From assembly GCA_017468385.1 (NCBI GenBank), contig JAFUIQ010000032.1:71272-135271 (forward strand): a DNA stretch of 64,000 bases, written 5' to 3'. The notes under the pieces are model-generated. The model did no database searches. It worked only from the letters and a program-made list of their open reading frames with translations, and had not been told where the DNA came from. This DNA comes from Clostridia bacterium (GTDB taxonomy: Bacteria; Bacillota; Clostridia; Oscillospirales; CAG-272). This document shows positions 1 through 64,000 of the stretch, piece by piece (positions within the stretch are counted from its first letter, which is position 1; every line of letters starts with the position of its first letter). The translations under genes were made by a program, and so were the position numbers.

Positions 1-139
1 GCCCATTTTTGGTGAATTTATTTGCACAATATTATGAAATTTCCACACATAATGTGACTAAATACGCAGAGAACGGATCCGATTCCCCATCGAATGAAAA
101 AGAAAAGGCAGAGGTTTTGCCCCTGCCTGTCGGAATATA

Positions 140-796
140 TCACTGCAGCCGTTTGGTCAGTTTTTCGATTTTCTCATCGGTTCCCACCACGGTGATGGTA
201 TCCTTTTCCTCAAAGAGTGCATCCGGGCTGGGCAGAACGTCCAGCCGACCGCCTTCATGCCGCACAGCCACCACCGTTACACCATACCGATGGCGGATAT
301 GGATATCGATCATGGACCGGCCCACCCATTCCTTGGGCACAAGGATCTCCACGATGGAATAGTCGTCGGAAAAGCTGAAGTACTCCAGCACATCCTTCTT
401 GAACAGCACCTGTGCCAGACGGTGGCCCATATCCTCCTCGGGGAACACGGTCATGTCGGCGCCCACCCGGGTCAGAATCCGTTTGTGCCGCTCGTTCATC
501 GCCCGTGCCACCACTTCGCTTACACCCAATTCCTTGAGGATCATGGTGGCCAGGATACTGTCACTCATGTTATCGTCAATGCACACCACGGCGCAATCGT
601 AATCCGCCACGCCGGCAGAGCGCAGGACCGCCTCGCTGGTGGGGTCGCCGATCACGGCGCTGGTCACCTGATCCGCGATAGCGTTGACAGCCTCGGCGTC
701 CTCACTGATAACCATCACCTGTGCTTTTTTCTCCAGCAGGGCGTTTGTCAGCGCCGTACCGAAGCATCCCAGACCTACAATGCAAAAACTTCTCAT
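140..796 (-). CDS. trkA: TrkA/KtrA-type potassium uptake regulatory subunit (RCK, TrkA-N + TrkA-C)
   Basis: 218-aa ORF with an N-terminal Rossmann GxGxxG motif (IVGLGCFG) and a C-terminal TrkA-C-like half. The ATG is preceded by GGAGAAAGGA. It lies directly downstream of the TrkH-type gene. Confidence 0.9.
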   Translation of the reverse strand: MRSFCIVGLGCFGTALTNALLEKKAQVMVISEDAEAVNAIADQVTSAVIGDPTSEAVLRSAGVADYDCAVVCIDDNMSDSILATMILKELGVSEVVARAMNERHKRILTRVGADMTVFPEEDMGHRLAQVLFKKDVLEYFSFSDDYSIVEILVPKEWVGRSMIDIHIRHRYGVTVVAVRHEGGRLDVLPSPDALFEEKDTITVVGTDEKIEKLTKRLQ

Positions 797-843
797 ATTT
801 GTATCCTTTCTCCGTTATCCAAATAACAATTCCCGACGCGGGC

Positions 844-2193
844 TCATCCGATCATCAAGTGGATTTCCGCGTACTGCATCTGGTTTTTCTCCCGGACTCC
901 CTTATCGCTCAGCAAAGTCGCTATGGTCAGAATACCTACTCGTCCGAAGAACATGAGTGTCATTACCACCAATCGGCTGGCAGCGGACAAGGTAGGGGTA
1001 AGCCCCAGAGACAATCCCACCGTGGCGCTGGCAGAAAAGGTTTCAAACAAGGCCGTCATCAAATCCGCTCCGTCGCCGATCAGGAAGAATGCCCCCAGCA
1101 ACGTAGCGCAAAGCTGCACGGTCACCAGAGTAAACACGCGCACCACATCCTCCGCGGGAACGGTGCGGCGGAATACGGTGATATGCTTCCGCCCGCAGGC
1201 ATACAGGATAGCGGAATACATCAGCAAACCGAAGGTACCCACTTTCACACCGCCTGCGGTGGAGCCGGAGGCTCCGCCGATGAACATGATGATCAGTGAC
1301 ACCATCTTGGGCAATGTATGCATCTGATCCAGAGCGATGGTATTGAAGCCCGCAGTGCGGAAGGTGACGGACTGGAAGAAGGAAGCCATCGCTTTCTCCC
1401 ACGGATTCAGCCCGCCCAGCGTGGCAGGATTGTTCCATTCGGGGATGGCCACGATGAGCGCACCGCCGATCCACAAAACAGCAGAAACGGTAAGCACCAG
1501 TTTTGTATACACAGAGAAACGGCGGCGCTCTTTTATCCAATAGAGGATATCGTCCCACACCACGAAGCCGATGCCGCCGATCATAATGAGAAGGGCGATG
1601 GTTACATTGATCAGCGGATCGCGGGCAAAGGACGTAAGGCTGGTAAACGAACCGCTTTCCGTACCCATCAGATCAAATCCTGCGTTGCAGAACGCAGACA
1701 CGGCGTGAAACACGCTGTACCATATGCCCTTCCCCCATCCGAACCGAGGGATGAAGCGAAAGGCAAGGGCCATGGCACCGCACAACTCGATCAGCAAGGT
1801 GCCGCCGAAGATGCGGCGGACAAAGGGCATCAATCCTTCAAAGGAGATCAGGTTGTAGGAATTGGCCAGGAGCACCCGCTCCCGGGCCGATACGCGGCGG
1901 CGCATTAAAGCCGACAGCATGACCGCCATTGTCATGAAGCCGAGACCACCGATCTGGATCATAACGAGGATGACCGCCTGTCCGAATCCACTCCAGGTAA
2001 TGGCCGTGTCCACAACGATCAATCCGGTCACGCAGGTGGCACTGACGGAGGTGAAGGCGCAATCCAGAAAAGGAACCGCTTCCCCGCTCCGGGAGGCGAT
2101 GGGAAGATGCAACAAAGATGCACCGATGAGGATCACCGCCAAAAAGCCGATGATCAACACCTGTGCCGTTGTCAGGCCGCGTCGTTTTTTCAT
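844..2193 (-). CDS. trkH: TrkH/KtrB family potassium transporter membrane subunit
   Basis: Polytopic membrane protein with repeated selectivity-filter-like glycine motifs (GGLGF, GGIGF, GGASGSTAGG). The ORF-track start at 2319 was trimmed to ATG 2193, which has GGAGG 9 nt upstream. ATG 2202 is an alternative. Confidence 0.85.
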   Translation of the reverse strand: MKKRRGLTTAQVLIIGFLAVILIGASLLHLPIASRSGEAVPFLDCAFTSVSATCVTGLIVVDTAITWSGFGQAVILVMIQIGGLGFMTMAVMLSALMRRRVSARERVLLANSYNLISFEGLMPFVRRIFGGTLLIELCGAMALAFRFIPRFGWGKGIWYSVFHAVSAFCNAGFDLMGTESGSFTSLTSFARDPLINVTIALLIMIGGIGFVVWDDILYWIKERRRFSVYTKLVLTVSAVLWIGGALIVAIPEWNNPATLGGLNPWEKAMASFFQSVTFRTAGFNTIALDQMHTLPKMVSLIIMFIGGASGSTAGGVKVGTFGLLMYSAILYACGRKHITVFRRTVPAEDVVRVFTLVTVQLCATLLGAFFLIGDGADLMTALFETFSASATVGLSLGLTPTLSAASRLVVMTLMFFGRVGILTIATLLSDKGVREKNQMQYAEIHLMIG

Positions 2194-2320
2194 GTGCTTC
2201 ATCCTCCCGCTGTGCTGTGGTATATCTATATTATAGCACCACCGCTGCACCACTTCCATAGTTTTTTGCAAATATTTTCCCAAACATAAAAAATGCCGCA
2301 CAAAGCGGCATTTTTGCATC

Positions 2321-2869
2321 TTATCCGTTTTTCTTTTCGAAATATCCTTTGGGATACATACAGGTGGGACAAACGGCCGGCGGCTCCTTGCCCTTGTGAA
2401 TATATCCGCAGTTCAGGCAGATCCAGAGGGTTTCGGCGGAATCGGAGGAATAGGCCTTGCCGTCCCGCAGAGATGTTTCCAGCTGTACATACCGCTCCTC
2501 GTGCATCTTTTCCACCGAGGCCACATAATCAAAGAGGGATGCAATCTGGGCAAAGCCCTCCTGGCGGGCGGTTTCGGCAAATCCGGCGTACATATCCGTC
2601 CACTCCCAACGCTCGCCCTCCGCCGCCTGGTGCAGATTGGTTTCTGTATTGCCGATCTCGCCGATCAGCTTCAGCCAGATCTCCGCGTGGGCGTATTCGT
2701 TGCCGGAGGTTTCCCGGAAGATCTCCGCTATGGAATAGTATCCTTCCTCCTCCGCTCGCTTGGCGTACAGCTGGTACTTCAGATGCGCCCGGCTTTCGCC
2801 GCTGATCGCCTCATTCAGATTTTTTTCGGTTTGTGTGCCTGCCAGTCCCGGAATAATCGGTGTTCCCAT
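2321..2869 (-). CDS. rbr: Rubrerythrin
   Basis: Ferritin-like di-iron ExxH motifs (EYAHAE, EKMHEE) plus a C-terminal rubredoxin-type CxxC...CxxC (CLNCG, CPTC). AGGAG RBS present. Confidence 0.9.
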
Positions 2870-2986
2870 ACGTTTCTCCTTTCAATTTCCATGCAACTTT
2901 TGATACGATGTATCGATGAAAGGATTCCCCAACCGCTCCAAAATATACAAGTGCGGGGAAAACTCCCCGCACCCGCACCGTTTGTT

Positions 2987-3409
2987 TTACTCTTCTTCCG
3001 CTTCCAGCACCCGGAAAAACTCCAGATCCGCACCGCCCGGCGTGCGCACAAAGGCACACTGCACCGTCAGGCGGACGGGATGGGAATCCAGTTTCCGCAC
3101 CGCTGGTTCCATAACGCAGGATGCTCCTGCCGCGATCGCCTTGTCAAATGCAACTTGGGCATCATCAACTTGCATAGCAAAATGCATATAGCGGCTATCG
3201 GCAGGTTCCGCATCACTTCCGTGAGAAAACAATTCCACCATACCGCCGCTGCCCAGCTCAAGCAGCAGAATTTCTTTGTCCCCGTTTTTCCAGGATGTAT
3301 AGGGCTTCAATCCCAGCCCATCCACAAAAAACGCTTTTTCCCGCTGAAAATCCTTCACGCGGACAGCAATATGATGAAATCCGAGCGTCGGAATTACATG
3401 GTTCGCCAT
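2987..3409 (-). CDS. VOC (glyoxalase/bleomycin-resistance/dioxygenase) family protein
   Basis: About 140-aa protein with a VOC-like beta-alpha-beta-beta-beta pattern (LGFHHIAVRV, YMHFAMQVDD). ATG 3409 has GGGAGG 7 nt upstream. The ORF-track start at 3424 would overlap the lexA stop. Confidence 0.65.
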   Translation of the reverse strand: MANHVIPTLGFHHIAVRVKDFQREKAFFVDGLGLKPYTSWKNGDKEILLLELGSGGMVELFSHGSDAEPADSRYMHFAMQVDDAQVAFDKAIAAGASCVMEPAVRKLDSHPVRLTVQCAFVRTPGGADLEFFRVLEAEEE

Positions 3410-3424
3410 GGTGTCGCCTCCCAC

Positions 3425-4039
3425 TCAGTGGTAGTAGCGGAGCGAGGTGATGACCCGCCCCAGAATTTCCACGGAGTCCACAATGATGGGCTGCATCGTG
3501 CTGTTTTCCGGCTGCAGGCGATAGTGACCGTCTTCCTTATAGAAGGTCTTGACCGTTGCCTCATCTTCAATCATAGCCACAACGATCTCACCGCTGTCTG
3601 CCGTTTCAGTCTTCTCCACGATGACCACGTCCCCGTCTAGAATACCCGCTTCGATCATGCTGGTACCATAGACGCGCAAGGCGAAAAGGCCGTCCGTTCT
3701 GCCGTTTTCTTTGACGGTGGGGAAATTGACGTATCCGTCAAAATTCTCCGTGGCCAGAATCGGCACGCCGGCCGTAACCCGGCCGAGAATCGGGATCTGT
3801 GCGTTGAAGCCGATGGATGCCTGATAGGCGGGATCCACCCGCAAAGTACGGCTCTTGCCGTTTTCTTTGCTCAGAAGTCCCTTTTCCTCCAGGCGCTGCA
3901 AATAGGTATGTACAGTCGAGGTGCTGCGAATGGAAAGCGCTGCCTTGATATCGCGCACGGAGGGAGAATATCCCTTCTCATTCACGATCTTTGCGATATA
4001 CGCCAGTATATCTTTCTCGCGGTCCGTTAATTTTTCCAT
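3425..4039 (-). CDS. lexA: LexA transcriptional repressor (S24 peptidase)
   Basis: N-terminal winged-HTH (SVRDIKAAL...STSTVHTYLQRLEEKG) and a C-terminal S24 domain with a Ser (GTSM) and Lys (ATVKTF) dyad. 204 aa. Confidence 0.93.
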   Translation of the reverse strand: MEKLTDREKDILAYIAKIVNEKGYSPSVRDIKAALSIRSTSTVHTYLQRLEEKGLLSKENGKSRTLRVDPAYQASIGFNAQIPILGRVTAGVPILATENFDGYVNFPTVKENGRTDGLFALRVYGTSMIEAGILDGDVVIVEKTETADSGEIVVAMIEDEATVKTFYKEDGHYRLQPENSTMQPIIVDSVEILGRVITSLRYYH

Positions 4040-4118
4040 ATCCGACTCCCAAATACAATATATAATGTATGAATTTGCTTTGTGGTTTACTTATTATAAC
4101 ACATTTGTTCGCCCATGT

Positions 4119-4132
4119 CAAACGTTAGTTCG
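4119..4132. promoter_or_regulatory. Candidate LexA (Cheo/SOS) box upstream of lexA
   Basis: CAAACGTTAGTTCG has one mismatch to the Firmicutes consensus CGAACnnnnGTTCG. It sits in the lexA/pck divergent intergenic region, about 80 bp upstream of the lexA start. Confidence 0.4.
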
Positions 4133-4242
4133 TTTTTTGTTCGAGAAATATTTTTATTCATTTTTGCAAGTTCGGTTGTCATTTTATGCATTTTGCACTT
4201 TTATTACCGAATTGTAAAAAGAAGTTTCGTGAGGAAAAGCAC

Positions 4243-4271
4243 TTGCTTTTTCATGGAAAATGGTATATAAT
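4243..4271 (+). promoter_or_regulatory. Sigma-A-type promoter for the PEP carboxykinase gene
   Basis: TTGCTT, 17 bp spacer, TATAAT, located about 40 bp upstream of the ATG at 4313. Confidence 0.5.
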
Positions 4272-4312
4272 GTATCCAGTGAACTGAAGTAACTAAATTA
4301 AGGAGATTAGCA

Positions 4313-6091
4313 ATGACCAAAAACAAGTATATCCTTAACTGGATAGACGAGATGGCTGCCATGACTCAGCCCGACAAAATCGTTTGGATTGACGGCTCCG
4401 ACGAGCAGACCGAGGCTCTGAGAGAAGAGGCTTGCTCCACCGGCGAAATCATCAAACTGAACCAGGATCTTCTCCCCAACTGCTACCTGCACCGCACCGC
4501 TGTCAATGACGTTGCCCGTGTTGAGGGCAGAACCTTCATCTGCACCAGCAAGAAGGAAGATGCAGGCAACATCAACAACTGGATGGCTCCCGCCGAGTGC
4601 TATGAGAAGCTGTCCAAGCTGTATCGCGGCGCCATGAAGGGCAGAACCATGTATGTTATTCCCTACTCCATGGGTCAGGTCGGCTCCTCCTTTGCTAAAT
4701 ACGGTATTGAGCTGACGGACTCCATCTACGTTGTTCTGAACATGCTCATCATGACCCGTGCCGGCGCACATGTGCTTGAGGCAATGGGTGACTCCCCCGA
4801 CTTTATCAAGGGTCTGCACGCCAAGGCAGACATCGATGAGGAAAACCGTTATATCTGCCACTTCCCCGAGGACAACACCATCTGGAGCGTAAACTCCGGC
4901 TACGGCGGAAACGTTCTTCTGGGCAAGAAGTGCTTCGCACTCCGCATTGCTTCCTATCTGGGCCGCAAAGAGGGCTGGATGGCTGAGCACATGCTGATTC
5001 TGGGTCTGCAGAATCCCAAGGGCGAGATCAAGTACATCTCCGCTGCATTCCCCTCCGCTTGCGGTAAGACCAATCTGGCCATGCTGATTCCGCCGGAGAT
5101 CTACCAGAAGCAGGGTTACAAGGTATGGTGCGTCGGTGACGACATCGCATGGCTCCGTGTGGGCGAGGATGGCCGTCTGTGGGCCGTGAACCCCGAGAAC
5201 GGATTCTTCGGCGTAGCTCCCGGCACCAATGACAAGTCCAACCCCAACGCACTGGAGACCACCAAGCGCGACACCATCTTCACCAACGTAGTGCATGATC
5301 TGGACAACAACACCGTTTGGTGGGAAGGTCTGGACAACAATCCTCCCGCAAACGCCATCGACTGGAAGGGCAACCCCTGGGACTACAAGAAGTTCGACAA
5401 AAAGGACAAGTCCACCTGCGGTGCTCATCCCAACTCCCGCTTCACTTCCCTGGCGAAGAACTGCCCCTGCATCTCCGATAAGTTTGACGATCCCAAGGGT
5501 GTGCCGATCTCTGCGATCATCTTCGGCGGACGGCGCGCGAAGACCGCTCCCCTGGTTTACCAGTCCTTCGGTTGGCAGCACGGTACCTTTGTTGGTTCCA
5601 TCATGGCTTCCGAGACCACGGCAGCCGCAGCCGGTGCAGTCGGCGTAGTACGCCGCGATCCCATGGCTATGCGTCCCTTCGTTGGTTACGACATGGGTGA
5701 CTACTGGGCACACTGGCTGGCTATGGGCAAGACCATTCCCAACGCACCGAAGATCTTCCACGTAAACTGGTTCCGCACCGACGACGAAGGCCACTTCATT
5801 TGGCCCGGCTTCGGCGACAACATGAGAGTTCTTATGTGGATTCTGGATCGCTGTGAGGATAAGGTAGACGCTGTTGAAACCGCTATCGGCTATGTTCCGA
5901 AGGCGGAGGATATCAATATCGAAGGCTTGGAGGGCATCACTCTGGATACCATCCGCGAGCTGGTTTCCGTTGACGTGGAATCCTGGAAGGAAGATATTGC
6001 AAATATCAAGGAGTTCTACAATCTGGTCGGCGAACGCGTTCCCGCTGAGCTGAAAGAAGAGCTTGCTGCTCTGGAAGCAAGACTGGGCTAA
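4313..6091 (+). CDS. pckG: Phosphoenolpyruvate carboxykinase (GTP)
   Basis: 592 aa with GTP-PEPCK signatures (FPSACGKTN kinase-1a P-loop, WMAEHMLILG, NWFR). AGGAG RBS 7 nt upstream. A strong terminator follows. Confidence 0.93.
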   Translation: MTKNKYILNWIDEMAAMTQPDKIVWIDGSDEQTEALREEACSTGEIIKLNQDLLPNCYLHRTAVNDVARVEGRTFICTSKKEDAGNINNWMAPAECYEKLSKLYRGAMKGRTMYVIPYSMGQVGSSFAKYGIELTDSIYVVLNMLIMTRAGAHVLEAMGDSPDFIKGLHAKADIDEENRYICHFPEDNTIWSVNSGYGGNVLLGKKCFALRIASYLGRKEGWMAEHMLILGLQNPKGEIKYISAAFPSACGKTNLAMLIPPEIYQKQGYKVWCVGDDIAWLRVGEDGRLWAVNPENGFFGVAPGTNDKSNPNALETTKRDTIFTNVVHDLDNNTVWWEGLDNNPPANAIDWKGNPWDYKKFDKKDKSTCGAHPNSRFTSLAKNCPCISDKFDDPKGVPISAIIFGGRRAKTAPLVYQSFGWQHGTFVGSIMASETTAAAAGAVGVVRRDPMAMRPFVGYDMGDYWAHWLAMGKTIPNAPKIFHVNWFRTDDEGHFIWPGFGDNMRVLMWILDRCEDKVDAVETAIGYVPKAEDINIEGLEGITLDTIRELVSVDVESWKEDIANIKEFYNLVGERVPAELKEELAALEARLG

Positions 6092-6100
6092 TACAACACA

Positions 6101-6133
6101 AAACCCGATGGCAGATGCCATCGGGTTTTTCTT
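6101..6133 (+). terminator. Rho-independent terminator of pck
   Basis: Perfect 13-bp stem AAACCCGATGGCA / TGCCATCGGGTTT followed by a T-run. Confidence 0.85.
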
Positions 6134-6148
6134 CGCTATGACAAAAGA

Positions 6149-6180
6149 AAACCTCATGCCTAAGCATGAGGTTTTTCGTT
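6149..6180. terminator. Bidirectional terminator hairpin
   Basis: Stem AAACCTCATGC / GCATGAGGTTT with T-runs on both strands. It lies between the convergent pck and lipoprotein genes. Confidence 0.75.
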
Positions 6181-6184
6181 TGCA

Positions 6185-6619
6185 TTATTCATCCTTGGAG
6201 CCGGCCTCTGCCAGATCCTCGTTGGATTCCTGCTGATACACATAAATGATGGTATCGCCTTCGTTGACGGCGGTGTTGCCGGCACGGCCGCTGGTGGGCT
6301 CTTCACCGTTGATGGTGTAGGTCCAGAAGTAGGTGTATTCACCGTCGGTCTTATATGCGTTGCCGGCAATGCTCTTGATACCCATATCGTCGGCTTCATA
6401 GTCGATATCGTTCAGCTCAAGTGCCTCGCGAACTGCCTGCAGGATGGTAGGAGCCTCGGTATTCTGCACTTCCACAGCAAAGGGAGCCAGAATGAACTCT
6501 TCACCTACATACACGCCTACTTTTACATTTACCTTGATCTTGGGGGTGCCGCAGCTGATGAGGCACACGGAAAGCATAGCAATCGCAAGGGCCAGAGCAA
6601 TAATCTTAATCTTTTTCAT
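6185..6619 (-). CDS. DUF4430-like lipoprotein
   Basis: Signal peptide with a lipobox (LISCG). The C-terminal pattern YFWTYTINGEEP...NEGDTIIYVY is typical of DUF4430. GGAGG RBS present. Confidence 0.7.
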   Translation of the reverse strand: MKKIKIIALALAIAMLSVCLISCGTPKIKVNVKVGVYVGEEFILAPFAVEVQNTEAPTILQAVREALELNDIDYEADDMGIKSIAGNAYKTDGEYTYFWTYTINGEEPTSGRAGNTAVNEGDTIIYVYQQESNEDLAEAGSKDE

Positions 6620-6729
6620 AATGAACCTCCAAATTATTGGGAATTTTTCTGTGAATAGTATACATCATCACACAAAAAATGTCAAGTGTCATTTTGCGAA
6701 GGGAGTGAATTTTCCACAGGGGATGCCGC

Positions 6730-9462
6730 CTACTCGTCGCCGTAAATATCGTCCTCATCGATGGGATCATCGGGAATATCTGTATTCTCCGGATCGGGCA
6801 GATCCGAGGTGTCATCCGTATCTTCCGTTTCCTGCTCCAGCAGTTCCCAACGATAGAAATTATAATGCTCGTAACAGAACTTATTATAAAATGTCCATGT
6901 GTCGGACTGGCCCACGAACACCCCTTCCGGAATCGCATTCTGGAAGAAGGGCTCGCCCCACCATCCGCCGGGGCGCACATCAATGGGCAAAGTGCGGTAC
7001 ACGTACTGCGCATCCACCACCTTGATTTCGATGGGGAAATTCCGATTCTCCACGCGGATCAGTGCGGTATCGATCAGATTGGCCGGGTTGCCCGTGTATT
7101 CCGCCACGTTGAGCACCACGCCGCCCACCTCGGAATCGTACTTGACAACCACGTGCACATCGCACTCCTTGGTTGGCATATTATCCCGGGTGAAATAGCC
7201 CTTGGCGATCCGATGACCGCGGGGATCCAGTTCACAGGCGGCCGACGGGAGCATACCGGAATCGAGACAGTATTCACATTCCACGATGCCGGCGGCCGGA
7301 GTAAAGGTTTTCAGCGGCTCGCCGCCGTTTTTGGCATCATCGATGTATCCCTGGTGCAGTTTCGTCATGACCGTATCCCAGACGATACAGGAAGGGTTCT
7401 GCCGGAAATCGCTGAGAGTCTGGTTCATTTCATAACCGAACCAAACGCCGCCCACATAATAGGGAGTATATCCGAGGAACCAGCGGTCGAAGTCGTTACC
7501 GGCGGTACCGGTTTTACCGGCCACATCCACGGTATTGCGCAATGTGACCACGCGGCCCGTACCTTGATTCATAACGTTTTCCAGCATCATGGTCATAATG
7601 GATGCGTTCTGGTCGCTGATGACGATGGTGGATTCCTCTTTGTTTTCCAGAATCAGATTGCCTTCGCTGTCGTACACCGACAGGAAGGTGCGAGGCTTGT
7701 TATACACGCCGTTATTCTGGAAGATGCAGTATGCCGCCGTAATTTCCTCTACGGTCAGACCAAAGTTCATCTGGCCCAGAGCCAGCGGTGCCAGCAGTTT
7801 ATCCGTATACACGGTTCCGTTAGCGGAAACGTAGGTATCGATAAAGCTGCTCATGCCCAGTTTATTCTTGACGAAATCGAAGGATTTGTCAATGGTCAGC
7901 TCCTGCAGGACACGGACAGCCACCGTGTTCTTGGAGGTGATGATGGCCTGATTGACAGTGGTCAGACCGGCGTAGGTGTTCGGCAGATTGGCCGGCCACG
8001 CCCGGGGGGCTGTCTTTTTTACCACCGTTCCGTCGGCGGCGGTTTCCTCCACGTTCCAATCCTCATCGTAATCGCCGAAGGTGACGGGCACATCGTCATA
8101 TACGGAGGCATAATTGATGATGCCCGCATCCAGGGCCGGCGCGAAAATGGACAGGGGCTTGATGGAGGAACCGGGGGATCGTTTGGACTTGGTAGCATGA
8201 TTGGAACCGCGGTTGATGGTTTTCTCGCCGCGTCCGCCTACCAATCCCAGCACGTCGCCCGTATAGGGGTCGATCACAACCATGGCGGATTCCGGCTGAA
8301 GGCCGTCATTGGAACGGGGGAAATACTCCTCATCGTTCTCGTAGACCTCCTCCAGAGTATCCTGCACGAAGGGATCCATCACCGTATAGATCTTCAACCC
8401 GCCGGAGTAGATCATCATACTGGATGTATACTCATCGTAGCCGTATTTTTCCATGAGGGCCTTTTGTACGTCACTGAACACCGCCTCTTTATACCAGGAG
8501 AAGATGTTGCTGCCGTCCCCGTCCTCTTTTTGGGCGTTCAAATTGAGCACCAGTTCTTCCGCCTTGGCGGCGTCGCACTGGGCCTTGGTGATATAGCCGT
8601 ATTCCAGCATCTCATCCAGCACCAGGTTACGGCGCCAGATATTGTTATCCGGATAACGCACCGGATCATACGTATATGGGGAGTTAACAATAGCTATCAG
8701 CGTAGCACATTCGGTCAGTGTCAGTTCCGTAACATCTTTGCTGAAGAAATAGTTGGCCGCCGCCTGGACGCCGCGGCAGTTGTTGGAGAAATTCACGATG
8801 TTGAGATACATCTCCAGAATTTCTTCCTTGCTCTTTTCCTTATCCAGATTGATGGCACGGAGAATTTCCTGAATCTTTCGCTGGACACGCACCTCGTTAT
8901 CACCGGTCAGGTTCTTGACCAACTGCTGGGTGATGGTGGACGCACCGCGTACTTCCTCAAACTGCAGAAAGAAATTGACAACCGCCTTACCCGTACCAAG
9001 GATATCCACACCGTTGTGCTGCCGGAAACGGTGATCCTCAATGGCAATCAGCGCATCACAGAGGTACGGATTCTTCTCCAGCTGAGAATAGGGCACCCAC
9101 AGGCCGTTTTCGGAGGCGTAAATACGCTCATCCTCCAACTCAACCGGCGTTCCCGTTCGATTCTTCCGATCCTCCGGCGTTTCGTAATCCATATAATAGA
9201 TACGTGTGGTGGTATCCGTCTCCGCTTTGAGAAGCAGCGAGGTATCCATGGTAGGATCGATATAATTCTTCACATAGATAGCGAACACCGTGCCGACGAT
9301 CACGCCCGTGATCAATCCGATCAGCATGATGGTCAGGATAATATTCAGCACATATGTCAAAAGACGCAGAAGCACCCGGCCGATGATGGCAAAAGCGCGG
9401 AGGACTTCCCGTCCCCAATCCACTCGGCGCGGCCCCGGTCTTCTTCTTTGGTTACTGGTCAC
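6730..9462 (-). CDS. Class A penicillin-binding protein (PBP1A-type transglycosylase/transpeptidase)
   Basis: N-terminal TM helix. GT51 motifs (EDHRFRQHNGVD, RGASTITQQLVKN). Transpeptidase SxxK (SSIKP) and KTG (KTGTA). Acidic C-terminal tail. GTG start. Confidence 0.92.
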   Translation of the reverse strand: MTSNQRRRPGPRRVDWGREVLRAFAIIGRVLLRLLTYVLNIILTIMLIGLITGVIVGTVFAIYVKNYIDPTMDTSLLLKAETDTTTRIYYMDYETPEDRKNRTGTPVELEDERIYASENGLWVPYSQLEKNPYLCDALIAIEDHRFRQHNGVDILGTGKAVVNFFLQFEEVRGASTITQQLVKNLTGDNEVRVQRKIQEILRAINLDKEKSKEEILEMYLNIVNFSNNCRGVQAAANYFFSKDVTELTLTECATLIAIVNSPYTYDPVRYPDNNIWRRNLVLDEMLEYGYITKAQCDAAKAEELVLNLNAQKEDGDGSNIFSWYKEAVFSDVQKALMEKYGYDEYTSSMMIYSGGLKIYTVMDPFVQDTLEEVYENDEEYFPRSNDGLQPESAMVVIDPYTGDVLGLVGGRGEKTINRGSNHATKSKRSPGSSIKPLSIFAPALDAGIINYASVYDDVPVTFGDYDEDWNVEETAADGTVVKKTAPRAWPANLPNTYAGLTTVNQAIITSKNTVAVRVLQELTIDKSFDFVKNKLGMSSFIDTYVSANGTVYTDKLLAPLALGQMNFGLTVEEITAAYCIFQNNGVYNKPRTFLSVYDSEGNLILENKEESTIVISDQNASIMTMMLENVMNQGTGRVVTLRNTVDVAGKTGTAGNDFDRWFLGYTPYYVGGVWFGYEMNQTLSDFRQNPSCIVWDTVMTKLHQGYIDDAKNGGEPLKTFTPAAGIVECEYCLDSGMLPSAACELDPRGHRIAKGYFTRDNMPTKECDVHVVVKYDSEVGGVVLNVAEYTGNPANLIDTALIRVENRNFPIEIKVVDAQYVYRTLPIDVRPGGWWGEPFFQNAIPEGVFVGQSDTWTFYNKFCYEHYNFYRWELLEQETEDTDDTSDLPDPENTDIPDDPIDEDDIYGDE

Positions 9463-9626
9463 AGTTTTACACCAACCTTTCCGTCAAGGGATTAGACGTG
9501 CGTTTTCGGCAATCGGTTCCCTCGGACAGATGAATACTTGTATTGTAGCACATTATTTTGAATATAGTATTAAATTTTTACCACATTTCCGCAGAATATG
9601 AAAATTTACAATCGAAATCCGGACAT

Positions 9627-12600
9627 TCAGCGGCAAATCACCGCGTCCTCTCCCAGAATACAGCGCAGTTCCCGCAGAACGAAATCGTTCAGTTCCACGC
9701 CGTACCCGTCCGCGCGAAAATATTTGCCGGCAGATGCGTCATAGAACACCACGGGGAAAGATCCGGGGAATATTTCAATAAAACTTTCCGCTCGTTTGTA
9801 CTGCTCGCTGTCCATGCTCTCCACTTTCAAATACAGCTTAGCCGGTGACTTCTTCTCCTCCTTCGTTGGCGCAGAGGGGGATTTCAGCGGCACAAACGAT
9901 GCGTTATCGCTGAGCAATTTGGCACTCCGAAGCAGGATTTTGGGCTCCTCTTCTTCCCGCAGAGAGATGGTTCCGCTGATGGCTACCGCCTCATTCAGAA
10001 GGAGAGCAGTCCCAAAGGCTTCCAGTGATTTGGCGAACACGATCACCTCGATTTCGCCGGTGCGGTCCTCCACCGTAAGAAAGGCCATCTGTTCCCCGCC
10101 CCGGGTGGCCTTATTCTGGCGGCGGGCAATGATGCCGGCGATCTTCACGGGCTGTTTATCGGCGTACTGCTTTCCGCCGCCGGCGGGAACTTCCTCCTCC
10201 ATCTCATCGGAGGCAAAGGATGCTTTGATCGACGCGATGGAATCCGGCTGAATCTGTTCCACATGGCGGGAGTAGTCGTCCAGGATATGGCCGGAGAAGT
10301 AGAGGCCTGAGCTGTCCTTTTCCAGCGCCAAGAGCTCCCTTGCGCTGTATTCGGGAATATCCGGCAAGGAGATGGCGGGGATGGCGGGGCCATCCTCCAC
10401 AGCCGCGGGGGTGGAAAACAGATCCAGCTGACCGGCCACGCTTTGCCGATTGGCCGCGGAGCGGGCATCCAGCACGGTTTCGTACACGGTAAGCAACTGA
10501 CTGCGTTTCGCTCCCAGACCATCCAGCGCGCCGGATTTGATCAGCATTTCCAACTGACGTTTGTTGCTGATCGTGTCGCCCATGCGGTGCATGAAATCGT
10601 CAAAGGAGGCGAATTTGCCGCCGCGCTTCCGCTCCGCCAGCAGGGATTCCACAAAGGGACGTCCCAGATTTTTGAGAGCCAGCAGACCGAAGCGGATATT
10701 CTTTCCGTCCACATGGAAATCCCGATCGCTCTCGTTGACGTGGGGCGGCAGGATTTTGATTCCCACCCGGGCACACTCGGCGATATACTCCGCCATTTTA
10801 TCGGCGGAGCCGAGGACAGAAGTGAGAAGCGCGCTGTTGTATTCACGGGGATAATGGGCCTTCAGATAGGCAGTGCGGTACGACAGCACACCGTAGGCCG
10901 CCGCATGGCTTTTATTGAAAGCGTAATTGGCAAATCCCACGATCTCCTCGAAGAGATCGGCGGCCGCACTTTCCGCAATGCCTCGCTCTGCCGCGCCGGC
11001 AAGGAAGGAAGCACGCTCGCTTTCCAAAACAGACAGTTTCTTTTTGGAGATAGCGCGGCGGACGATGTCCGCCCGTCCCAGAGAATAACCCGCCACCACG
11101 CGGAAGATCTGCATAACCTGTTCCTGATAGACGATGCATCCGTTGGTCACATCCAGAATCGGTGCCAACAGGGGGGTGGCGTAGCGGATGCGGGAGCGGT
11201 CACGGCTGTTCTCGATATATTTGGGAATAGAATCCATGGGGCCGGGACGGTACAGCGCGATGGCCGCGATAATGTCATCGATCCGCTCCGGCTTCATCTG
11301 CATCAGCGTTTGCCGCATACCGCCAGACTCCAATTGGAATACACCTTCCGTTCTGCCCGCCGTGATCAGATCGAAGGTACGGCGATCATCCACGGGAATG
11401 GCGGAAATATCGAAGACGGGATCCTTCTCCCGGATCTGCTCCTCCGCCTGCGAGATGATCGTCAGGTAGCGAAGCGCCAGAAAGTCAAATTTCAAAAGGC
11501 CCAGATCGGCCACCGTGTTCATATCGAACTGGGTGACCGGAATGGTACTGTTGACGGCAAGAGGAACGTATTCACTGATCGGCCTCTCGGTAATGACCAC
11601 GCCGGCGGCATGGGTGGACGCATGGCGGGGCATGCCCTCCAGCGCCATGGCGGTATCCACCAGGCGGCGCACATCGGGATCCTCATCATACATTTTTTTG
11701 AGGCCGTCCATCTTCAAGGCATCCGCCAGAGTGATCCCCAAGGTGCGGGGAATCTGGCGGGCCACTTCGTCCACATCCGCATAGCTCATGCCGAGGGCCC
11801 GTCCCACGTCCCGGATGACGGCACGGGCGGCCATGGTACCGAATGTGATGATCTGGGCGGTATGATCCGCGCCGTATTTATCCCGCACGTAGGCGATGGC
11901 CTCATCCCGTCGGTCATAGCAAAAGTCGATATCGAAGTCGGGCATGCTAACCCGCTCGGGATTCAGAAAACGCTCAAAGAGCAAGTCAAACCGCAGGGGG
12001 TCGATATCCGTGATTCCCAATAGATACGCCACAAGACTGCCCGCACCCGATCCGCGTCCGGGGCCCACGGGGATGCCCGCGGATTTGGAATGGCGGACAA
12101 AATCCCACACGATCAAATAATACTCGCTGTATCCCATCCGGGCAATGACGGACAATTCGTACTCGATGCGTTCCCGATACTGGGATTCTTCCCTTCCCGC
12201 CGTAAAGACGATATGGCCGGCCGCCACACGGGATGCCAGGCCTTCCCACGCCAGGCGGGCCAGGTACTCGGAGGGATCCGATCCGTCCTCGGGCCGGAAA
12301 CGGGGGAGCTGTGTCTCGCCGAATGTGAAATGGAAATCGCACATATCGGCGATTTTGGCTGTATTCGCAATGGCACCGGGATACGCGTCGAAAAGCCGCT
12401 CCATCTCCGCGGTGGATTTCATATAGAACTCATCGGTTTCAAAGCCGATGGGGCGCCCGTCGGTGATCACGTTGTTGGTCTGGATGCACATGAGGATCGC
12501 CTGGGACTCCGCGTCGCCCCGGCGCAGGTAATGGACATCGTTAGTGGCCACCAGAGGGATACCCGTCTTTTCGGATATGTCCAGAATCGCCCGGTTCACC

Positions 12601-13154
12601 GTTTTCTGCTCTTCCAGGCCGTGATCCTGTATTTCCAGATAAAAATGATCCTCCCCGAAGATGGCACGCATCTCCCGGGCATATTTTTCCGCCTCCTCGT
12701 ATTCCCCGCGGACGATGTGCCGGGGGATATAGCCGGCCAGGCAGGCGGACAAGGCGATCAGCCCCTCGTGGTGCTGCCGGAGCAGTTCCATATCCACGCG
12801 GGGTTTGGAATAAAAGCCTTCCGTGAAGGCCAGGGACACCATGCGGATCAGATTGCGGTATCCCGTTTCGTTCTCGCAAAGGAGAACCAGATGATAACTG
12901 GAGGAATCCAGATCGTGTACTTTGTCAAACCGGCTGCGTTTGGCCACATAGACCTCGCATCCGATGATGGGCTTTACGCCCTCTTTTACGCAAGCTTTAT
13001 AGAACTCTACCACGCCGTACATGACGCCGTGATCGGTGATGGCGACAGCGTCCTGCCCCATCTCCTTGGCACGGCGGGGAATATCCGCCACGCGGCATGC
13101 GCCGTCCAGCAAACTGTACTCACTGTGCAGATGCAGATGTGCAAAGCGTTCCAT
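9627..13154 (-). CDS. dnaE: DNA polymerase III alpha subunit
   Basis: 1175 aa with an N-terminal PHP domain (HLHLHSEYSLLDG), the pol III alpha core and a C-terminal OB region. AGGAGG RBS. Confidence 0.95.
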   Translation of the reverse strand: MERFAHLHLHSEYSLLDGACRVADIPRRAKEMGQDAVAITDHGVMYGVVEFYKACVKEGVKPIIGCEVYVAKRSRFDKVHDLDSSSYHLVLLCENETGYRNLIRMVSLAFTEGFYSKPRVDMELLRQHHEGLIALSACLAGYIPRHIVRGEYEEAEKYAREMRAIFGEDHFYLEIQDHGLEEQKTVNRAILDISEKTGIPLVATNDVHYLRRGDAESQAILMCIQTNNVITDGRPIGFETDEFYMKSTAEMERLFDAYPGAIANTAKIADMCDFHFTFGETQLPRFRPEDGSDPSEYLARLAWEGLASRVAAGHIVFTAGREESQYRERIEYELSVIARMGYSEYYLIVWDFVRHSKSAGIPVGPGRGSGAGSLVAYLLGITDIDPLRFDLLFERFLNPERVSMPDFDIDFCYDRRDEAIAYVRDKYGADHTAQIITFGTMAARAVIRDVGRALGMSYADVDEVARQIPRTLGITLADALKMDGLKKMYDEDPDVRRLVDTAMALEGMPRHASTHAAGVVITERPISEYVPLAVNSTIPVTQFDMNTVADLGLLKFDFLALRYLTIISQAEEQIREKDPVFDISAIPVDDRRTFDLITAGRTEGVFQLESGGMRQTLMQMKPERIDDIIAAIALYRPGPMDSIPKYIENSRDRSRIRYATPLLAPILDVTNGCIVYQEQVMQIFRVVAGYSLGRADIVRRAISKKKLSVLESERASFLAGAAERGIAESAAADLFEEIVGFANYAFNKSHAAAYGVLSYRTAYLKAHYPREYNSALLTSVLGSADKMAEYIAECARVGIKILPPHVNESDRDFHVDGKNIRFGLLALKNLGRPFVESLLAERKRGGKFASFDDFMHRMGDTISNKRQLEMLIKSGALDGLGAKRSQLLTVYETVLDARSAANRQSVAGQLDLFSTPAAVEDGPAIPAISLPDIPEYSARELLALEKDSSGLYFSGHILDDYSRHVEQIQPDSIASIKASFASDEMEEEVPAGGGKQYADKQPVKIAGIIARRQNKATRGGEQMAFLTVEDRTGEIEVIVFAKSLEAFGTALLLNEAVAISGTISLREEEEPKILLRSAKLLSDNASFVPLKSPSAPTKEEKKSPAKLYLKVESMDSEQYKRAESFIEIFPGSFPVVFYDASAGKYFRADGYGVELNDFVLRELRCILGEDAVICR

Positions 13155-13168
13155 AAGAGCCTCCTTTT

Positions 13169-13909
13169 TTAGTCTTCCATTCCCGCGGCGCGGGCAAAAT
13201 CCATAATTTTGGCCAGCCGGTGGCTGACGCCGGATTTGGTGATGGGCGGCTCATGAGCCTCGCCCAGCTCCTTCATGGACATCTGATCGAATTTCACCCG
13301 CAACTCCGCCGTTATCTTCAAGGAATCCGGCAGGGTCTGGATGAGCCCGCTTTCCGCCATGCGGCGGATCACCTGGATCTGCCGCTCCGACGCCTGCAAC
13401 GCCTTCTCGATATTGGCGGTATCACAGTTCACCTGCCGATTGACATTGTTGCGGAATTCCCGCTCGATGCGGGTATTCATAAAGTCAAACACGGCGGTGT
13501 TGGCACCGATATAGGCGAAGAAATCCGAGATGCTTTCCCCGTCCTTGATATACAGAATGTACTTATTTTTGCGCACAGTCTGTGCCGCCGTAAATCCCAC
13601 CGAAGCCATCAGCGACGCGATGGCATCGCATTCCACCGCCGTATCCACGGCAAACTCCATATGATTCCGCTTCGTCGGATCGGTGACCGATCCGTGGAGC
13701 AGAAACAGAGCGCGGATAAAGTGAGACATACAATTCGGGCATTTGACACGGGATTGGTAGGCGGCGATTTCCTCCGCCCGCTGCTCCGGGGGCAGCGGCC
13801 CCTCGTACAAGTCGCGGGCATCCCGCAGAGCGTGGACACAGCACTTCTTTTTGACGGGAAGCGCGTCCAACGATTCCCGCAGTTTTTGTGCATAGGATTT
13901 TTCCGACAT
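13169..13909 (-). CDS. whiA: DNA-binding protein WhiA (short form)
   Basis: Conserved WhiA blocks are present (NRQVNCDTANIEKAL, C-terminal HTH SKSGVSHRLAKI). ATG 13909 was chosen because the ORF-track start at 13939 overlaps the rapZ stop. Lies in the conserved rapZ-whiA neighbourhood. Confidence 0.85.
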   Translation of the reverse strand: MSEKSYAQKLRESLDALPVKKKCCVHALRDARDLYEGPLPPEQRAEEIAAYQSRVKCPNCMSHFIRALFLLHGSVTDPTKRNHMEFAVDTAVECDAIASLMASVGFTAAQTVRKNKYILYIKDGESISDFFAYIGANTAVFDFMNTRIEREFRNNVNRQVNCDTANIEKALQASERQIQVIRRMAESGLIQTLPDSLKITAELRVKFDQMSMKELGEAHEPPITKSGVSHRLAKIMDFARAAGMED

Positions 13910-13916
13910 AGTATTT

Positions 13917-14792
13917 TTACACAGTAGAACCGTTGGCACCGTCCATATTCCGATGGATCACCACGGAATTGTATCCGTTCTCCTGGAAAATGGTATTCAG
14001 CCGATCGGCGATGGCCACGGAGCGATGCTGACCGCCCGTGCATCCCACAGCCACGGTAAACTGTTTCTTTCCTTCTTTTTCATACAGCGGAAGCATAAAC
14101 AGAAAGTACTCCCGCAGGCGTTCTATGTACTGATGGGTTTCCGGGAAGGAGAACACGTAGGCGTTCACATCCGGGTGGAGTCCGTTCTTCTCCCGCATGC
14201 CCTCCACATGATAGGGATTGGGGAAACAGCGCACATCAAACACCGTATCCGCCTCAGGCGGGATACCGTATTTGAAGCCGAAGGACATACAGCAGATATA
14301 GATGCCATTATGAGCTTCGCCCACAAGAGCGTGCTCCAGCAGCTGCTTCAGTTGGGCGGGGGTGATATCCGAGGTATCGATGCGCACATCGGCACACTCA
14401 TAGGCATCCCGCAGCATCTGCCGCTCCCGGACCAGCGCGTCGCCCATGCTTGTCCCATAGCGGATCGCCAGCGGATGCATCCGCCGGGTAAACTTATACC
14501 GGTTGATCAACACGTCATCCCGACAGTCCAGATACACAACGCGGCAGGTATCCCCCGCCCGGCGGAGGGATTTGGCCAGCGGGGCCAGCTCACGAAAATC
14601 CGTGGTGCACCGGGCATCGGTAACGATGGCCAGCTTATCCCCTGCGGTGGAATTCTTCCGATGCATATCCACCAGCACGCCGATCATATTGAGGGGGATA
14701 TTGTCCACGCAGGTATATCCCCAGTCTTCCAGAATATTGGCCGCCCGGGATTTTCCCGCACCCGAGCATCCTGTCAGAAGAACAATGTTCAT
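13917..14792 (-). CDS. rapZ: RNase adapter protein RapZ (YvcJ-type P-loop NTPase)
   Basis: Walker A GCSGAGKS at the N-terminus, 291 aa, with conserved synteny to whiA. Confidence 0.9.
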   Translation of the reverse strand: MNIVLLTGCSGAGKSRAANILEDWGYTCVDNIPLNMIGVLVDMHRKNSTAGDKLAIVTDARCTTDFRELAPLAKSLRRAGDTCRVVYLDCRDDVLINRYKFTRRMHPLAIRYGTSMGDALVRERQMLRDAYECADVRIDTSDITPAQLKQLLEHALVGEAHNGIYICCMSFGFKYGIPPEADTVFDVRCFPNPYHVEGMREKNGLHPDVNAYVFSFPETHQYIERLREYFLFMLPLYEKEGKKQFTVAVGCTGGQHRSVAIADRLNTIFQENGYNSVVIHRNMDGANGSTV

Positions 14793-14807
14793 AGCTGTCT
14801 CCCTGTT

Positions 14808-15746
14808 TTATACTTCCCGTCCTGTCGGCGGCACATACACAATCTCCGGCCGGATATCCACGCCGAAGCGATTTTTCAGTTCACATTGAATATGGGCGAT
14901 CAGTGCGCGCACGTCCGCCGACGTGGCACCGCCCCGATTGATAATGAATCCCGCGTGCTTTTCGGACACCTGCGCCCCGCCGACGGTGAAGCCCTTCAGC
15001 CCCGCCTGATCGATCATCTGGGCGGTAAACCGGCCCTCGCACCGTTTGAAGGCACTGCCCGCACTGGGATATTCCAGCGGCTGTTTCTCCGTGCGTCGGC
15101 TCATCAGATCGTCCATAACGGCACGGATTTCTTCTTTATTCCCGTCACGCAATGCAAAAGCGGCAGACAAAACAACGCGCTCGGGATGATGACGGTAAGC
15201 GCTGTCGCGGTACGCGAATGCGTGGTCCTCCGCCGACAGCGTTTTAATCGAGTGATCCTGTCCGTCGTAATAGGTACTCTCCGTGAGAATCTGGCAGATC
15301 TCCCCGCCATAGGCACCTGCGTTCATAAACACGGCACCGCCCACACTGCCGGGGATGCCGAAGGAGAATTCCATACCGGTCAATCCCTGCTCCCACGCGG
15401 CATTGGCACAGGCGCTAAGGGATGCGCCTGCCCCTGCATACAGGATATTGCCCTCACAGCGAACCGTGCGCAGACGTCCTGTGGAGATCACCGCACCGCG
15501 GAACCCCGCATCGTCAAAGAGAAGATTGCTTCCCCGTCCGATGACGATGGTACGGATATCCCGCTTGGCCGCTTCCGCCATAACAAAGCAGAACGCGTCC
15601 TCGGTGGCCGGCTCGATATACACATCCGCCGGGCCGCCGATGCGGAAGGTGGTGTGGTCGCGGAGGGGTTCCTTCTCCGCGAGGAAAATCTCCCCGTGGG
15701 GATATCCGCGCAGGGCGTGTATCAATTCCATAATCATATCACTCAT
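14808..15746 (-). CDS. murB: UDP-N-acetylenolpyruvoylglucosamine reductase
   Basis: FAD-binding PCMH domain (TTFRIGGPADVYIEP) and a MurB C-terminal region (SAGSAFK, GGAQVSEKHAGFIIN). The start was trimmed to ATG 15746, which has AGGAG 6 nt upstream. Confidence 0.9.
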   Translation of the reverse strand: MSDMIMELIHALRGYPHGEIFLAEKEPLRDHTTFRIGGPADVYIEPATEDAFCFVMAEAAKRDIRTIVIGRGSNLLFDDAGFRGAVISTGRLRTVRCEGNILYAGAGASLSACANAAWEQGLTGMEFSFGIPGSVGGAVFMNAGAYGGEICQILTESTYYDGQDHSIKTLSAEDHAFAYRDSAYRHHPERVVLSAAFALRDGNKEEIRAVMDDLMSRRTEKQPLEYPSAGSAFKRCEGRFTAQMIDQAGLKGFTVGGAQVSEKHAGFIINRGGATSADVRALIAHIQCELKNRFGVDIRPEIVYVPPTGREV

Positions 15747-16458
15747 GCTCGTCTCCTTGCCCGACATCCGAAAGATACGCCGGCAGCTGCCGTATATCCT
15801 GCAGTATATGCGTGATGGCCCGTCCCTGTGCATCTCCCGTGCCGCGGTGATCCAGCCAGATGGCATCCATCCCGGCGGCAAGGGCACCGTCCATATCCGA
15901 AGACAGAGAGTCCCCGATGACGCAATAGGCCGACCGATCCTCATCCCCCACGGATTTTACCACGTGATCAAAGAACACCGGGGAAGGTTTGGCGGCGCCG
16001 ATATGCTCCGATACAAAGATGTCATCGAAATACTTCTCCAAAGGAGAGCCGAAAAAGCGTCCCTTCTGTACCTCATAGGTGCCGTTGGTAACGATATACA
16101 TCTTATAGCGAGGGCGCAGGATTCGGCACACGTCCTCCGCGCCGTCCATCATAAACTGCTGGCGGGAAAGTTCGGTGAAATACCGGTCACTGACCTCCCG
16201 GCTCTTGCCGTCGTCCGGGATACCAAGCCGATGAAACAGCATCTCATAGCGCAGATCTTTCAGTCTTTCCCGGGACAATTCACCCTTTTCCAGGCGTTTC
16301 CACAATCCGGCATTGATCTCATGATACAGCTTATAGACATGATCGTCCGCCACAAGGTCGGACGCGGAGAATGCGGCGTAAAACGCCGTCTCCTCCGCGC
16401 GATCAAAATCCATCAGTGTATTATCGAGATCAAAGAGTAAATACGTGTACTCTCTCAT
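15739..16458 (-). CDS. HAD-superfamily hydrolase (YjjG-like subfamily IA)
   Basis: Motif I is DxDxT (LFDLDNTL). Motif II is VTNG. Motif IV is GDSLSSD. Confidence 0.8.
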   Translation of the reverse strand: MREYTYLLFDLDNTLMDFDRAEETAFYAAFSASDLVADDHVYKLYHEINAGLWKRLEKGELSRERLKDLRYEMLFHRLGIPDDGKSREVSDRYFTELSRQQFMMDGAEDVCRILRPRYKMYIVTNGTYEVQKGRFFGSPLEKYFDDIFVSEHIGAAKPSPVFFDHVVKSVGDEDRSAYCVIGDSLSSDMDGALAAGMDAIWLDHRGTGDAQGRAITHILQDIRQLPAYLSDVGQGDEHE

Positions 16459-17678
16459 TACCGGATGCAGAAGCGGCGGTAGGTCTTCTTACCTTTTCGA
16501 ACGATGATGCCGTCACCCGTCAGAGCAGCCGCATCCACCGTTTCGTCGATGGCCTCTACCTTGGCATCGTTCACAAGCACACCGCCCTGCTGGATGAGAC
16601 GTCTTGCCTCACCCTTGGAGGGGGCCATCTTGCTGATTACCAGCAGATCCAGCACAGCAATCTTGCCGTCGGTGAGATCGCTTTCGCTCAACTCGGTGGT
16701 GGGCATATCTGCGCTCATGCCGCCGGCGGCAAAGATCTTGTGGGCGGCATCCTGTGCCTTATCGGCTTCTTCCGTGCCATGGATCAGAGCAGTCACTTCA
16801 TAGGCCAGCTTCTCCTTGGCGCGATTCAGTTCACTGCCCTCCAGCTTTTCGTACTCGGCGATCTCCTCCAGGGGCATGAAGGTGAGCAGTTTCATGCAGT
16901 TGATGACATCTGCGTCGGCGATGTTGCGCCAGTACTGATAGAAATCGTAGGGAGAGGTCTTCTCGGGATCCAGCCACAGAGCACCCTTCTCCGTTTTACC
17001 CATCTTCTTGCCTTCGCTGGTAAGCAGGAGCTTGAAGGTCAGGCCGTATACTTCCTTGCCGGTCTTACGGCGGATCAGTTCTACGCCGCCGATGATGTTG
17101 GACCACTGATCGTCGCCGCCGAACTCCAGCGAGCAGCCGTAATCCTGGTACAGGCGGTAGAAGTCGTAGCTCTGCATGGTCATGTAGTTGAACTCCAGGA
17201 AGGTCAGACCGGTATCCAGACGGGACTTGTAGCACTCGGCCGCCAGCATACGGCTGATGGTGAAGTAGGGGCCAACCTCGCGGAGGTACTCGATGTAATT
17301 CTTGTTCATGAGCCAGTCGGCGTTGTTAACGAAGGTAACCTTATCGGGATCCAGCAGCTTGGACATCTGCTTCTTGAAGCACTCGATGTTGTGGGCAATG
17401 GTCTCCTCGGTCAGCATTTTACGCATATCGCTCTTGCCGGAGGGGTCACCGATCATACCGGTACCGCCGCCGAACAGGGCGATGGGATGATGGCCTGCCC
17501 GCAGCATATGAGCCATAATCTTCAGCTGGATAAAGTGACCGATGTGAAGGCTGTCCGCCGTCGGGTCAAATCCGATATAGAACGTCATGGGCTCGCCGGC
17601 AAACCGCTTGGCAACTTCTTCCTCGTTGGTGCACTGGGCAATCATGCCTCTGGCTTTGAATTCCTCAAAAAGATTCAT
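16458..17678 (-). CDS. tyrS: Tyrosine--tRNA ligase
   Basis: HIGH motif (SLHIGH), KMSKS-type loop (KMGKT) and a C-terminal S4-like domain. The start was trimmed to ATG 17678 (MNLFEEF). Confidence 0.93.
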   Translation of the reverse strand: MNLFEEFKARGMIAQCTNEEEVAKRFAGEPMTFYIGFDPTADSLHIGHFIQLKIMAHMLRAGHHPIALFGGGTGMIGDPSGKSDMRKMLTEETIAHNIECFKKQMSKLLDPDKVTFVNNADWLMNKNYIEYLREVGPYFTISRMLAAECYKSRLDTGLTFLEFNYMTMQSYDFYRLYQDYGCSLEFGGDDQWSNIIGGVELIRRKTGKEVYGLTFKLLLTSEGKKMGKTEKGALWLDPEKTSPYDFYQYWRNIADADVINCMKLLTFMPLEEIAEYEKLEGSELNRAKEKLAYEVTALIHGTEEADKAQDAAHKIFAAGGMSADMPTTELSESDLTDGKIAVLDLLVISKMAPSKGEARRLIQQGGVLVNDAKVEAIDETVDAAALTGDGIIVRKGKKTYRRFCIR

Positions 17679-17726
17679 AATAACTATTCCTTTCAAACTG
17701 GTAAACATATCTCCGCTGTGCGGATG

Positions 17727-19415
17727 TTATTGATTGTTTTCGATCATTTCCCGGGCGGCATCCCGCTGGGTATCGGTGACGGACACACCGCCGATGATCC
17801 GGGCGATCTCGCTGACGCGGCCGTTTTCGTCCAATTCCTCAATCTCGCTCTCCGCCCGTCCGTCCACGACTTTTTTGCGGATGCGCAGATGGGTATCCGC
17901 CAGAGCGGCGATCTGCGGCGAGTGGGTAATGCACAACGTCTGCGTCCCACAGGACATTTCCTTCAATTTGATGCCGATCTTCTCCGATGTACCGCCGGAC
18001 ACACCCGCATCGATTTCATCGAACACCACGGTGTTGGCACCGCTTTTGGTATTCATCACGCTGCGCAGGGCCAGCATCACCCGGGACATCTCGCCGCCGG
18101 AGGCAATCTTGGCCAGCGGCATGGGCGGCTCGCCGGGATTGGTGGCAATCATGAAGGTTACATCGTCCGAGCCGCAGGGGCCGAACAGCTCCTCACCGCC
18201 GGCATAGACTTTTTGTATATCCACAAGGAATCGTACCTTGGGCATATCCAGATAGGACAGCGTATCGCACACGCTTCGGCTGATCACTTCCGCCGCCGTT
18301 CGGCGGGCCTGGGTGATCTCGGCCGCACTCCGGCTCAGGCGAAGGCGCACATCGCGGATACGATCCTCGATCTCGCTCAGTTTTTCGTCGCCCGATTCCA
18401 GATCCGCCAACTTCTCCCCGGCCTCCCGGCGGAAAGCCAGGATATCCGAGATGGTATTGCCGTATTTCCGTTTCAGACGCTCGATGAGGCTCAGTCTTGC
18501 CTCAATCTGATTCAGCTGTTTTTCGGGATCCCGCACGTCTCCGTCATCCAGCAGTGCCCGTGCGCTCTCGCCGATATCCTCGATTTCGTATCGGTAGTTG
18601 TCCAACCGGGCGGCCAGCTCCTCCGCTTCGGGCATCACGTCCGCCAGCTGGCGGAGCGCCGCGGAGGATTTCTGCAGAAGCACCGAGGCAGTGGCTCCCT
18701 TTTCGCTCTGGGTCAAAGCACGGTAGACGAAGGAGGAATACTTGGCGATGCGCTCGATGTTCTTGATCTTCGCCCGGGCGGCCGTCAATTTTTCATCCTC
18801 GTCCGGCGCGGACAGCCGGGCGGCATCGATTTCCTTGATCTGGTACTTCAGGATATCCGTCAGCATATTTTTCTGCTGGAGGGATTCTCTGAGTGCCTGT
18901 GCCGACGCGGTCAACTCCTGCCATTCCCCGTAGGGGACTGCGTATTCCCGGAGCAGATTTTCCGTGCCCGCGTACTCGTCCAGCATGTCCAGATGGAAGG
19001 ATTTATCCAGCAGATTGCGGGTTTCGCTCTGGGATTGGATGCTGACGAGGGACGCCCCCAATTCTTTCAGCACGGACAGCGGCACACTCCGCCGATTGAT
19101 TTTCACAGCGGACCGGCCGTCCGGCGTGAGGGTACGGCAGATTTCCAACTCTCCGTTTTCGTCCGCCTCAATCCCCGCGTCCCGCAGAGAGTCCGGCAGT
19201 ACCACATCGGAAAACACCGCGGACACCACAGCCCGCTCAGCACCTGTCCGGATCATTTCCCGTTGGGATTTTCCGCCCGTGATCAGGGCCAGGCAATCGA
19301 TCATCACCGATTTGCCCGCACCGGTTTCACCGGTAATCACCGTGAAGCCGGGGGAAAGATCCACATTGAGCTGTCTGGCGACGGCAATATTTTCAATATA
19401 TAACGATCGCAGCAT
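17727..19415 (-). CDS. recN: DNA repair protein RecN
   Basis: SMC-like ATPase with Walker A GETGAGKS, long coiled-coil regions and a C-terminal signature/Walker B (VVFDEIDAG). ATG 19415 has GGTGG 5 nt upstream. Confidence 0.93.
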   Translation of the reverse strand: MLRSLYIENIAVARQLNVDLSPGFTVITGETGAGKSVMIDCLALITGGKSQREMIRTGAERAVVSAVFSDVVLPDSLRDAGIEADENGELEICRTLTPDGRSAVKINRRSVPLSVLKELGASLVSIQSQSETRNLLDKSFHLDMLDEYAGTENLLREYAVPYGEWQELTASAQALRESLQQKNMLTDILKYQIKEIDAARLSAPDEDEKLTAARAKIKNIERIAKYSSFVYRALTQSEKGATASVLLQKSSAALRQLADVMPEAEELAARLDNYRYEIEDIGESARALLDDGDVRDPEKQLNQIEARLSLIERLKRKYGNTISDILAFRREAGEKLADLESGDEKLSEIEDRIRDVRLRLSRSAAEITQARRTAAEVISRSVCDTLSYLDMPKVRFLVDIQKVYAGGEELFGPCGSDDVTFMIATNPGEPPMPLAKIASGGEMSRVMLALRSVMNTKSGANTVVFDEIDAGVSGGTSEKIGIKLKEMSCGTQTLCITHSPQIAALADTHLRIRKKVVDGRAESEIEELDENGRVSEIARIIGGVSVTDTQRDAAREMIENNQ

Positions 19416-19426
19416 AGAGGCCACCG

Positions 19427-19879
19427 TTATTCGTTGGCGATCTTACGGAGGCGTTTGCACAGATTCAAGGCGCTTTCCGTACTGTGGGCAATCAGGATGA
19501 TGGTATCATCGCCGGCCACACAGCCCAGGATATCGTGCTCATGGAGTGAATCGATGCCTGCGGCCACGGCATTGGCCAGGCCGGGATAGGTTTTGATCAC
19601 GATGTCGTTCAAAGCACAGTCCACGCTTTTGATACTGCCGACCAGTGCCTTGCTGTACACGTGTCTGCCGTCGTTTTCCCCGGATTTGGGCAGGACGTAT
19701 TTATAACTGCCCGTCTCGCACATGACCTTGGCCAACTTCAATTCCCGTATATCGCGGGAGATGGTTGCCTGAGTCACATCAAATCCGGCCGCGCGCAGCT
19801 TATCGATCAGTTCCTCCTGGGTTTCGATATTGCAGCTGCCGATGATCTCCATAATTTTGTTATGACGCTTTACTTTCAT
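19427..19879 (-). CDS. argR: Arginine repressor
   Basis: N-terminal wHTH (QATISRDIRELKL) and C-terminal hexamerisation/arginine-binding motif (GCVAGDDTIIL). ATG 19879 has AGGAGG 5 nt upstream. Confidence 0.9.
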   Translation of the reverse strand: MKVKRHNKIMEIIGSCNIETQEELIDKLRAAGFDVTQATISRDIRELKLAKVMCETGSYKYVLPKSGENDGRHVYSKALVGSIKSVDCALNDIVIKTYPGLANAVAAGIDSLHEHDILGCVAGDDTIILIAHSTESALNLCKRLRKIANE

Positions 19880-19912
19880 TATGTCCTCCTGCTTGTGTGA
19901 CAACACATGGAT

Positions 19913-20785
19913 TTATGACAATTTTCTTCGTAGTGCGCTGAGGAATCCGCCTTGTTTGATGCGGATCAAATTGGTATGATAAGGAGAGCGGAAAATCCGC
20001 ACGGTATCCGTGGGGTGCAGCATAATGCTCTCCTGTCCGTCGATGGACAAAAAAGCGGTATTTCCGCGGCTGCTTATGTTCCGGAATTCCAAGGTGGAAT
20101 CCCCGCTGAAAATAACGGGGCGATTGTTCATGGTCTGGGGACAGATGGGCGTGGCGCAGATGCAGTTGAGGCACGGATCCAGAATCGGGCCGCCCGCCGA
20201 CATGGAATAGGCGGTGGATCCGGTAGGCGCCGCCAGAATCATACCGTCGGCGTAGCAGTTCTCCACCAGTTCCCCGTTGCAGTACAATCCGAAGGAAAGC
20301 AGTTTTGGCAAAGGGCCGTTGGTAAGGACGATATCGTTGAGTGCGGGGGTATCCACGCCGAGGATCGTATCCTCCCGAAGAATCTGCACATCCAGCATGA
20401 TGCGCCGCTCGATGATTCCCTCCCCCGTCACGATGGCGTCCAGAAGATCGGTTTCGTTGCTTTCGATCTCCGCCAGATATCCCAGCCGGCCGCAGTTGAT
20501 GCCCGCAATGGGGATCTCCCGGCCCACGCTGCTGCGCGCCGCCCGGATGATGGAGCCATCCCCGCCGAAGACCAGGATCAGATCGGCCTTTTCGTATAGC
20601 GGGTCTTTATCCTCGAAGAAAGCAATGCAGGCCTCCGCCTGGGAAAACATGCGTCGGCTGCTCTCCGGGGCACGGAGGTCGCATCCGATCTCATGCAGGT
20701 GGAAGACCAGACTGTTCATCCACTGCGGATCAATATTCTTTTCCGTATTCGGCATCAAAACGATCCGTTTGCGCCGCAAAGTCAT
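19913..20785 (-). CDS. nadK: NAD kinase
   Basis: GGDG motif (VFGGDGSIIRAAR) and the conserved NGxLxF/ADG blocks. 290 aa. Confidence 0.9.
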   Translation of the reverse strand: MTLRRKRIVLMPNTEKNIDPQWMNSLVFHLHEIGCDLRAPESSRRMFSQAEACIAFFEDKDPLYEKADLILVFGGDGSIIRAARSSVGREIPIAGINCGRLGYLAEIESNETDLLDAIVTGEGIIERRIMLDVQILREDTILGVDTPALNDIVLTNGPLPKLLSFGLYCNGELVENCYADGMILAAPTGSTAYSMSAGGPILDPCLNCICATPICPQTMNNRPVIFSGDSTLEFRNISSRGNTAFLSIDGQESIMLHPTDTVRIFRSPYHTNLIRIKQGGFLSALRRKLS

Positions 20786-21570
20786 ACTCTCACTATCCTA
20801 TCTATATCAATATGAGATACGTCGATGGGTCCGGGTGTATCGGATTTGATGCACCACATAAGAAACTCCCGGTTGCCGTCCCCGCCGGTAATGGGAGACG
20901 GGATCACCGCCTGGGGCAAAAGGCCGCAAAGGAGGGCGCTGTCCAGGACCCGGGTAATGGCCGCCTTATGCTGGGCGGGGGATTTAACGATCCCATGCCG
21001 ATCCAGCGCACCGCGGCCACATTCAAACTGAGGCTTGATCAGGCCCACATAGATGCCGCCGGGAATCAGGATATCCCGGACATTGGGCAATATGTAGGTC
21101 TGGGAGATAAAGGACAGATCCGCCACGGCCATATCGCACAGGCACCCGAAGGTGTCCGGGGTCAAATTCCGGGCATTGAAATGCTCGATATTGACCACAC
21201 GGCTATCCGCACACAGGGTGGGATCCAACTGGCCCGCACCGGAATCCACCGCAAATACGCGGGCGGCGCCGCGGCGCAGAAGGCAATCGGTAAAGCCGCC
21301 GGTGGAGGCACCGATGTCGGCGCAGATCTTCCCTGCCGCATCGATACGGAAGGCGGTCAGCGCGCCATCCAGTTTCATACCGCCGCGGCCCACAAAGGGA
21401 TGGGTCTGTCCGGTGACACACACATCCGGGGACAAGCTGTCATCGATATCGAAAGACGGCTTGCGAATCACGTTTCCGTTCACGGTGATAAATCCGCCGT
21501 CGATCCATTCTTTTGCGCGGGTACGGCTGGGGGCCAGCCCCGCCGTCACCAAATAGGTATCCAGCCTCAT
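20782..21570 (-). CDS. tlyA: TlyA family rRNA 2'-O-methyltransferase
   Basis: N-terminal S4 domain plus an FtsJ-type SAM motif (DIGASTGGFTD). 4-nt overlap with nadK. Confidence 0.88.
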   Translation of the reverse strand: MRLDTYLVTAGLAPSRTRAKEWIDGGFITVNGNVIRKPSFDIDDSLSPDVCVTGQTHPFVGRGGMKLDGALTAFRIDAAGKICADIGASTGGFTDCLLRRGAARVFAVDSGAGQLDPTLCADSRVVNIEHFNARNLTPDTFGCLCDMAVADLSFISQTYILPNVRDILIPGGIYVGLIKPQFECGRGALDRHGIVKSPAQHKAAITRVLDSALLCGLLPQAVIPSPITGGDGNREFLMWCIKSDTPGPIDVSHIDIDRIVRV

Positions 21571-22019
21571 GACATGGGAACCACAAAGGGGATCACAATG
21601 CCCAACAGGGCGCCCATGACCACCTGAAGGGGGGTGTGGCCGATCAGTTCCTTCAAGCTGGCCTCCGCCAGAATCGGATCGCCGGAGGTAAGGCCTTCCA
21701 GCAGGCGATTGAGGATCTTCGCGTGTTCACCGGCGGCACGGCGCACACCGGCCGCGTCATACATGACAACGGATGCCAGCACAAAGGTGATGGCAAACAG
21801 CGGCGATCCCACGCCGTACAATCGGGCGCAGGAGATGCACAGGGCCGCCACGGTGGATGCGTGGGAGGACGGCATGCCGCCGGAGGCAAACATCAATTTC
21901 ATATCCAGTTTGCGATCCCGGATGATGCAGATAATAATTTTCAGAATCTGTGCGAGGAAGTAGCCGATCACCGCACAGATCAGCATGTAATTGGACAAAA
22001 GAGACGTCAGAAACTCCAT
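21567..22019 (-). CDS. Divergent PAP2 family membrane protein (YuiD-like)
   Basis: 150-aa membrane protein with the GGMPSSHAS motif typical of acid phosphatase/vanadium-haloperoxidase-related proteins. Confidence 0.75.
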   Translation of the reverse strand: MEFLTSLLSNYMLICAVIGYFLAQILKIIICIIRDRKLDMKLMFASGGMPSSHASTVAALCISCARLYGVGSPLFAITFVLASVVMYDAAGVRRAAGEHAKILNRLLEGLTSGDPILAEASLKELIGHTPLQVVMGALLGIVIPFVVPMS

Positions 22020-22020
22020 C

Positions 22021-22902
22021 TCAGCTTTTCCTTTTCATAAGATGCTGGGCCAGAGCGCACAACAGCTCACTGCCGGGGTAATCGCGGATGGCGTCGATGG
22101 CGTCCTGTGTGCATTTGCGGGCCAATTCTTCCGCCTCTGCGGGAGAATAGAAGGTGAGAATGGTCTTTTTTCCATTTTTCTCATCACTTCCGATGGGCTT
22201 GCCCAAAACGGCCACATCGCCCTGCACGTCCAGAAGGTCGTCGATGATCTGGAACGCCAGACCGATTCCGTCCGCATAGCGGTGGATATTGGCGATAACC
22301 TTGCCGTCCGGCTTGTCCGTGGCGGCATAATAACCCAGCAGGCACGCAGTGCGGATCAACGCACCGGTTTTCATCTGCTGGAGACGAACCAGCTCGTCAA
22401 AGGTGGCGCACTCCTCCGCCAGGTCGTAATACTGACCGCCCGCCATGCCGAGAGCACCGGCACCATGCGCCATTTCTCGCACCGCCAGGCGGATCGCCTC
22501 GGGAGAAACGGAGGGATTATACGCGGCCACCTCAAAGGCCTGCGTCAGCAGTGTATCGCCTGCCAGAAGCGCATTGGCTTCGCCGTAGGCTTTGTGGCAG
22601 GAGGGCTTGCCGCGGCGCATATCGCTGTTATCCATACAGGGCATATCGTCATGCACCAGAGAATAGGCGTGGATCATCTCAATAGCGCAGGCAAACGGCA
22701 GAGAGGCCGCATCCGTTCCGCCGAAGAGCCGACAGAAATGGATAGTCAGGAATCCGCGGATTCGCTTGCCACCGCCCATGGTGGCGTACCGCATGGCTTC
22801 CGCCAGCGGGGTATCCCCCGAATACACGGGAGAAAGCCAGGAATCCAGTGCAAACTCCGTCATCTGCGCGGCAGCGTACAATTCATCGTTAATGGGCAGC
22901 AT
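22021..22902 (-). CDS. ispA: Farnesyl/geranyl diphosphate synthase (polyprenyl synthetase)
   Basis: First Asp-rich motif is LVHDDMPCMDNSDMRRG. Second Asp-rich motif is FQIIDDLLD. Confidence 0.9.
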   Translation of the reverse strand: MLPINDELYAAAQMTEFALDSWLSPVYSGDTPLAEAMRYATMGGGKRIRGFLTIHFCRLFGGTDAASLPFACAIEMIHAYSLVHDDMPCMDNSDMRRGKPSCHKAYGEANALLAGDTLLTQAFEVAAYNPSVSPEAIRLAVREMAHGAGALGMAGGQYYDLAEECATFDELVRLQQMKTGALIRTACLLGYYAATDKPDGKVIANIHRYADGIGLAFQIIDDLLDVQGDVAVLGKPIGSDEKNGKKTILTFYSPAEAEELARKCTQDAIDAIRDYPGSELLCALAQHLMKRKS

Positions 22903-23140
22903 CGCTGTTTCCTCCAGTCATATCGTTTTCCTGCGCTGTACCGTCCTCGGCAAAGGTCAGGATCTTCACCCGCTGTTCCGCATTGTCCAGGCGGGTATTG
23001 CAAAGCCGCACCAGGGCGACTCCTTCTTCGTACAGGGAAAGGGATACGTCCAAGGGGGCATTTCCGCTCTCCAAAAGACGCACGATTTCTTCCAGGCGGG
23101 CCATGGCCGCCTCAAATGTCATAGTTTCATCCATTTTCAT
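22889..23140 (-). CDS. xseB: Exodeoxyribonuclease VII small subunit
   Basis: 83 aa with the typical FEAAMARLEEIV...LE pattern. Overlaps the xseA stop and the ispA start. Confidence 0.88.
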   Translation of the reverse strand: MKMDETMTFEAAMARLEEIVRLLESGNAPLDVSLSLYEEGVALVRLCNTRLDNAEQRVKILTFAEDGTAQENDMTGGNSDAAH

Positions 23141-24390
23141 GATGGATTCCTCCGTACTTCCCGAATCTGCGCATCCGCTTCCCCGTCCGCCAGGCGGAAG
23201 GTGATGGACGCACCGGGTGTAAGTTGATCGGTGTGCTTGATGATCTCGCCGCCCTCACCGTACACGGCGCTGTACCCGCGGGACAGAACAGACAGAGGAT
23301 TCAGTGCCTCCATCTTTCCCGCGATGGCTTTCAGCTGTGCCTGTTTGATGGAGAGCGAATTGGTCTGGGACAACGCAAGCCGTTCCGTCAGTGTGCTCAG
23401 GTGCATCCGTTTATCGTCGATGAAATTCATGGGACTGCGGAGCGCACGGGAATCCGACAGGCGTTTCAGATATTCCCGGCGGCGGGCGATGACTTGCGTC
23501 AGCACCGCGTTCTCCCGGGAGATGATGTTGTTGATTTTTCGCTTCAATTCGGCCGTTTCCGGCAGAGCGATCTCCGCCGCGGCGGAGGGGGTTGGTGCCC
23601 GCCGGTCGGCCACGAAATCGCAGATGGTGAAATCCGTTTCGTGTCCCACGGCGGAAATGATGGGTATCCGCGATGCGGCCACGGTCCGTGCCAGCTGCTC
23701 ATCGTTGAAGGCCCACAGATCCTCAATGGATCCGCCGCCGCGGCCGATGATGATCACATCGGCGGAAGCGGTGCGGTTGAAATACTGCACGCCCTCGATC
23801 AGCTGTGCCGCCGCGCCCGGTCCTTGGACGAGAGATGGATACAGAATCAGTTTGGCGAAGGGGAATCGGCGTCCCGCCACATGGATCATATCCCGCACGG
23901 CGGCGCCGGTGGCCGAAGTGATGATACCCACGCGGGTGGGAATCTTCGGCAGGGGCTTTTTCCGGGAGGGGTCAAACAGTCCCTCGCTCTCCAGCCGTTT
24001 TTTCAGTTGTTCGTAAGCGATGTACAAAGCGCCCACGCCGTCCGGCTCCAGGGAATCCGCGTACAGCTGATACTGTCCGTCCCGGACAAAGGCGGACACC
24101 CGCCCGTGGACCACCACGCGCATGCCGTTCTCCGGCATGAATTTCAATTTAGCCGCGCTGGAGCGGAACATGACCGCGCGGATCAGACCGCCATCATCCT
24201 TTAAGGTGAAGTAGAAATGGCCGGTGCCGTAATGATTCTTGAAATTGGAGATCTCGCCCTTCACATACACATCGGCCAGCTGCGCGGAGCCGTCGATGAG
24301 CTGCTTGACGAATTCATTCAGTTGGGTAACGGTAACCGCGCCGGGAAAGCGGCCGCTTTCCTCCGGGACGTTATGCATGGTCTCCGACAT
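23137..24390 (-). CDS. xseA: Exodeoxyribonuclease VII large subunit
   Basis: N-terminal OB-fold (VYVKGEISNFK) and the catalytic region (GIITSATGAAVRD, RGGGSIEDLW). The start was trimmed to ATG 24390. Confidence 0.9.
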   Translation of the reverse strand: MSETMHNVPEESGRFPGAVTVTQLNEFVKQLIDGSAQLADVYVKGEISNFKNHYGTGHFYFTLKDDGGLIRAVMFRSSAAKLKFMPENGMRVVVHGRVSAFVRDGQYQLYADSLEPDGVGALYIAYEQLKKRLESEGLFDPSRKKPLPKIPTRVGIITSATGAAVRDMIHVAGRRFPFAKLILYPSLVQGPGAAAQLIEGVQYFNRTASADVIIIGRGGGSIEDLWAFNDEQLARTVAASRIPIISAVGHETDFTICDFVADRRAPTPSAAAEIALPETAELKRKINNIISRENAVLTQVIARRREYLKRLSDSRALRSPMNFIDDKRMHLSTLTERLALSQTNSLSIKQAQLKAIAGKMEALNPLSVLSRGYSAVYGEGGEIIKHTDQLTPGASITFRLADGEADAQIREVRRNPS

Positions 24391-25363
24391 GATCTCTCTC
24401 CGATTGCAAATAGGTATGGCGGGCCAGCAGAGCCGTCCCCGCCGCATTATCCGATGAAAACCGGGGCTGTGCGAAATAGGCCCCCTCCTCCGCCAGCATA
24501 TGGCGGATGCGCTGACAACTCATAACGCCGCCCGCGAACACGATGGGCAGATCGCCGTGCGTCTCTCGCAGATGATCCCGCATGCCGCACAGGGTGCGTC
24601 CCACAAAATCCAGAACGAAAGCGGACGTCATGGCCGCGTCGCCCGTGGTATCGTACATCTGCCGCGCTTTATTCTCCACGCCGGACAGATTGCACGTCAG
24701 GCCGCTGACGGACACTTTGGCTCGCTGTACTTTCCCCGTATAGGTTTCGGCCAGCCGTTCCATTTCCGCTCCGGCGGGAAAACGAAGGCCCATATACACG
24801 CCGGCCCGGTCGATGGCCTGTCCTGCGTTGATATCATTGGTACCGCCCAACTTGGTCACGTGGAACACGTGCTCCCCGTGGGGCTCTACATACAGCACTT
24901 CCGTGGTACCGCCGGACACATGAAAGGCGGCAAACGGTTTCCCGATCAGATGCATGGCATCGGCGGAATGAAGAGCCGCCATCACGTGCCCCGCCTGATG
25001 GGAAAACGGAAGCACAGGTACGCCCAGCATGGCACCGGCGGTCTCTGCCGCCGCCATACCGGACAAGAAGCAAGGCATATACGATCCCTCGGCATCCCGG
25101 GGATAGGCGGACACGCCGACAGCGACGATCTGGCAGGGCTCTTTTGCCTTGGCATCCGTCACCGCACGGCGCAGCTGCGACACCACTGCAGGCAGATTGC
25201 GTACATGATGGAACACGGCATCGCTCTGCCGGAGTCCCCGCTCCCCTTCCGCTACGGGAAGAAGCTGCTTGGCGTTGCAGAGCACATTTCCCGCCTCATC
25301 GCACAGTGCCGCCGAGGTGGTATAATTGCTGGTATCCAGCCCGACGAACAGCCGCTTGCTCAT
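24371..25363 (-). CDS. Kae1/TsaD-like (peptidase M22/ASKHA fold) protein
   Basis: The N-terminal GLDTSNYTTS block and overall pattern resemble the glycoprotease/TsaD family, but the sequence is divergent from canonical TsaD. 330 aa. Confidence 0.5.
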   Translation of the reverse strand: MSKRLFVGLDTSNYTTSAALCDEAGNVLCNAKQLLPVAEGERGLRQSDAVFHHVRNLPAVVSQLRRAVTDAKAKEPCQIVAVGVSAYPRDAEGSYMPCFLSGMAAAETAGAMLGVPVLPFSHQAGHVMAALHSADAMHLIGKPFAAFHVSGGTTEVLYVEPHGEHVFHVTKLGGTNDINAGQAIDRAGVYMGLRFPAGAEMERLAETYTGKVQRAKVSVSGLTCNLSGVENKARQMYDTTGDAAMTSAFVLDFVGRTLCGMRDHLRETHGDLPIVFAGGVMSCQRIRHMLAEEGAYFAQPRFSSDNAAGTALLARHTYLQSERDHVGDHA

Positions 25364-25797
25364 TCGGCACTTTCCGTTTCCGTCTCGGCGGGGGCTGTCA
25401 GTTTGCCGCTCTCTTTGGCAATCTGATTCAGAATGCCGTTGATGAACGCAGGCGCCGCCTCATCGTCATAGATCTTGGCCAGCTCCACCGCTTCGTTGAT
25501 GGCGGCGCGGGGCGGAACCTCCCCCCACAGAATCTCATACACCGCCAGGCGGAGAATGGAGCGGGTCACGGCCGCCATACGGGACAATTTCCACCTATGG
25601 GCGTTCTGCGCAATCAAGGCATCCGTTTCCGCCCGATGCTCCAAAGCCCCGAAATAGGTATCCCGTATGTAGGGCGTCTCCTCCATGCCGCGCAATTCAA
25701 AGGCGTTGGCATAGATTACGGACGGAGTCTCGGACATATGAAATTCCGTTTCAAACAAAAGCTGGAAAACTGTTTCTCTCTCTTTACGTCTGGACAT
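25360..25797 (-). CDS. nusB: Transcription antitermination factor NusB
   Basis: RRKERETVFQLLF N-terminus and the conserved ILRLAVYEIL block. ATG 25797, with GTG 25806 as an alternative. Confidence 0.9.
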   Translation of the reverse strand: MSRRKERETVFQLLFETEFHMSETPSVIYANAFELRGMEETPYIRDTYFGALEHRAETDALIAQNAHRWKLSRMAAVTRSILRLAVYEILWGEVPPRAAINEAVELAKIYDDEAAPAFINGILNQIAKESGKLTAPAETETESAE

Positions 25798-26392
25798 ACA
25801 CAGCACAACTGCCCGATGGGGCAGATCCTTTCCTCAGTTGCATATAATAACATATAATTATCTAAATTTATTCATTGTATATTATACATTCCCGCGCCTG
25901 TATTGTCAATCCGTTGAAGGAATTTATTCACTGGATTTCTGTATATCGGGAAATAAATATATTGTAGGAATTGCGCCGGAAGAAACCCATTTCTGCCGTA
26001 AGACGGCAGGCATATTCCCCTTTTGCATAACACATATTTATACTGTATATGCATATAGCACATCATGTGGGAACAAGCACACTATGCATAAAAGCAAGAA
26101 CGCGGTCCCCATCGGTCAGCCGTTTCCGACAAAATATCTTTTCACATTGGGAATTCGCACACATAATCCTGCACCGGCGGGAGGATATTAGCACATTGTC
26201 TAAAACAAAAAGGCGCACGCCTATTATGGAATGGGGGTCGCTGTGCAGGAGATGCCGGAACATTCCTCCGATCGGATGGTGAATAATTTGTAAAATCCTC
26301 GCAAAAACGCGCAAATCTTGCCGATTCTCTTGCAAAAAATGCATTTCCATGGTATCCTATGTAGAGAAATTGCGCAAAGGGGTTATTCGTCC

Positions 26393-26833
26393 ATGAAAGC
26401 ACTCGCACGGCTGGGCAAAATTTTGTCCGTCGCCTGTATATACTTTACTGTTGTCACCCTGCTGTTGTATACCTGCGGCAGTATAGTTGCCGAATCCGGC
26501 CATCAATGGATCCCTACGCTGCAAATGCTGTACATGCTTCTGGTATTTTGTATTCTGTTCGAAGCGGTCAATCAACTGGTGCTGCGGACCCGTCTGCCGT
26601 ATGTGCTGAAGCTTCTTCTGCACTACGGTGCCTGCACGCTGATTTTCTCCGTAATTTTTATCGTGTGGGGACAGACCGCTGTCAACGCCGGCAGTACTCT
26701 GGTAATCCTGACCGCGTTTACGCTGGTCTATGCCGCCTGTGCCGTGATTCTTGCGTTTATTCGCTCCCTCGGCCGCGCCAAGCAAAACCGGGAATCCGCC
26801 TACGAAAGCCAGTTCAAGAATGTCAAAAAATAA
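26393..26833 (+). CDS. Small integral membrane protein (four predicted TM helices), function unknown
   Basis: Hydrophobic 146-aa ORF. ATG 26393 has AAAGGGG upstream. A TTGCAA-17-TATCCT promoter-like element lies at about 26328-26356. Confidence 0.6.
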   Translation: MKALARLGKILSVACIYFTVVTLLLYTCGSIVAESGHQWIPTLQMLYMLLVFCILFEAVNQLVLRTRLPYVLKLLLHYGACTLIFSVIFIVWGQTAVNAGSTLVILTAFTLVYAACAVILAFIRSLGRAKQNRESAYESQFKNVKK

Positions 26834-26859
26834 TCTTTGTTGTATAAGCAGGCAATTGT

Positions 26860-27846
26860 ATGTATAAAAACTATAAATCATCTACCAACTCCCGCTTCTT
26901 CTTTGTGGTGGTCGCGGTCATGGCGTGCGTGCTGATTGTAGCCGGATTGGTTGCATCCCACGGCGCCTTATTCCAACGCACAGGGCCGAAGGACACCCAA
27001 CCTCCCGTTACCGATCCCACTCCGGGTATTCCTCCCGAGGACACCGGATCGGCAGAGGACACGACAACGGCGCCTGATGGCACCACCGAGGAGCCCATAA
27101 CCGAGCCACCCGCCACCGATCCCGTAACTACCGATGCGCCGATTACCGATCCGCCCGCAACGGAGTCCGGCACCTCCGCGCCGGATGTTCCGCCCAGCGG
27201 TGACTATATCCTGAGTGAAACCCCGGATGCCGGCGTAGAATATCAGGATAGAATCGTATTTCTCGGTGACTCCACCACCTATTCCCTCCTGTATTACGGG
27301 GTATTGAGCGGCGGACGGGAAAGTCTGCAGGTATGGACACCCAAATCCCGCACGCTCTCCCTGGATCTGGCTTTGACCACGACGATTCTGTACCCGGAAA
27401 CGGGCGATGAAATCACCATCAAGGAAGCAGTTGCGCAAAAGAAGCCCGAGATCATGGTCATCACGTTGGGTGTGAACGGCATCTCGTACATGCACGATAA
27501 AAAAGATTACTTCATCTCCGTATACACAAAACTGGTCAAGTTGATTCAGGATGCATCCCCCGATACAGAGATCATTCTGCAATCCATTTATCCCGTGGCA
27601 CGGAGCTGGGAAAAGACAAAGTCCATCAACAACGAACGCATCCGCCTTGCCAATGAATGGATCTGCCAGGTGGCGGAGGACTGCGGCATCCATTATCTGG
27701 ACACGATCCGCGTACTCGCCGATGAGGAAGGATTCTTACCGGAATCCTATCAGAACGGCGACGGACTGCACCTGAACGCCGCTTCCTGCGGCATCGTACT
27801 GAATTACATCCGCACCCATGCCCTGCCGGAATACATTACCGAATAA
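26860..27846 (+). CDS. Membrane-anchored SGNH/GDSL-family hydrolase
   Basis: N-terminal TM helix and a Pro/Thr-rich linker. Block I is GDS (VFLGDSTT). Block V is DxxH (NGDGLHLN). Confidence 0.8.
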   Translation: MYKNYKSSTNSRFFFVVVAVMACVLIVAGLVASHGALFQRTGPKDTQPPVTDPTPGIPPEDTGSAEDTTTAPDGTTEEPITEPPATDPVTTDAPITDPPATESGTSAPDVPPSGDYILSETPDAGVEYQDRIVFLGDSTTYSLLYYGVLSGGRESLQVWTPKSRTLSLDLALTTTILYPETGDEITIKEAVAQKKPEIMVITLGVNGISYMHDKKDYFISVYTKLVKLIQDASPDTEIILQSIYPVARSWEKTKSINNERIRLANEWICQVAEDCGIHYLDTIRVLADEEGFLPESYQNGDGLHLNAASCGIVLNYIRTHALPEYITE

Positions 27847-27863
27847 GAAAGGACCGGACATCC

Positions 27864-28355
27864 ATGAAAAAACGAATTCTGACGGCGCTTCTGGCGCTGG
27901 CACTGCTGGCACTTCCCTCCTGCAAAGGAAACACTGCCCCCACCTATCGCGCCGATATACCATCTGCCGATGTATATGCTTCCGTTGCCGAGGTGATCTC
28001 CCCCGATGCACCGCTGGCCGCCGCCGATGAGGACTACATCCGCTACCGCATGATGCTGGATACCACCATTATGGAGGACTGCTCCATCTACATGCAGAAT
28101 ACCGGCTCCTCCCTGGACGAAATCGGCATCATTAAGGCGATCGGTGAGGACACCGCCGCCGTAGAGAAGGCTGTACAGGACTATCTGACCCAGCGAAACG
28201 AGGAATGGACCGGCATGTATCTGGTAGAGGAGTATCCCAAGTTGCGGGACGCGGAATACAAGGTATTCGGCCGGTATGTGGTGTACGGAATCCTGTCTGA
28301 CGCAGACAAAACCGCGCTGTTTGAGGCTGTATCCACCGCTTTGGTTGAGAAATAA
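27864..28355 (+). CDS. DUF4358-like lipoprotein
   Basis: Lipobox LPSCKG. The C-terminal pattern (EEWTGMYLVEEYPKLRDAEYKVFGRYVVYGILSD) resembles DUF4358. Confidence 0.65.
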   Translation: MKKRILTALLALALLALPSCKGNTAPTYRADIPSADVYASVAEVISPDAPLAAADEDYIRYRMMLDTTIMEDCSIYMQNTGSSLDEIGIIKAIGEDTAAVEKAVQDYLTQRNEEWTGMYLVEEYPKLRDAEYKVFGRYVVYGILSDADKTALFEAVSTALVEK

Positions 28356-28364
28356 TGACAAAAC

Positions 28365-28394
28365 ATAACCGGAAGGCATATGCCCTCCGGTTAT
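28365..28394. terminator. Bidirectional terminator hairpin
   Basis: ATAACCGGAAGGCA / TGCCCTCCGGTTAT stem with one mismatch, located between convergent genes. Confidence 0.65.
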
Positions 28395-28404
28395 ATCTTT
28401 TATA

Positions 28405-28596
28405 TTAGCCGTTGCAGTTTCCGCAGGACTTCTCAGCCACAAAGGATTCGCAATCCGTACACTGGCTGACGGTGGGATTGGATTCGTGGGTGCCTACCTG
28501 GATCTTGTCCAATGCGCAATAGTTGGCGGTCTTTACATGATTGCGGCACTGGGTAACGGTGCAGGCAATGCAGTAATTAGCGGTCTTGTTTTCCAT
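28405..28596 (-). CDS. DUF1540-like small Cys-rich protein
   Basis: 63 aa with two repeats of the C..C.V..C.H pattern (CIACTVTQCRNH and CTDCESF). Confidence 0.65.
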   Translation of the reverse strand: MENKTANYCIACTVTQCRNHVKTANYCALDKIQVGTHESNPTVSQCTDCESFVAEKSCGNCNG

Positions 28597-28753
28597 AGTT
28601 CGATCTCCTGTGTTTGAATTGAAACCGTTGTGATTTCACATATCAGTATTCCCCGCCCAGGGTGTTCTATGTATCGAAATGTGCAATATTCAGCCCGCAG
28701 AATCGCGCAATATTTATCTATTGCACAAAATTACAAAAAATATGAAAAAACAC

Positions 28754-28782
28754 TTGACGCGCGCAAAGTGATGTGCTATAAT
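28754..28782 (+). promoter_or_regulatory. Sigma-A promoter of tRNA-Pro
   Basis: TTGACG, 17 bp spacer, TATAAT, ending about 20 bp upstream of the tRNA 5' end. Confidence 0.7.
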
Positions 28783-28803
28783 AATTAGGCTTTGAGAGAG
28801 CAT

Positions 28804-28879
28804 CTGGGTGTGGCGCAGTTGGTAGCGCGCTACCTTGGGGTGGTAGAGGCCGCTGGTTCAAGTCCAGTCACTCAGACCA
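28804..28879 (+). tRNA. tRNA-Pro (anticodon GGG), CCA encoded
   Basis: A 76-nt cloverleaf was folded by hand. Acceptor stem CTGGGTG/CACTCAG, D-arm GCGC/GCGC, anticodon stem CTACC/GGTAG with loop TTGGGGT, T-arm GCTGG-TTCAAGT-CCAGT, discriminator A, then CCA. Confidence 0.92.
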
Positions 28880-28890
28880 AGAAAACGGGA
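28835..28890 (+). repeat. attL: direct repeat covering the tRNA-Pro anticodon loop to 3' end
   Basis: The 45 bp at 28835-28879 are identical to 55480-55524. The repeat extends to 56 bp with one mismatch. Confidence 0.9.
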
Positions 28891-29002
28891 GATAAAATCT
28901 TCCGTTTTCTTTTTTTATCTCGTTTTTTCTCTGTTTTTCGCCATTGTAACGAGATTTGGCCTCTACACTTTTAATTTTCAAAATCGAGGCAAAAACGGGT
29001 TT

Positions 29003-29024
29003 TGTGCATAGTTTGTGCATAGTT
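29003..29024 (+). repeat. Tandem 11-bp repeat TGTGCATAGTT x2 (candidate integrase arm-type sites, left arm)
   Basis: Perfect tandem duplication between attL and int. The same GTGCATA core recurs four times at 55313-55373 near attR. Confidence 0.6.
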
Positions 29025-29077
29025 TCTTTTGGAGTGCTGTATCAGCCGATTGAAATGAAAAATTTTAGGAGGCTTTT

Positions 29078-30274
29078 ATGGCAAACATCACGAAACGAGC
29101 AAACGGTACATACCTTATCCGCGTATCCTGCGGTCTTGACGAAAACGGAAAACCGATTCAGCGGTCGAAAACCTTTCACCCGTCAAGTCTATCTCTCTCC
29201 GAAAGCAAAAAGCAGAAAGAACTTGAACAGTTTATTTTTGCATTTGAAAGCGAAGTCAAGGCGAACGCCGACATCATCAAGGCTTGTCCGAAGGAATATA
29301 CCTTCGCCGCATTTTGCACCGAATACAAAAAGATCAAGGCATCCATCCTGTCTCCCGACACTTGGAAATTCTACGAGAGAGTGCTTGACGAGTTTTTTAT
29401 TCCGCGACTTGGAAAGCTGAAGCTCACCGAAATTCAGCCTGCACACGCACAGCAGATGGTGAATATTCTCATGAAGCCGGGCAGCCGACAGGACGGCAAA
29501 GGAAAATATCTCTCCCCTGCCACGGTCAAACGATACATCACGGTACTGCAATCGGTGATGACCCTTGCCTGCAAGCAAGGCTTTGTTCATTCCAATCCAG
29601 CCGATGCAAAGAAGCTGGAAATCCCGAAATCCATCGCTCCCGATGTGGAGGTTTTCGATGACGATGAAACGCAGAACATCATCAATGCCCTTGAAAAAGA
29701 GCCGACTCACATCCGCGCGGTGATCTCGGTTGCACTGTACACAGGTGCAAGGCGAGGTGAGATTGTCGGCTTAAAATGGGACGATATTGACCTTGACGCG
29801 GGGACGCTGTCCATCAAGCGAAGCGTGTATAAGCCCCACGGCGAACCTGCACGGGAGAAGCCGCCGAAGACGGTCAGCAGTATCCGAACCATTGCCATTC
29901 CGCAGGTGCTTTGCGAAATACTGCGCGAGCATAAGTCTGAGCAGGACAAGCGGATTGCCTATCTCGGTGACAGTTGGTATCGTGGGAATTATGTTTTCAC
30001 CGAAGCGGACGGTCACGTGATGAATCCGCAAACGCCCACAAAGCAGTTTGACCATTTTCTGAAACGACACGGCATTCGTCATCTGAAATTCCACGGACTT
30101 CGTCACACATCGGCAACCTTGCTTCTCGCAAACGGCTGTGATATCAAGACGGTTTCCTCCCGTCTTGGGCATACTTCGATTGACACAACAAATATTTATC
30201 TGCACGTTCTGGCAAAGGCAGACAAGGCTGCGGCAGATTGCTTTGACAAAATGGCAGAGAGAAAGGTAAATTGA
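29078..30274 (+). CDS. Tyrosine-type site-specific integrase (Int1)
   Basis: N-terminal arm-binding-like region (NGTYLIRVSCGLDENGK). Catalytic R (TGARRGEI), HxxR (HGLRHTSAT) and Y (TNIYLH). AGGAGG RBS. Adjacent to the tRNA. Confidence 0.93.
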   Translation: MANITKRANGTYLIRVSCGLDENGKPIQRSKTFHPSSLSLSESKKQKELEQFIFAFESEVKANADIIKACPKEYTFAAFCTEYKKIKASILSPDTWKFYERVLDEFFIPRLGKLKLTEIQPAHAQQMVNILMKPGSRQDGKGKYLSPATVKRYITVLQSVMTLACKQGFVHSNPADAKKLEIPKSIAPDVEVFDDDETQNIINALEKEPTHIRAVISVALYTGARRGEIVGLKWDDIDLDAGTLSIKRSVYKPHGEPAREKPPKTVSSIRTIAIPQVLCEILREHKSEQDKRIAYLGDSWYRGNYVFTEADGHVMNPQTPTKQFDHFLKRHGIRHLKFHGLRHTSATLLLANGCDIKTVSSRLGHTSIDTTNIYLHVLAKADKAAADCFDKMAERKVN

Positions 30275-30295
30275 AATCCTGAATGATGTACCCCT

Positions 30296-30328
30296 GGGCA
30301 AGCACACGTTGTGCCTGCCCTTTTTGTT
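30296..30328 (+). terminator. Terminator after Int1
   Basis: GGGCAAGCACA / TGTGCCTGCCC stem followed by TTTTTGTTTT. Confidence 0.7.
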
Positions 30329-30856
30329 TTATCCAACCTCGCGCGTGCATTTGAACGGTATCGCCGCATTTTCGATGAGCTTATCCGCTTCTTCTCTTGC
30401 TACAGCGCTGGCTGTCCGCACCTTCGCAGGCGAGTTTTTCCCGTTGCTTGGTGTAGGCATACCCCCAAGCAATTTCCTTGCACAGAGGAAGGATTCCATC
30501 GCCACAAGCTGTTTTGTGCCGCAGGTCAGTGCTTTCACTCTGCCGTCATCTACCAATTTTCTTATAAAATCCTCGGTTATTGCCGTGTCGGAATCCTTTT
30601 CTTTCAGCTCCTTTGCGGCATCACGAATGGATCGGATTTTCGGGATATGAGCCGTACCGAGAATCTTCGGAACTCCCATGATCTTGCGAAGCTCCCCGAG
30701 CAAAAGCAAAATATCCACGAGTGTTCGGTTGCCGTGCTTTGCCGAAGTGATTGTTCCGTTCTCGGCAAGGGCGGAAAGAAAATGCAAATTGAGTGCTGTG
30801 TTTTCGTCGTTTCCCTTTATATATTCCATCGCTTGCGTCAGTGTTCGCAGCTGCAT
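30329..30856 (-). CDS. Hypothetical DNA-binding protein, possibly excisionase-like (two HTH_17-like repeats)
   Basis: 175 aa, immediately downstream of Int2 on the same strand. It has two segments resembling MerR/excisionase-type HTH. The assignment is tentative. Confidence 0.35.
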   Translation of the reverse strand: MQLRTLTQAMEYIKGNDENTALNLHFLSALAENGTITSAKHGNRTLVDILLLLGELRKIMGVPKILGTAHIPKIRSIRDAAKELKEKDSDTAITEDFIRKLVDDGRVKALTCGTKQLVAMESFLCARKLLGGMPTPSNGKNSPAKVRTASAVAREEADKLIENAAIPFKCTREVG

Positions 30857-30859
30857 TAT

Positions 30860-32092
30860 TTAGTTCACCTCGCAGGTTCTGTAATTGATTGCCTTGCCGA
30901 AATTCGTTCCGGCTTCGATCAAAGACGATTTCAGCGTGTGTACATACCGCTGTGTTGTTTCCCAATCGGCATGACCGAGGGCGGCTTTGACTGTCTGAAT
31001 GTCTGTGCCCTGTGCCATCATCAGCGTTCCGCAGGTGTGACGGAGTCCGTGAAATTTCAAGTGCCGCAGTCCGTGTCTTTTCTGAAAATCGGAGCAAATT
31101 ACGGTGGGTGCATACAAGCTCATCATTTTTCCATGCTCGTCCGTGAAAATATATCCCTCATCCCACGCCGATTCTTTTGCGTTCTTTCGGATGGATTCTT
31201 GTTCATCTCGCCAAAGACGGAGCGATTCAAGAGCATTTTCGGTGAGAAAAGTACGGCGAATACTGGTAAGTGATTTCGGAAGCTTTGTTTTCTGCTCCCC
31301 GCCTTTCGGCTTATATGCGCTTCGGTTGATCGATAATAATCTTTCGTGAAAGTCCACATCCGACCATTTGAGCGCCACAAGCTCAGCTCGTCTGACTCCT
31401 GTTGAGAGTGCGACACACAGTAATGCACGGGTGCGTGCATCTTCCAAAAGCAGCTTTGCGTTGAATAAATTTGCTTCTTCCTCGCTGTAAACCTCAAGCT
31501 CGGGTGCGGCAATTTTCGGATAACGGATATATTTTTCGGCAAGCGGTTTCTTTGGGGTCAAATGATTTTTCCACGCCTCCGTCATAATGGACGACAACAC
31601 CGTGGCGTATCGTTTGATGGTTGAGGCAGCAAGCGGAGTCCCTTTTTTCTTGTCAATCCGCGCTTCCGGCGTACAAAGGAAGTCAACGAAGCTCTGCATA
31701 TGCACCTCATTCAGCTGAGCGATCGGTAAGTTCCCGAACGACGGGAGGATGAATTGCCGGATCACTTTTTCATAATTTCGGCAAGTGTTGGGGGAAAGAT
31801 GAAGCGAAATTCCATTTATATAGTGGTTCTCAACGAACTCCCGGACGGTCATTCCACGATTTTTACAGAGCGCATCCGTCGCATCCATCCCCTTGACATA
31901 GCCGCCGCTGTGTACAAGATTCTCGAACATAACCGCAAATTCATTTGCCGATTTTCTCGCCGCACGCTCGGTTGCGCCCGGTGCAGGATGGAAGGTGTAG
32001 TTGACAAATACTTGTTTGCCGTCCTTCATTCCGTTGGATACACGAATCAAATATGCCTTGTTTCTTTTTATTACTGCTGCTATAGTTATCAC
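30860..32092 (-). CDS. Tyrosine-type site-specific integrase (Int2)
   Basis: N-terminal arm-type domain (NKAYLIRVSNGMKDGKQ). Catalytic R (TGVRRAEL), HGLRHTCGT and Y (TQRYVH). GTG start. Confidence 0.9.
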   Translation of the reverse strand: MITIAAVIKRNKAYLIRVSNGMKDGKQVFVNYTFHPAPGATERAARKSANEFAVMFENLVHSGGYVKGMDATDALCKNRGMTVREFVENHYINGISLHLSPNTCRNYEKVIRQFILPSFGNLPIAQLNEVHMQSFVDFLCTPEARIDKKKGTPLAASTIKRYATVLSSIMTEAWKNHLTPKKPLAEKYIRYPKIAAPELEVYSEEEANLFNAKLLLEDARTRALLCVALSTGVRRAELVALKWSDVDFHERLLSINRSAYKPKGGEQKTKLPKSLTSIRRTFLTENALESLRLWRDEQESIRKNAKESAWDEGYIFTDEHGKMMSLYAPTVICSDFQKRHGLRHLKFHGLRHTCGTLMMAQGTDIQTVKAALGHADWETTQRYVHTLKSSLIEAGTNFGKAINYRTCEVN

Positions 32093-32111
32093 CTCAAATC
32101 TGATTTTTCTG

Positions 32112-32519
32112 TTACTCTGCCTGCCAATCCATCGCTTTTTCCATTGTAAAAATGCCGTGGATTTTCTTGACTTCCCTTATACATTCACCTCGAAGCTTGG
32201 TCATCGTCAGCTCGTCCACCTCATTTGTGGCGGCAATAAGGTTTTGCAAAATTGCAAGCTCGACCGCAATTTTGAATAAAAGTCCGCTTGTTCTGTTGTC
32301 ACTTTCGGCTACGATTCCTTTCATGGTTGATAAAAACATCGACGGCAAAAAGGATTTCGGCTTGTCCGCTGTGAGGTATCCGAGGTAAAAAAGAATAGCA
32401 TTTTCAATAAATTCGGACTGGCTTCTGCAGTTATCCTCGCGATAGTTTTCTCTTACTCCTTGCATAGTGGTTGGTCTTACCCACAGAGCAAATTTTTCTT
32501 TATCCTTTGGTAATGGCAT
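32112..32519 (-). CDS. Hypothetical protein with an N-terminal ribbon-helix-helix-like segment
   Basis: 135 aa with an AGGAG RBS. The N-terminal FALWVRPTTMQGVRENY...SEFIENAILFYL resembles CopG/RHH. The rest is unknown. Confidence 0.4.
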   Translation of the reverse strand: MPLPKDKEKFALWVRPTTMQGVRENYREDNCRSQSEFIENAILFYLGYLTADKPKSFLPSMFLSTMKGIVAESDNRTSGLLFKIAVELAILQNLIAATNEVDELTMTKLRGECIREVKKIHGIFTMEKAMDWQAE

Positions 32520-32601
32520 AATTTTCTCCTTTCATTTTGAGGTCAAAATCGATATTTTGAGTTTGACCCCGATTGTTGTTCTAAATTATCTTAATTTTGT
32601 C

Positions 32602-32776
32602 GCAACCCCTCTGAAAAGCCTTGTATATACAAGCAGAAATTGGTTTGCAACCCCGTAAAACGCAGATCTCCTACGCAGCAACCCCTTTTTGAAAAAGAGA
32701 GGAAAGTGGGCGAATTTCCCCAAACGGTCGGCATTGCCGTCCGATGTTTGGGGGTGTGGGGAGTATCAGCAACCCC
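32602..32776 (+). repeat. Four direct copies of GCAACCCC (iteron-like)
   Basis: Copies at 32602, 32647, 32678 and 32769, all in the same orientation, inside a 685-bp stretch with no credible ORF. Confidence 0.55.
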
Positions 32777-33134
32777 ACGCCTTTCACCTGCTTCACTATC
32801 GACCCTGTGCTGTTTCTGCTTTTGTCCTCGATTGACGATCATATCAGATCCCTCCCGTTTCGTACTATCCGCTGCCAACAACACATCGGGGGCCTGCATC
32901 GCGCGTTTTGAGGGCGTTTGCTTGGTGATATTGCCGTAGTTTTGGGACGAACCTTATCGGGTAGGGGTAACATACCACCCACCTGTCACTTTCTCACACA
33001 ACGCCGTGACGCGTCCATGAAAACGGAGTGCTTGTCAGGCGTGAGTCGGATGGTGACCTTCTCGGTGCGGTTTTGTTGTCCTCGCTACCCAAAATAGGGG
33101 GCATGACTGTCAAAGGCGATACTTACCCATCCGT

Positions 33135-33193
33135 GTCGGTGTGTCGGAAATTTTGTAAACGAGCATCATCACCGACTCTGCCGACGCACCGAC
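33135..33193. repeat. 13-bp inverted repeat built from GTCGG(TG) units
   Basis: GTCGGTGTGTCGG (33135-33147) pairs with CCGACGCACCGAC (33181-33193) with one mismatch. An additional CACCGAC sits at 33170-33176. The repeat lies just downstream of the ATPase stop. Confidence 0.55.
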
Positions 33194-33204
33194 GCATCCC
33201 TCTG

Positions 33205-34257
33205 TCAGCTTGCATTTTCTTTTATGCGATTGATCTTAATTTTCTTTCCTTCATGTGTTCGGAAAAATTCGCACGCATACCCGAGAGAACAGAACTGTTC
33301 ATGTCCGCAGAGAAGCTTTTTTGAAAGCACAGCAGGCGTGATATCGATCATACCATGTGATTTCAGCTTTTCCGCAAGCTCGGTAGCACTTCCGCAAAAA
33401 TCATCCGTACCGCTTTCCGTGAAATACCGATCCACCATTTCCACAGTCGGATCAATCAGTTTTACAAGCTCCGGGTTAGCATCCCGCAAAAGCCATGTGT
33501 GACTTACTTCAGAGAAGACCAACGGGATTTCCAATGTTTTGATATCTCTTCCGGTGCAGAACAACGTTGCCGCATTTTCTGTGCGCTTGTCCCGCTGCAA
33601 AATGAACGTGCTGTCTACCGCACCCGAGATTCCCGTCGAACCCGTGAGCGTGTTCACGGGATCGTTTGCCCCCTGCTTCCTGAGATGATGAACCAGCAGG
33701 ATAGCAAGCCCGTGTTTGGATGCAAGTGATTTCAAAACACCAAGTTCCTTGTAATCGTTCGCGTAGAGATTTGTGTTGCCGATGTCCTCGCGGATTTTCT
33801 GAAAGGTATCAACGATCACAAGCTTTGTGTTCGGATTCGCTTCCATGAATCTGTCGATCTCATCACAGAATCCATTCGCAAGCGACTTGCACTCCACCGC
33901 GAACTTGAGCGACGGCGAACCCTCATCGGTGATGTCAAGAAGACGACGCTGTAATCGCTCGAAGCTGTCCTCAAGGGCAAGATATAAAACCGTGCCTTGT
34001 TTGGTTTCAAAATTCCATATCGACTGACCTTTTGCAATCTGTAAACCGAACCAAAGCATCAGCCATGACTTACCGATCTTCGCCGCACCGCCGATGATGT
34101 GAACCCCCTGTGGTATCAGCTCTGACACAATGAATGGTGTTGCTTTCAGCGGCGTGCTCACCAGTGTGTCCGCGTCCATCGTTTCCAGTCCTGCGAGTCC
34201 GAGAAACGCAAGCTGCTGACGACGCAGTTCTTCATCGTAATTCAATTCTCCGTTCAA
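33205..34257 (-). CDS. RepA/AAA_25-like RecA-fold ATPase (replicative helicase-loader-type protein of integrative elements)
   Basis: Walker A GGAAKIGKSW and Walker B LVIVDTF, with the LLVHHLRK block typical of AAA_25/RepA-like proteins. TTG start with GGAGG 6 nt upstream. Confidence 0.75.
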   Translation of the reverse strand: MNGELNYDEELRRQQLAFLGLAGLETMDADTLVSTPLKATPFIVSELIPQGVHIIGGAAKIGKSWLMLWFGLQIAKGQSIWNFETKQGTVLYLALEDSFERLQRRLLDITDEGSPSLKFAVECKSLANGFCDEIDRFMEANPNTKLVIVDTFQKIREDIGNTNLYANDYKELGVLKSLASKHGLAILLVHHLRKQGANDPVNTLTGSTGISGAVDSTFILQRDKRTENAATLFCTGRDIKTLEIPLVFSEVSHTWLLRDANPELVKLIDPTVEMVDRYFTESGTDDFCGSATELAEKLKSHGMIDITPAVLSKKLLCGHEQFCSLGYACEFFRTHEGKKIKINRIKENAS

Positions 34258-34343
34258 TCGTTACCTCCGTTTTTCTACTCCGACTATACTCTGCGCAGAC
34301 GTCGGAGACTTGTTTTGTCGACAATAAAATTTTACCATGCATA

Positions 34344-34395
34344 TTGACAAAACACAATAGATAATATATACTATCTCTACGGTTATCTATTGTGT
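34344..34395 (+). promoter_or_regulatory. Consensus-like promoter with an overlapping palindromic operator
   Basis: TTGACA (34344-34349), 17 bp spacer, TATACT (34367-34372). A perfect 13-bp inverted repeat, ACACAATAGATAA (34352-34364) / TTATCTATTGTGT (34383-34395), straddles the -10 element. Confidence 0.55.
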
Positions 34396-34603
34396 TATCT
34401 ACTGAGCACTGGTTTACAAACTGTTTACAAAGGCTGTTTTCCCTTATATATCAATGCTTTTTGGCATTTTTGCAAAGCCGGAAGCAAGTGTTTTGATAAG
34501 TTTTTTCGGCAAAAAATATTTTTGTTCCGAACAGTATTTCCGAATTGAGAATGAAAAATTTGTAAACATTTCGACAATTTTTGCATAGAGGAGTGATTTC
34601 TGC

Positions 34604-35941
34604 ATGGCGAAGCTGCCGCCGAATCCGTTTAAGATTACCGTATATTATTCGAAAAACACCTGTATCATAGATGAAAAGCACAGCTACCAAACCTGCGAAG
34701 TGCTTTGTAAGCTGCTCGGTTACACCGGCCGCGATCTTTCACTTTTGCGGGATGAGTTAAAATCGCTGCTGCAATGTCTGCTGTTTAAATTTGATGTAAA
34801 TTTCAGCGCTTGGGAGAATTACGATCAGAACGTGCACATGGCGCAAGCGCGTTTGAATGATGTGAAGGAGCTTCTGCTTGAACTGCCTCTGTATCGCTAT
34901 GTGACAGATCCCGATGCGTTTGATTACGAGGATTTGATTCATACGCTGAGCCTGCATTCTTCGATGTTTGATAACCAATATGATGACAAAGAAAGCCGTG
35001 CAGAACAGGAAGAGAAGAAAGCCGAGCTTCGCAGGCGCGGTGTTCCCGAGGATACCGTTAAGAAAATGTTTGATCCTTTCGAAGAAGATGAAGAAGATTA
35101 CGAGGAATTTGAAAATCCCGCAGATCCATATTCTTTTATGGAAGATGAGCGATACAAGGAAAGAGACTACGGGTTTTATGAAAGCCACGTGCTGGAATCG
35201 GTTATGAGTGAAAAGGATGATATGCGCCATTTTCAGCCGTATTGGCACAACGGAGACATGGAGCTTGAGGATTATTACGGTGCGGAGCTTCTCAACAATG
35301 ACCTGCGTGCGCTGATCGAACCGTACATTGATCTGCTCGATACGCTCACGCATCTGCAGGATACTTATGGGCATTTCCTGGATGAATATGTTCATGCCGC
35401 GGGAAAGTTTCTGATCGATGAGGAGATTGCAAAGGTTTACGAAAAATATATGAAGACAGCGGAACGAAAGATCATCAAGCCGTCCGGTGTTATGTCGCTC
35501 GAATGTAAAACCATAAAGCAAGGACGCAAATCTGTATGGTGCGACGTTTATACATTCAACAGCCTGTCTGCGTTTCTCTATTTCGATTTCTTTCGCGGAC
35601 TGCGAAGCGGGTTTATTCCCAAGCGCTGTGAACACTGCGGCAACTATTTTCTCCTGACCTCTGGGCGATACTACGATTTCTGCGAGCGTCCGGTGAAAGG
35701 CACCGACGGCAAGACCTGCCGCAATATCGGTGCGCACAAGAAATACGAGGAAAAATGTAAGAGCGATCCTATATGGCTTGCCTACAACCGTGCGTATAAA
35801 AATCACTATGCAAGGGTTCTTAAAAAGAAAATGACCAAGTCTGAGTTTCGAACCTGGTCGGATTGGGCGGTGGAGTATCGAGATAAGGCGCTTGCGGGAA
35901 AAGTGAAAATTGAGGAGTACGAGAAGAAGATCAAGGAATGA
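34604..35941 (+). CDS. Hypothetical protein with an acidic central region and a C-terminal Cys-rich (zinc-ribbon-like) module
   Basis: 445 aa with a GGAG RBS. The C-terminal motif is CEHCGNYF...FCERP...CRNIGAHKKY. It may belong to the DUF6076 family, but that is from memory and unverified. Confidence 0.6.
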   Translation: MAKLPPNPFKITVYYSKNTCIIDEKHSYQTCEVLCKLLGYTGRDLSLLRDELKSLLQCLLFKFDVNFSAWENYDQNVHMAQARLNDVKELLLELPLYRYVTDPDAFDYEDLIHTLSLHSSMFDNQYDDKESRAEQEEKKAELRRRGVPEDTVKKMFDPFEEDEEDYEEFENPADPYSFMEDERYKERDYGFYESHVLESVMSEKDDMRHFQPYWHNGDMELEDYYGAELLNNDLRALIEPYIDLLDTLTHLQDTYGHFLDEYVHAAGKFLIDEEIAKVYEKYMKTAERKIIKPSGVMSLECKTIKQGRKSVWCDVYTFNSLSAFLYFDFFRGLRSGFIPKRCEHCGNYFLLTSGRYYDFCERPVKGTDGKTCRNIGAHKKYEEKCKSDPIWLAYNRAYKNHYARVLKKKMTKSEFRTWSDWAVEYRDKALAGKVKIEEYEKKIKE

Positions 35942-36083
35942 ATCGTGCGCCCACAGGGGGCACAAGACAGCTCACACGGCGAGATGTGGGGATCGTCGGG
36001 CCACACGCCTCATAAAATGATAACCGCCTGTGTGCCGTTTGTGGGGCAACACGGGCGGTTATTTCTGTGCCTTGCATCACGAT

Positions 36084-36362
36084 TTATTCTTTGTCGGTTG
36101 TGTATGTCATCACCGCTATGATGATCTGTGCACCAATGGTGAATCCTTTCACAAACGCTTCTCGCTCGGTCAGATCGTGCATTTCGTTTGAGCATTCTGA
36201 ATATTTTTCGAAGATTTCCTTTTCCTCGTCGTTCAGCCGACTGAGCAGATCATCCTGATGTCGAATCACCAGTGCCAGCAGTTCGGCGTATGCGCTGTCC
36301 TTCTTGAACGGCCGCTCCCACGGGGAGATGTTGCCGAACCACAGGTCTTCAAGGATGTTCAT
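36084..36362 (-). CDS. Hypothetical small protein
   Basis: 92 aa with an AAGGAGG RBS. No motif recognised. Confidence 0.6.
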   Translation of the reverse strand: MNILEDLWFGNISPWERPFKKDSAYAELLALVIRHQDDLLSRLNDEEKEIFEKYSECSNEMHDLTEREAFVKGFTIGAQIIIAVMTYTTDKE

Positions 36363-36507
36363 GTTCGCCCTCCTTCATAAAGCAAGAGCGGCTCTGCACG
36401 GTGAAACCCGCAGCAAAGCCGCTCTTTTGGTATGGAATTGTGTATGATTTTAGCATATTGTGTGCCTCCTTTTCGTGGTAGCACACAGTATATCACAGGA
36501 GGTGGCA

Positions 36508-36942
36508 TCAATCCAGCGAATGCGGATTTGTTATCAAAGAAGTAACATATTTCTGATTCTCACTCAACATATAATCCGCGAAGCGTTCCCAGTTTGCGCG
36601 AAGTTGACTGTATACGTCAATTTTGTAGCACTTAGTAACATTGACATGGATTTGTTCGGGAAGCGGTTGTTCCGGGGAACGGTTGATGTGGTATTCGGAA
36701 ATAATCCGTGATATCTCGTCAGAATTGATATGCGGAGGCCAGGTTGTGATAAACATCTCCCATTCAATCTTTGCCCGAAAATAGTGATGAATCTCTTGAT
36801 CAAGTTCGCTCAAAAAGCGTTCTTGTGGGTATTGCCTTTTGAAAAGATTCTCCATCGAGATTCGGAAATCAGGATATTCGAAAATATTGTAGGACTTAAA
36901 ATTTCCCGTTTTCGAATCCTGAATAATTACATTCCATTTCAT
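36508..36942 (-). CDS. Hypothetical protein
   Basis: 144 aa with an AGGAG RBS. No motif recognised. Confidence 0.55.
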   Translation of the reverse strand: MKWNVIIQDSKTGNFKSYNIFEYPDFRISMENLFKRQYPQERFLSELDQEIHHYFRAKIEWEMFITTWPPHINSDEISRIISEYHINRSPEQPLPEQIHVNVTKCYKIDVYSQLRANWERFADYMLSENQKYVTSLITNPHSLD

Positions 36943-37042
36943 ATTGAGTGCTCCTTTCCGTTAGTAACATACAAGATACCACAGAAAGGAGCGGAAGTCC
37001 AGCACAAACCGTGTTAAGTTTTTGATAACAACGCCGAGAGAT

Positions 37043-37422
37043 TCAGTTGCTTTTTTTGCGTTTCTTTTTGTCCTTGGTTGCCTCGTAACTCGCGTTCACA
37101 AGAAATTCGATCAAATCGTCGGATGCGTCGGGAAGAAGCACCGAAATCCAATGGAGTTTATTCATGTGATACGCTTGATACACACCATCAGCCGCGCCAA
37201 ACGAACCGAACATTTCAAGCGGCAGCTTGAGGTTTACAACGTCGATTACCTCATCGCTGTCGAAGCCGAACTTCTGCCGAGATACACGCATCACGATGGC
37301 GTACCATTTGCGGTTGTCCGCATGGCGGAGTACAGCGGTTTCAAAGTCTTCGTCGAAGGGGTAGTCGGGGGGGGAGTGTTGTATGTATTGATGCAGTGGG
37401 TGAGGAAGGTTTGTTTTGTCAT
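37043..37422 (-). pseudogene. MmcQ/YjbR-family gene interrupted by a frameshift in a G8 homopolymer
   Basis: ATG 37422 has AGGAGG 5 nt upstream and opens MTKQTFLTHCINTYNTPP. After the G8 tract at 37367-37374, the family-typical continuation DYPFDEDFETAVLRHADNRKWYAIVMRV... is in another frame. Confidence 0.75.
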
Positions 37423-37475
37423 TGGTACCTCCTAAATATCGTTGTAGCTATGTTTTTAACAAATGTCCGGTATGT

Positions 37476-38558
37476 TTATTGTTTATCGCATATTTTTATT
37501 CCTAATTTAAGAGCACAACTACGGCATTCATTTTGATTACAATCACTACATTGAGCTTGTTGCTCTGCAATAAACGCATTAAACTGTTCGGAATTCCATG
37601 CTTCCAAAATGCTATTTTTATTCAAATCTACTCGATACTTATCTTCCATCCACCCAAAAGAACAAGGATAGGCTTGATTTTCGCAATCTATATACATAGA
37701 GAATCTTGCTGATTCACAATACTCCAATGATTCTTCCGCAATCATTTTCCCATACACTTTTAGAGCAGGAGTCTGACACGAATCAAATCCAACTTTGAAT
37801 TTATAGTTTCTACTACTTACCAAATGTATAAACTGTTTGTATAACGTATCGTTTATCGTTGGCATTTTAAAAAATTCACCTTGTCCCACAGGCTTATATA
37901 ACAAAAAGACGCATGCATTTATACCTTGTGGAAAAAGATTATTTTCTAACCGATAAATTATTTCATCAATATTTTGTTTCGAAATTACATAATGAATATT
38001 TGTAGTACATCCTGCCTCAATCAAACGTTGTATTGCTTGTATTGTTGTATTATTTGATTCTTGTCCATCTCTACACAATTTGGAATAAAACGATACCGCC
38101 ACCGCTCCGCAATATTTTTTCATTAAACTAATTTCATCATCTGTTAATTGATATCCGCTTGTCGTTAAATTAGGAACTATACGATTACTTCGTGTTGTTT
38201 CAAGAATATCCTCAAATCTTTCATGTTTATTAGGATCACCAGCCCCACCCAATGCAACTTGAAATGTTTTTCCTTTGCTTTGATCAATTATTCTTTTATA
38301 AGTGTCAAACGACATATTAGCACGCTTTCGTTCTGAAGCATTTTGATAGCAGTCTACACCAGCAACTTTACACATTCCGTTATCACAAGCAGTACAAGTG
38401 CCCATAATACCTATATCGATAAGTTCCGGATATGAGCGTCTTAGAGGAGAAATAGATGTCTCTTCTCCGCTTTCTATAATATTGCTCCTCATTAGAAATC
38501 CAGTGTCTTCGTTAAACCATTCAACAAATTTATATTGTTTATCCTTGTAAATAATCAT
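37476..38558 (-). CDS. Radical-SAM-fold / SPASM-like enzyme with a non-canonical N-terminal Cys motif
   Basis: GGEP-like ALGGAGDP motif, TSG block (NLTTSGYQL), AVSFYS, and a C-terminal Cys cluster (CESARF..DCENQAYPCSF...CSDCNQNECRSCALKLGIKIC). The N-terminal cluster reads CTACDNGMC. ATG 38558 is 1 nt after the upstream stop. The ORF-track start at 38606 is a TTG. Confidence 0.65.
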   Translation of the reverse strand: MIIYKDKQYKFVEWFNEDTGFLMRSNIIESGEETSISPLRRSYPELIDIGIMGTCTACDNGMCKVAGVDCYQNASERKRANMSFDTYKRIIDQSKGKTFQVALGGAGDPNKHERFEDILETTRSNRIVPNLTTSGYQLTDDEISLMKKYCGAVAVSFYSKLCRDGQESNNTTIQAIQRLIEAGCTTNIHYVISKQNIDEIIYRLENNLFPQGINACVFLLYKPVGQGEFFKMPTINDTLYKQFIHLVSSRNYKFKVGFDSCQTPALKVYGKMIAEESLEYCESARFSMYIDCENQAYPCSFGWMEDKYRVDLNKNSILEAWNSEQFNAFIAEQQAQCSDCNQNECRSCALKLGIKICDKQ

Positions 38559-38559
38559 G

Positions 38560-38967
38560 TTACCACACGCAATTCTTCCCGTCCATGTAAAAATCTTTTT
38601 TATCAATAATAAAGCAATCTGTAGTCATAAATGATGCAAGACATTCATCATCAGAACTTGTATAACCGATGTATGTATGAAATCCTTTTTCAGTTAGTTT
38701 GCGATATTTTTCGGCGCTTTTCTCACCAAATATTTTTAAAATGTTTTCATAGTTGATTTCGTCAACATCAAACCACCGAACCCCTCGACTTGTTCCGAAG
38801 ATAATTTGATCGGATAAGTCATCTCCCAATGGACGAAAAATGGCATTGCTTTTGAATCCTAACTTTTTTGATAAGTATTCCAGAGTTAATTCCTTTTTAC
38901 ATATAATCATAAAATTAGTTGAAGAACTGTTTGTTACAAAACCATCTCTAATCTTCATTTCTATCAT
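38560..38967 (-). CDS. Hypothetical protein (about 135 aa)
   Basis: Tightly coupled inside the NTPase/radical-SAM operon. It has an N-terminal DGFVTNSSSTNF motif and no assignable domain. Confidence 0.6.
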   Translation of the reverse strand: MIEMKIRDGFVTNSSSTNFMIICKKELTLEYLSKKLGFKSNAIFRPLGDDLSDQIIFGTSRGVRWFDVDEINYENILKIFGEKSAEKYRKLTEKGFHTYIGYTSSDDECLASFMTTDCFIIDKKDFYMDGKNCVW

Positions 38968-39325
38968 CACCCAACCATTTTTCTATAATTTCTCGCATAT
39001 CATCATGCTCTAAAAAATCCTTTATATTAGTATCAGGAGTAGATGATAAGTCTTTACAAAATAGACGCCATGAAGCCATTTTTTTTGCTTCACCCTCAAA
39101 CATATTGTATTTACTTACAAGGAATTCTTCAAATGAACCAAACTCCTTTCTATAATACATAAAGTATTCAGCAAAAAGGTTATTCGATCCACCACAAAAA
39201 TAATCGTACATCCGTTTAACAATACTTCCTGCATAACTATTCTTTTTAACCCCCAAAAAGTGGTAAACCCCTACTGAAGATGTATTAAAACTTTTTTTAT
39301 AAAAATATAGAGTGCCTATGTTCAT
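38948..39325 (-). CDS. Hypothetical protein (about 125 aa)
   Basis: Sits between the NTPase and the next small gene. ATG 39325, with TTG 39346 as an alternative. No assignable domain. Confidence 0.55.
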   Translation of the reverse strand: MNIGTLYFYKKSFNTSSVGVYHFLGVKKNSYAGSIVKRMYDYFCGGSNNLFAEYFMYYRKEFGSFEEFLVSKYNMFEGEAKKMASWRLFCKDLSSTPDTNIKDFLEHDDMREIIEKWLGDDRNED

Positions 39326-39338
39326 TCTTTCACTTCTT

Positions 39339-41621
39339 TCAGTCAAATTGTTTTAGAAAACCCTTAATACTATAAACACCATTCGTTGACGTTCTATTTT
39401 TGCGTTGTTTTAAATTACCGACCTTGTCTCTTAGTGTTCTACACTTTGATTTACAAATGATAAAATCATATAATGAATCTTGAAACTCTATAGGTAATCC
39501 CGCCTTCGTCCAATACCATTCGGTGAATTCATATGAGAAAATCAATAGCAAAATCATCCTTATATTATCCGAAATAATCCCCCTCCTTGAATGACACATA
39601 TCAATTTTATTATACAAGATCTCAATTAATTTTGGACGATCATGATAATACTTTTCTTGTTTGACAAGTTCAACTATCAAGGCCGAAAGTATCTCATCGT
39701 CAGTTACGCTAAAAATAATATCCAAATATTGGTGTAGGTCTGGTTTTTCATTGGCTATTTCGTTGTTGAGTAAGAAAAAGAATACTTGGACATTGCTACG
39801 GATTGATTCTTTGATTGCATCATGAACGTAAGTTCTCTCGTATTCTTCGAGGTTATTTCCGCTCATATAAATTAGTGTTAATCCAAAATCATCGAAGTAA
39901 TAAGTCTTTTCTCGCTCATATCGAGTCATCCGGTTGTAATTTTGAATATCATCCTTCCCATACACAACAAGTATTTTTTCTGATAAATCAAAACGAGTAT
40001 TCTTCTTAAAATAGTAATATCCATATTTTAGCACACCTTCAAGTGGGGCTATATGGTTTTCACTCATATGTGTAATAACGCTAAAATACGGAGTAAATTT
40101 GTTATCGCCGATATCTTCGCATCGAATAATAAGTTCTCTTGCAATACAAAAATCCCTAAACTCATCAAAAATAAAATAGAGAAATTCATTTGTTCTTTCA
40201 GAAAGTCCGTTCCCCAATTTTATTGTTTTATTAATCAATAGATTATTATCCAACATATCAAATAATGCTCTTTTTTCTGAGTCAGATAAATATAATTCAC
40301 TTATATCAATTTTGTCATAGCATTGATTATCAATCATTATTGATGAGATTTGTTTGATTATTCTTTGAACATCTATCTCCGTATGTTCTGAAGCTACTTT
40401 TTCGATATATTGTTTATATATTTCTGCATTCTGGAACTCTAAATTCTCGTGAGGTCTACCACAATTTACCTCGAAAAAGATTTTCATAAGAAACAATGAT
40501 TTGTTTATTTTATTTTTAACGTTTGAGGAGAACTGAATTGGTACGTTATAATAATTACTATATTTCGTAAAAAATTTTGTTATTGCGCGAGAATCATAGT
40601 CCGCGGTATTCAACTGAATGATATGTGGATGTATTTCGCTTGCATCAAACAACTTCTTATATCGACAATCAAAATATTCGCTTCTACAAGATAGAATTAT
40701 TTTAACTCTATTGTATCTATCAAAAAAATCAAAAACCTTTCCTATTGACTTCAAAAATTCGCTTGAATCATTTTCATTGATTGCATCAATTATTACGAAA
40801 ATGTGTTTTTGGCTAAACTGAAGGATAATATTTACAATCCAAAGAAATACTCTTGGATGTTTTCTTACTTTCCACATTAATGGAAGCTTATTCAAAACAT
40901 AGTCTATTACATTGCCATCTATATCTCTTGAATTAATGAGCAAACAGGGATAATTATTTCTCATAGCAGTTTCCGTCGCACGGCAAAGCAAGCTGGTTTT
41001 TCCGTTTCCGGCACTTCCTACGATGATTAGATTTTTACATTCTATTTTAGAACAACATGAAAGCAAATCATCGATGACATTTATGCAATCGTAAGTTAAG
41101 TTTTGTGCAATATAATAAAACTCCCCTAATTCCTCTCGTTTTATCTTTCGATCATCTTTAAATTCTCGTAAAACATTATTTGTTTCTACCAATATTTTCT
41201 TCAAAGTGGTGAATTTAGAGAGATAGGATATTTTGTAATATATCTTGTTTTGATAAGTTTGCTTTAATTGTGCTCCTACATACCCTTTAAACAATAAGTT
41301 ATATCTTCTAATAATTCTCCATTTCCAACAATATGAGAATATGAAATATCTCAAATACTCCATATTATCATTTAGTTCAACATAGAGATCGGGAGCATAT
41401 TTTTTCACTCTAATAAAATCATCTATTTGCTTTTGACTAATCTTATTTACCTTTTTCTTAAACAGAATGATGCATGTAAAAAAAACTATTATGAACACTC
41501 CGAAAGTTAATATGCTCCATAGCGTCTGTCCTTTACCGATACAATTGAGCAATTCATCAAAGCTGAAAATACTATTTTGGGATTGCACTGCTTGTGTATT
41601 TGTAACAGAAGTTTCCGTCAT
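39339..41621 (-). CDS. Membrane-anchored STAND/NACHT-like P-loop NTPase
   Basis: 760 aa with an N-terminal TM helix (LWSILTFGVFIIVFFTCIILF). Walker A is IIVGSAGNGKTS and Walker B is IFVIIDAINE. A long helical C-terminal region follows. The gene is AT-rich. Confidence 0.75.
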   Translation of the reverse strand: MTETSVTNTQAVQSQNSIFSFDELLNCIGKGQTLWSILTFGVFIIVFFTCIILFKKKVNKISQKQIDDFIRVKKYAPDLYVELNDNMEYLRYFIFSYCWKWRIIRRYNLLFKGYVGAQLKQTYQNKIYYKISYLSKFTTLKKILVETNNVLREFKDDRKIKREELGEFYYIAQNLTYDCINVIDDLLSCCSKIECKNLIIVGSAGNGKTSLLCRATETAMRNNYPCLLINSRDIDGNVIDYVLNKLPLMWKVRKHPRVFLWIVNIILQFSQKHIFVIIDAINENDSSEFLKSIGKVFDFFDRYNRVKIILSCRSEYFDCRYKKLFDASEIHPHIIQLNTADYDSRAITKFFTKYSNYYNVPIQFSSNVKNKINKSLFLMKIFFEVNCGRPHENLEFQNAEIYKQYIEKVASEHTEIDVQRIIKQISSIMIDNQCYDKIDISELYLSDSEKRALFDMLDNNLLINKTIKLGNGLSERTNEFLYFIFDEFRDFCIARELIIRCEDIGDNKFTPYFSVITHMSENHIAPLEGVLKYGYYYFKKNTRFDLSEKILVVYGKDDIQNYNRMTRYEREKTYYFDDFGLTLIYMSGNNLEEYERTYVHDAIKESIRSNVQVFFFLLNNEIANEKPDLHQYLDIIFSVTDDEILSALIVELVKQEKYYHDRPKLIEILYNKIDMCHSRRGIISDNIRMILLLIFSYEFTEWYWTKAGLPIEFQDSLYDFIICKSKCRTLRDKVGNLKQRKNRTSTNGVYSIKGFLKQFD

Positions 41622-41678
41622 TTTTGTTACCCTTTCATTTTTCTGTTGCTTTTCAATGATACTCTGGCATAGACATTA

Positions 41679-41707
41679 TATATATATTATCTAAGTGTAT
41701 TGTTCAA
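41679..41707 (-). promoter_or_regulatory. Candidate promoter of the NTPase/radical-SAM operon
   Basis: On the minus strand, TTGAAC (41707-41702), 17 bp spacer, TATATA (41684-41679), about 55 bp upstream of ATG 41621. Confidence 0.4.
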
Positions 41708-42769
41708 ATACTTCATCAGCTGCACGGTTGCTTTACTCCGCCCTTGGACGCTTATAAGACCATTTTCTTTAAGTTCCTTCAGCGGATATTGCTCGACAGG
41801 GTATTTCTCAATCAATTTAAGTTTCATATAGCGGATGTCTGGATCTTTCGCCAGCTCCTTATAATACGGATAATCGTCGGTAGAACGGTTACCGTAAAGA
41901 TCCGCACCAACAACCTCGCATTTGAACATAATCGACTTGTATTTCTCTCCAACGTATATGTAAACCGTATCTCCCACGGTTGTGTTGGTAGATTGACTCC
42001 ATTCGATTACATCGAGGTGGTCAAACGCAGCGACTATATCGTAATATTTCGGGTTGCAAGGAATAATCCACACATCATCAAGGCGCGAGGTTACCTTCCA
42101 ACCTTCTTCCTTGGCACGGAGCTCGTTAAGCCATACGCCGTTATACTTGAAATATCGAGGTCCGGCAACGCCCCATTTGCTTCCTGTAAGCTCGGTTGCG
42201 AGGGCGGAAAGGGATAATCTGCGCCCCTGATAGTCAACCGTTTTATCATCCACTACAGTACATTGTGCGCCAGAGTTAGCGTTGCCCTGATGAATAAACG
42301 TAATCGTTGCACCAACAGGGATTTTGCACTTGGAGAAGGCAAACGGAGAAAGACGCTCAATGTGTTCTTCCTCAATCTCCTGTGCCAAATTCTCGCTCTT
42401 TTTCTCCTCCGTGGTCGGCTCATACAGATGAAGCCTGTCCTTGCGCCCGCCGAGAATAGCAATCGTTTCAAGGATAGAATACGCCTGTTCCTTCGACATC
42501 GCATAGAACTCACGAACACGCTTTTTGCCGTCCACTTCGTCGATAGAACGCAGATTCGGATTGAGCTGGTCAATCAGCGCGTGAAGCTTCAAATCGGTCA
42601 AACGCTCCTCGACCTCGTATGTAGCGTAAATTCGGAAAGCAAAAGGTATGCACTCGCTGTTATTCAGTTGTTTCAACCGCGATTCCACGTTATCTGCATA
42701 ACCGATCTTTACATATTGAGGGAAAGACGGGTTTGTAAGAATGTAAATTACACCTTTATTTTGATTCAT
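41687..42769 (-). CDS. T5orf172/GIY-YIG-like nuclease domain protein with a central DUF4357-like region and a C-terminal PUA-like (EVE/ASCH-type) domain
   Basis: The N-terminal GVIYILTNPSFPQYVKIGYADNVESRLKQLN...REFY fits the T5orf172 pattern. The C-terminal WIIPCNPKYYD...VGDTVYIYVG is PUA-like. 4-nt overlap with the upstream gene. Confidence 0.65.
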   Translation of the reverse strand: MNQNKGVIYILTNPSFPQYVKIGYADNVESRLKQLNNSECIPFAFRIYATYEVEERLTDLKLHALIDQLNPNLRSIDEVDGKKRVREFYAMSKEQAYSILETIAILGGRKDRLHLYEPTTEEKKSENLAQEIEEEHIERLSPFAFSKCKIPVGATITFIHQGNANSGAQCTVVDDKTVDYQGRRLSLSALATELTGSKWGVAGPRYFKYNGVWLNELRAKEEGWKVTSRLDDVWIIPCNPKYYDIVAAFDHLDVIEWSQSTNTTVGDTVYIYVGEKYKSIMFKCEVVGADLYGNRSTDDYPYYKELAKDPDIRYMKLKLIEKYPVEQYPLKELKENGLISVQGRSKATVQLMKYLNNTLR

Positions 42770-43419
42770 AGAGAATGCACTTCGCTTTCACATGTATTTT
42801 CGTCTGTTACATTTAGCATCTCTTCAAACATCATATCGCGATCCTCTTTTGGAAGGCTGTCTATGTATTTATCCCAATCCAAAATAGAGTAATTAAAAAA
42901 CGTGAACTTTTCCTTGTTCTTATTGTAATAGGACTCTGATGCCAAACAAAGTATCATGCAAAGTCTTCTGACATTGACGCGATATTCACGATGCTCTACG
43001 CCATTATTATCAATGGTTAAGGAGCCTGCTTCTCCACCGTATATTTTATATGGTTTCTCGGTCTCGACAACAATTTTGAAGTGTTCGATTGGACACTCTT
43101 TTTTATTGCGCTTTTTGTATTCATCATTATCCAGGTTGGGATTTCCTTGATGGAACAGCGAACTTCTGAAATTATATACAATTTCACCGCTCAAATAAGG
43201 CATATCTGGCACTCCGTCAATAGACGGAGATTTTTCATATTGTCCGATATACTCATCATACCAGAGCTTATAACGGCTTGTGGATCCTTTATCTGGATAT
43301 TCAGCTTTGCCGCATATATCAGGAAGAGTAAGTGCCAGTGATAGCGCAGCAAAATATAAATTATGAGATAAAGCTTCGTTGATTTCTGCAATAAGTTGGT
43401 TTATCAAAGGCACACACAT
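42766..43419 (-). CDS. Hypothetical protein (217 aa)
   Basis: Operon-internal, with only a 2-nt gap to the upstream gene. No domain recognised (AALSLALTLPDICG N-terminal motif). Confidence 0.6.
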   Translation of the reverse strand: MCVPLINQLIAEINEALSHNLYFAALSLALTLPDICGKAEYPDKGSTSRYKLWYDEYIGQYEKSPSIDGVPDMPYLSGEIVYNFRSSLFHQGNPNLDNDEYKKRNKKECPIEHFKIVVETEKPYKIYGGEAGSLTIDNNGVEHREYRVNVRRLCMILCLASESYYNKNKEKFTFFNYSILDWDKYIDSLPKEDRDMMFEEMLNVTDENTCESEVHSL

Positions 43420-43421
43420 CC

Positions 43422-43766
43422 TTACTTCACGTGGTTTACCAGGTATTCTACAAATAAAATATCATCGGCAGTCAAACGCTGAGCATAATCCTTTACCTTT
43501 TCTACAATTATTTTTGCCCCTTGCATCTGCAAAAAGTTCTCAGCATTAACGTAGGATTGCTCAAATGTTGTCGGTTGAGCAGTATTCACAGTATTCCAAA
43601 CAAGAGTTTCAACAAGATACTTATTCATCAGATTGCGAATATGCTCTTGCATTTGAGAATATTGCTGTGTAGCATGGTAATGTCGGAGGAGGATTACATC
43701 GTCGATGTAATCCTTAACCTCTTGGACATCCTTGTATTTTTCGTATATCTTCAAATAGTCTGTCAT
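43422..43766 (-). CDS. Hypothetical protein (114 aa)
   Basis: Operon-internal, with a 2-nt gap to the helicase-MTase stop. No domain recognised. Confidence 0.55.
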   Translation of the reverse strand: MTDYLKIYEKYKDVQEVKDYIDDVILLRHYHATQQYSQMQEHIRNLMNKYLVETLVWNTVNTAQPTTFEQSYVNAENFLQMQGAKIIVEKVKDYAQRLTADDILFVEYLVNHVK

Positions 43767-43768
43767 TT

Positions 43769-46700
43769 TTACTCCATCTCCTTAACCATTGACTCAATAA
43801 ATGCAATTTCTTCTGCGGTTAAGTTATACTTAGCATACAGTTGTGCATCAATCTCGCTTATCGTTTTGCTCCAATCAATATCAGAAGCTGCGGTGAAGTC
43901 TTGCATAGGAACATATTCCCATGTTGCCTTGGGATTGTGCTGTGTTACCTTCTTCACGCCCAACAATGCGCGTGCAAACTTCGTTTTGATATACTTTCTC
44001 AAGCATTCTGCTTCAGCTTCCGTTGCGAACAAACCCATGCTAATGAATGTATCAGCAGAACCTTCTCCGGGCGCCGCGATAAGGGGTGCAACTAATGTTT
44101 CAAATGCTCCGCTTCCATTAGACTCGGGAATCATAACATTGAATGTATCGAGATAGGAGTTGTCCTGTAAATATTCTCTGCGAATATATTTGAACTCACG
44201 ACCGGCTTTGGTTTTGGCAAGGAATTTTACGCATGCCGTGCCTGTTCCGGGTGCATCCATAAATACGGTTGGAAGCGAATCGACAATCTTGGATATAATT
44301 TTAGCACCAGTTCCGTTGCCCGAAAGTGTTTCAACCTCGGGATGATCTACGAACAGTTTATCGGAGAAACGATAAATGCCTTGAGAGGAAATAATAGAAT
44401 CCAATTTTACTTTTCCTTCTTCTGCGGTGCTTACTTTTTTCAAGATGCTATTCAATTCCGTATAGGCAGTAAATACGCCAATCTTACCGCACTTCTTTTT
44501 AGAATCACGCATTGATATGGCTACGCCACCTTTGATTTCAGCATTCGAGAAAATGGTGGATGCATCGGGTTCATACATCATAACTTTGAAATGCTCATCA
44601 TTAAGCATTTTTCTGTTCCAATCCTTAGCGGTCTGACCTGCTTCAAACAAGAAGCGCGCCGGGGTTATTAAAACAGCCTGCTGAGAGATTGTATAAGATA
44701 TATCCATAAAGGAATCGTAAATTGGCAATTTGCGTCCGTTGTTGAATCCTTCCTCCTGATAGGGGGGATTGCCTACTGCAATATCAAAATTCACTATCTC
44801 ATCTCCTTCTGTAATTTCATCGTTCATTCTAATACTATCAAACGGTTTGTTCTGCCTTAACAAGGCTACTATCTTCGTATAGTCGATATCTCCGTCCTCG
44901 TCCTTAACCTCCAAAAGGTTGTAGGAGGTGAACTTGGAAGCGATATTATCCACGTTCAAGCCCAAAATCTCGTATATCATACGGGTAAACTCGTAGGTGA
45001 TGCCTGACGTGGGAATGGTGTAAATTGCATCCTTCAATGCTTCTTTATCATAGCCCAACGCGATATACTTTTCAAACACGGCAAGGGCGAATTCGCCTGC
45101 CTTGCCTGCGATATCAAGCACCTTGTTTCCACTATCGATTACGGCTCTCAAATCGGCATCGTCAATCATATCGATCATATCCTTGCAGATATGTTTCGGT
45201 GTGATAACCTCGGATTCTCCGAGCTTTCCAAATTTCTGAACGGATACGGATGCACGCTTAATTGGTTCAACGCTATCGTCGTGCGAAAGTTGATTGAGAT
45301 TGTGGATTTTATAATCCAAACGGCTGAGAACAAACTTGTCAGCGTGTGCCAACATTCCTTCAAGCACAACCTTGCTTATGCCGAGGTTTCTTGCAATACG
45401 GGCGTTATTCGGCTCGTCGATGCAGTCAATAATATCGCTGAGAGAAATAACCGTGTTCTTGGTAAGGAATGCAAAGAACAGAATTCTCGCATAGTAAGAT
45501 CTGAACTGCTTTACGGCATCCTTGGTTTTTTCTTCTGCCTGTGTTGTGTCGGCAGGTTCGCCGGTCGGCGTATCCGTTTCTGTGGTCGTGTCTGTTCCTC
45601 CTGTGGTATCGGCCTGCTCGGTATCATCGGGCGTGTCCAGGTAATCGCCATCACCGTCTGCGCCCTTGATGGTGAGACCTGCTTTCGAGCCAAGTTCGTT
45701 TTCACGCTCAATGGCTGCACGAATAGCTGCAATATCAAGCAAGGACATATCTACGGGGATTTCAACGGTTTCTTCCGCTACTCCGCGCGATTTGGAGTAT
45801 TCGCTAACAGTTTTCAGTATATCCGTTGCCGTGATCTGAACAATCTTGTCCTTGTTCATCACGATAACGGGAGAGATACGCAGTTCTTCCTCAATACGCT
45901 CACGGAGCTTGCTGTTTCCAGCTTCATCAGTATTGACATTATAGACCTGTGCCTTTTGCTCTTGCATAACGAAAACACGGTCGGGATCAAAGTCAACGAG
46001 AAGAGTTTGAGGCTTCATATTGAACTTGATCGTTTCGCCGTTTTCATCCACAAAGGTCTTTATGTACTGATTCTGCAAACGGAATACTGCCTGATCGTAT
46101 TCCTGCGGAGAGGATGTATCTTTGAGGAACAGCATAGTATCCCATTCGGGAACAGTACTACCTGTCAGCATGCGGTTGACCGTCAATGTAATGGTTTTCT
46201 TTCCTTGTGCTTCGCAGGTGCTGATTGCTTTCTTGATATCACTCGGTTTCTTGTATCTGTTAGGATTGTCCACGCCGGAGATGTTGATAATCTCGTAGTC
46301 GTTCAGATTCTTGAATTTATCGGCGTTGCCTCTGATCAATGCTTCCATTGCATCGCAAGAAGCACAGTACGGCAAAACAATAACGATATGGCGACACATT
46401 TTGCCGTCCTTGATTTTATCGTAATCAAGGAATCCGAGCAGTTCCTCATCCTCCTTGCTTCCATCAATAACTTCAAGCAGTTCAAGGATTTCCTGTTCGT
46501 GAACGAACAGCTTGTGGCTTCCGTCATCGGCTCTGCCAACGGATTTTGGCTTGAAGAGCGCGGAGAAAGCATCCGACATACCGCTTTCACGCAAAGCTGC
46601 CATGCGCTTGCGCGCGGACTCATTCGGATTGAATGCAAATCTTATCATCTGAGGGAAACCGAAATAAGGATTTTCCCATTCTTCCTTCGGCTCGTCCTTG

Positions 46701-47836
46701 GCAAAGTTATCTCTATCCCATTCCTCCTGCTCACGGACGATATCGGTGAACTGATAAAATGCAATCAAGTCTTGCTCTCTATCGAACTCATCGCTCATCA
46801 AAATGCGATACGGCGTGCCCGAAAGGTGAACGGTCACATTGACATCGAATTCCTTCGTGCTTTCCAAAATATCCTCAACAGCATATTTTTCTTCCTTGGA
46901 AAGCTTCTCGCCTTGACTTGCACGAAGCACAGCACCGTATTTCTCGGCTCTCGCGCCAAAGTGTGTTTCATCGACGAGAAGGAGATCAATCTTGCGGCCG
47001 AAAATCTGAGCGTGCTTGTCCTTAATATTCTCGCCTTGAAGATCCTGCAAGGTTAAGAACACAACGACCTTTTTCGGTGCGGTGGGGTGATCAAGAGTAT
47101 CGGTAATGATGCTATAATTGTTTTCCAAATCGGCAGAAGAGAAAAACTCATACTCGTTTCTGAAGTTCTCGGCACTCTCTACCGTTTTTCTCCACTCATC
47201 GCGAACATCGGCTTTTGCGGAAACTACCACAACTAGCTTTGCACCCATTTCCTTCGCACAGCACATGGAGGTGAAGGATTTACCGAAACGCATTACGGCG
47301 TACATAAGCAGATGCGTTCTGCCGTTTGCTACGGCTCTCTTAAACGCATCTATGGTTGCCTGCTGATTCGGACGAGGAAACCACATGCCCGTGGAGGCAT
47401 ATTTCTCGGTAGTCGGCAGTTGTGTAGTGGCATCATAATAATGATATTTACCTGATTTTCTGTGGTAGTCGTCGTGAATATCTGTGATTGCTTCTTCCAC
47501 ATCACCTACGGTCGCTTCTCTAAAGAATTCTCGCGAATAGTAAACTCCTTCAGGGAGATCGGTTTCTGCAAGACGGGTTCTATGTTTTTCCGATTCCAAG
47601 AAGTAATGCACAGCAAAGTCACGGAAATACACATCATCCGCAATTCTCGCACTACCCTCAAACTTCTGTTCAAGATTCGGGAAATACTCTCGCCATTCGC
47701 TGAGTCGCTTGGACACAGGACGGTAGGTATCGCCAACCTTCAGATAATTCGGGATCGTATTCGTGGTAAAAGCATATATATGAGGTTCTACGCGACCTGT
47801 TATTAAGCTGTCAAGTATGCTTAAGTCTTTCATCAT
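43769..47836 (-). CDS. Fusion protein: T5orf172/GIY-YIG-like N-domain + SF2 (ResIII/DEAH) helicase + N6-adenine DNA methyltransferase (Eco57I-like) + C-terminal region (Type ISP/IIG-like R-M enzyme)
   Basis: The N-terminus (HIYAFTTNTIPNYLKVGDTYRPVSKRLSEW...REFF) resembles T5orf172. Helicase motifs are I (MRFGKSFT), II (LLVDETHFG) and VI (QAVFRLQN). MTase motif I-like is VLDIAGKAGEF and motif IV is VGNPPYQ. 1355 aa. Confidence 0.8.
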   Translation of the reverse strand: MMKDLSILDSLITGRVEPHIYAFTTNTIPNYLKVGDTYRPVSKRLSEWREYFPNLEQKFEGSARIADDVYFRDFAVHYFLESEKHRTRLAETDLPEGVYYSREFFREATVGDVEEAITDIHDDYHRKSGKYHYYDATTQLPTTEKYASTGMWFPRPNQQATIDAFKRAVANGRTHLLMYAVMRFGKSFTSMCCAKEMGAKLVVVVSAKADVRDEWRKTVESAENFRNEYEFFSSADLENNYSIITDTLDHPTAPKKVVVFLTLQDLQGENIKDKHAQIFGRKIDLLLVDETHFGARAEKYGAVLRASQGEKLSKEEKYAVEDILESTKEFDVNVTVHLSGTPYRILMSDEFDREQDLIAFYQFTDIVREQEEWDRDNFAKDEPKEEWENPYFGFPQMIRFAFNPNESARKRMAALRESGMSDAFSALFKPKSVGRADDGSHKLFVHEQEILELLEVIDGSKEDEELLGFLDYDKIKDGKMCRHIVIVLPYCASCDAMEALIRGNADKFKNLNDYEIINISGVDNPNRYKKPSDIKKAISTCEAQGKKTITLTVNRMLTGSTVPEWDTMLFLKDTSSPQEYDQAVFRLQNQYIKTFVDENGETIKFNMKPQTLLVDFDPDRVFVMQEQKAQVYNVNTDEAGNSKLRERIEEELRISPVIVMNKDKIVQITATDILKTVSEYSKSRGVAEETVEIPVDMSLLDIAAIRAAIERENELGSKAGLTIKGADGDGDYLDTPDDTEQADTTGGTDTTTETDTPTGEPADTTQAEEKTKDAVKQFRSYYARILFFAFLTKNTVISLSDIIDCIDEPNNARIARNLGISKVVLEGMLAHADKFVLSRLDYKIHNLNQLSHDDSVEPIKRASVSVQKFGKLGESEVITPKHICKDMIDMIDDADLRAVIDSGNKVLDIAGKAGEFALAVFEKYIALGYDKEALKDAIYTIPTSGITYEFTRMIYEILGLNVDNIASKFTSYNLLEVKDEDGDIDYTKIVALLRQNKPFDSIRMNDEITEGDEIVNFDIAVGNPPYQEEGFNNGRKLPIYDSFMDISYTISQQAVLITPARFLFEAGQTAKDWNRKMLNDEHFKVMMYEPDASTIFSNAEIKGGVAISMRDSKKKCGKIGVFTAYTELNSILKKVSTAEEGKVKLDSIISSQGIYRFSDKLFVDHPEVETLSGNGTGAKIISKIVDSLPTVFMDAPGTGTACVKFLAKTKAGREFKYIRREYLQDNSYLDTFNVMIPESNGSGAFETLVAPLIAAPGEGSADTFISMGLFATEAEAECLRKYIKTKFARALLGVKKVTQHNPKATWEYVPMQDFTAASDIDWSKTISEIDAQLYAKYNLTAEEIAFIESMVKEME

Positions 47837-47846
47837 AATGCTCCAA

Positions 47847-48824
47847 TCAATCTTTTTTCAGGAGGGACACGAAGGTAACCTTCTTGTTTGCCTTCCAATC
47901 CTTAATGATACAGTAAACACCTGTGTGTGTATAGGGATTGTTCTTGGCACATCCGGGGCAAGGCTGTTTCTCAGTGTTCGTGTCGAACAAGGAGAGTTGC
48001 CCATCATCTATCTCTTTGCAACTTTCGGGGATAACGAATTTCAAACCGTCCATCTGCCATATATTCCACGAGAGGATTTCGGCGATTTTTTTGAGAATGT
48101 CGATGCCGGGTTCTTTATCAAACTTCGCTTTGTAGTAGTCAATGAAGGTAAAGAGCAGGTTTTCTCGTGCCAGAAGCACATTATCGCCCTGCCAATCGTA
48201 GCCGTAGGTGTTCTGAACTGACTTGATTGCCCATTTCAGCCATTCTTTTTCTGTTTGTGTATTCTCGCTTACGACACGGAGCTTCCTGTCAAGTAATCCA
48301 ATGCGCTGTGAAAGCTCGATCATATATCCGCTGACGGTATCGTAACGGCTGACAAGGTACGGTGCTTCGCCGCAGGTGATCTCCAAACGAACATCGTTGA
48401 TATAATCTTGCCATGTCTTGCCTGTTGCCGTGGGGAACACGATCGGATCGGTGGTTGCTACCCAAGTCTTATCTATTTCTTTGTTGAACACAAAGTCCGT
48501 ACCGAACCACGCATTATCGACGAGATTATTCTGTTTGTTGCAAATCCAAGAAGGAGTGAACACCTCCGCTTTATCACGAATACGGTCGGTTTGTTCCTTT
48601 TTGGATTTTTCCGTTCTCGGCTTAATTATGTTTCCGTGATAGCCCGTGATGGTTTCAACGGTTATATGGTCGCAGCTTTGGTATCCGAAGCCACGCGAAC
48701 TATAGTTATCGGTTGCCCAAATAATGCTCTTTCCTGACGATCTATCTCGCAGAAGGATGGTCAGCAGTTCGTTATCCAAACGATAAATATAGTTTTCTTT
48801 TATGTCGATTTTGTTCTTTTCCAT
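47847..48824 (-). CDS. Hypothetical protein with N6-MTase-like motif remnants but no NPPY
   Basis: 325 aa and first gene of the operon. AEVFTPSW (motif X-like) and LEITCGEAPYL (motif I-like) are present. No catalytic (D/N)PP(Y/F) motif was seen. Confidence 0.5.
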   Translation of the reverse strand: MEKNKIDIKENYIYRLDNELLTILLRDRSSGKSIIWATDNYSSRGFGYQSCDHITVETITGYHGNIIKPRTEKSKKEQTDRIRDKAEVFTPSWICNKQNNLVDNAWFGTDFVFNKEIDKTWVATTDPIVFPTATGKTWQDYINDVRLEITCGEAPYLVSRYDTVSGYMIELSQRIGLLDRKLRVVSENTQTEKEWLKWAIKSVQNTYGYDWQGDNVLLARENLLFTFIDYYKAKFDKEPGIDILKKIAEILSWNIWQMDGLKFVIPESCKEIDDGQLSLFDTNTEKQPCPGCAKNNPYTHTGVYCIIKDWKANKKVTFVSLLKKD

Positions 48825-48832
48825 AATTGTGT

Positions 48833-49705
48833 TTACCCCAACACCTCAAGATACTGATCCAACCGCTTACTCAAATACTCCCCAAACAGCCGAGCCATTT
48901 CATCGCGGTTCTCGAACGCCTCATAATACCGCATACGGTCAGTAAACTTAATATCAATCGGCGGATAGCCAGCTTTCATCAGTTCCAAATTCACAATCAA
49001 CCGTCCGGTTCTGCCGTTGCCGTCGATGAACGGATGGATTGACTCAAATTCAACGTGCAGATCGGCAAGTTTCTCGACGATATTCCGCTTGTCTGCAGCA
49101 TATTTCTGCATCAGTTCATACATCCTCGGCTCGATCATATACGGCTGTGCAGGCTCGTTCTTCGCGCCCATAATGCGGACGGGGACACGGCGGTATACGC
49201 CGCGATCCATCGGCTTGTCGGCAAGTACGAGCGTGTGAATCTGCTTGATAACCGATTCAGACAGCGGCACCTTATCCGTCACAAGGTCGCAGATGAAGTA
49301 AAACGCGTCTTTATGACCAACCGCCTCCATGTGATCCTTCAGCGGTTTCTGATCAATGGTCAAGCCCTTCAGCACCATATCTGTTTCGCGAAGAGTGAGC
49401 GTGTTGCCCTCGATCGCATTGGAATTGTAGGTGTATTCGATCATAAAGTCTTCATTGAGACGGGCGACTTCGCCTTCGGTCAGCGGACGGCGGGTGTCAA
49501 GCTCTGCTTTTTTTCGCTCAATCTGCACGATCAGCGTTTCTTTGCTGCGGATACGCCCGTCTGCAGGCTTGGGCGCGTTATCGGGGATGTACCAGATCTT
49601 GCCCTCACGCCACGCACCGTCGATCTGGCCGTTCACGCACAGAACGCGGACACGGCGAGCGGTGATGCCCCATTTTTCAGCTGCTTCATGTGTTCTCATT
49701 GCCAT
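48833..49705 (-). CDS. Fic/DOC family protein with an N-terminal HTH (Fic1)
   Basis: Fic motif HPFIDGNGRTGRL. The N-terminal AAEKWGITARRVRVLCVNGQIDGA is an excisionase/MerR-like HTH. Confidence 0.88.
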   Translation of the reverse strand: MAMRTHEAAEKWGITARRVRVLCVNGQIDGAWREGKIWYIPDNAPKPADGRIRSKETLIVQIERKKAELDTRRPLTEGEVARLNEDFMIEYTYNSNAIEGNTLTLRETDMVLKGLTIDQKPLKDHMEAVGHKDAFYFICDLVTDKVPLSESVIKQIHTLVLADKPMDRGVYRRVPVRIMGAKNEPAQPYMIEPRMYELMQKYAADKRNIVEKLADLHVEFESIHPFIDGNGRTGRLIVNLELMKAGYPPIDIKFTDRMRYYEAFENRDEMARLFGEYLSKRLDQYLEVLG

Positions 49706-49759
49706 ATATCTGCACCTCTTCGTCTGTAAGAGTAGAAATGATTATAATATATCAGTATG

Positions 49760-49788
49760 ATTATAGCACACTATCGGCACAATGTCAA
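49760..49788 (-). promoter_or_regulatory. Consensus promoter of Fic1
   Basis: On the minus strand, TTGACA (49788-49783), 17 bp spacer, TATAAT (49765-49760). The spacer contains TGCCGATA, which also occurs upstream of Fic2. Confidence 0.65.
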
Positions 49789-49948
49789 TGATTTGAGGAA
49801 TAATAGTTACAAATCTTCGGTATGTTGCAAAAAACGAGAATGATCGATTTGAGCAATAAAAAAGCGGAACTCCGTATAAGAACTCCGCGTGATAAAACTA
49901 TTCTATTTTCCATTTTTGAAATATTGCTTATTTTGGTAAGCAGCAGTT

Positions 49949-50614
49949 TTAGTTGTTCCCCTCAACCTCACCGCTGTCACACTCCAACAAATCCTCCACC
50001 CGACATCCGAGCACCTTTGCGAGTGCAAGCAGCGTCACGCCGGCCGCCTTGTTGATATCCTTCGCGCGGATTTCATACTGCTGCAGTGTCCGCACACTGA
50101 TGCCGACCTTCTCGGCAAGCTCACGCTGGGAGTATCCGCTGATCTTGCGCTGTGCCTGCAGGCGAGTCGGTGGATTCTTCTTTCGGATTATACGATTGAC
50201 GGTATCCACAAACTTTTTCTCGGATGCCTCGTGCAGAGTAGGATAGAGCTTTTCGATCTCCTGCATGGTGATATGCTCACGAATCTCCTTGAAGCTCCGT
50301 CCGGTGTACCATTGATAATACGCGAGAATCCAGCCACACCAATACTGAGGTGAATAATCGTAATCAACCTCTGCTTGGGGATATTCCATATCCATTCCGG
50401 TCTTTGTCAGAACATCTATGACCAACTCCGTGCCGGATGTGCCTGACACATATTTTGGAACACCTGCGGCAAACTGTTCCGCATAGCCGGTGCCGATGAA
50501 CAGTTCAAGGAAGACGTCCATATCCATTTTACAGCGATTGGCGGCATAGTCCATCGCTTCGCCAAGACATTTCATAGCGTCGTCAAGATACTGATTATCG
50601 TAAGCGCGGATCAT
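49949..50614 (-). CDS. XRE-type HTH protein (C-terminal HTH), putative partner/antitoxin of the DUF3990 protein
   Basis: The C-terminal ISGYSQRELAEKVGISVRTLQQYEIR is an HTH_3-type motif. 20-nt overlap with the upstream DUF3990 gene. Confidence 0.7.
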   Translation of the reverse strand: MIRAYDNQYLDDAMKCLGEAMDYAANRCKMDMDVFLELFIGTGYAEQFAAGVPKYVSGTSGTELVIDVLTKTGMDMEYPQAEVDYDYSPQYWCGWILAYYQWYTGRSFKEIREHITMQEIEKLYPTLHEASEKKFVDTVNRIIRKKNPPTRLQAQRKISGYSQRELAEKVGISVRTLQQYEIRAKDINKAAGVTLLALAKVLGCRVEDLLECDSGEVEGNN

Positions 50615-51272
50615 TCGGCTTTACCTCCTCACGGATAATATCTCTCATATAAAGACCGTTCAGATCATCCTTTTCAAGCTCTGCGTTGAATGCGGCTCTT
50701 GCTTCATCGTCACGAGCTTTTCGTTTTGCGTAAAACTCCGTGTTGTCTGCCATTTCGTATGACATAAACTGAATCCTCTCAAAGGCAGCGGGACTTTTCA
50801 GCACGAACTGCTCACCGAGCTTGCCGAGCCGCATGGCATAGGAAAGCTGGGTAAGCGAGATTTCGTTATTCACAAATGCTCTCGCAAAGGAGAAGTATGA
50901 ATCGTCCGCACGGTAACCGATCACGGCATCGTAAGGTGTGAGGTCGATGAGGAAGTTTTCCCTCAGCCACTCTGCTCCCCGTTTCATAACAGGCGTGGAT
51001 ATACGGAATTTGCGATATTCCATCAGCAGAGCCAGCCAATGCAGGATGGTGTACTCATCCGAGGAGAGATTCAGGATCGCAAGACCGTCAGTGTCAATTT
51101 CGTACTTGTTTGCGTATCCATCCGTATTTTCGGTACAAGCCCATTCCTTCGCAAGTTCAAGATGCTCTGTGCAATAGAAGCCTTGCCCGTAATCGTTATA
51201 GGATTTACCTTTTCCGAACACGGGCTTCTGAATGATTTCGGGTGAACCGTGATATAAAATCAGTTTGCTCAT
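50595..51272 (-). CDS. DUF3990-like protein
   Basis: The N-terminal LILYHGS...FGKGKSYNDYGQGFYCTE pattern is typical of DUF3990. ATG 51272 has GAGGTG upstream. Confidence 0.65.
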   Translation of the reverse strand: MSKLILYHGSPEIIQKPVFGKGKSYNDYGQGFYCTEHLELAKEWACTENTDGYANKYEIDTDGLAILNLSSDEYTILHWLALLMEYRKFRISTPVMKRGAEWLRENFLIDLTPYDAVIGYRADDSYFSFARAFVNNEISLTQLSYAMRLGKLGEQFVLKSPAAFERIQFMSYEMADNTEFYAKRKARDDEARAAFNAELEKDDLNGLYMRDIIREEVKPNDPRLR

Positions 51273-51312
51273 AATCCACACCTCTATACTTCTCTGGAGT
51301 TATTCCGCTTAT

Positions 51313-51341
51313 ATTATACTCCTAAAGAAGTACAGTGTCAA
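51313..51341 (-). promoter_or_regulatory. Consensus promoter of the DUF3990/HTH pair
   Basis: On the minus strand, TTGACA (51341-51336), 17 bp spacer, TATAAT (51318-51313). Confidence 0.65.
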
Positions 51342-51467
51342 TATGTGCGCCGGAAAATTTACAATTGATTCGTTATTTCACACCTCCACCCCAAATCCGC
51401 CGCAGTAGTTGAGCCTACGCTGCCCGATAACAAACACTTTGTACGTTGGATTCGCCACACTCACCTC

Positions 51468-52118
51468 TTACTTTTTCTTTCTGCTCTTGTAGTCCCGGTC
51501 AATCTCCGCTTTCCAATCTGCCGTAAGCGGTTTCGCACACCTGACATTACAAATTGCTTCACTCATCACGGAATAATTGAGCGCGGTGCCTTCCTTGTCG
51601 CTGTGGTAGTTGACTGCTCTGTCTTTGGCAATTCCGATGTTGCTTGCCGTTTCCACAGCATCAATGTTCGCGCCGAGGAACAAGAATTCCCATCCGAATT
51701 TTTCGGTCTGCCTCTGCACCATCTTTTTTACTTTATCGGCGGTGTATCTGTGGCTTGCATTTTCCATGCCGTCGGTGGCAATCACGAACACCGTATGCTC
51801 CGGCACATCCTCGGGACGCGCGTATTTGTGGATGTTTCCGATGTGATGAATCGCGCCGCCGATTGCATCAATGAGCGCAGTACAGCCGCCCACGGTGTAG
51901 TTTTTGTCGGTCATCGGCTGAATCGCCGCAAGGTCAACTCTGTCGTGGAGCACTTCACTGACATTGTCAAACAGCACGGTAGACACAAAGCACTTGCCGT
52001 CAATCTTCTTTTGCTTTTCGATCATCGCGTTGAAGCCGCCGATGGTGTCACTCTCCAGCCCTGCCATAGATCCGCTTCGGTCAAGGATAAATACGAGTTC
52101 GGTGATGTTGTTTTTCAT
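51468..52118 (-). CDS. von Willebrand factor type A (vWA) domain protein
   Basis: MIDAS motif DxSxS (LDRSGSM) plus a downstream T and D (IATDGMEN). 216 aa. Confidence 0.85.
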   Translation of the reverse strand: MKNNITELVFILDRSGSMAGLESDTIGGFNAMIEKQKKIDGKCFVSTVLFDNVSEVLHDRVDLAAIQPMTDKNYTVGGCTALIDAIGGAIHHIGNIHKYARPEDVPEHTVFVIATDGMENASHRYTADKVKKMVQRQTEKFGWEFLFLGANIDAVETASNIGIAKDRAVNYHSDKEGTALNYSVMSEAICNVRCAKPLTADWKAEIDRDYKSRKKK

Positions 52119-52175
52119 AATAAAAACCTCTCTTTCATTTGATGCCTATATTTTACATCAAAATAAGAGAGGTTT
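52119..52175 (-). terminator. Hairpin with T-run between the ArsC-like and vWA genes; the 3' arm contains the vWA RBS
   Basis: Perfect 11-bp arms AAACCTCTCTT (52124-52134) / AAGAGAGGTTT (52165-52175). On the mRNA the hairpin is followed by TTTTATTATG. Confidence 0.45.
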
Positions 52176-52195
52176 GGTCGCATGGCAGGCGACAA

Positions 52196-52552
52196 TTATG
52201 GATTCGTTTTTTCTTTCCACTCGGCTTCCTTGAATCCTACGAGGACAAAATCTTGTCCGATAAGCAGCGGTCTTTTCACAAGCATCCCGTCGGTTGCAAG
52301 CAGATTCAGCATTTCTTCCTCGGTCATGGTTGGAAGCTTGTCTTTCAGTTCAAGCGACTTATAGAGCAGACCGCTTGTGTTGAAGAATTTTTTCAGCGGC
52401 AATCCGCTTTTCTTATACCATTCTGTCAATTCTTCGAGGGTGGGATTGTCAAGTTTTATATCACGTAGTTCGTATTCGATTTTGTTTTCATCCAGCCACT
52501 TTTTCGCCTTTTGGCAGGTGGTGCACTTGGGGTAACAGATAAATTTTAACAT
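52196..52552 (-). CDS. ArsC/Spx/YffB-family thioredoxin-fold protein
   Basis: 118 aa with an N-terminal CxxC (YPKCTTCQKAKKWL) and the GMLVKRPLL block typical of the ArsC family. Confidence 0.8.
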   Translation of the reverse strand: MLKFICYPKCTTCQKAKKWLDENKIEYELRDIKLDNPTLEELTEWYKKSGLPLKKFFNTSGLLYKSLELKDKLPTMTEEEMLNLLATDGMLVKRPLLIGQDFVLVGFKEAEWKEKTNP

Positions 52553-52556
52553 TGTA

Positions 52557-53555
52557 TCACGCTCCTAACAGACTTTGGTCAAAGGCAAACAACGCCTCGT
52601 TTATTTCAAAGATATTATAATTTCCGTTTTTGATGAAGTATTCAATGATGATGTCAAACTTATTGCTGTGCGACAGCGCAAAGCCTGCCTTCATCAGCAT
52701 ATCTTTTGTTTCGGCAAGGGAAAGTTCAAGTGAAATGGCAAAGGCAAGAACGGTCGGCTTTGAAGGCTTGTAGTTCACGTCGCTGCGGATCTTCGAGAAC
52801 AGCTTGCGGTCGATGTTTGCCTTTTTATAGCACTGTGCATCGGTCATTCCCCTCTCGTCGATCTTGCGGAGAAGCATCTCGGAAAAGCTTTCATCCATCT
52901 GTGAAAGCGCATCGTCAAGTCCACTGCCGACTGCCATTGCCTTGCACTTACAAGCATCGTCCATCGCCATAAACGGCTTCATTGGAGCGTTCATACGGAA
53001 ACGCTCACGGCGCTTATCGGTATGCTCGTCCACATAATGATCGTCAATGTATTCGGCAATGTCGGAAAACAGCTTTTCGCCGATCTGATACGCGGCTTTG
53101 TCGAAAATCACGATGTATACGGTCATCTCGTTTTCAATAAGAAAGCTGCTGATCATATCGACTGCAACCTTCAGCGCTTTGTCCTTTGGGTAGCCGTATA
53201 CCCCCGACGAAATCAGCGGAAACGCCACCGATTCACAGCCATACTCCTTTGCAAGCTGCAAGGAGGTTTTATAGCAGTTTTCAAGGAATGCCTGCTCGCC
53301 TTGATTTCCGTCCTTGTAGATTGGACCGACGGTATGTATGACGTATTTTGCCGGCAGGCGGTATCCTTTTGTTATCTTGGCACATCCCGTCTTGCAGCCG
53401 CCAAGCGTGCGGCATTCGGCAAGCAATTCCTTACCGGCGGCACGATGAATACATCCGTCCACGCCGCCACCGCCGAGCAGAGATTCATTGGCGGCGTTGA
53501 CAATCGCATCCACCTGCATTTTTGTTATATCGTTTCTTATGATTTGTAGCGGCAT
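52557..53555 (-). CDS. Macro domain (ADP-ribose binding/hydrolase) protein fused to a C-terminal HTH-like domain
   Basis: Macro motifs [23 protein letters not shown] and the [15 protein letters not shown] block. The C-terminal approximately 120 aa resemble an XRE-like HTH. Confidence 0.85.
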
Positions 53556-53605
53556 ATATTCTCCTTTTTTCGTTTCTTATTTGGTTTACTCTCGCCAACA
53601 CTCCA

Positions 53606-54916
53606 TCATCGTTTGCTCGGCACCATCCCCACTTCTTCAATCGCGTACAGCGGCAGATTGATGAGCCAATCTTCCTCTTTGTAGTCCGCCATTGAGGTGC
53701 GGATGGAGCATTCGGGGGTGAATTTTTCTCTGTACGTCTTGAGGCTCTTGGTTTGCAGATTGATCTCCGCCTGAACCTCGACGGGAATGATCTGCTCACC
53801 GCTGTCGATGACAAAATCGATCTCACAGGAACCGCGGTCGTTGGTGTAGTAGTAGACACCCAGATCCTCGATGGTTTTCAGCTGCTGACACACATACTGC
53901 TCAGTCAGCGCACCCTTGAACTCCACAAAGAGATCATTGCCGTCAAGGAGCGTGCTTCCGCGAAGTCCCGTCATACAGCCGAGGAGTCCCACATCTACCA
54001 CGAATAACTTGAACGCTTTCAAATCCTCGTATGCTTTCAGCGGAATGCCGGCGGTGTTCACACGGCTGACCTTGTGGACGAGTCCGCAATCGGAGAGCCA
54101 CATCAGTGCGGTTTCGTAATCCTTCGCACGGCTGCCCTCACGGACAAGACCGTAGATAAACTTTTTATTTTCCTTAGCAAGCTGAGAGGGGATGCTGTTC
54201 CAAAGCATACGGATTTTTGGTACGATTTCGTGAGGTGCGTGCTTGGAAAAATCCTGTTCATAAGCAGCGAGGATACGTTTTTGAATGTCGCGCACCTCGT
54301 TGAAATCCTTATTGTCGGCAAAGCTCTGCACCGCCTCGGGCATACCGCCGACAAAGTAATAATGCTTCAGTGCATCGATATAGGTCTGTTTGAAGCTGCT
54401 GACCATTTGGAAATCCTGTTTATCCAGCAGTTCTGCAAAGCGTTCCTTACCCATTGCCATCAAAAATTCCTTGAAGGATAAGGGATAGAGCTTCAAAAAG
54501 TCAACTTTGCCCACGGGAAAGGACGTACCGCCGTGCAGAGCGATACCGAGAAGCGATCCGGCGCACACGATGTGATACTGCGGTGCGTTTTCGCAAAAAT
54601 ATTTGAGAGAGGACAAGGCTCTCGGTACTTCCTGAACCTCGTCAAAAATCAGCAGCGTATTATCGGGATTGATTTTTTTGCCGGCGTAAAGCTCAAGCCC
54701 GAGCATAATGCGTTCTATATCCAGATCGGCAGAGAAAAGCTCCGACATTCTTGAATTTGAGTCAAAGTTTATATATACGGTTTCGGCATATGCCTGACGA
54801 CCGAATTCTTTCATCAGCCAGGTCTTGCCTACCTGACGAGCACCCTCGATAATCAGAGGTTTTCTGCGTTTACTGTCTTTCCATTTTAATAATTTTTCAA
54901 TTGCAATACGGTACAT
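53606..54916 (-). CDS. AAA-family ATPase with a DUF4143-like C-terminal region
   Basis: Walker A GARQVGKT and Walker B LLIFDEVQ. 436 aa. Last gene before attR. Confidence 0.8.
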   Translation of the reverse strand: MYRIAIEKLLKWKDSKRRKPLIIEGARQVGKTWLMKEFGRQAYAETVYINFDSNSRMSELFSADLDIERIMLGLELYAGKKINPDNTLLIFDEVQEVPRALSSLKYFCENAPQYHIVCAGSLLGIALHGGTSFPVGKVDFLKLYPLSFKEFLMAMGKERFAELLDKQDFQMVSSFKQTYIDALKHYYFVGGMPEAVQSFADNKDFNEVRDIQKRILAAYEQDFSKHAPHEIVPKIRMLWNSIPSQLAKENKKFIYGLVREGSRAKDYETALMWLSDCGLVHKVSRVNTAGIPLKAYEDLKAFKLFVVDVGLLGCMTGLRGSTLLDGNDLFVEFKGALTEQYVCQQLKTIEDLGVYYYTNDRGSCEIDFVIDSGEQIIPVEVQAEINLQTKSLKTYREKFTPECSIRTSMADYKEEDWLINLPLYAIEEVGMVPSKR

Positions 54917-55311
54917 CTTTGCACCTCCATATAATTCTACGAGTATATTATATCACAAAATTACAAAAAATGCAACGACTTTTTGAAAACGCATCACATT
55001 TTATGCAACGAAAAAGGAATAAGCCGGAGGTACCGAACTTATTCCTGAATATTTCATTGTTTGAATCAGCGAAGTGACTCTATCGTCAGCTGCACTCCGT
55101 GTCGGAAGGCATAGACGAATATCGCTTCTTCCGCTAATTTGTTTAGATCGAGAATTTTATTTTCCGAAACGCTTGACAAACGACCGAATCAGAGGTACAA
55201 TAGCCCTAACAATCAGCTGATTATTCAGTTCATAGTACGCCGAAAACCGCATGAAAAAGGCTGAAAATGGCCGCAACACTACGCTCTGAACCGCGAGTGT
55301 ACTGCGATTTT

Positions 55312-55376
55312 AGTGCATAGTTAGTGCATACTATGAACAAAACCCGCCCAAAAAGCGGTGCATAAAGTGCATACTC
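55312..55376 (+). repeat. Four GTGCATA-core repeats (candidate integrase arm-type sites, right arm)
   Basis: AGTGCATAGTT and AGTGCATACTA are in tandem at 55312-55333. GGTGCATAA and AGTGCATACTC lie at 55357-55376. All are in the same orientation as the left-arm copies. Confidence 0.6.
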
Positions 55377-55479
55377 TCCCGAAACTTTTTTCTGAAAATG
55401 CGCAAAAAATTATTGATTTTACGCACATTTTTATGAGATAACCGACAAAATCTGAAAACAGGCATCTGCCACAGGCGCG

Positions 55480-55535
55480 TTGGGGTGGTAGAGGCCGCTG
55501 GTTCAAGTCCAGTCACTCAGACCAGGAAAACGGGA
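55480..55535 (+). repeat. attR: duplicated 3' part of tRNA-Pro (no 5' half)
   Basis: The 45 bp are identical to 28835-28879, and the following 11 bp have one mismatch. No acceptor or D-arm lies upstream, so this is not a functional tRNA. Confidence 0.9.
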
Positions 55536-55560
55536 ATCTTACGATTCCCCGTTTTTCTTT
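55527..55560 (+). terminator. Terminator hairpin after attR (probably the original tRNA-Pro terminator)
   Basis: AAACGGGAATC / GATTCCCCGTTT stem followed by TTTCTTTTG. Confidence 0.7.
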
Positions 55561-55861
55561 TGTTTTCTTGCAAAAGTTCGTGAAATCGCGCGTTTTCGTG
55601 ATATAAAGAATGGGCTTGTTCTTCCCTGCTCCCGGGGTTGAACAAGCCCATTTTTCGCCTTTGACCACATGTAAGACCATAGTCGGTGACCACATGAGTG
55701 AATTTGGCGGTGGAGCTGTGCTGCTCGGGCGCCTTTTCTTTGATTATGCGGTGCAGGATTTGATATGTGATTAAGCCCAGTTTTTGCCTTTGACTGTATG
55801 TTTGATCAGTTGCGGAGATTTTTACACTTTTCTACGATATGAAAAGTGCAAATTTTTATAA

Positions 55862-56050
55862 TTACTTGCTACTGTTTGGATTAGTATAGAATTCCATATA
55901 TCCGCATTTCTCACAAACGTATACATATACCGGAGAATACGATGTTTGTGTTAGAGCAAATGGTGGGCGAATCTTTTCTTCCCCCCAGATATCTATTTTT
56001 GTATTGATTGTTCCCTTTATCATTTCATTTCCGCATTTTACGCAATCCAT
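55862..56050 (-). CDS. Small zinc-ribbon protein
   Basis: 62 aa with CxxC (CVKCG) and CxxC (CEKCG). AAAGGA RBS. Last gene of the CBASS-like operon. Confidence 0.55.
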   Translation of the reverse strand: MDCVKCGNEMIKGTINTKIDIWGEEKIRPPFALTQTSYSPVYVYVCEKCGYMEFYTNPNSSK

Positions 56051-56066
56051 ATTTCTTCTTATCCTT

Positions 56067-56630
56067 TCATTCTATAAAATCCAAAATAGTGTTATACATC
56101 TGTTTGAGGCGCAAACTTCCTAATCCCGTATAGTCATGGGCAGCTACAAAATTAAATTGTTTATGAAAATCCCCCATATGGTCTACATAAACCGAAGGTT
56201 CACCAAATTGATCAGCAGTAATATCAATAATCAATCCGTGATTAATATCTGTTTCTTCATAATTGCACAGTTCAATTTTTTCCTCATATTGATTGCCCCC
56301 GTATTGGTTCAAGAACGATCTTACAACACACGGTATTTCTACATAGCGTATTGTGGGGGCCTTTATACGCTTATCTTTTACAACAAGCCATGCATGTGAT
56401 TGTCCGTCAAGATCTCCGCAAACGTAAATTGTTTTAATATCTTTATGGTATAAATATTCTCCCAAAAGATAGCATGTATCGCCACAACATGCTTTGGGGA
56501 AGTTATAAAATGAAAAATCTTTTACAAACAAGCCTGCATCTCGTGCTCTTTCAGTTGCCACCTTAAAATCTGATGCATAACTAAAAATTATATCATCATT
56601 AGTCATTAGAAAAATGCTCCTTATTAACAT
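56067..56630 (-). CDS. Hypothetical protein, possible papain-like/transglutaminase-like Cys-His-Asp fold
   Basis: 187 aa. Candidate triad residues are in CCGDTCYLLGEY, SHAWLVV and IDITADQF. The start is 16 nt downstream of the nucleotidyltransferase stop. ATG 56606 is an alternative start. Confidence 0.5.
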   Translation of the reverse strand: MLIRSIFLMTNDDIIFSYASDFKVATERARDAGLFVKDFSFYNFPKACCGDTCYLLGEYLYHKDIKTIYVCGDLDGQSHAWLVVKDKRIKAPTIRYVEIPCVVRSFLNQYGGNQYEEKIELCNYEETDINHGLIIDITADQFGEPSVYVDHMGDFHKQFNFVAAHDYTGLGSLRLKQMYNTILDFIE

Positions 56631-56645
56631 ATTTCTATTTCTCCG

Positions 56646-58121
56646 TCACTTGATGTTAACAATGAATATTTTACTTTGAGCGACACAACGCCCTTTTTTT
56701 ATTACGAAGCATTGTATTGCATGTGAGCCAGTATATAGTGTGCTTTCGCGGTGCTTTATCTCATTTACGCCTTCTTCTGAGAATTCACCACGCAATCCAT
56801 TTACGGATCTTGCTTGATAACCAGTATTTACAACTTGCCATTTTAACTTAAATGGTTTTTGTACACCACTAAATCCTGCTATGAATACAATTGAGCAATC
56901 TTTGTCTATAGGTGCGTCATCGCTTTTATACCTATATTTGATACCATCTGGTTTCTCAATTGTAGCTCCAATGATAACCCTATATCCCCTGGGATAACTG
57001 GGTAATTTCTGCCGTTGCGGAGCCGATAATATTGCCTGCACTTTATAGGGAACGAGTGCTTTCTCTACCCCTTCGCAATCGTTAGAGGATTCAGTTATAA
57101 CTGCATTATTGCCTCTAAAAACAAACTGAGTTACACTACGTCCTAAAGCGCATTCTACAAGCGTTGCAATCTCAACGTCAGATTGTGCTGTAGTAAAATT
57201 ATCCATCAAATCCTTTTTGGCATCATCAAGCCAGTTCAAAAACGCTTCTGCTCTTTCGGGATGTTCTTCCCACTTGTCTGCAAAGTTTTCGCTGGGAAGG
57301 CTGGGATTGTATATATAGTACTTTCCGTTTTCCTTATGTTCTTCCACATATTCCTTGGCACTGCCCAAAATGGAGTTTAGTGTTTCAGTTATTGTACCTT
57401 CATTTTTGTACAATTCAGCAGCAATGGTCGTTATCAAAATGGAGATCGGTGTAAGGTTATCGGTGTCATCCTTAAAAAGGATATCCCTGTGGCGTTTCAA
57501 TATCTGAATGGCCTTTTGTAAAGGAGTTCTGATCTTATACTCTTTAATAGGTTGAATTTCTCCGTATGTATAAATCCCCTTTTGATTAGCTACTATACCA
57601 GTCCGAATCGCGTTATAGCGAATACGTTGCTTGGATTGAAACCAAAAAATATATCCCTTGGGGTTGCTACCGATATACTCATATCTCTCGGCTGAAAGCT
57701 GTTCAGTAATATCGATATAGTTTCCTCTAAGCACCGCCGGGATTACATCAAGATGGAATTTTTTATTGTGCTCATATGTAACCTGCCAACAACGACGTTT
57801 TTCTTTAATACGAAAAGCTCTTGCATACCCGGTGAGAACAGAGTACACTTCTGTTTTCTTTAGGCGTTTGGCAGTAAATCCGTAGTCCTTTTGATATTCA
57901 CATACCAAATCCACATCATACTCATCTTCTCTCTCGTACGGTTTTACTGCAGTTCCTAAAGCGAACGAACCCTGTGGATAGATCACGATGTCGTAATCCT
58001 TGGAATTCTCCTCGATCCATTTGGCTATTTTCTTATACTCTGCCTCAGCATAATCAAACATTTCCTCAGATATATTGATTGCATCCGCTATTTTTTCGTA
58101 TAAAGTTTCTCTGTCAATCAT
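56646..58121 (-). CDS. SMODS/CD-NTase-type nucleotidyltransferase with a C-terminal extension (AGS-C-like)
   Basis: Pol-beta NTase signature QGSFALGTAVKP...DYDVDLV with the third acidic residue in HLDVIP. 491 aa. 1-nt gap after the Cap5-like gene. Confidence 0.75.
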   Translation of the reverse strand: MIDRETLYEKIADAINISEEMFDYAEAEYKKIAKWIEENSKDYDIVIYPQGSFALGTAVKPYEREDEYDVDLVCEYQKDYGFTAKRLKKTEVYSVLTGYARAFRIKEKRRCWQVTYEHNKKFHLDVIPAVLRGNYIDITEQLSAERYEYIGSNPKGYIFWFQSKQRIRYNAIRTGIVANQKGIYTYGEIQPIKEYKIRTPLQKAIQILKRHRDILFKDDTDNLTPISILITTIAAELYKNEGTITETLNSILGSAKEYVEEHKENGKYYIYNPSLPSENFADKWEEHPERAEAFLNWLDDAKKDLMDNFTTAQSDVEIATLVECALGRSVTQFVFRGNNAVITESSNDCEGVEKALVPYKVQAILSAPQRQKLPSYPRGYRVIIGATIEKPDGIKYRYKSDDAPIDKDCSIVFIAGFSGVQKPFKLKWQVVNTGYQARSVNGLRGEFSEEGVNEIKHRESTLYTGSHAIQCFVIKKGRCVAQSKIFIVNIK

Positions 58122-58122
58122 T

Positions 58123-59247
58123 TTAATCTCCTATTGTTAAGGTTTCAAAGAAATCTCCGTCCCTGTCATAAATGACCATTTTAGGATATACACCTACCAT
58201 GTATCTTCTTCCCATTTCAAAAGCCGCAGATACAGGTACTGCCGGGAATACTGATAGCTCTTCTTTGCCTTTTAAACTCTCACATAGCTCTTTGTATTTA
58301 TGCCAAAAGGCAGAAAGGTCTTGCTCGCTTTTAATGCTTTCATCTCCTTGACGATCCGCACGCAGAATGTATACGGTCTTAAAAGTAGCCACCTTAAGAA
58401 CTGCCTCCATTTCAATTTCAGCAGTAACCGACAGCACAATCGCAATACCAACTCCGCTTTCAAATGTCTTTTCTTCAACCTTAAAATCATTAGTGAGTAC
58501 TGTGCTTTGCCACTCCCATGTGTCGAGCTGCTTTGTTTTTTGATAAACATTGGCACGCATCTTATCTCCCATAAGAAATCCCAGCTTTACAATCAACGGA
58601 ATTGGCGCTAATGGAAAAACAGAAAGGTGAGTGTTAGGGCAATTATTAACTTTGGATCTCACAGTATAACAAAAATGATTATCCAGCCACTGCTCTGCTT
58701 TTTGCCAATATTCCTCACTCCTATACTCTCCGAAGGCAGGAACTGATATCGTCATGGCATATTCTGATTCTGCTCTCATACGAGGCAGGAACGCCTTCGC
58801 TGCTTCTCTTGCGGAGAAGGAATCGCTTTGTTTTCCTTTTATAGGTGAAGTAAGGTGAAGCATCATGGTTACATCGGCGTTAAGGTTGTCCATTAACTTT
58901 TGAACCCGTTCTTCCTGTGATGCTTTCATTGCGTTCAACCTTTCAACTGTGTAAATGTGTTCCCGCCCTTTTTCATCTATCAAATGATGATGGTCTAAAC
59001 ACATCAACATAAGATTTTCGATTTTATCTGACATTGCAAACGACAGTGTTTGACTCCCCCTCGGGCCTTTTGGACTGGATGCGATTATATGTGCAACATT
59101 GGAGTCATTAGTATCGTCCAATGTAACTTCATCCAAAAAAATATTTTTATTGCAGTTTTCGAACTGACATCTACCACCTGCTCGTGCGATTAGAATACTA
59201 ATCGTTTTGGGAGAAGGAGCAGGCCCCCTATTCTTACTCTTTGACAT
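58123..59247 (-). CDS. cap5: HNH endonuclease-SAVED effector (Cap5-like)
   Basis: N-terminal HNH (CQFENC...VAHIIA...NLMLMCLDHHHLID). The C-terminal region has two SAVED-like repeats (LSVFPLAPIPLIVKLGF and LSVFPAVPVSAAFEMG). AGGAG RBS. Confidence 0.75.
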   Translation of the reverse strand: MSKSKNRGPAPSPKTISILIARAGGRCQFENCNKNIFLDEVTLDDTNDSNVAHIIASSPKGPRGSQTLSFAMSDKIENLMLMCLDHHHLIDEKGREHIYTVERLNAMKASQEERVQKLMDNLNADVTMMLHLTSPIKGKQSDSFSAREAAKAFLPRMRAESEYAMTISVPAFGEYRSEEYWQKAEQWLDNHFCYTVRSKVNNCPNTHLSVFPLAPIPLIVKLGFLMGDKMRANVYQKTKQLDTWEWQSTVLTNDFKVEEKTFESGVGIAIVLSVTAEIEMEAVLKVATFKTVYILRADRQGDESIKSEQDLSAFWHKYKELCESLKGKEELSVFPAVPVSAAFEMGRRYMVGVYPKMVIYDRDGDFFETLTIGD

Positions 59248-59316
59248 AATCTCTCCTATTGTTAACTATTTGCAATGGTTCAATGTGGCATATCTTCTTT
59301 GTCTACAGCGGTGTTT

Positions 59317-59805
59317 TTATTGACCACCAACAACATCCCCCGTCCAATCAAGAATCCCGCCGAACTCCACGATATTCGTATACCCAAGCTTGACCAGCTT
59401 CTCGGATGCCTCTTTACTGCGCCGTCCACTTCGGCAGTACACCATAATGAGCTGATCCTTGTCCGGCAGTTCAGGAATCTCCGCCGTGCCGATAGTTTCA
59501 TTCGCAATATTTATCGCATTTGGAATATGCTTTTCAGCGAATTCGTCAGGTCTGCGAACATCGAGAATGATGTAGTCGCTCTCCTGTGCCATCATGGTAA
59601 CAGCTTCGTCCATACTGATCTGGCGGTAGGCGTTCTTCTGTTCTTGGTTAATCATATCATCATTTACCTCGGTGCTGGCTGCACCGATTTCCTTTTCTGT
59701 AGTGTTTTCCGTATTATCACCGCACGCGCTAAGCAGAACTGCAAGTGAAATTGCGGCGGCGATTATGATTAATCTTTCCTTCATTTTCAGTGATTGCCCC
59801 TTCAT
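59317..59805 (-). CDS. Rhodanese-domain lipoprotein
   Basis: Lipobox LLSACG. Rhodanese active-site loop YCRSGRRS. GAGGA RBS for ATG 59805, with ATG 59784 as an alternative. Confidence 0.85.
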   Translation of the reverse strand: MKGQSLKMKERLIIIAAAISLAVLLSACGDNTENTTEKEIGAASTEVNDDMINQEQKNAYRQISMDEAVTMMAQESDYIILDVRRPDEFAEKHIPNAINIANETIGTAEIPELPDKDQLIMVYCRSGRRSKEASEKLVKLGYTNIVEFGGILDWTGDVVGGQ

Positions 59806-59808
59806 TTA

Positions 59809-60705
59809 TCATTCCTCATAAGGAACCCTGAAATAATCAAGCCACGACTTGAACGTATCCTGTGCCGACAGGCATGTATCCGTGAGGAATCCCTTCTCTC
59901 TCGGCCATTCCGTCAGCCCACGATAGTAGAACATCTTGAGTTTTTCATCGATCACAAAAGGCACGATATTATACTTCAGGCATTCCTTAAACAGAAGCAG
60001 CCTGCCGACTCTGCCGTTGCCGTCCTGGAACGGATGAATGCACTCGAATCGGTAATGAAAATCAAGAATATCCGAAAGTGACTTTTCTTCCAAACTGTTA
60101 TAATCAGCAAGTAACTTCTTTATGGCATCTGCGACTTCTTCCGGAGCAGCGGTGTCCTTTCCGCCGACCTCGTTCGGAACTTTTTTGTAATCTCCTACCG
60201 CAAACCAATCCAGTCGGCTGTCGGAGGTTCCGCTTTTCAGAATGAAATGAAGCTGTTTGATGAGCGCCTCGGTGATGTTCGCACTCGCACGGTCAATAAC
60301 AAAATCAATGCATCGGAAATGATTTGCCGTTTCCACAATATCATCGACATTCACAGCATCAGCGGTAATACCAACCGTGTTGGTTTCGTAAATATATCTC
60401 GTTTGATCGTGTGTCAGACGGCTGCCTTCGATGTGATTGGAATTGTAGGTCAACTCGATCTGTATTTTATGATAGATTCCGCCGGACAGCTTTGCACTTT
60501 TTTCCGTTTTGAGTACTTCAAGCAAAGTTTTCGGTTCTGCGGAAGCTTTTTTCTTTCGTCCCGGCTTTTCGGCATTTTCGGGGATCGTCCACGTTTTGCC
60601 GATCAGTTCGGCTCCATCAACCCGACCTTCCGCGCAGTAATTCCGCACACTTCGCTCGGATATCCCCCATTTTTTTGCTGCTTCGGCTACAGAAATATAG
60701 TTCAT
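59809..60705 (-). CDS. Fic/DOC family protein with an N-terminal HTH (Fic2, paralog of Fic1)
   Basis: Fic motif HPFQDGNGRVGRL and N-terminal AAKKWGISERSVRNYCAEGRVDGA. ATG 60705 has GAGGTG upstream. Confidence 0.88.
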   Translation of the reverse strand: MNYISVAEAAKKWGISERSVRNYCAEGRVDGAELIGKTWTIPENAEKPGRKKKASAEPKTLLEVLKTEKSAKLSGGIYHKIQIELTYNSNHIEGSRLTHDQTRYIYETNTVGITADAVNVDDIVETANHFRCIDFVIDRASANITEALIKQLHFILKSGTSDSRLDWFAVGDYKKVPNEVGGKDTAAPEEVADAIKKLLADYNSLEEKSLSDILDFHYRFECIHPFQDGNGRVGRLLLFKECLKYNIVPFVIDEKLKMFYYRGLTEWPREKGFLTDTCLSAQDTFKSWLDYFRVPYEE

Positions 60706-60815
60706 AGAATCACCTCTATCCAATCGATAAATATATTATACCACATTATCGGCAAAATTTATATGGCATTTTGTAAATAATATTACTTCAATTTTGCCGA
60801 TAACGGCAATAAACA

Positions 60816-60838
60816 GGGGTGAACGATTCGTTCACCCC
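60816..60838 (-). terminator. Terminator hairpin after Int3
   Basis: Near-perfect palindrome GGGGTGAACGA-T-TCGTTCACCCC directly after the stop codon, followed on the minus strand by TGTTTATT. Confidence 0.7.
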
Positions 60839-60839
60839 C

Positions 60840-62243
60840 TCACATTCTCCCCAACTCCGCCTTCACTTCCTTGATCTTCTCCGCCAATTTCGCCTCGCAT
60901 TCCGCCTCCGTCGCGCCGTACACATTATAACTCACACGCTTGCCATCCACTCTCGGCGTGTACCGACCCTGCCAGCAGTTCGCGGAGAGCTGCTTCACAT
61001 AGCCGGTGCCGCGCTTGCGATACTTGCCTTCGGTCGGCACGAATGCGGGCGCTTCTTCGCTCGGTTTATCGGCGGTGTCGGTTGGTTCTTCCTCCGCCGC
61101 TTCCACACCGGCGATCGCGCGGTCGATTTTCTGCGCCGCTGCTGCCTGCATCTCTGCCGTGCTGTGTGTGTAGGTGTTGATCGTAGTCGCCACCGTATTG
61201 TGCCCGAGAATCTCCGCGAGAGTCTTGATGTCGATCCCGTTCTCCAATGCCATCGTCGCGAAGGTGTGCCGCAGATCGTGGAAGCGGACGTGCTTGCATC
61301 CGGCGCGCTCGAGGATATCCGACAGCCGCTTTCGGACGGAGGACGGTTCCCGCGGATTGTCCGGATTCACCGGCGACGGAAAGATCCACTTGCCGCTTGA
61401 CGACTTTTTGTATTCCGCCAGCACATACAGCGTGAAATCCGACAGCGGAACCGGCCGCGCCGAGCGTTTCGTCTTCGGTGTATTGACGGCAAGCTTGCCG
61501 TCCACCCGATTCACCTGCCGCCTGACGTGGAGGTTCTTTTTCCTGAAGTCCACGTCATCCCACTGCAGTCCGAGCAATTCCCCTCGCCGCAGACCCGTAG
61601 AGAGGTCGAGGAAGAACAGCTCGAACAGTCCCTCTGCCTTCGCCTGAACCAGCATCCGATGCATCTCCTCATGCGTCAGCACCTTCACCTCCCCGTGGTG
61701 TTTCGGCGGCAGTTTACAGTCGCTTGCGGGATTGCTGACGATCAGTCCTTCCTCCACCGCTTTGTTCAGTGCCGCGTTGCAGTGTGCGTGGATGGCGCGG
61801 ATGTGCGCATCGGACAGCGAAGTCCCGTTTGTTTCCCGTCGGATCAGCCGTCCGTCCGTTTTCAGATGTGCGTAGAACGCCTGCAGATCGTTGGTTTTCA
61901 GTTCCGCCAGCGGAATGTGTCCGACGTTCGGGATGATCTGCTGGTAAATGCGGTAGCCGTAGGTCTGCTTCGTGGTATCCTTCAGCTGCGGGGAGCAGAA
62001 TTCGCGGAACCAGAAGTCGATCCATTCGCCGAAGGTCATGTTCTTGCCGTACTTCGGCTTTTCTTCAATTTCAAGGCTTTCCTTCAGCGCTTTCAGCTTC
62101 TTCAGACATTCGCCTTTGGTCTTGGCAAGCACGTTTTTCGTCTTCGGAAGTCCTTTTTCATCGTAGCCGATGACAACTCTGCCTTCCCAGCGGCCGTCCT
62201 TGCGGTGACTTACGCCTCCCGTGCCGTTTTTTCTTCTGCCCAT
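60840..62243 (-). CDS. Tyrosine-type site-specific integrase (Int3) with N-terminal AP2/arm-type domain and a second arm-type module at the C-terminus
   Basis: N-terminal GTGGVSHRKDGRWEGRVVIGY. Catalytic R (TGLRRGEL), HDLRHTFAT and Y (INTYTH). The C-terminal tail is GTGYVKQLSANCWQGRYTPRVDGK. AGGAGG RBS. Confidence 0.9.
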   Translation of the reverse strand: MGRRKNGTGGVSHRKDGRWEGRVVIGYDEKGLPKTKNVLAKTKGECLKKLKALKESLEIEEKPKYGKNMTFGEWIDFWFREFCSPQLKDTTKQTYGYRIYQQIIPNVGHIPLAELKTNDLQAFYAHLKTDGRLIRRETNGTSLSDAHIRAIHAHCNAALNKAVEEGLIVSNPASDCKLPPKHHGEVKVLTHEEMHRMLVQAKAEGLFELFFLDLSTGLRRGELLGLQWDDVDFRKKNLHVRRQVNRVDGKLAVNTPKTKRSARPVPLSDFTLYVLAEYKKSSSGKWIFPSPVNPDNPREPSSVRKRLSDILERAGCKHVRFHDLRHTFATMALENGIDIKTLAEILGHNTVATTINTYTHSTAEMQAAAAQKIDRAIAGVEAAEEEPTDTADKPSEEAPAFVPTEGKYRKRGTGYVKQLSANCWQGRYTPRVDGKRVSYNVYGATEAECEAKLAEKIKEVKAELGRM

Positions 62244-63394
62244 CCGTCCACCTCCTTGCCGATTATTTTATCAAGGAAGCTGCCCATCGTCGCCGCCGCG
62301 CTCTCCTGCATCTCGGTTGTGACGTGGGTATAGCGGTCGAGGGAGAAGCTTGCCTTGGTGTGCCCGAGCAGATGCGACAGGCTTTTCGGATCGACTCCGC
62401 CGGCGATCGCCTGGGTGGCGAAGGTGTGGCGCAGATCGTGAAAGCGGATGTTCGGGAGTCCGCACTTCTTCAGAATCTTCTTCAGCCGGTTGTACGCCGC
62501 GCTTCCGAGGACCGCTTTCTCCGGCTTCAGGGGATTCGGGAAGATCCATTCGGTCAGCGCCGTTTTCTTTCGCTCCCGTAGCATTTCGGCGGCGCTCTCC
62601 GGCAGTTTTATGCTGCGCATACCGCTGTAGGTCTTTGTCTCACCGGTCGTTCCGTCGCTGTGCAGTGTCCGGGAGACCGCAAGCTTGCCCGCCTCCGCAT
62701 CGAAGTCACTCCACTTCAGCGCGCAGATCTCGCCCTCGCGAAGTCCCGTCATCAGCTCGAGGTAGAAGAAGTCGCACCAGATTTCGTCCTGCTTGATCGC
62801 TTCTATGAAGGTCTGGATCTGTTCCTCGCTCAGAATCTGCATTTCCTTCTCCGCGGCTTTCGGGATCGTTGTGCCTTCCGCGGGGTTCTTCAGGATCATG
62901 TGCTCACGCATGGCGTAGTCCATCGCTTCGTGGAGCATCATGTGGATGCTTCGCACCATGCTGTCGGAAAGCTGATGTCCCATCGTCGGATGATTGCGTA
63001 CGCGACCGCTTTCCTTCAGCTTGTTGTACATCTTCTGCACGTCGGCGGTGGTGACCGATGCCACCTGCTTGTGACCGAGGTGCGGTTTTATATATTCGAT
63101 ATATTTGCGGTAGCCCTGCTTCGTGCTCTCGCGGATGCTGAACGCCATGTGCTCCTCGAGCCACTTGTCCAGCCATTCGCCGAGGGTCATGCGGTAATCC
63201 TCACACAGCTCAGCTCCTTTGAGGCTTTCTTTGTACTCGTCCATCCGCGCGAGCACTTCCTTTTGCGATTTGTTGAGGAAGCATTTGTACAGTGGCAATC
63301 CGTTTTTCTTTGTACCGACCACAAGTCTGCCTTCCCAGCGACCGTCCTCTCGCTTTCGCAGTGTACCGTCGCCGCTTGCTCTGCGTTTTGGCAT
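62210..63394 (-). CDS. Tyrosine-type site-specific integrase (Int4)
   Basis: N-terminal GDGTLRKREDGRWEGRLVVG. Catalytic R (TGLREGEI), HDLRHTFAT and Y (LDRYTH). The 3' end overlaps the Int3 start by 34 nt. Confidence 0.9.
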   Translation of the reverse strand: MPKRRASGDGTLRKREDGRWEGRLVVGTKKNGLPLYKCFLNKSQKEVLARMDEYKESLKGAELCEDYRMTLGEWLDKWLEEHMAFSIRESTKQGYRKYIEYIKPHLGHKQVASVTTADVQKMYNKLKESGRVRNHPTMGHQLSDSMVRSIHMMLHEAMDYAMREHMILKNPAEGTTIPKAAEKEMQILSEEQIQTFIEAIKQDEIWCDFFYLELMTGLREGEICALKWSDFDAEAGKLAVSRTLHSDGTTGETKTYSGMRSIKLPESAAEMLRERKKTALTEWIFPNPLKPEKAVLGSAAYNRLKKILKKCGLPNIRFHDLRHTFATQAIAGGVDPKSLSHLLGHTKASFSLDRYTHVTTEMQESAAATMGSFLDKIIGKEVDGWAEEKTAREA

Positions 63395-63727
63395 AAAATC
63401 ACGCTCCTTTCAGTACAACACAATACCACACCTTGCCGAGTATATCCAGGCAGAATCGCAGTGTTATCAAAAAAGTTGCAATCAAACCAACCCAAATCGC
63501 GGCTATCAAAGAGCAATCTTTGCCCCAAAACAGCAATCAGGTATTATAGCGGAATCATCTCTCAAAAGCTCTGATTTTCGCCGTTTATCTCTGCAATCCG
63601 CTGTTGCGGAGTGCTGTGTATGGGATGATGGCTATCAGACATTTAACCCGCTTCGAAATAAGTTCCGCGTCATTCCGTCCCAAGCAATCCCACAAAACCT
63701 CTTTTCTTTGACTATGCGGCGCAGTTT

Positions 63728-64000
63728 TTAACCTTTTGACTTCTCCCGTTTCTTATCGAATTTCGCACGCTTCTTAAAGAGATTCGCCCGTGCCTGTTCC
63801 TGCACCAGCCGCTTCATTTGCTTTGCATCGAAATACTCCTCCGCGATGTTCAGCGGCAGAATCGTGTACTCCAGCGTTCCGTTGTGCACATGACCGTCTT
63901 TCGTCTGCACCGTCGTGTACTGCGTTTCGATCAGCCGCTTCTCTTCAAGCCCATCCACATATTTTTTCACGGTGTTCTTGCTCATGCCGACCGCTTTTCC
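63728..64000 (-). CDS. Partial HTH-type DNA-binding protein (5' end outside the window)
   Basis: The reading frame is open to the window edge. The winged-helix-like segment is MSKNTVKKYVDGLEEKRLIE and the tail is basic. Confidence 0.5.
   Translation of the reverse strand, partial: GKAVGMSKNTVKKYVDGLEEKRLIETQYTTVQTKDGHVHNGTLEYTILPLNIAEEYFDAKQMKRLVQEQARANLFKKRAKFDKKREKSKG

Follow-up and report, generated by a model that had tools for sequence, protein, structure and literature searches.

A conserved four-gene cassette joining a short Avs2-like STAND NTPase to a radical-SAM/SPASM enzyme and two small proteins: a candidate anti-phage system

Results

Gene organization and genomic setting

We describe a cassette of four genes, g1 to g4, which by sequence comparison is a conserved, horizontally mobile unit. 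It encodes an Avs2-like STAND NTPase (g1), two small proteins (g2 and g3) and a radical-SAM/SPASM enzyme (g4). Our preferred reading, to which we give slightly less than an even chance, is that the cassette is NLR-like, of the Avs2 STAND type, and acts against phages by abortive infection, with g4 maturing its adaptor.

In the window, the 64,000-nucleotide stretch of DNA that was analyzed, the cassette consists of four tightly coupled, co-oriented open reading frames on the minus strand, in the order g1-g2-g3-g4. As the initial annotation had proposed, all four are real genes: the open reading frames agree with an independent gene caller, which returned proteins of 760, 125, 135 and 360 amino acids for metagenome copies of the cassette. 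The 13-nt gap between g1 and g2 (an 8-nt overlap if a TTG start is used) and the 1-nt gap between g3 and g4 were both recovered. The 20-nt overlap previously assigned to g2 and g3 holds if g3 starts at the ATG at 38967; however, because 105 of 107 g3 homologues open with MK[IV]R at Met1, the start at 38958, which shortens the overlap to 11 nt, is likelier. The promoter proposed earlier, TTGAAC-17-TATATA, does not rise above chance, as 21 sigma-70-like matches occur here versus 24.7 ± 5.7 in shuffled sequence. A terminator was looked for 3′ of g4 and not found.

The G+C content over 38–42 kb of the window is 0.30–0.34 versus 0.55–0.60 in the core, and the cassette is carried in an element of ∼26.7 kb integrated at tRNA-Pro (28804-28879), which bears out the low G+C and the tRNA-integrated island noted initially. 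A tyrosine integrase gene (29078-30274) lies beside the tRNA gene. The element is bounded by a 56-nt direct repeat (98% identical) whose left copy, attL, is the 3′ end of tRNA-Pro (28835..28890, plus strand) and whose right copy, D2, is attR (55480..55535, plus strand). R-M-like genes, encoding T5orf172 and an Eco57I/ResIII fusion, do adjoin the cassette as annotated.

Co-occurrence of the four genes extends across genomes. The order g1-g2-g3-g4 is kept in 59 of 64 reference-genome loci, two others being clipped by contig ends, and these cassettes occur in Bacillota, Bacteroidota, Spirochaetota, Campylobacterota, Pseudomonadota and other phyla, including on Agrobacterium Ach5 pAt. They sit on ICE-, prophage- and plasmid-like DNA. 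The suspected defence setting is likewise seen in the neighbors: among 135 flanking ORFs (a raw tally, with no genomic background for comparison), we counted seven integrases, five C5 methylases, four each of AAA_15 and AAA_21, three each of ResIII, GmrSD and Fic, and two each of HaeIII, NgoFVII and AbiH. Additionally, loci lacking the STAND gene encode one g4 with arrays of three to nine tagged proteins, and are found in Deltaproteobacteria and large phages. The g3-g4 loci of Deltaproteobacteria have housekeeping neighbors, so defence is not an intrinsic property of the g3-g4 module.

g1 resembles a short Avs2 NTPase

The 760-residue g1 (39339..41621, minus strand) is matched by the PADLOC Avs2 profile over residues 139–504 (E = 2.5e-22), and an orthologue from a second locus is matched at E = 3e-27. 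The Pfam nSTAND3, NB-ARC and NACHT models all match g1 below their cut-offs. Among plasmid relatives of g1 found outside cassettes, the nearest are annotated Avs2. By these comparisons g1 is an Avs2-like STAND, in keeping with the fold first suggested. The family comprises 552 clusters at 50% identity, mostly of 650–790 residues. The initial annotation had expected PADLOC to be silent; indeed, no PADLOC v2 system model covers the cassette, but the Avs2 core of g1 is recognized.

Three further features ascribed to g1 were found: a Walker A motif, GSAGNGKTS (40992..41018, minus strand; pattern match at residue 202), a Walker B motif, FVIIDAINE, and a single N-terminal TM helix. This helix (residues 36–54; 41460..41516, minus strand), with a Kyte-Doolittle mean of 2.76 over its 19 residues, is a putative effector head, and an equivalent is present in ∼40 distinct orthologues of the short clade. 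In other g1 clades a trypsin-like protease or a SMEK nuclease replaces it. Exchange of N-terminal heads is a hallmark of immune STANDs.

Two related small proteins and an invariant tag

The two small proteins had been described as lacking any recognizable domain. This stands for g2 (38948..39325, minus strand; 125 amino acids), which has no match in Pfam, PADLOC, NCBIfam or PHROG, but the two are not unrelated. Iterated profiles of g2 and g3 match each other, and hhalign pairs them at 93.4% (E = 2.5e-7, 96 columns). They are distant paralogues, g2 being a degenerate version of g3 without its tag. At locus L044, on one MAG contig, a single protein consists of g1 (residues 16–741) followed at its C-terminus by g2 (767–886). 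Because of this natural fusion, seen on a single contig, we predict that g2 is probably an adaptor bound to g1.

The 132-residue g3 (38560..38958, minus strand) is predicted to be an alpha/beta protein (AF2 pLDDT 88.4), and a Foldseek search of PDB and BFVD with the model gave no match. Its family has ∼1,379 clusters at 90% identity, and none of the best 120 listed carries a Pfam annotation. At its N-terminus lies a conserved tag, MKIRDGFVTNSSSTNFMI (38905..38958, minus strand), with the consensus MKIRxGFVTNSSS. Of 107 distinct proteins, 105 have the tag at Met1, and positions 8–13 (VTNSSS) are essentially invariant, although AF2 predicts the tag to be flexible (pLDDT 52). Paralogues in one phage array (L098) are 73% identical in the tag and 17% in their bodies. 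Additionally, g3 adjoins g4 in every locus not clipped by a contig end.

g4 is closest to peptide maturases

Both fold assignments made earlier for g4 (37476..38558, minus strand; 360 amino acids) are supported: it scores 25.5 bits on Pfam SPASM (cut-off 21.5) and 29.2 bits on Pfam Radical_SAM, just under the cut-off of 29.5. A Foldseek search with its AF2 model (pLDDT 80.9) ranked SuiB first (2e-12), followed by CteB, PqqE and anSME, with viperins at ∼1e-7. Similarly, the family profile matched PDB sequences of SuiB (2e-20), SkfB (6e-13), PqqE (8e-11) and anSME (9e-10), with viperins at 0.003–0.03. In both model and sequence searches, then, g4 is nearest to the peptide maturases SuiB, SkfB, PqqE and anSME and not to viperin, and it is best viewed as a peptide- or protein-modifying type. 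The SPASM domain is typical of enzymes acting on peptide and protein substrates.

The canonical CxxxCxxC is absent from g4, which instead has C-x7-C-x6-C at residues 55–70 (38349..38396, minus strand). Its three cysteines are invariant and align with the CxxxCxxC of divergent orthologues, the motif being stretched by two 4-residue insertions in the window's clade. We know of no precedent for this spacing, and g4 might be inactive. No RRE/PqqD domain is recognizable in g4.

A proposed mechanism

The gene content and its collinearity, the fold classes, the exchange of effector heads, the kinship of g2 and g3, the g1-g2 fusion and the conserved tag are observed; from them we infer a defence function, action of g4 on the tag, pairing of g2 with g3, a trigger and a chemistry. 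The scheme we propose is the following. g1 would be both ATP-driven switch and executioner, oligomerizing once activated so that its N-terminal head inflicts damage; here the TM helix would perturb the membrane, while in orthologues the protease or nuclease would be the damaging head. The sensor role of the long C-terminus of true Avs2, missing in g1, would pass to g2 and g3, with g2 docking onto the C-terminal part of g1. g4 would recognize and chemically modify the g3 tag, which would mature the adaptor/sensor or set its state.

The conserved gene order, Avs2-like core, swapped heads, mobile and defence neighbors, and the KpAvs2 precedent support the NLR-like defence reading. In the KpAvs2 operon, Avap2 (DUF6375) is required and binds the Avs2 STAND, and the radical-SAM protein Avap1 is required against phage T2 (Bechon et al. 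2024, PMC11564622). The claim that no described system pairs a STAND with a radical-SAM enzyme was therefore wrong, as KpAvs2-Avap1-Avap2 unites both.

The tag is probably a site recognized or modified by g4. This is suggested by the g3-g4 adjacency and the presence of one g4 per three to nine tagged proteins, by the higher identity of tags than bodies and their predicted flexibility, and by the kinship of g4 with peptide maturases. Against such action, g3 is a folded 130-residue protein rather than a short peptide, and the invariant segment could belong to a loop with which g3 performs catalysis or binds a ligand, or be a strand onto which g1 docks. Modification of a small protein by g4, raised initially as an alternative, is the reading the evidence favors.

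Alternative explanations

It is unlikely, if the least so of the alternatives, that the cassette is a very distant KpAvs2-Avap1-Avap2 member in which g3 (and g2) are diverged Avap2/DUF6375 and g4 a diverged Avap1, all working just as their KpAvs2 counterparts do. The parts list is equal (an Avs2-type NTPase, a radical-SAM enzyme and a ∼130-residue protein), DUF6375 proteins of 130–143 residues start MKIWQGYGSEHS where g3 starts MKIRDGFVTNSS, and hhalign pairs g4 with Avap1-like proteins at 98.9%, N-terminal extension included. However, hhalign pairs g3 with DUF6375 at 2.8% (P = 0.016; reversed control 0.18), PF19902 is matched by 0 of 48 g2/g3 sequences, and Avap1-like proteins lack SPASM cysteines and score 40–73 bits on the g4 profile, where an unrelated plasmid radical-SAM protein scores 85. 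Moreover, gene order is reversed, Avap-linked STANDs have 1,280–1,420 residues, and g1 is no closer to them than to a stand-alone Avs2. Somewhat less probable still is a guard or decoy, in which the host cassette monitors radical-SAM tag chemistry: g3 would be a bait whose modification state shifts upon infection, and in its altered form would set g1 free. A g4-like enzyme of the phage could bring about this shift, as could tagged phage proteins that compete with g3, degradation of SAM by phage enzymes, or lost reducing power. Large phages do carry g4-like enzymes with tagged-protein arrays. A g4-family enzyme is encoded by 167 cultured T4-like phages (KP15 gp135 scores 179 bits), g4 matches phrog_7293, and the Cx7Cx6C variant is common to host and phage versions. 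Yet with a g4 in the cassette itself, modification of g3 would be constitutive in the absence of regulation.

A role outside immunity we consider improbable: the cassette would serve mobile elements for protein maturation or for addiction/maintenance, and its STAND would act as regulator or toxin. The housekeeping neighbors of g3-g4 in Deltaproteobacteria, the phage copies and the mobile DNA that carries the cassette fit such a module, but the Avs2-like core with nuclease, protease and TM head swaps is typical of immune STANDs, and the cassette repeatedly has R-M, GmrSD and Abi genes as neighbors. Least probable, at a very small chance, is a viperin-like role in which g4 makes a modified nucleotide or other diffusible product, as antiviral effector or g1-activating signal. 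Weak PADLOC pVip matches (3.6e-7) and the precedents of pVip and Ophion speak for it; against it, g4 scores 15 bits on the NCBIfam viperin model (cut-off 180), viperins fall far below peptide maturases in structure and sequence, which leaves the original viperin analogy weak, a SPASM domain is typical of enzymes with peptide or protein substrates, the obligate tagged partner is left unexplained, and KpAvs2 gave no ddh-nucleotides (PMC11564622).

Relation to known systems

Similar to g1, Avs2/AVAST type 2 (Gao et al. 2020) has swappable N-terminal effector heads, and the NTPase core and pre-NTPase helical region align. g1 covers just ∼25% of the PADLOC Avs2 profile, however, lacks the terminase-sensing C-terminal domain, and is proposed to depend on three partner genes. 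g4 has its best relatives, in structure as in sequence, among the SPASM maturases SuiB, SkfB, CteB, PqqE and anSME, which share its C-terminal auxiliary-cluster Cys set and a position beside putative substrates, sometimes in several copies. Unlike in those systems, an RRE/PqqD domain is missing from g4 and neither a protease nor an exporter is encoded in the cassette. Its putative substrate is folded and bears the tag at its N-terminus, and the clade's cluster motif is stretched. pVip, Ophion and HXS also place a radical-SAM enzyme within an anti-phage system, and in HXS that enzyme is reported to mature a protein effector; their partner genes differ, none has a STAND NTPase, and g4 is not a viperin.

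Like the cassette, KpAvs2-Avap1-Avap2 brings together an Avs2-type STAND that has an effector at its N-terminus, a radical-SAM protein and a ∼130-residue accessory. In KpAvs2, full defence requires the accessories (PMC11564622). The cassette STAND has 760 residues and no long sensor, compared with ∼1,300–1,500 in the KpAvs2 type, and its gene is first rather than last. Additionally, the cassette has two paralogous small proteins without a DUF6375 match, and its radical-SAM enzyme, unlike Avap1, has SPASM and groups with RiPP maturases. With none of three parts demonstrably orthologous, the cassette does not appear to be an orthologue of the KpAvs2 operon; judged by its gene content, it is best regarded as a widespread system of the same kind as KpAvs2-Avap1-Avap2 that does not yet bear a name.

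The cassette and the element that carries it

The initial annotation described four tightly packed, co-oriented genes, and all four open reading frames were confirmed on the minus strand. They encode the STAND-like NTPase g1 (41621..39339, 760 aa), the small proteins g2 (39325..38948, 125 aa) and g3 (38958..38560, 132 aa from the ATG at 38958), and the predicted radical-SAM/SPASM enzyme g4 (38558..37476, 360 aa). A second, independent gene caller returned proteins of 760, 125, 135 and 360 aa from metagenome copies of the same element. The 13-nt gap between g1 and g2 and the 1-nt gap between g3 and g4 stand as first described. The g2/g3 overlap, originally put at 20 nt, is likelier 11 nt, because 105 of 107 g3 homologues start with MK[IV]R, which favors the ATG at 38958 as the start codon. 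The promoter proposed for the operon could not be sustained, as the 21 sigma-70-like matches in this AT-rich stretch are not above chance (24.7 ± 5.7 in shuffled sequences). A terminator scan of the stretch found none 3' of g4.

The cassette has a G+C content of 0.30–0.34, compared with 0.55–0.60 for the core, in agreement with the low value noted at the outset. Its suggested location in a tRNA-integrated island was upheld and could be sharpened: a tRNA-Pro gene (28804–28879), a tyrosine integrase gene (29078–30274) and a 56-nt direct repeat with 98% identity between its copies (28835–28890 and 55480–55535) together delimit an integrated element of ~26.7 kb. Directly upstream of g1 and co-oriented with it, positions 41687–47836 encode a T5orf172/MUG113 protein, a 1,355-aa fusion of a ResIII helicase and an Eco57I methylase, and two proteins of 217 and 114 aa without a detectable domain; a Fic gene is also found among the genes upstream of g1. 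Past attR, the right-hand copy of that repeat, a second stretch of low G+C (55536–61000, 0.35–0.47) repeats sequences of 48.9–50.5 kb in diverged form, the Fic gene region among them (repeats D1, D4, D5 and D6), and may be a second, related island.

The four genes co-occur across distant genomes

Scanning with a g3 profile, restricted to one genome per species, yielded 64 loci. The proposal that the four genes form a unit was borne out, with g1-g2-g3-g4 in the same order in 59 of them. Two of the remaining five are cut by contig ends and three lack g1, all three in Deltaproteobacteria metagenome-assembled genomes (MAGs). Carriers include Clostridia, Bacilli, Veillonella, Bacteroidales, Treponema, Sulfuricurvum, Melainabacteria, Fimbriimonadaceae and Thermoanaerobaculaceae, as well as Desulfitobacterium hafniense and plasmids of Agrobacterium, Rhizobium and Rhodobacter; gut commensals and Agrobacterium pAt are both represented. 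Cultured carriers include A. tumefaciens Ach5, where pAt encodes the four proteins (WP_038496262, WP_038496259, WP_051489734 and WP_038496256), Veillonella parvula, Lachnobacterium bovis DSM 14045 and Acetatifactor muris DSM 23669. One copy labelled Methanobrevibacter in its MAG record (L004–L006) encodes proteins typical of the Clostridia clade and could result from mis-binning or from a transfer.

We tallied the flanking genes by Pfam, the PADLOC output on the flanks being mostly redundant methylase models. The raw tally includes many integrases, recombinases, C5 methylases, HaeIII, NgoFVII, GmrSD, AbiH, Fic and AAA_15/21 proteins. In one comparison locus (L003), a HaeIII R-M pair and GmrSD lie upstream of the cassette copy, and a second radical-SAM gene, of the DUF5131 type, lies downstream together with a DUF4365 gene (10528–12282).

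g1 combines an Avs2-like core with exchangeable N-terminal heads

Translation of g1 revealed the P-loop motifs GSAGNGKTS (Walker A) and FVIIDAINE (Walker B) and a single transmembrane helix at residues 36–54. All Pfam STAND models scored below threshold on g1 itself (nSTAND3, 19.7 bits against a cut-off of 27.2; NACHT, 13.6 against 26.7); an orthologue from locus L052 passes the NACHT model with 38.1 bits. Residues 139–504 match the PADLOC Avs2 profile with E = 2.5e-22 (orthologues up to 3e-27), and the closest plasmid relatives of g1 outside the cassette are annotated as Avs2. As judged by these profile matches, the NTPase core of g1 is homologous to Avs2. The match covers only positions 281–664 of the 1,504 in the profile, and the full Avs2 architecture, with a long C-terminal sensor and about 1,300–1,500 aa, is absent in the 760-aa protein.

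An exhaustive search recovered a g1 family that forms 552 clusters at the 50% identity level. Its top-ranked members measure 650–790 aa and are followed by proteins of 800–1,080 aa in which the match begins 150–480 residues in. No long Avs2 occurs among the best 150 relatives, whose lengths range from 116 to 1,077 aa with none near 1,300 aa. A sequence search of g1 against solved structures gave no match at E < 1.

The N-terminal head varies within the family. It is a transmembrane helix in about 40 short proteins, a trypsin-like protease in at least eight (loci L054, L055, L057, L059, L061, L062, L064 and L103) and a SMEK nuclease in at least eight (loci L052, L053, L063, L065, L067, L069, L070 and L072). 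By its predicted domains, the g1 family has the immune-STAND trait of a changing N-terminal effector on a constant core. Additionally, g1 and g2 are fused as one ORF in locus L044. A six-gene version exists in the protease-headed clade (L101, L103–L105), with an MBL-fold (Lactamase_B) gene in front and an M1E1E6-like (PF21648) gene behind; in the D. hafniense copy (L101), g1 is broken into two ORFs (428 and 495 aa).

g4 is a predicted radical-SAM/SPASM enzyme

The radical-SAM/SPASM fold first assigned to g4 held up. The SPASM model PF13186 scored 25.5 bits (cut-off 21.5), and the Radical_SAM model PF04055 scored 29.2 bits on g4 (cut-off 29.5) and 51–53 bits on its orthologues. An AlphaFold2 model of g4 (pLDDT 80.9) retrieved SuiB in Foldseek at 2e-12 (probability 1.00), followed by CteB, PqqE and anSME; viperins came in at ~1e-7. 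Likewise, the g4 family profile matched PDB sequences of SuiB (2e-20), SkfB (6e-13), PqqE (8e-11) and anSME (9e-10), with viperins at 0.003–0.03. Thus g4 is a predicted member of the radical-SAM/SPASM group by profile and by the partial TIM-barrel fold of its model. There is no NCBIfam equivalog for g4.

The canonical CxxxCxxC motif is absent in g4, where the conserved pattern is GIMGxC-x7-C-x6-CYQ. Divergent orthologues have a canonical ITNxCxxxCxFCY, and the same three cysteines coincide in the alignment; the clade of the window carries two four-residue insertions between them (Cx7Cx6C), and in g4 these cysteines are C55, C63 and C70. Conserved cysteines of the SPASM region are C261, C281, C299, C337, C345 and C348.

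g3 and an invariant N-terminal tag

g2 and g3 are paralogues, since their iterated profiles cross-match and hhalign aligns them with a probability of 93.4% (E = 2.5e-7). g3 is strongly conserved, in a family of ~1,400 clusters at 90% identity that extends over many phyla. Its AlphaFold2 model reaches a pLDDT of 88.4, with 52 for the N-terminal 10 residues, and despite this confident model no structural match was found in PDB or BFVD. A RiPP biosynthetic cluster was considered and rejected, as g3 is a folded 132-aa protein and the cassette has neither a conserved protease nor a conserved transporter.

The g4 enzyme and genes opening with the g3 tag, MKIRxGFVTNSSS, also occur together without a STAND gene. 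In Deltaproteobacteria MAGs, one g4, which passes the Radical_SAM model with 51–53 bits, accompanies three to four tandem tagged g3-like genes (L051 9310–12503; L056 263–4662; L066) among housekeeping neighbors (MTHFR, FBPase). A 1,495-aa ORF upstream in L051 was evaluated as Avs2 and proved to be a flavin/Fe-S oxidoreductase. On large viral contigs of 46–250 kb (L080–L095, L096–L099), a g4-like enzyme scoring 374–382 bits is followed by tandem arrays of two to nine tagged genes, which share the tag MK.R..FVTNSSS, have unrelated acidic bodies and are accompanied by no STAND gene. The array of contig L098 (6249–11478) comprises nine such genes, each opening with MK.R..FVTNSSSSS[FY] before an unrelated acidic body of 99–184 aa, and adjoins a phage-type RNA ligase. 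Identity between paralogues is 73% in the tag and 17% in the bodies. On contig L099 (5684–8004), a 591-aa ORF matches g4 profile positions 4–89 and 89–135, the two parts being separated by an insertion of ~400 residues, and the rest of g4 lies in a second, following ORF; the insertion could be an intein or homing element.

A g4-family enzyme is also present in cultured T4-like phages (167 records; KP15, Miro and RB43 among them). In Klebsiella phage KP15 (L100, 5848–7050), gp135 is a full-length radical-SAM/SPASM protein with 179 bits on the g4 profile, compared with 40–73 bits for Avap1-like proteins. A g3-like or tagged partner was found neither beside the enzyme in these phages nor elsewhere among the cultured phages searched.

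Because a constant terminal tag precedes divergent bodies and always lies beside a radical-SAM enzyme of the peptide-maturase type, the tag is best explained as a putative recognition or modification site of g4.

Comparison with the KpAvs2 operon

The earlier statement that no described system pairs a STAND protein with a radical-SAM enzyme does not hold, since the KpAvs2 operon does so (PMC11564622). There, an Avs2 whose head is an Mrr nuclease requires Avap2, a DUF6375 protein that binds it; against T2 the radical-SAM protein Avap1 is also required, and a viperin-type product was not detected (Bechon et al. 2024, PMC11564622). We compared the cassette with five Avap-type operons on plasmids of Vibrio, Picosynechococcus, Synechococcus and Deinococcus (two). 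A Vibrio operon (pLH80-1, L073, 7953–14639) is of the Avap1-Avap2-Avs2 type, with its large STAND gene split by an IS3 element; it adjoins BREX brxL, and 12 Vibrio plasmids carry its DUF6375 protein in identical form.

In HMMER, 48 g2/g3 sequences produced no match to the DUF6375 model PF19902. Against the five DUF6375 proteins, hhalign gave 2.8% for g3 (P = 0.016; reversed control, 0.18) and 0.2% for g2, and no profile-profile comparison was significant in local, low-mact or global mode. On the g4 profile, Avap1-like proteins scored 40–73 bits and an unrelated plasmid radical-SAM protein scored 85, so g4 was rejected as an Avap1 orthologue. Since that control scored higher, the high hhalign probability between g4 and Avap1 reflects generic radical-SAM similarity. 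Furthermore, Avap1-like proteins are without the SPASM cysteines that g4 has. g1 scores 30–58 bits with Avap-linked STANDs and 67 bits with an Avs2 that stands alone, so it is no nearer to the former. The gene order is STAND, small, small, radical SAM in the cassette, whereas Avap operons run radical SAM, DUF6375 and then a long Avs2, in contrast to the 760-aa g1. Radical-SAM matches on plasmids of E. coli, Salmonella and Klebsiella were rejected as candidate Avap1 genes, with no operon seen in any; L071, the E. coli match that was inspected, stands by itself, and those from Klebsiella span only a quarter of the query.

By these comparisons, the cassette resembles the KpAvs2 operon in outline and fell outside it in every membership test run. 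pVip, Ophion and HXS are radical-SAM defence systems built from other parts. The literature searched contained no account of, or experiment on, cassette members. The cassette is real, and it is a variation on the known theme of STAND plus radical SAM, not a separate category.

Proposed function of the cassette

We tentatively propose, at a little less than an even chance, that the cassette is a putative abortive-infection system of the NLR-like kind. g1 would act as switch and effector, g2 and g3 would form an adaptor or sensor standing in for the missing Avs2 sensor domain, and g4 would mature g3 at its tag. A very distant relationship to the Avap operons, suggested by the similar size of g3 and DUF6375 proteins and their shared MKIxxG[FY] opening, would be compatible with this model and is rather unlikely given the profile comparisons. 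A guard arrangement, in which the system would sense the modification state of the tag, seems distinctly unlikely to us.

Two further readings concern what g4 and the cassette would do. Viperins do appear among the structural matches of g4, but they rank below peptide maturases in both structure and sequence, and the NCBIfam viperin model scores g4 at 15.4 bits, its cut-off being 180. We therefore rejected g4 as a viperin or pVip, and a viperin-like product is highly improbable. That the cassette serves some non-immune function of mobile elements we regard as very unlikely.

Beyond the abortive-infection model, a broader and rather doubtful idea is that g4 and the MKIRxGFVTNSSS tag constitute a hitherto unrecognised protein-tag modification system. 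In it, the SPASM radical-SAM enzyme would place a radical-derived modification on the N-termini of folded proteins; large phages would use it on arrays of diverse small acidic proteins, and bacteria would have built the enzyme and its tag into an NLR-like immune switch, with cell-suicide effectors governed by the tag's state.

Most accounts of NLR-like proteins in bacteria present them as sensors made of one protein. The KpAvs2 work showed that some of them need a radical-SAM partner (PMC11564622). The cassette provides a second example of this partnership, far more widespread than KpAvs2, in which the association is obligate and the likely substrate can be read as an invariant N-terminal tag. 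The role of radical-SAM enzymes in NLR systems thereby becomes a direct question for mass spectrometry, and, as large phages have the enzyme and tag too, there is a hint of a protein-modification system common to hosts and viruses.
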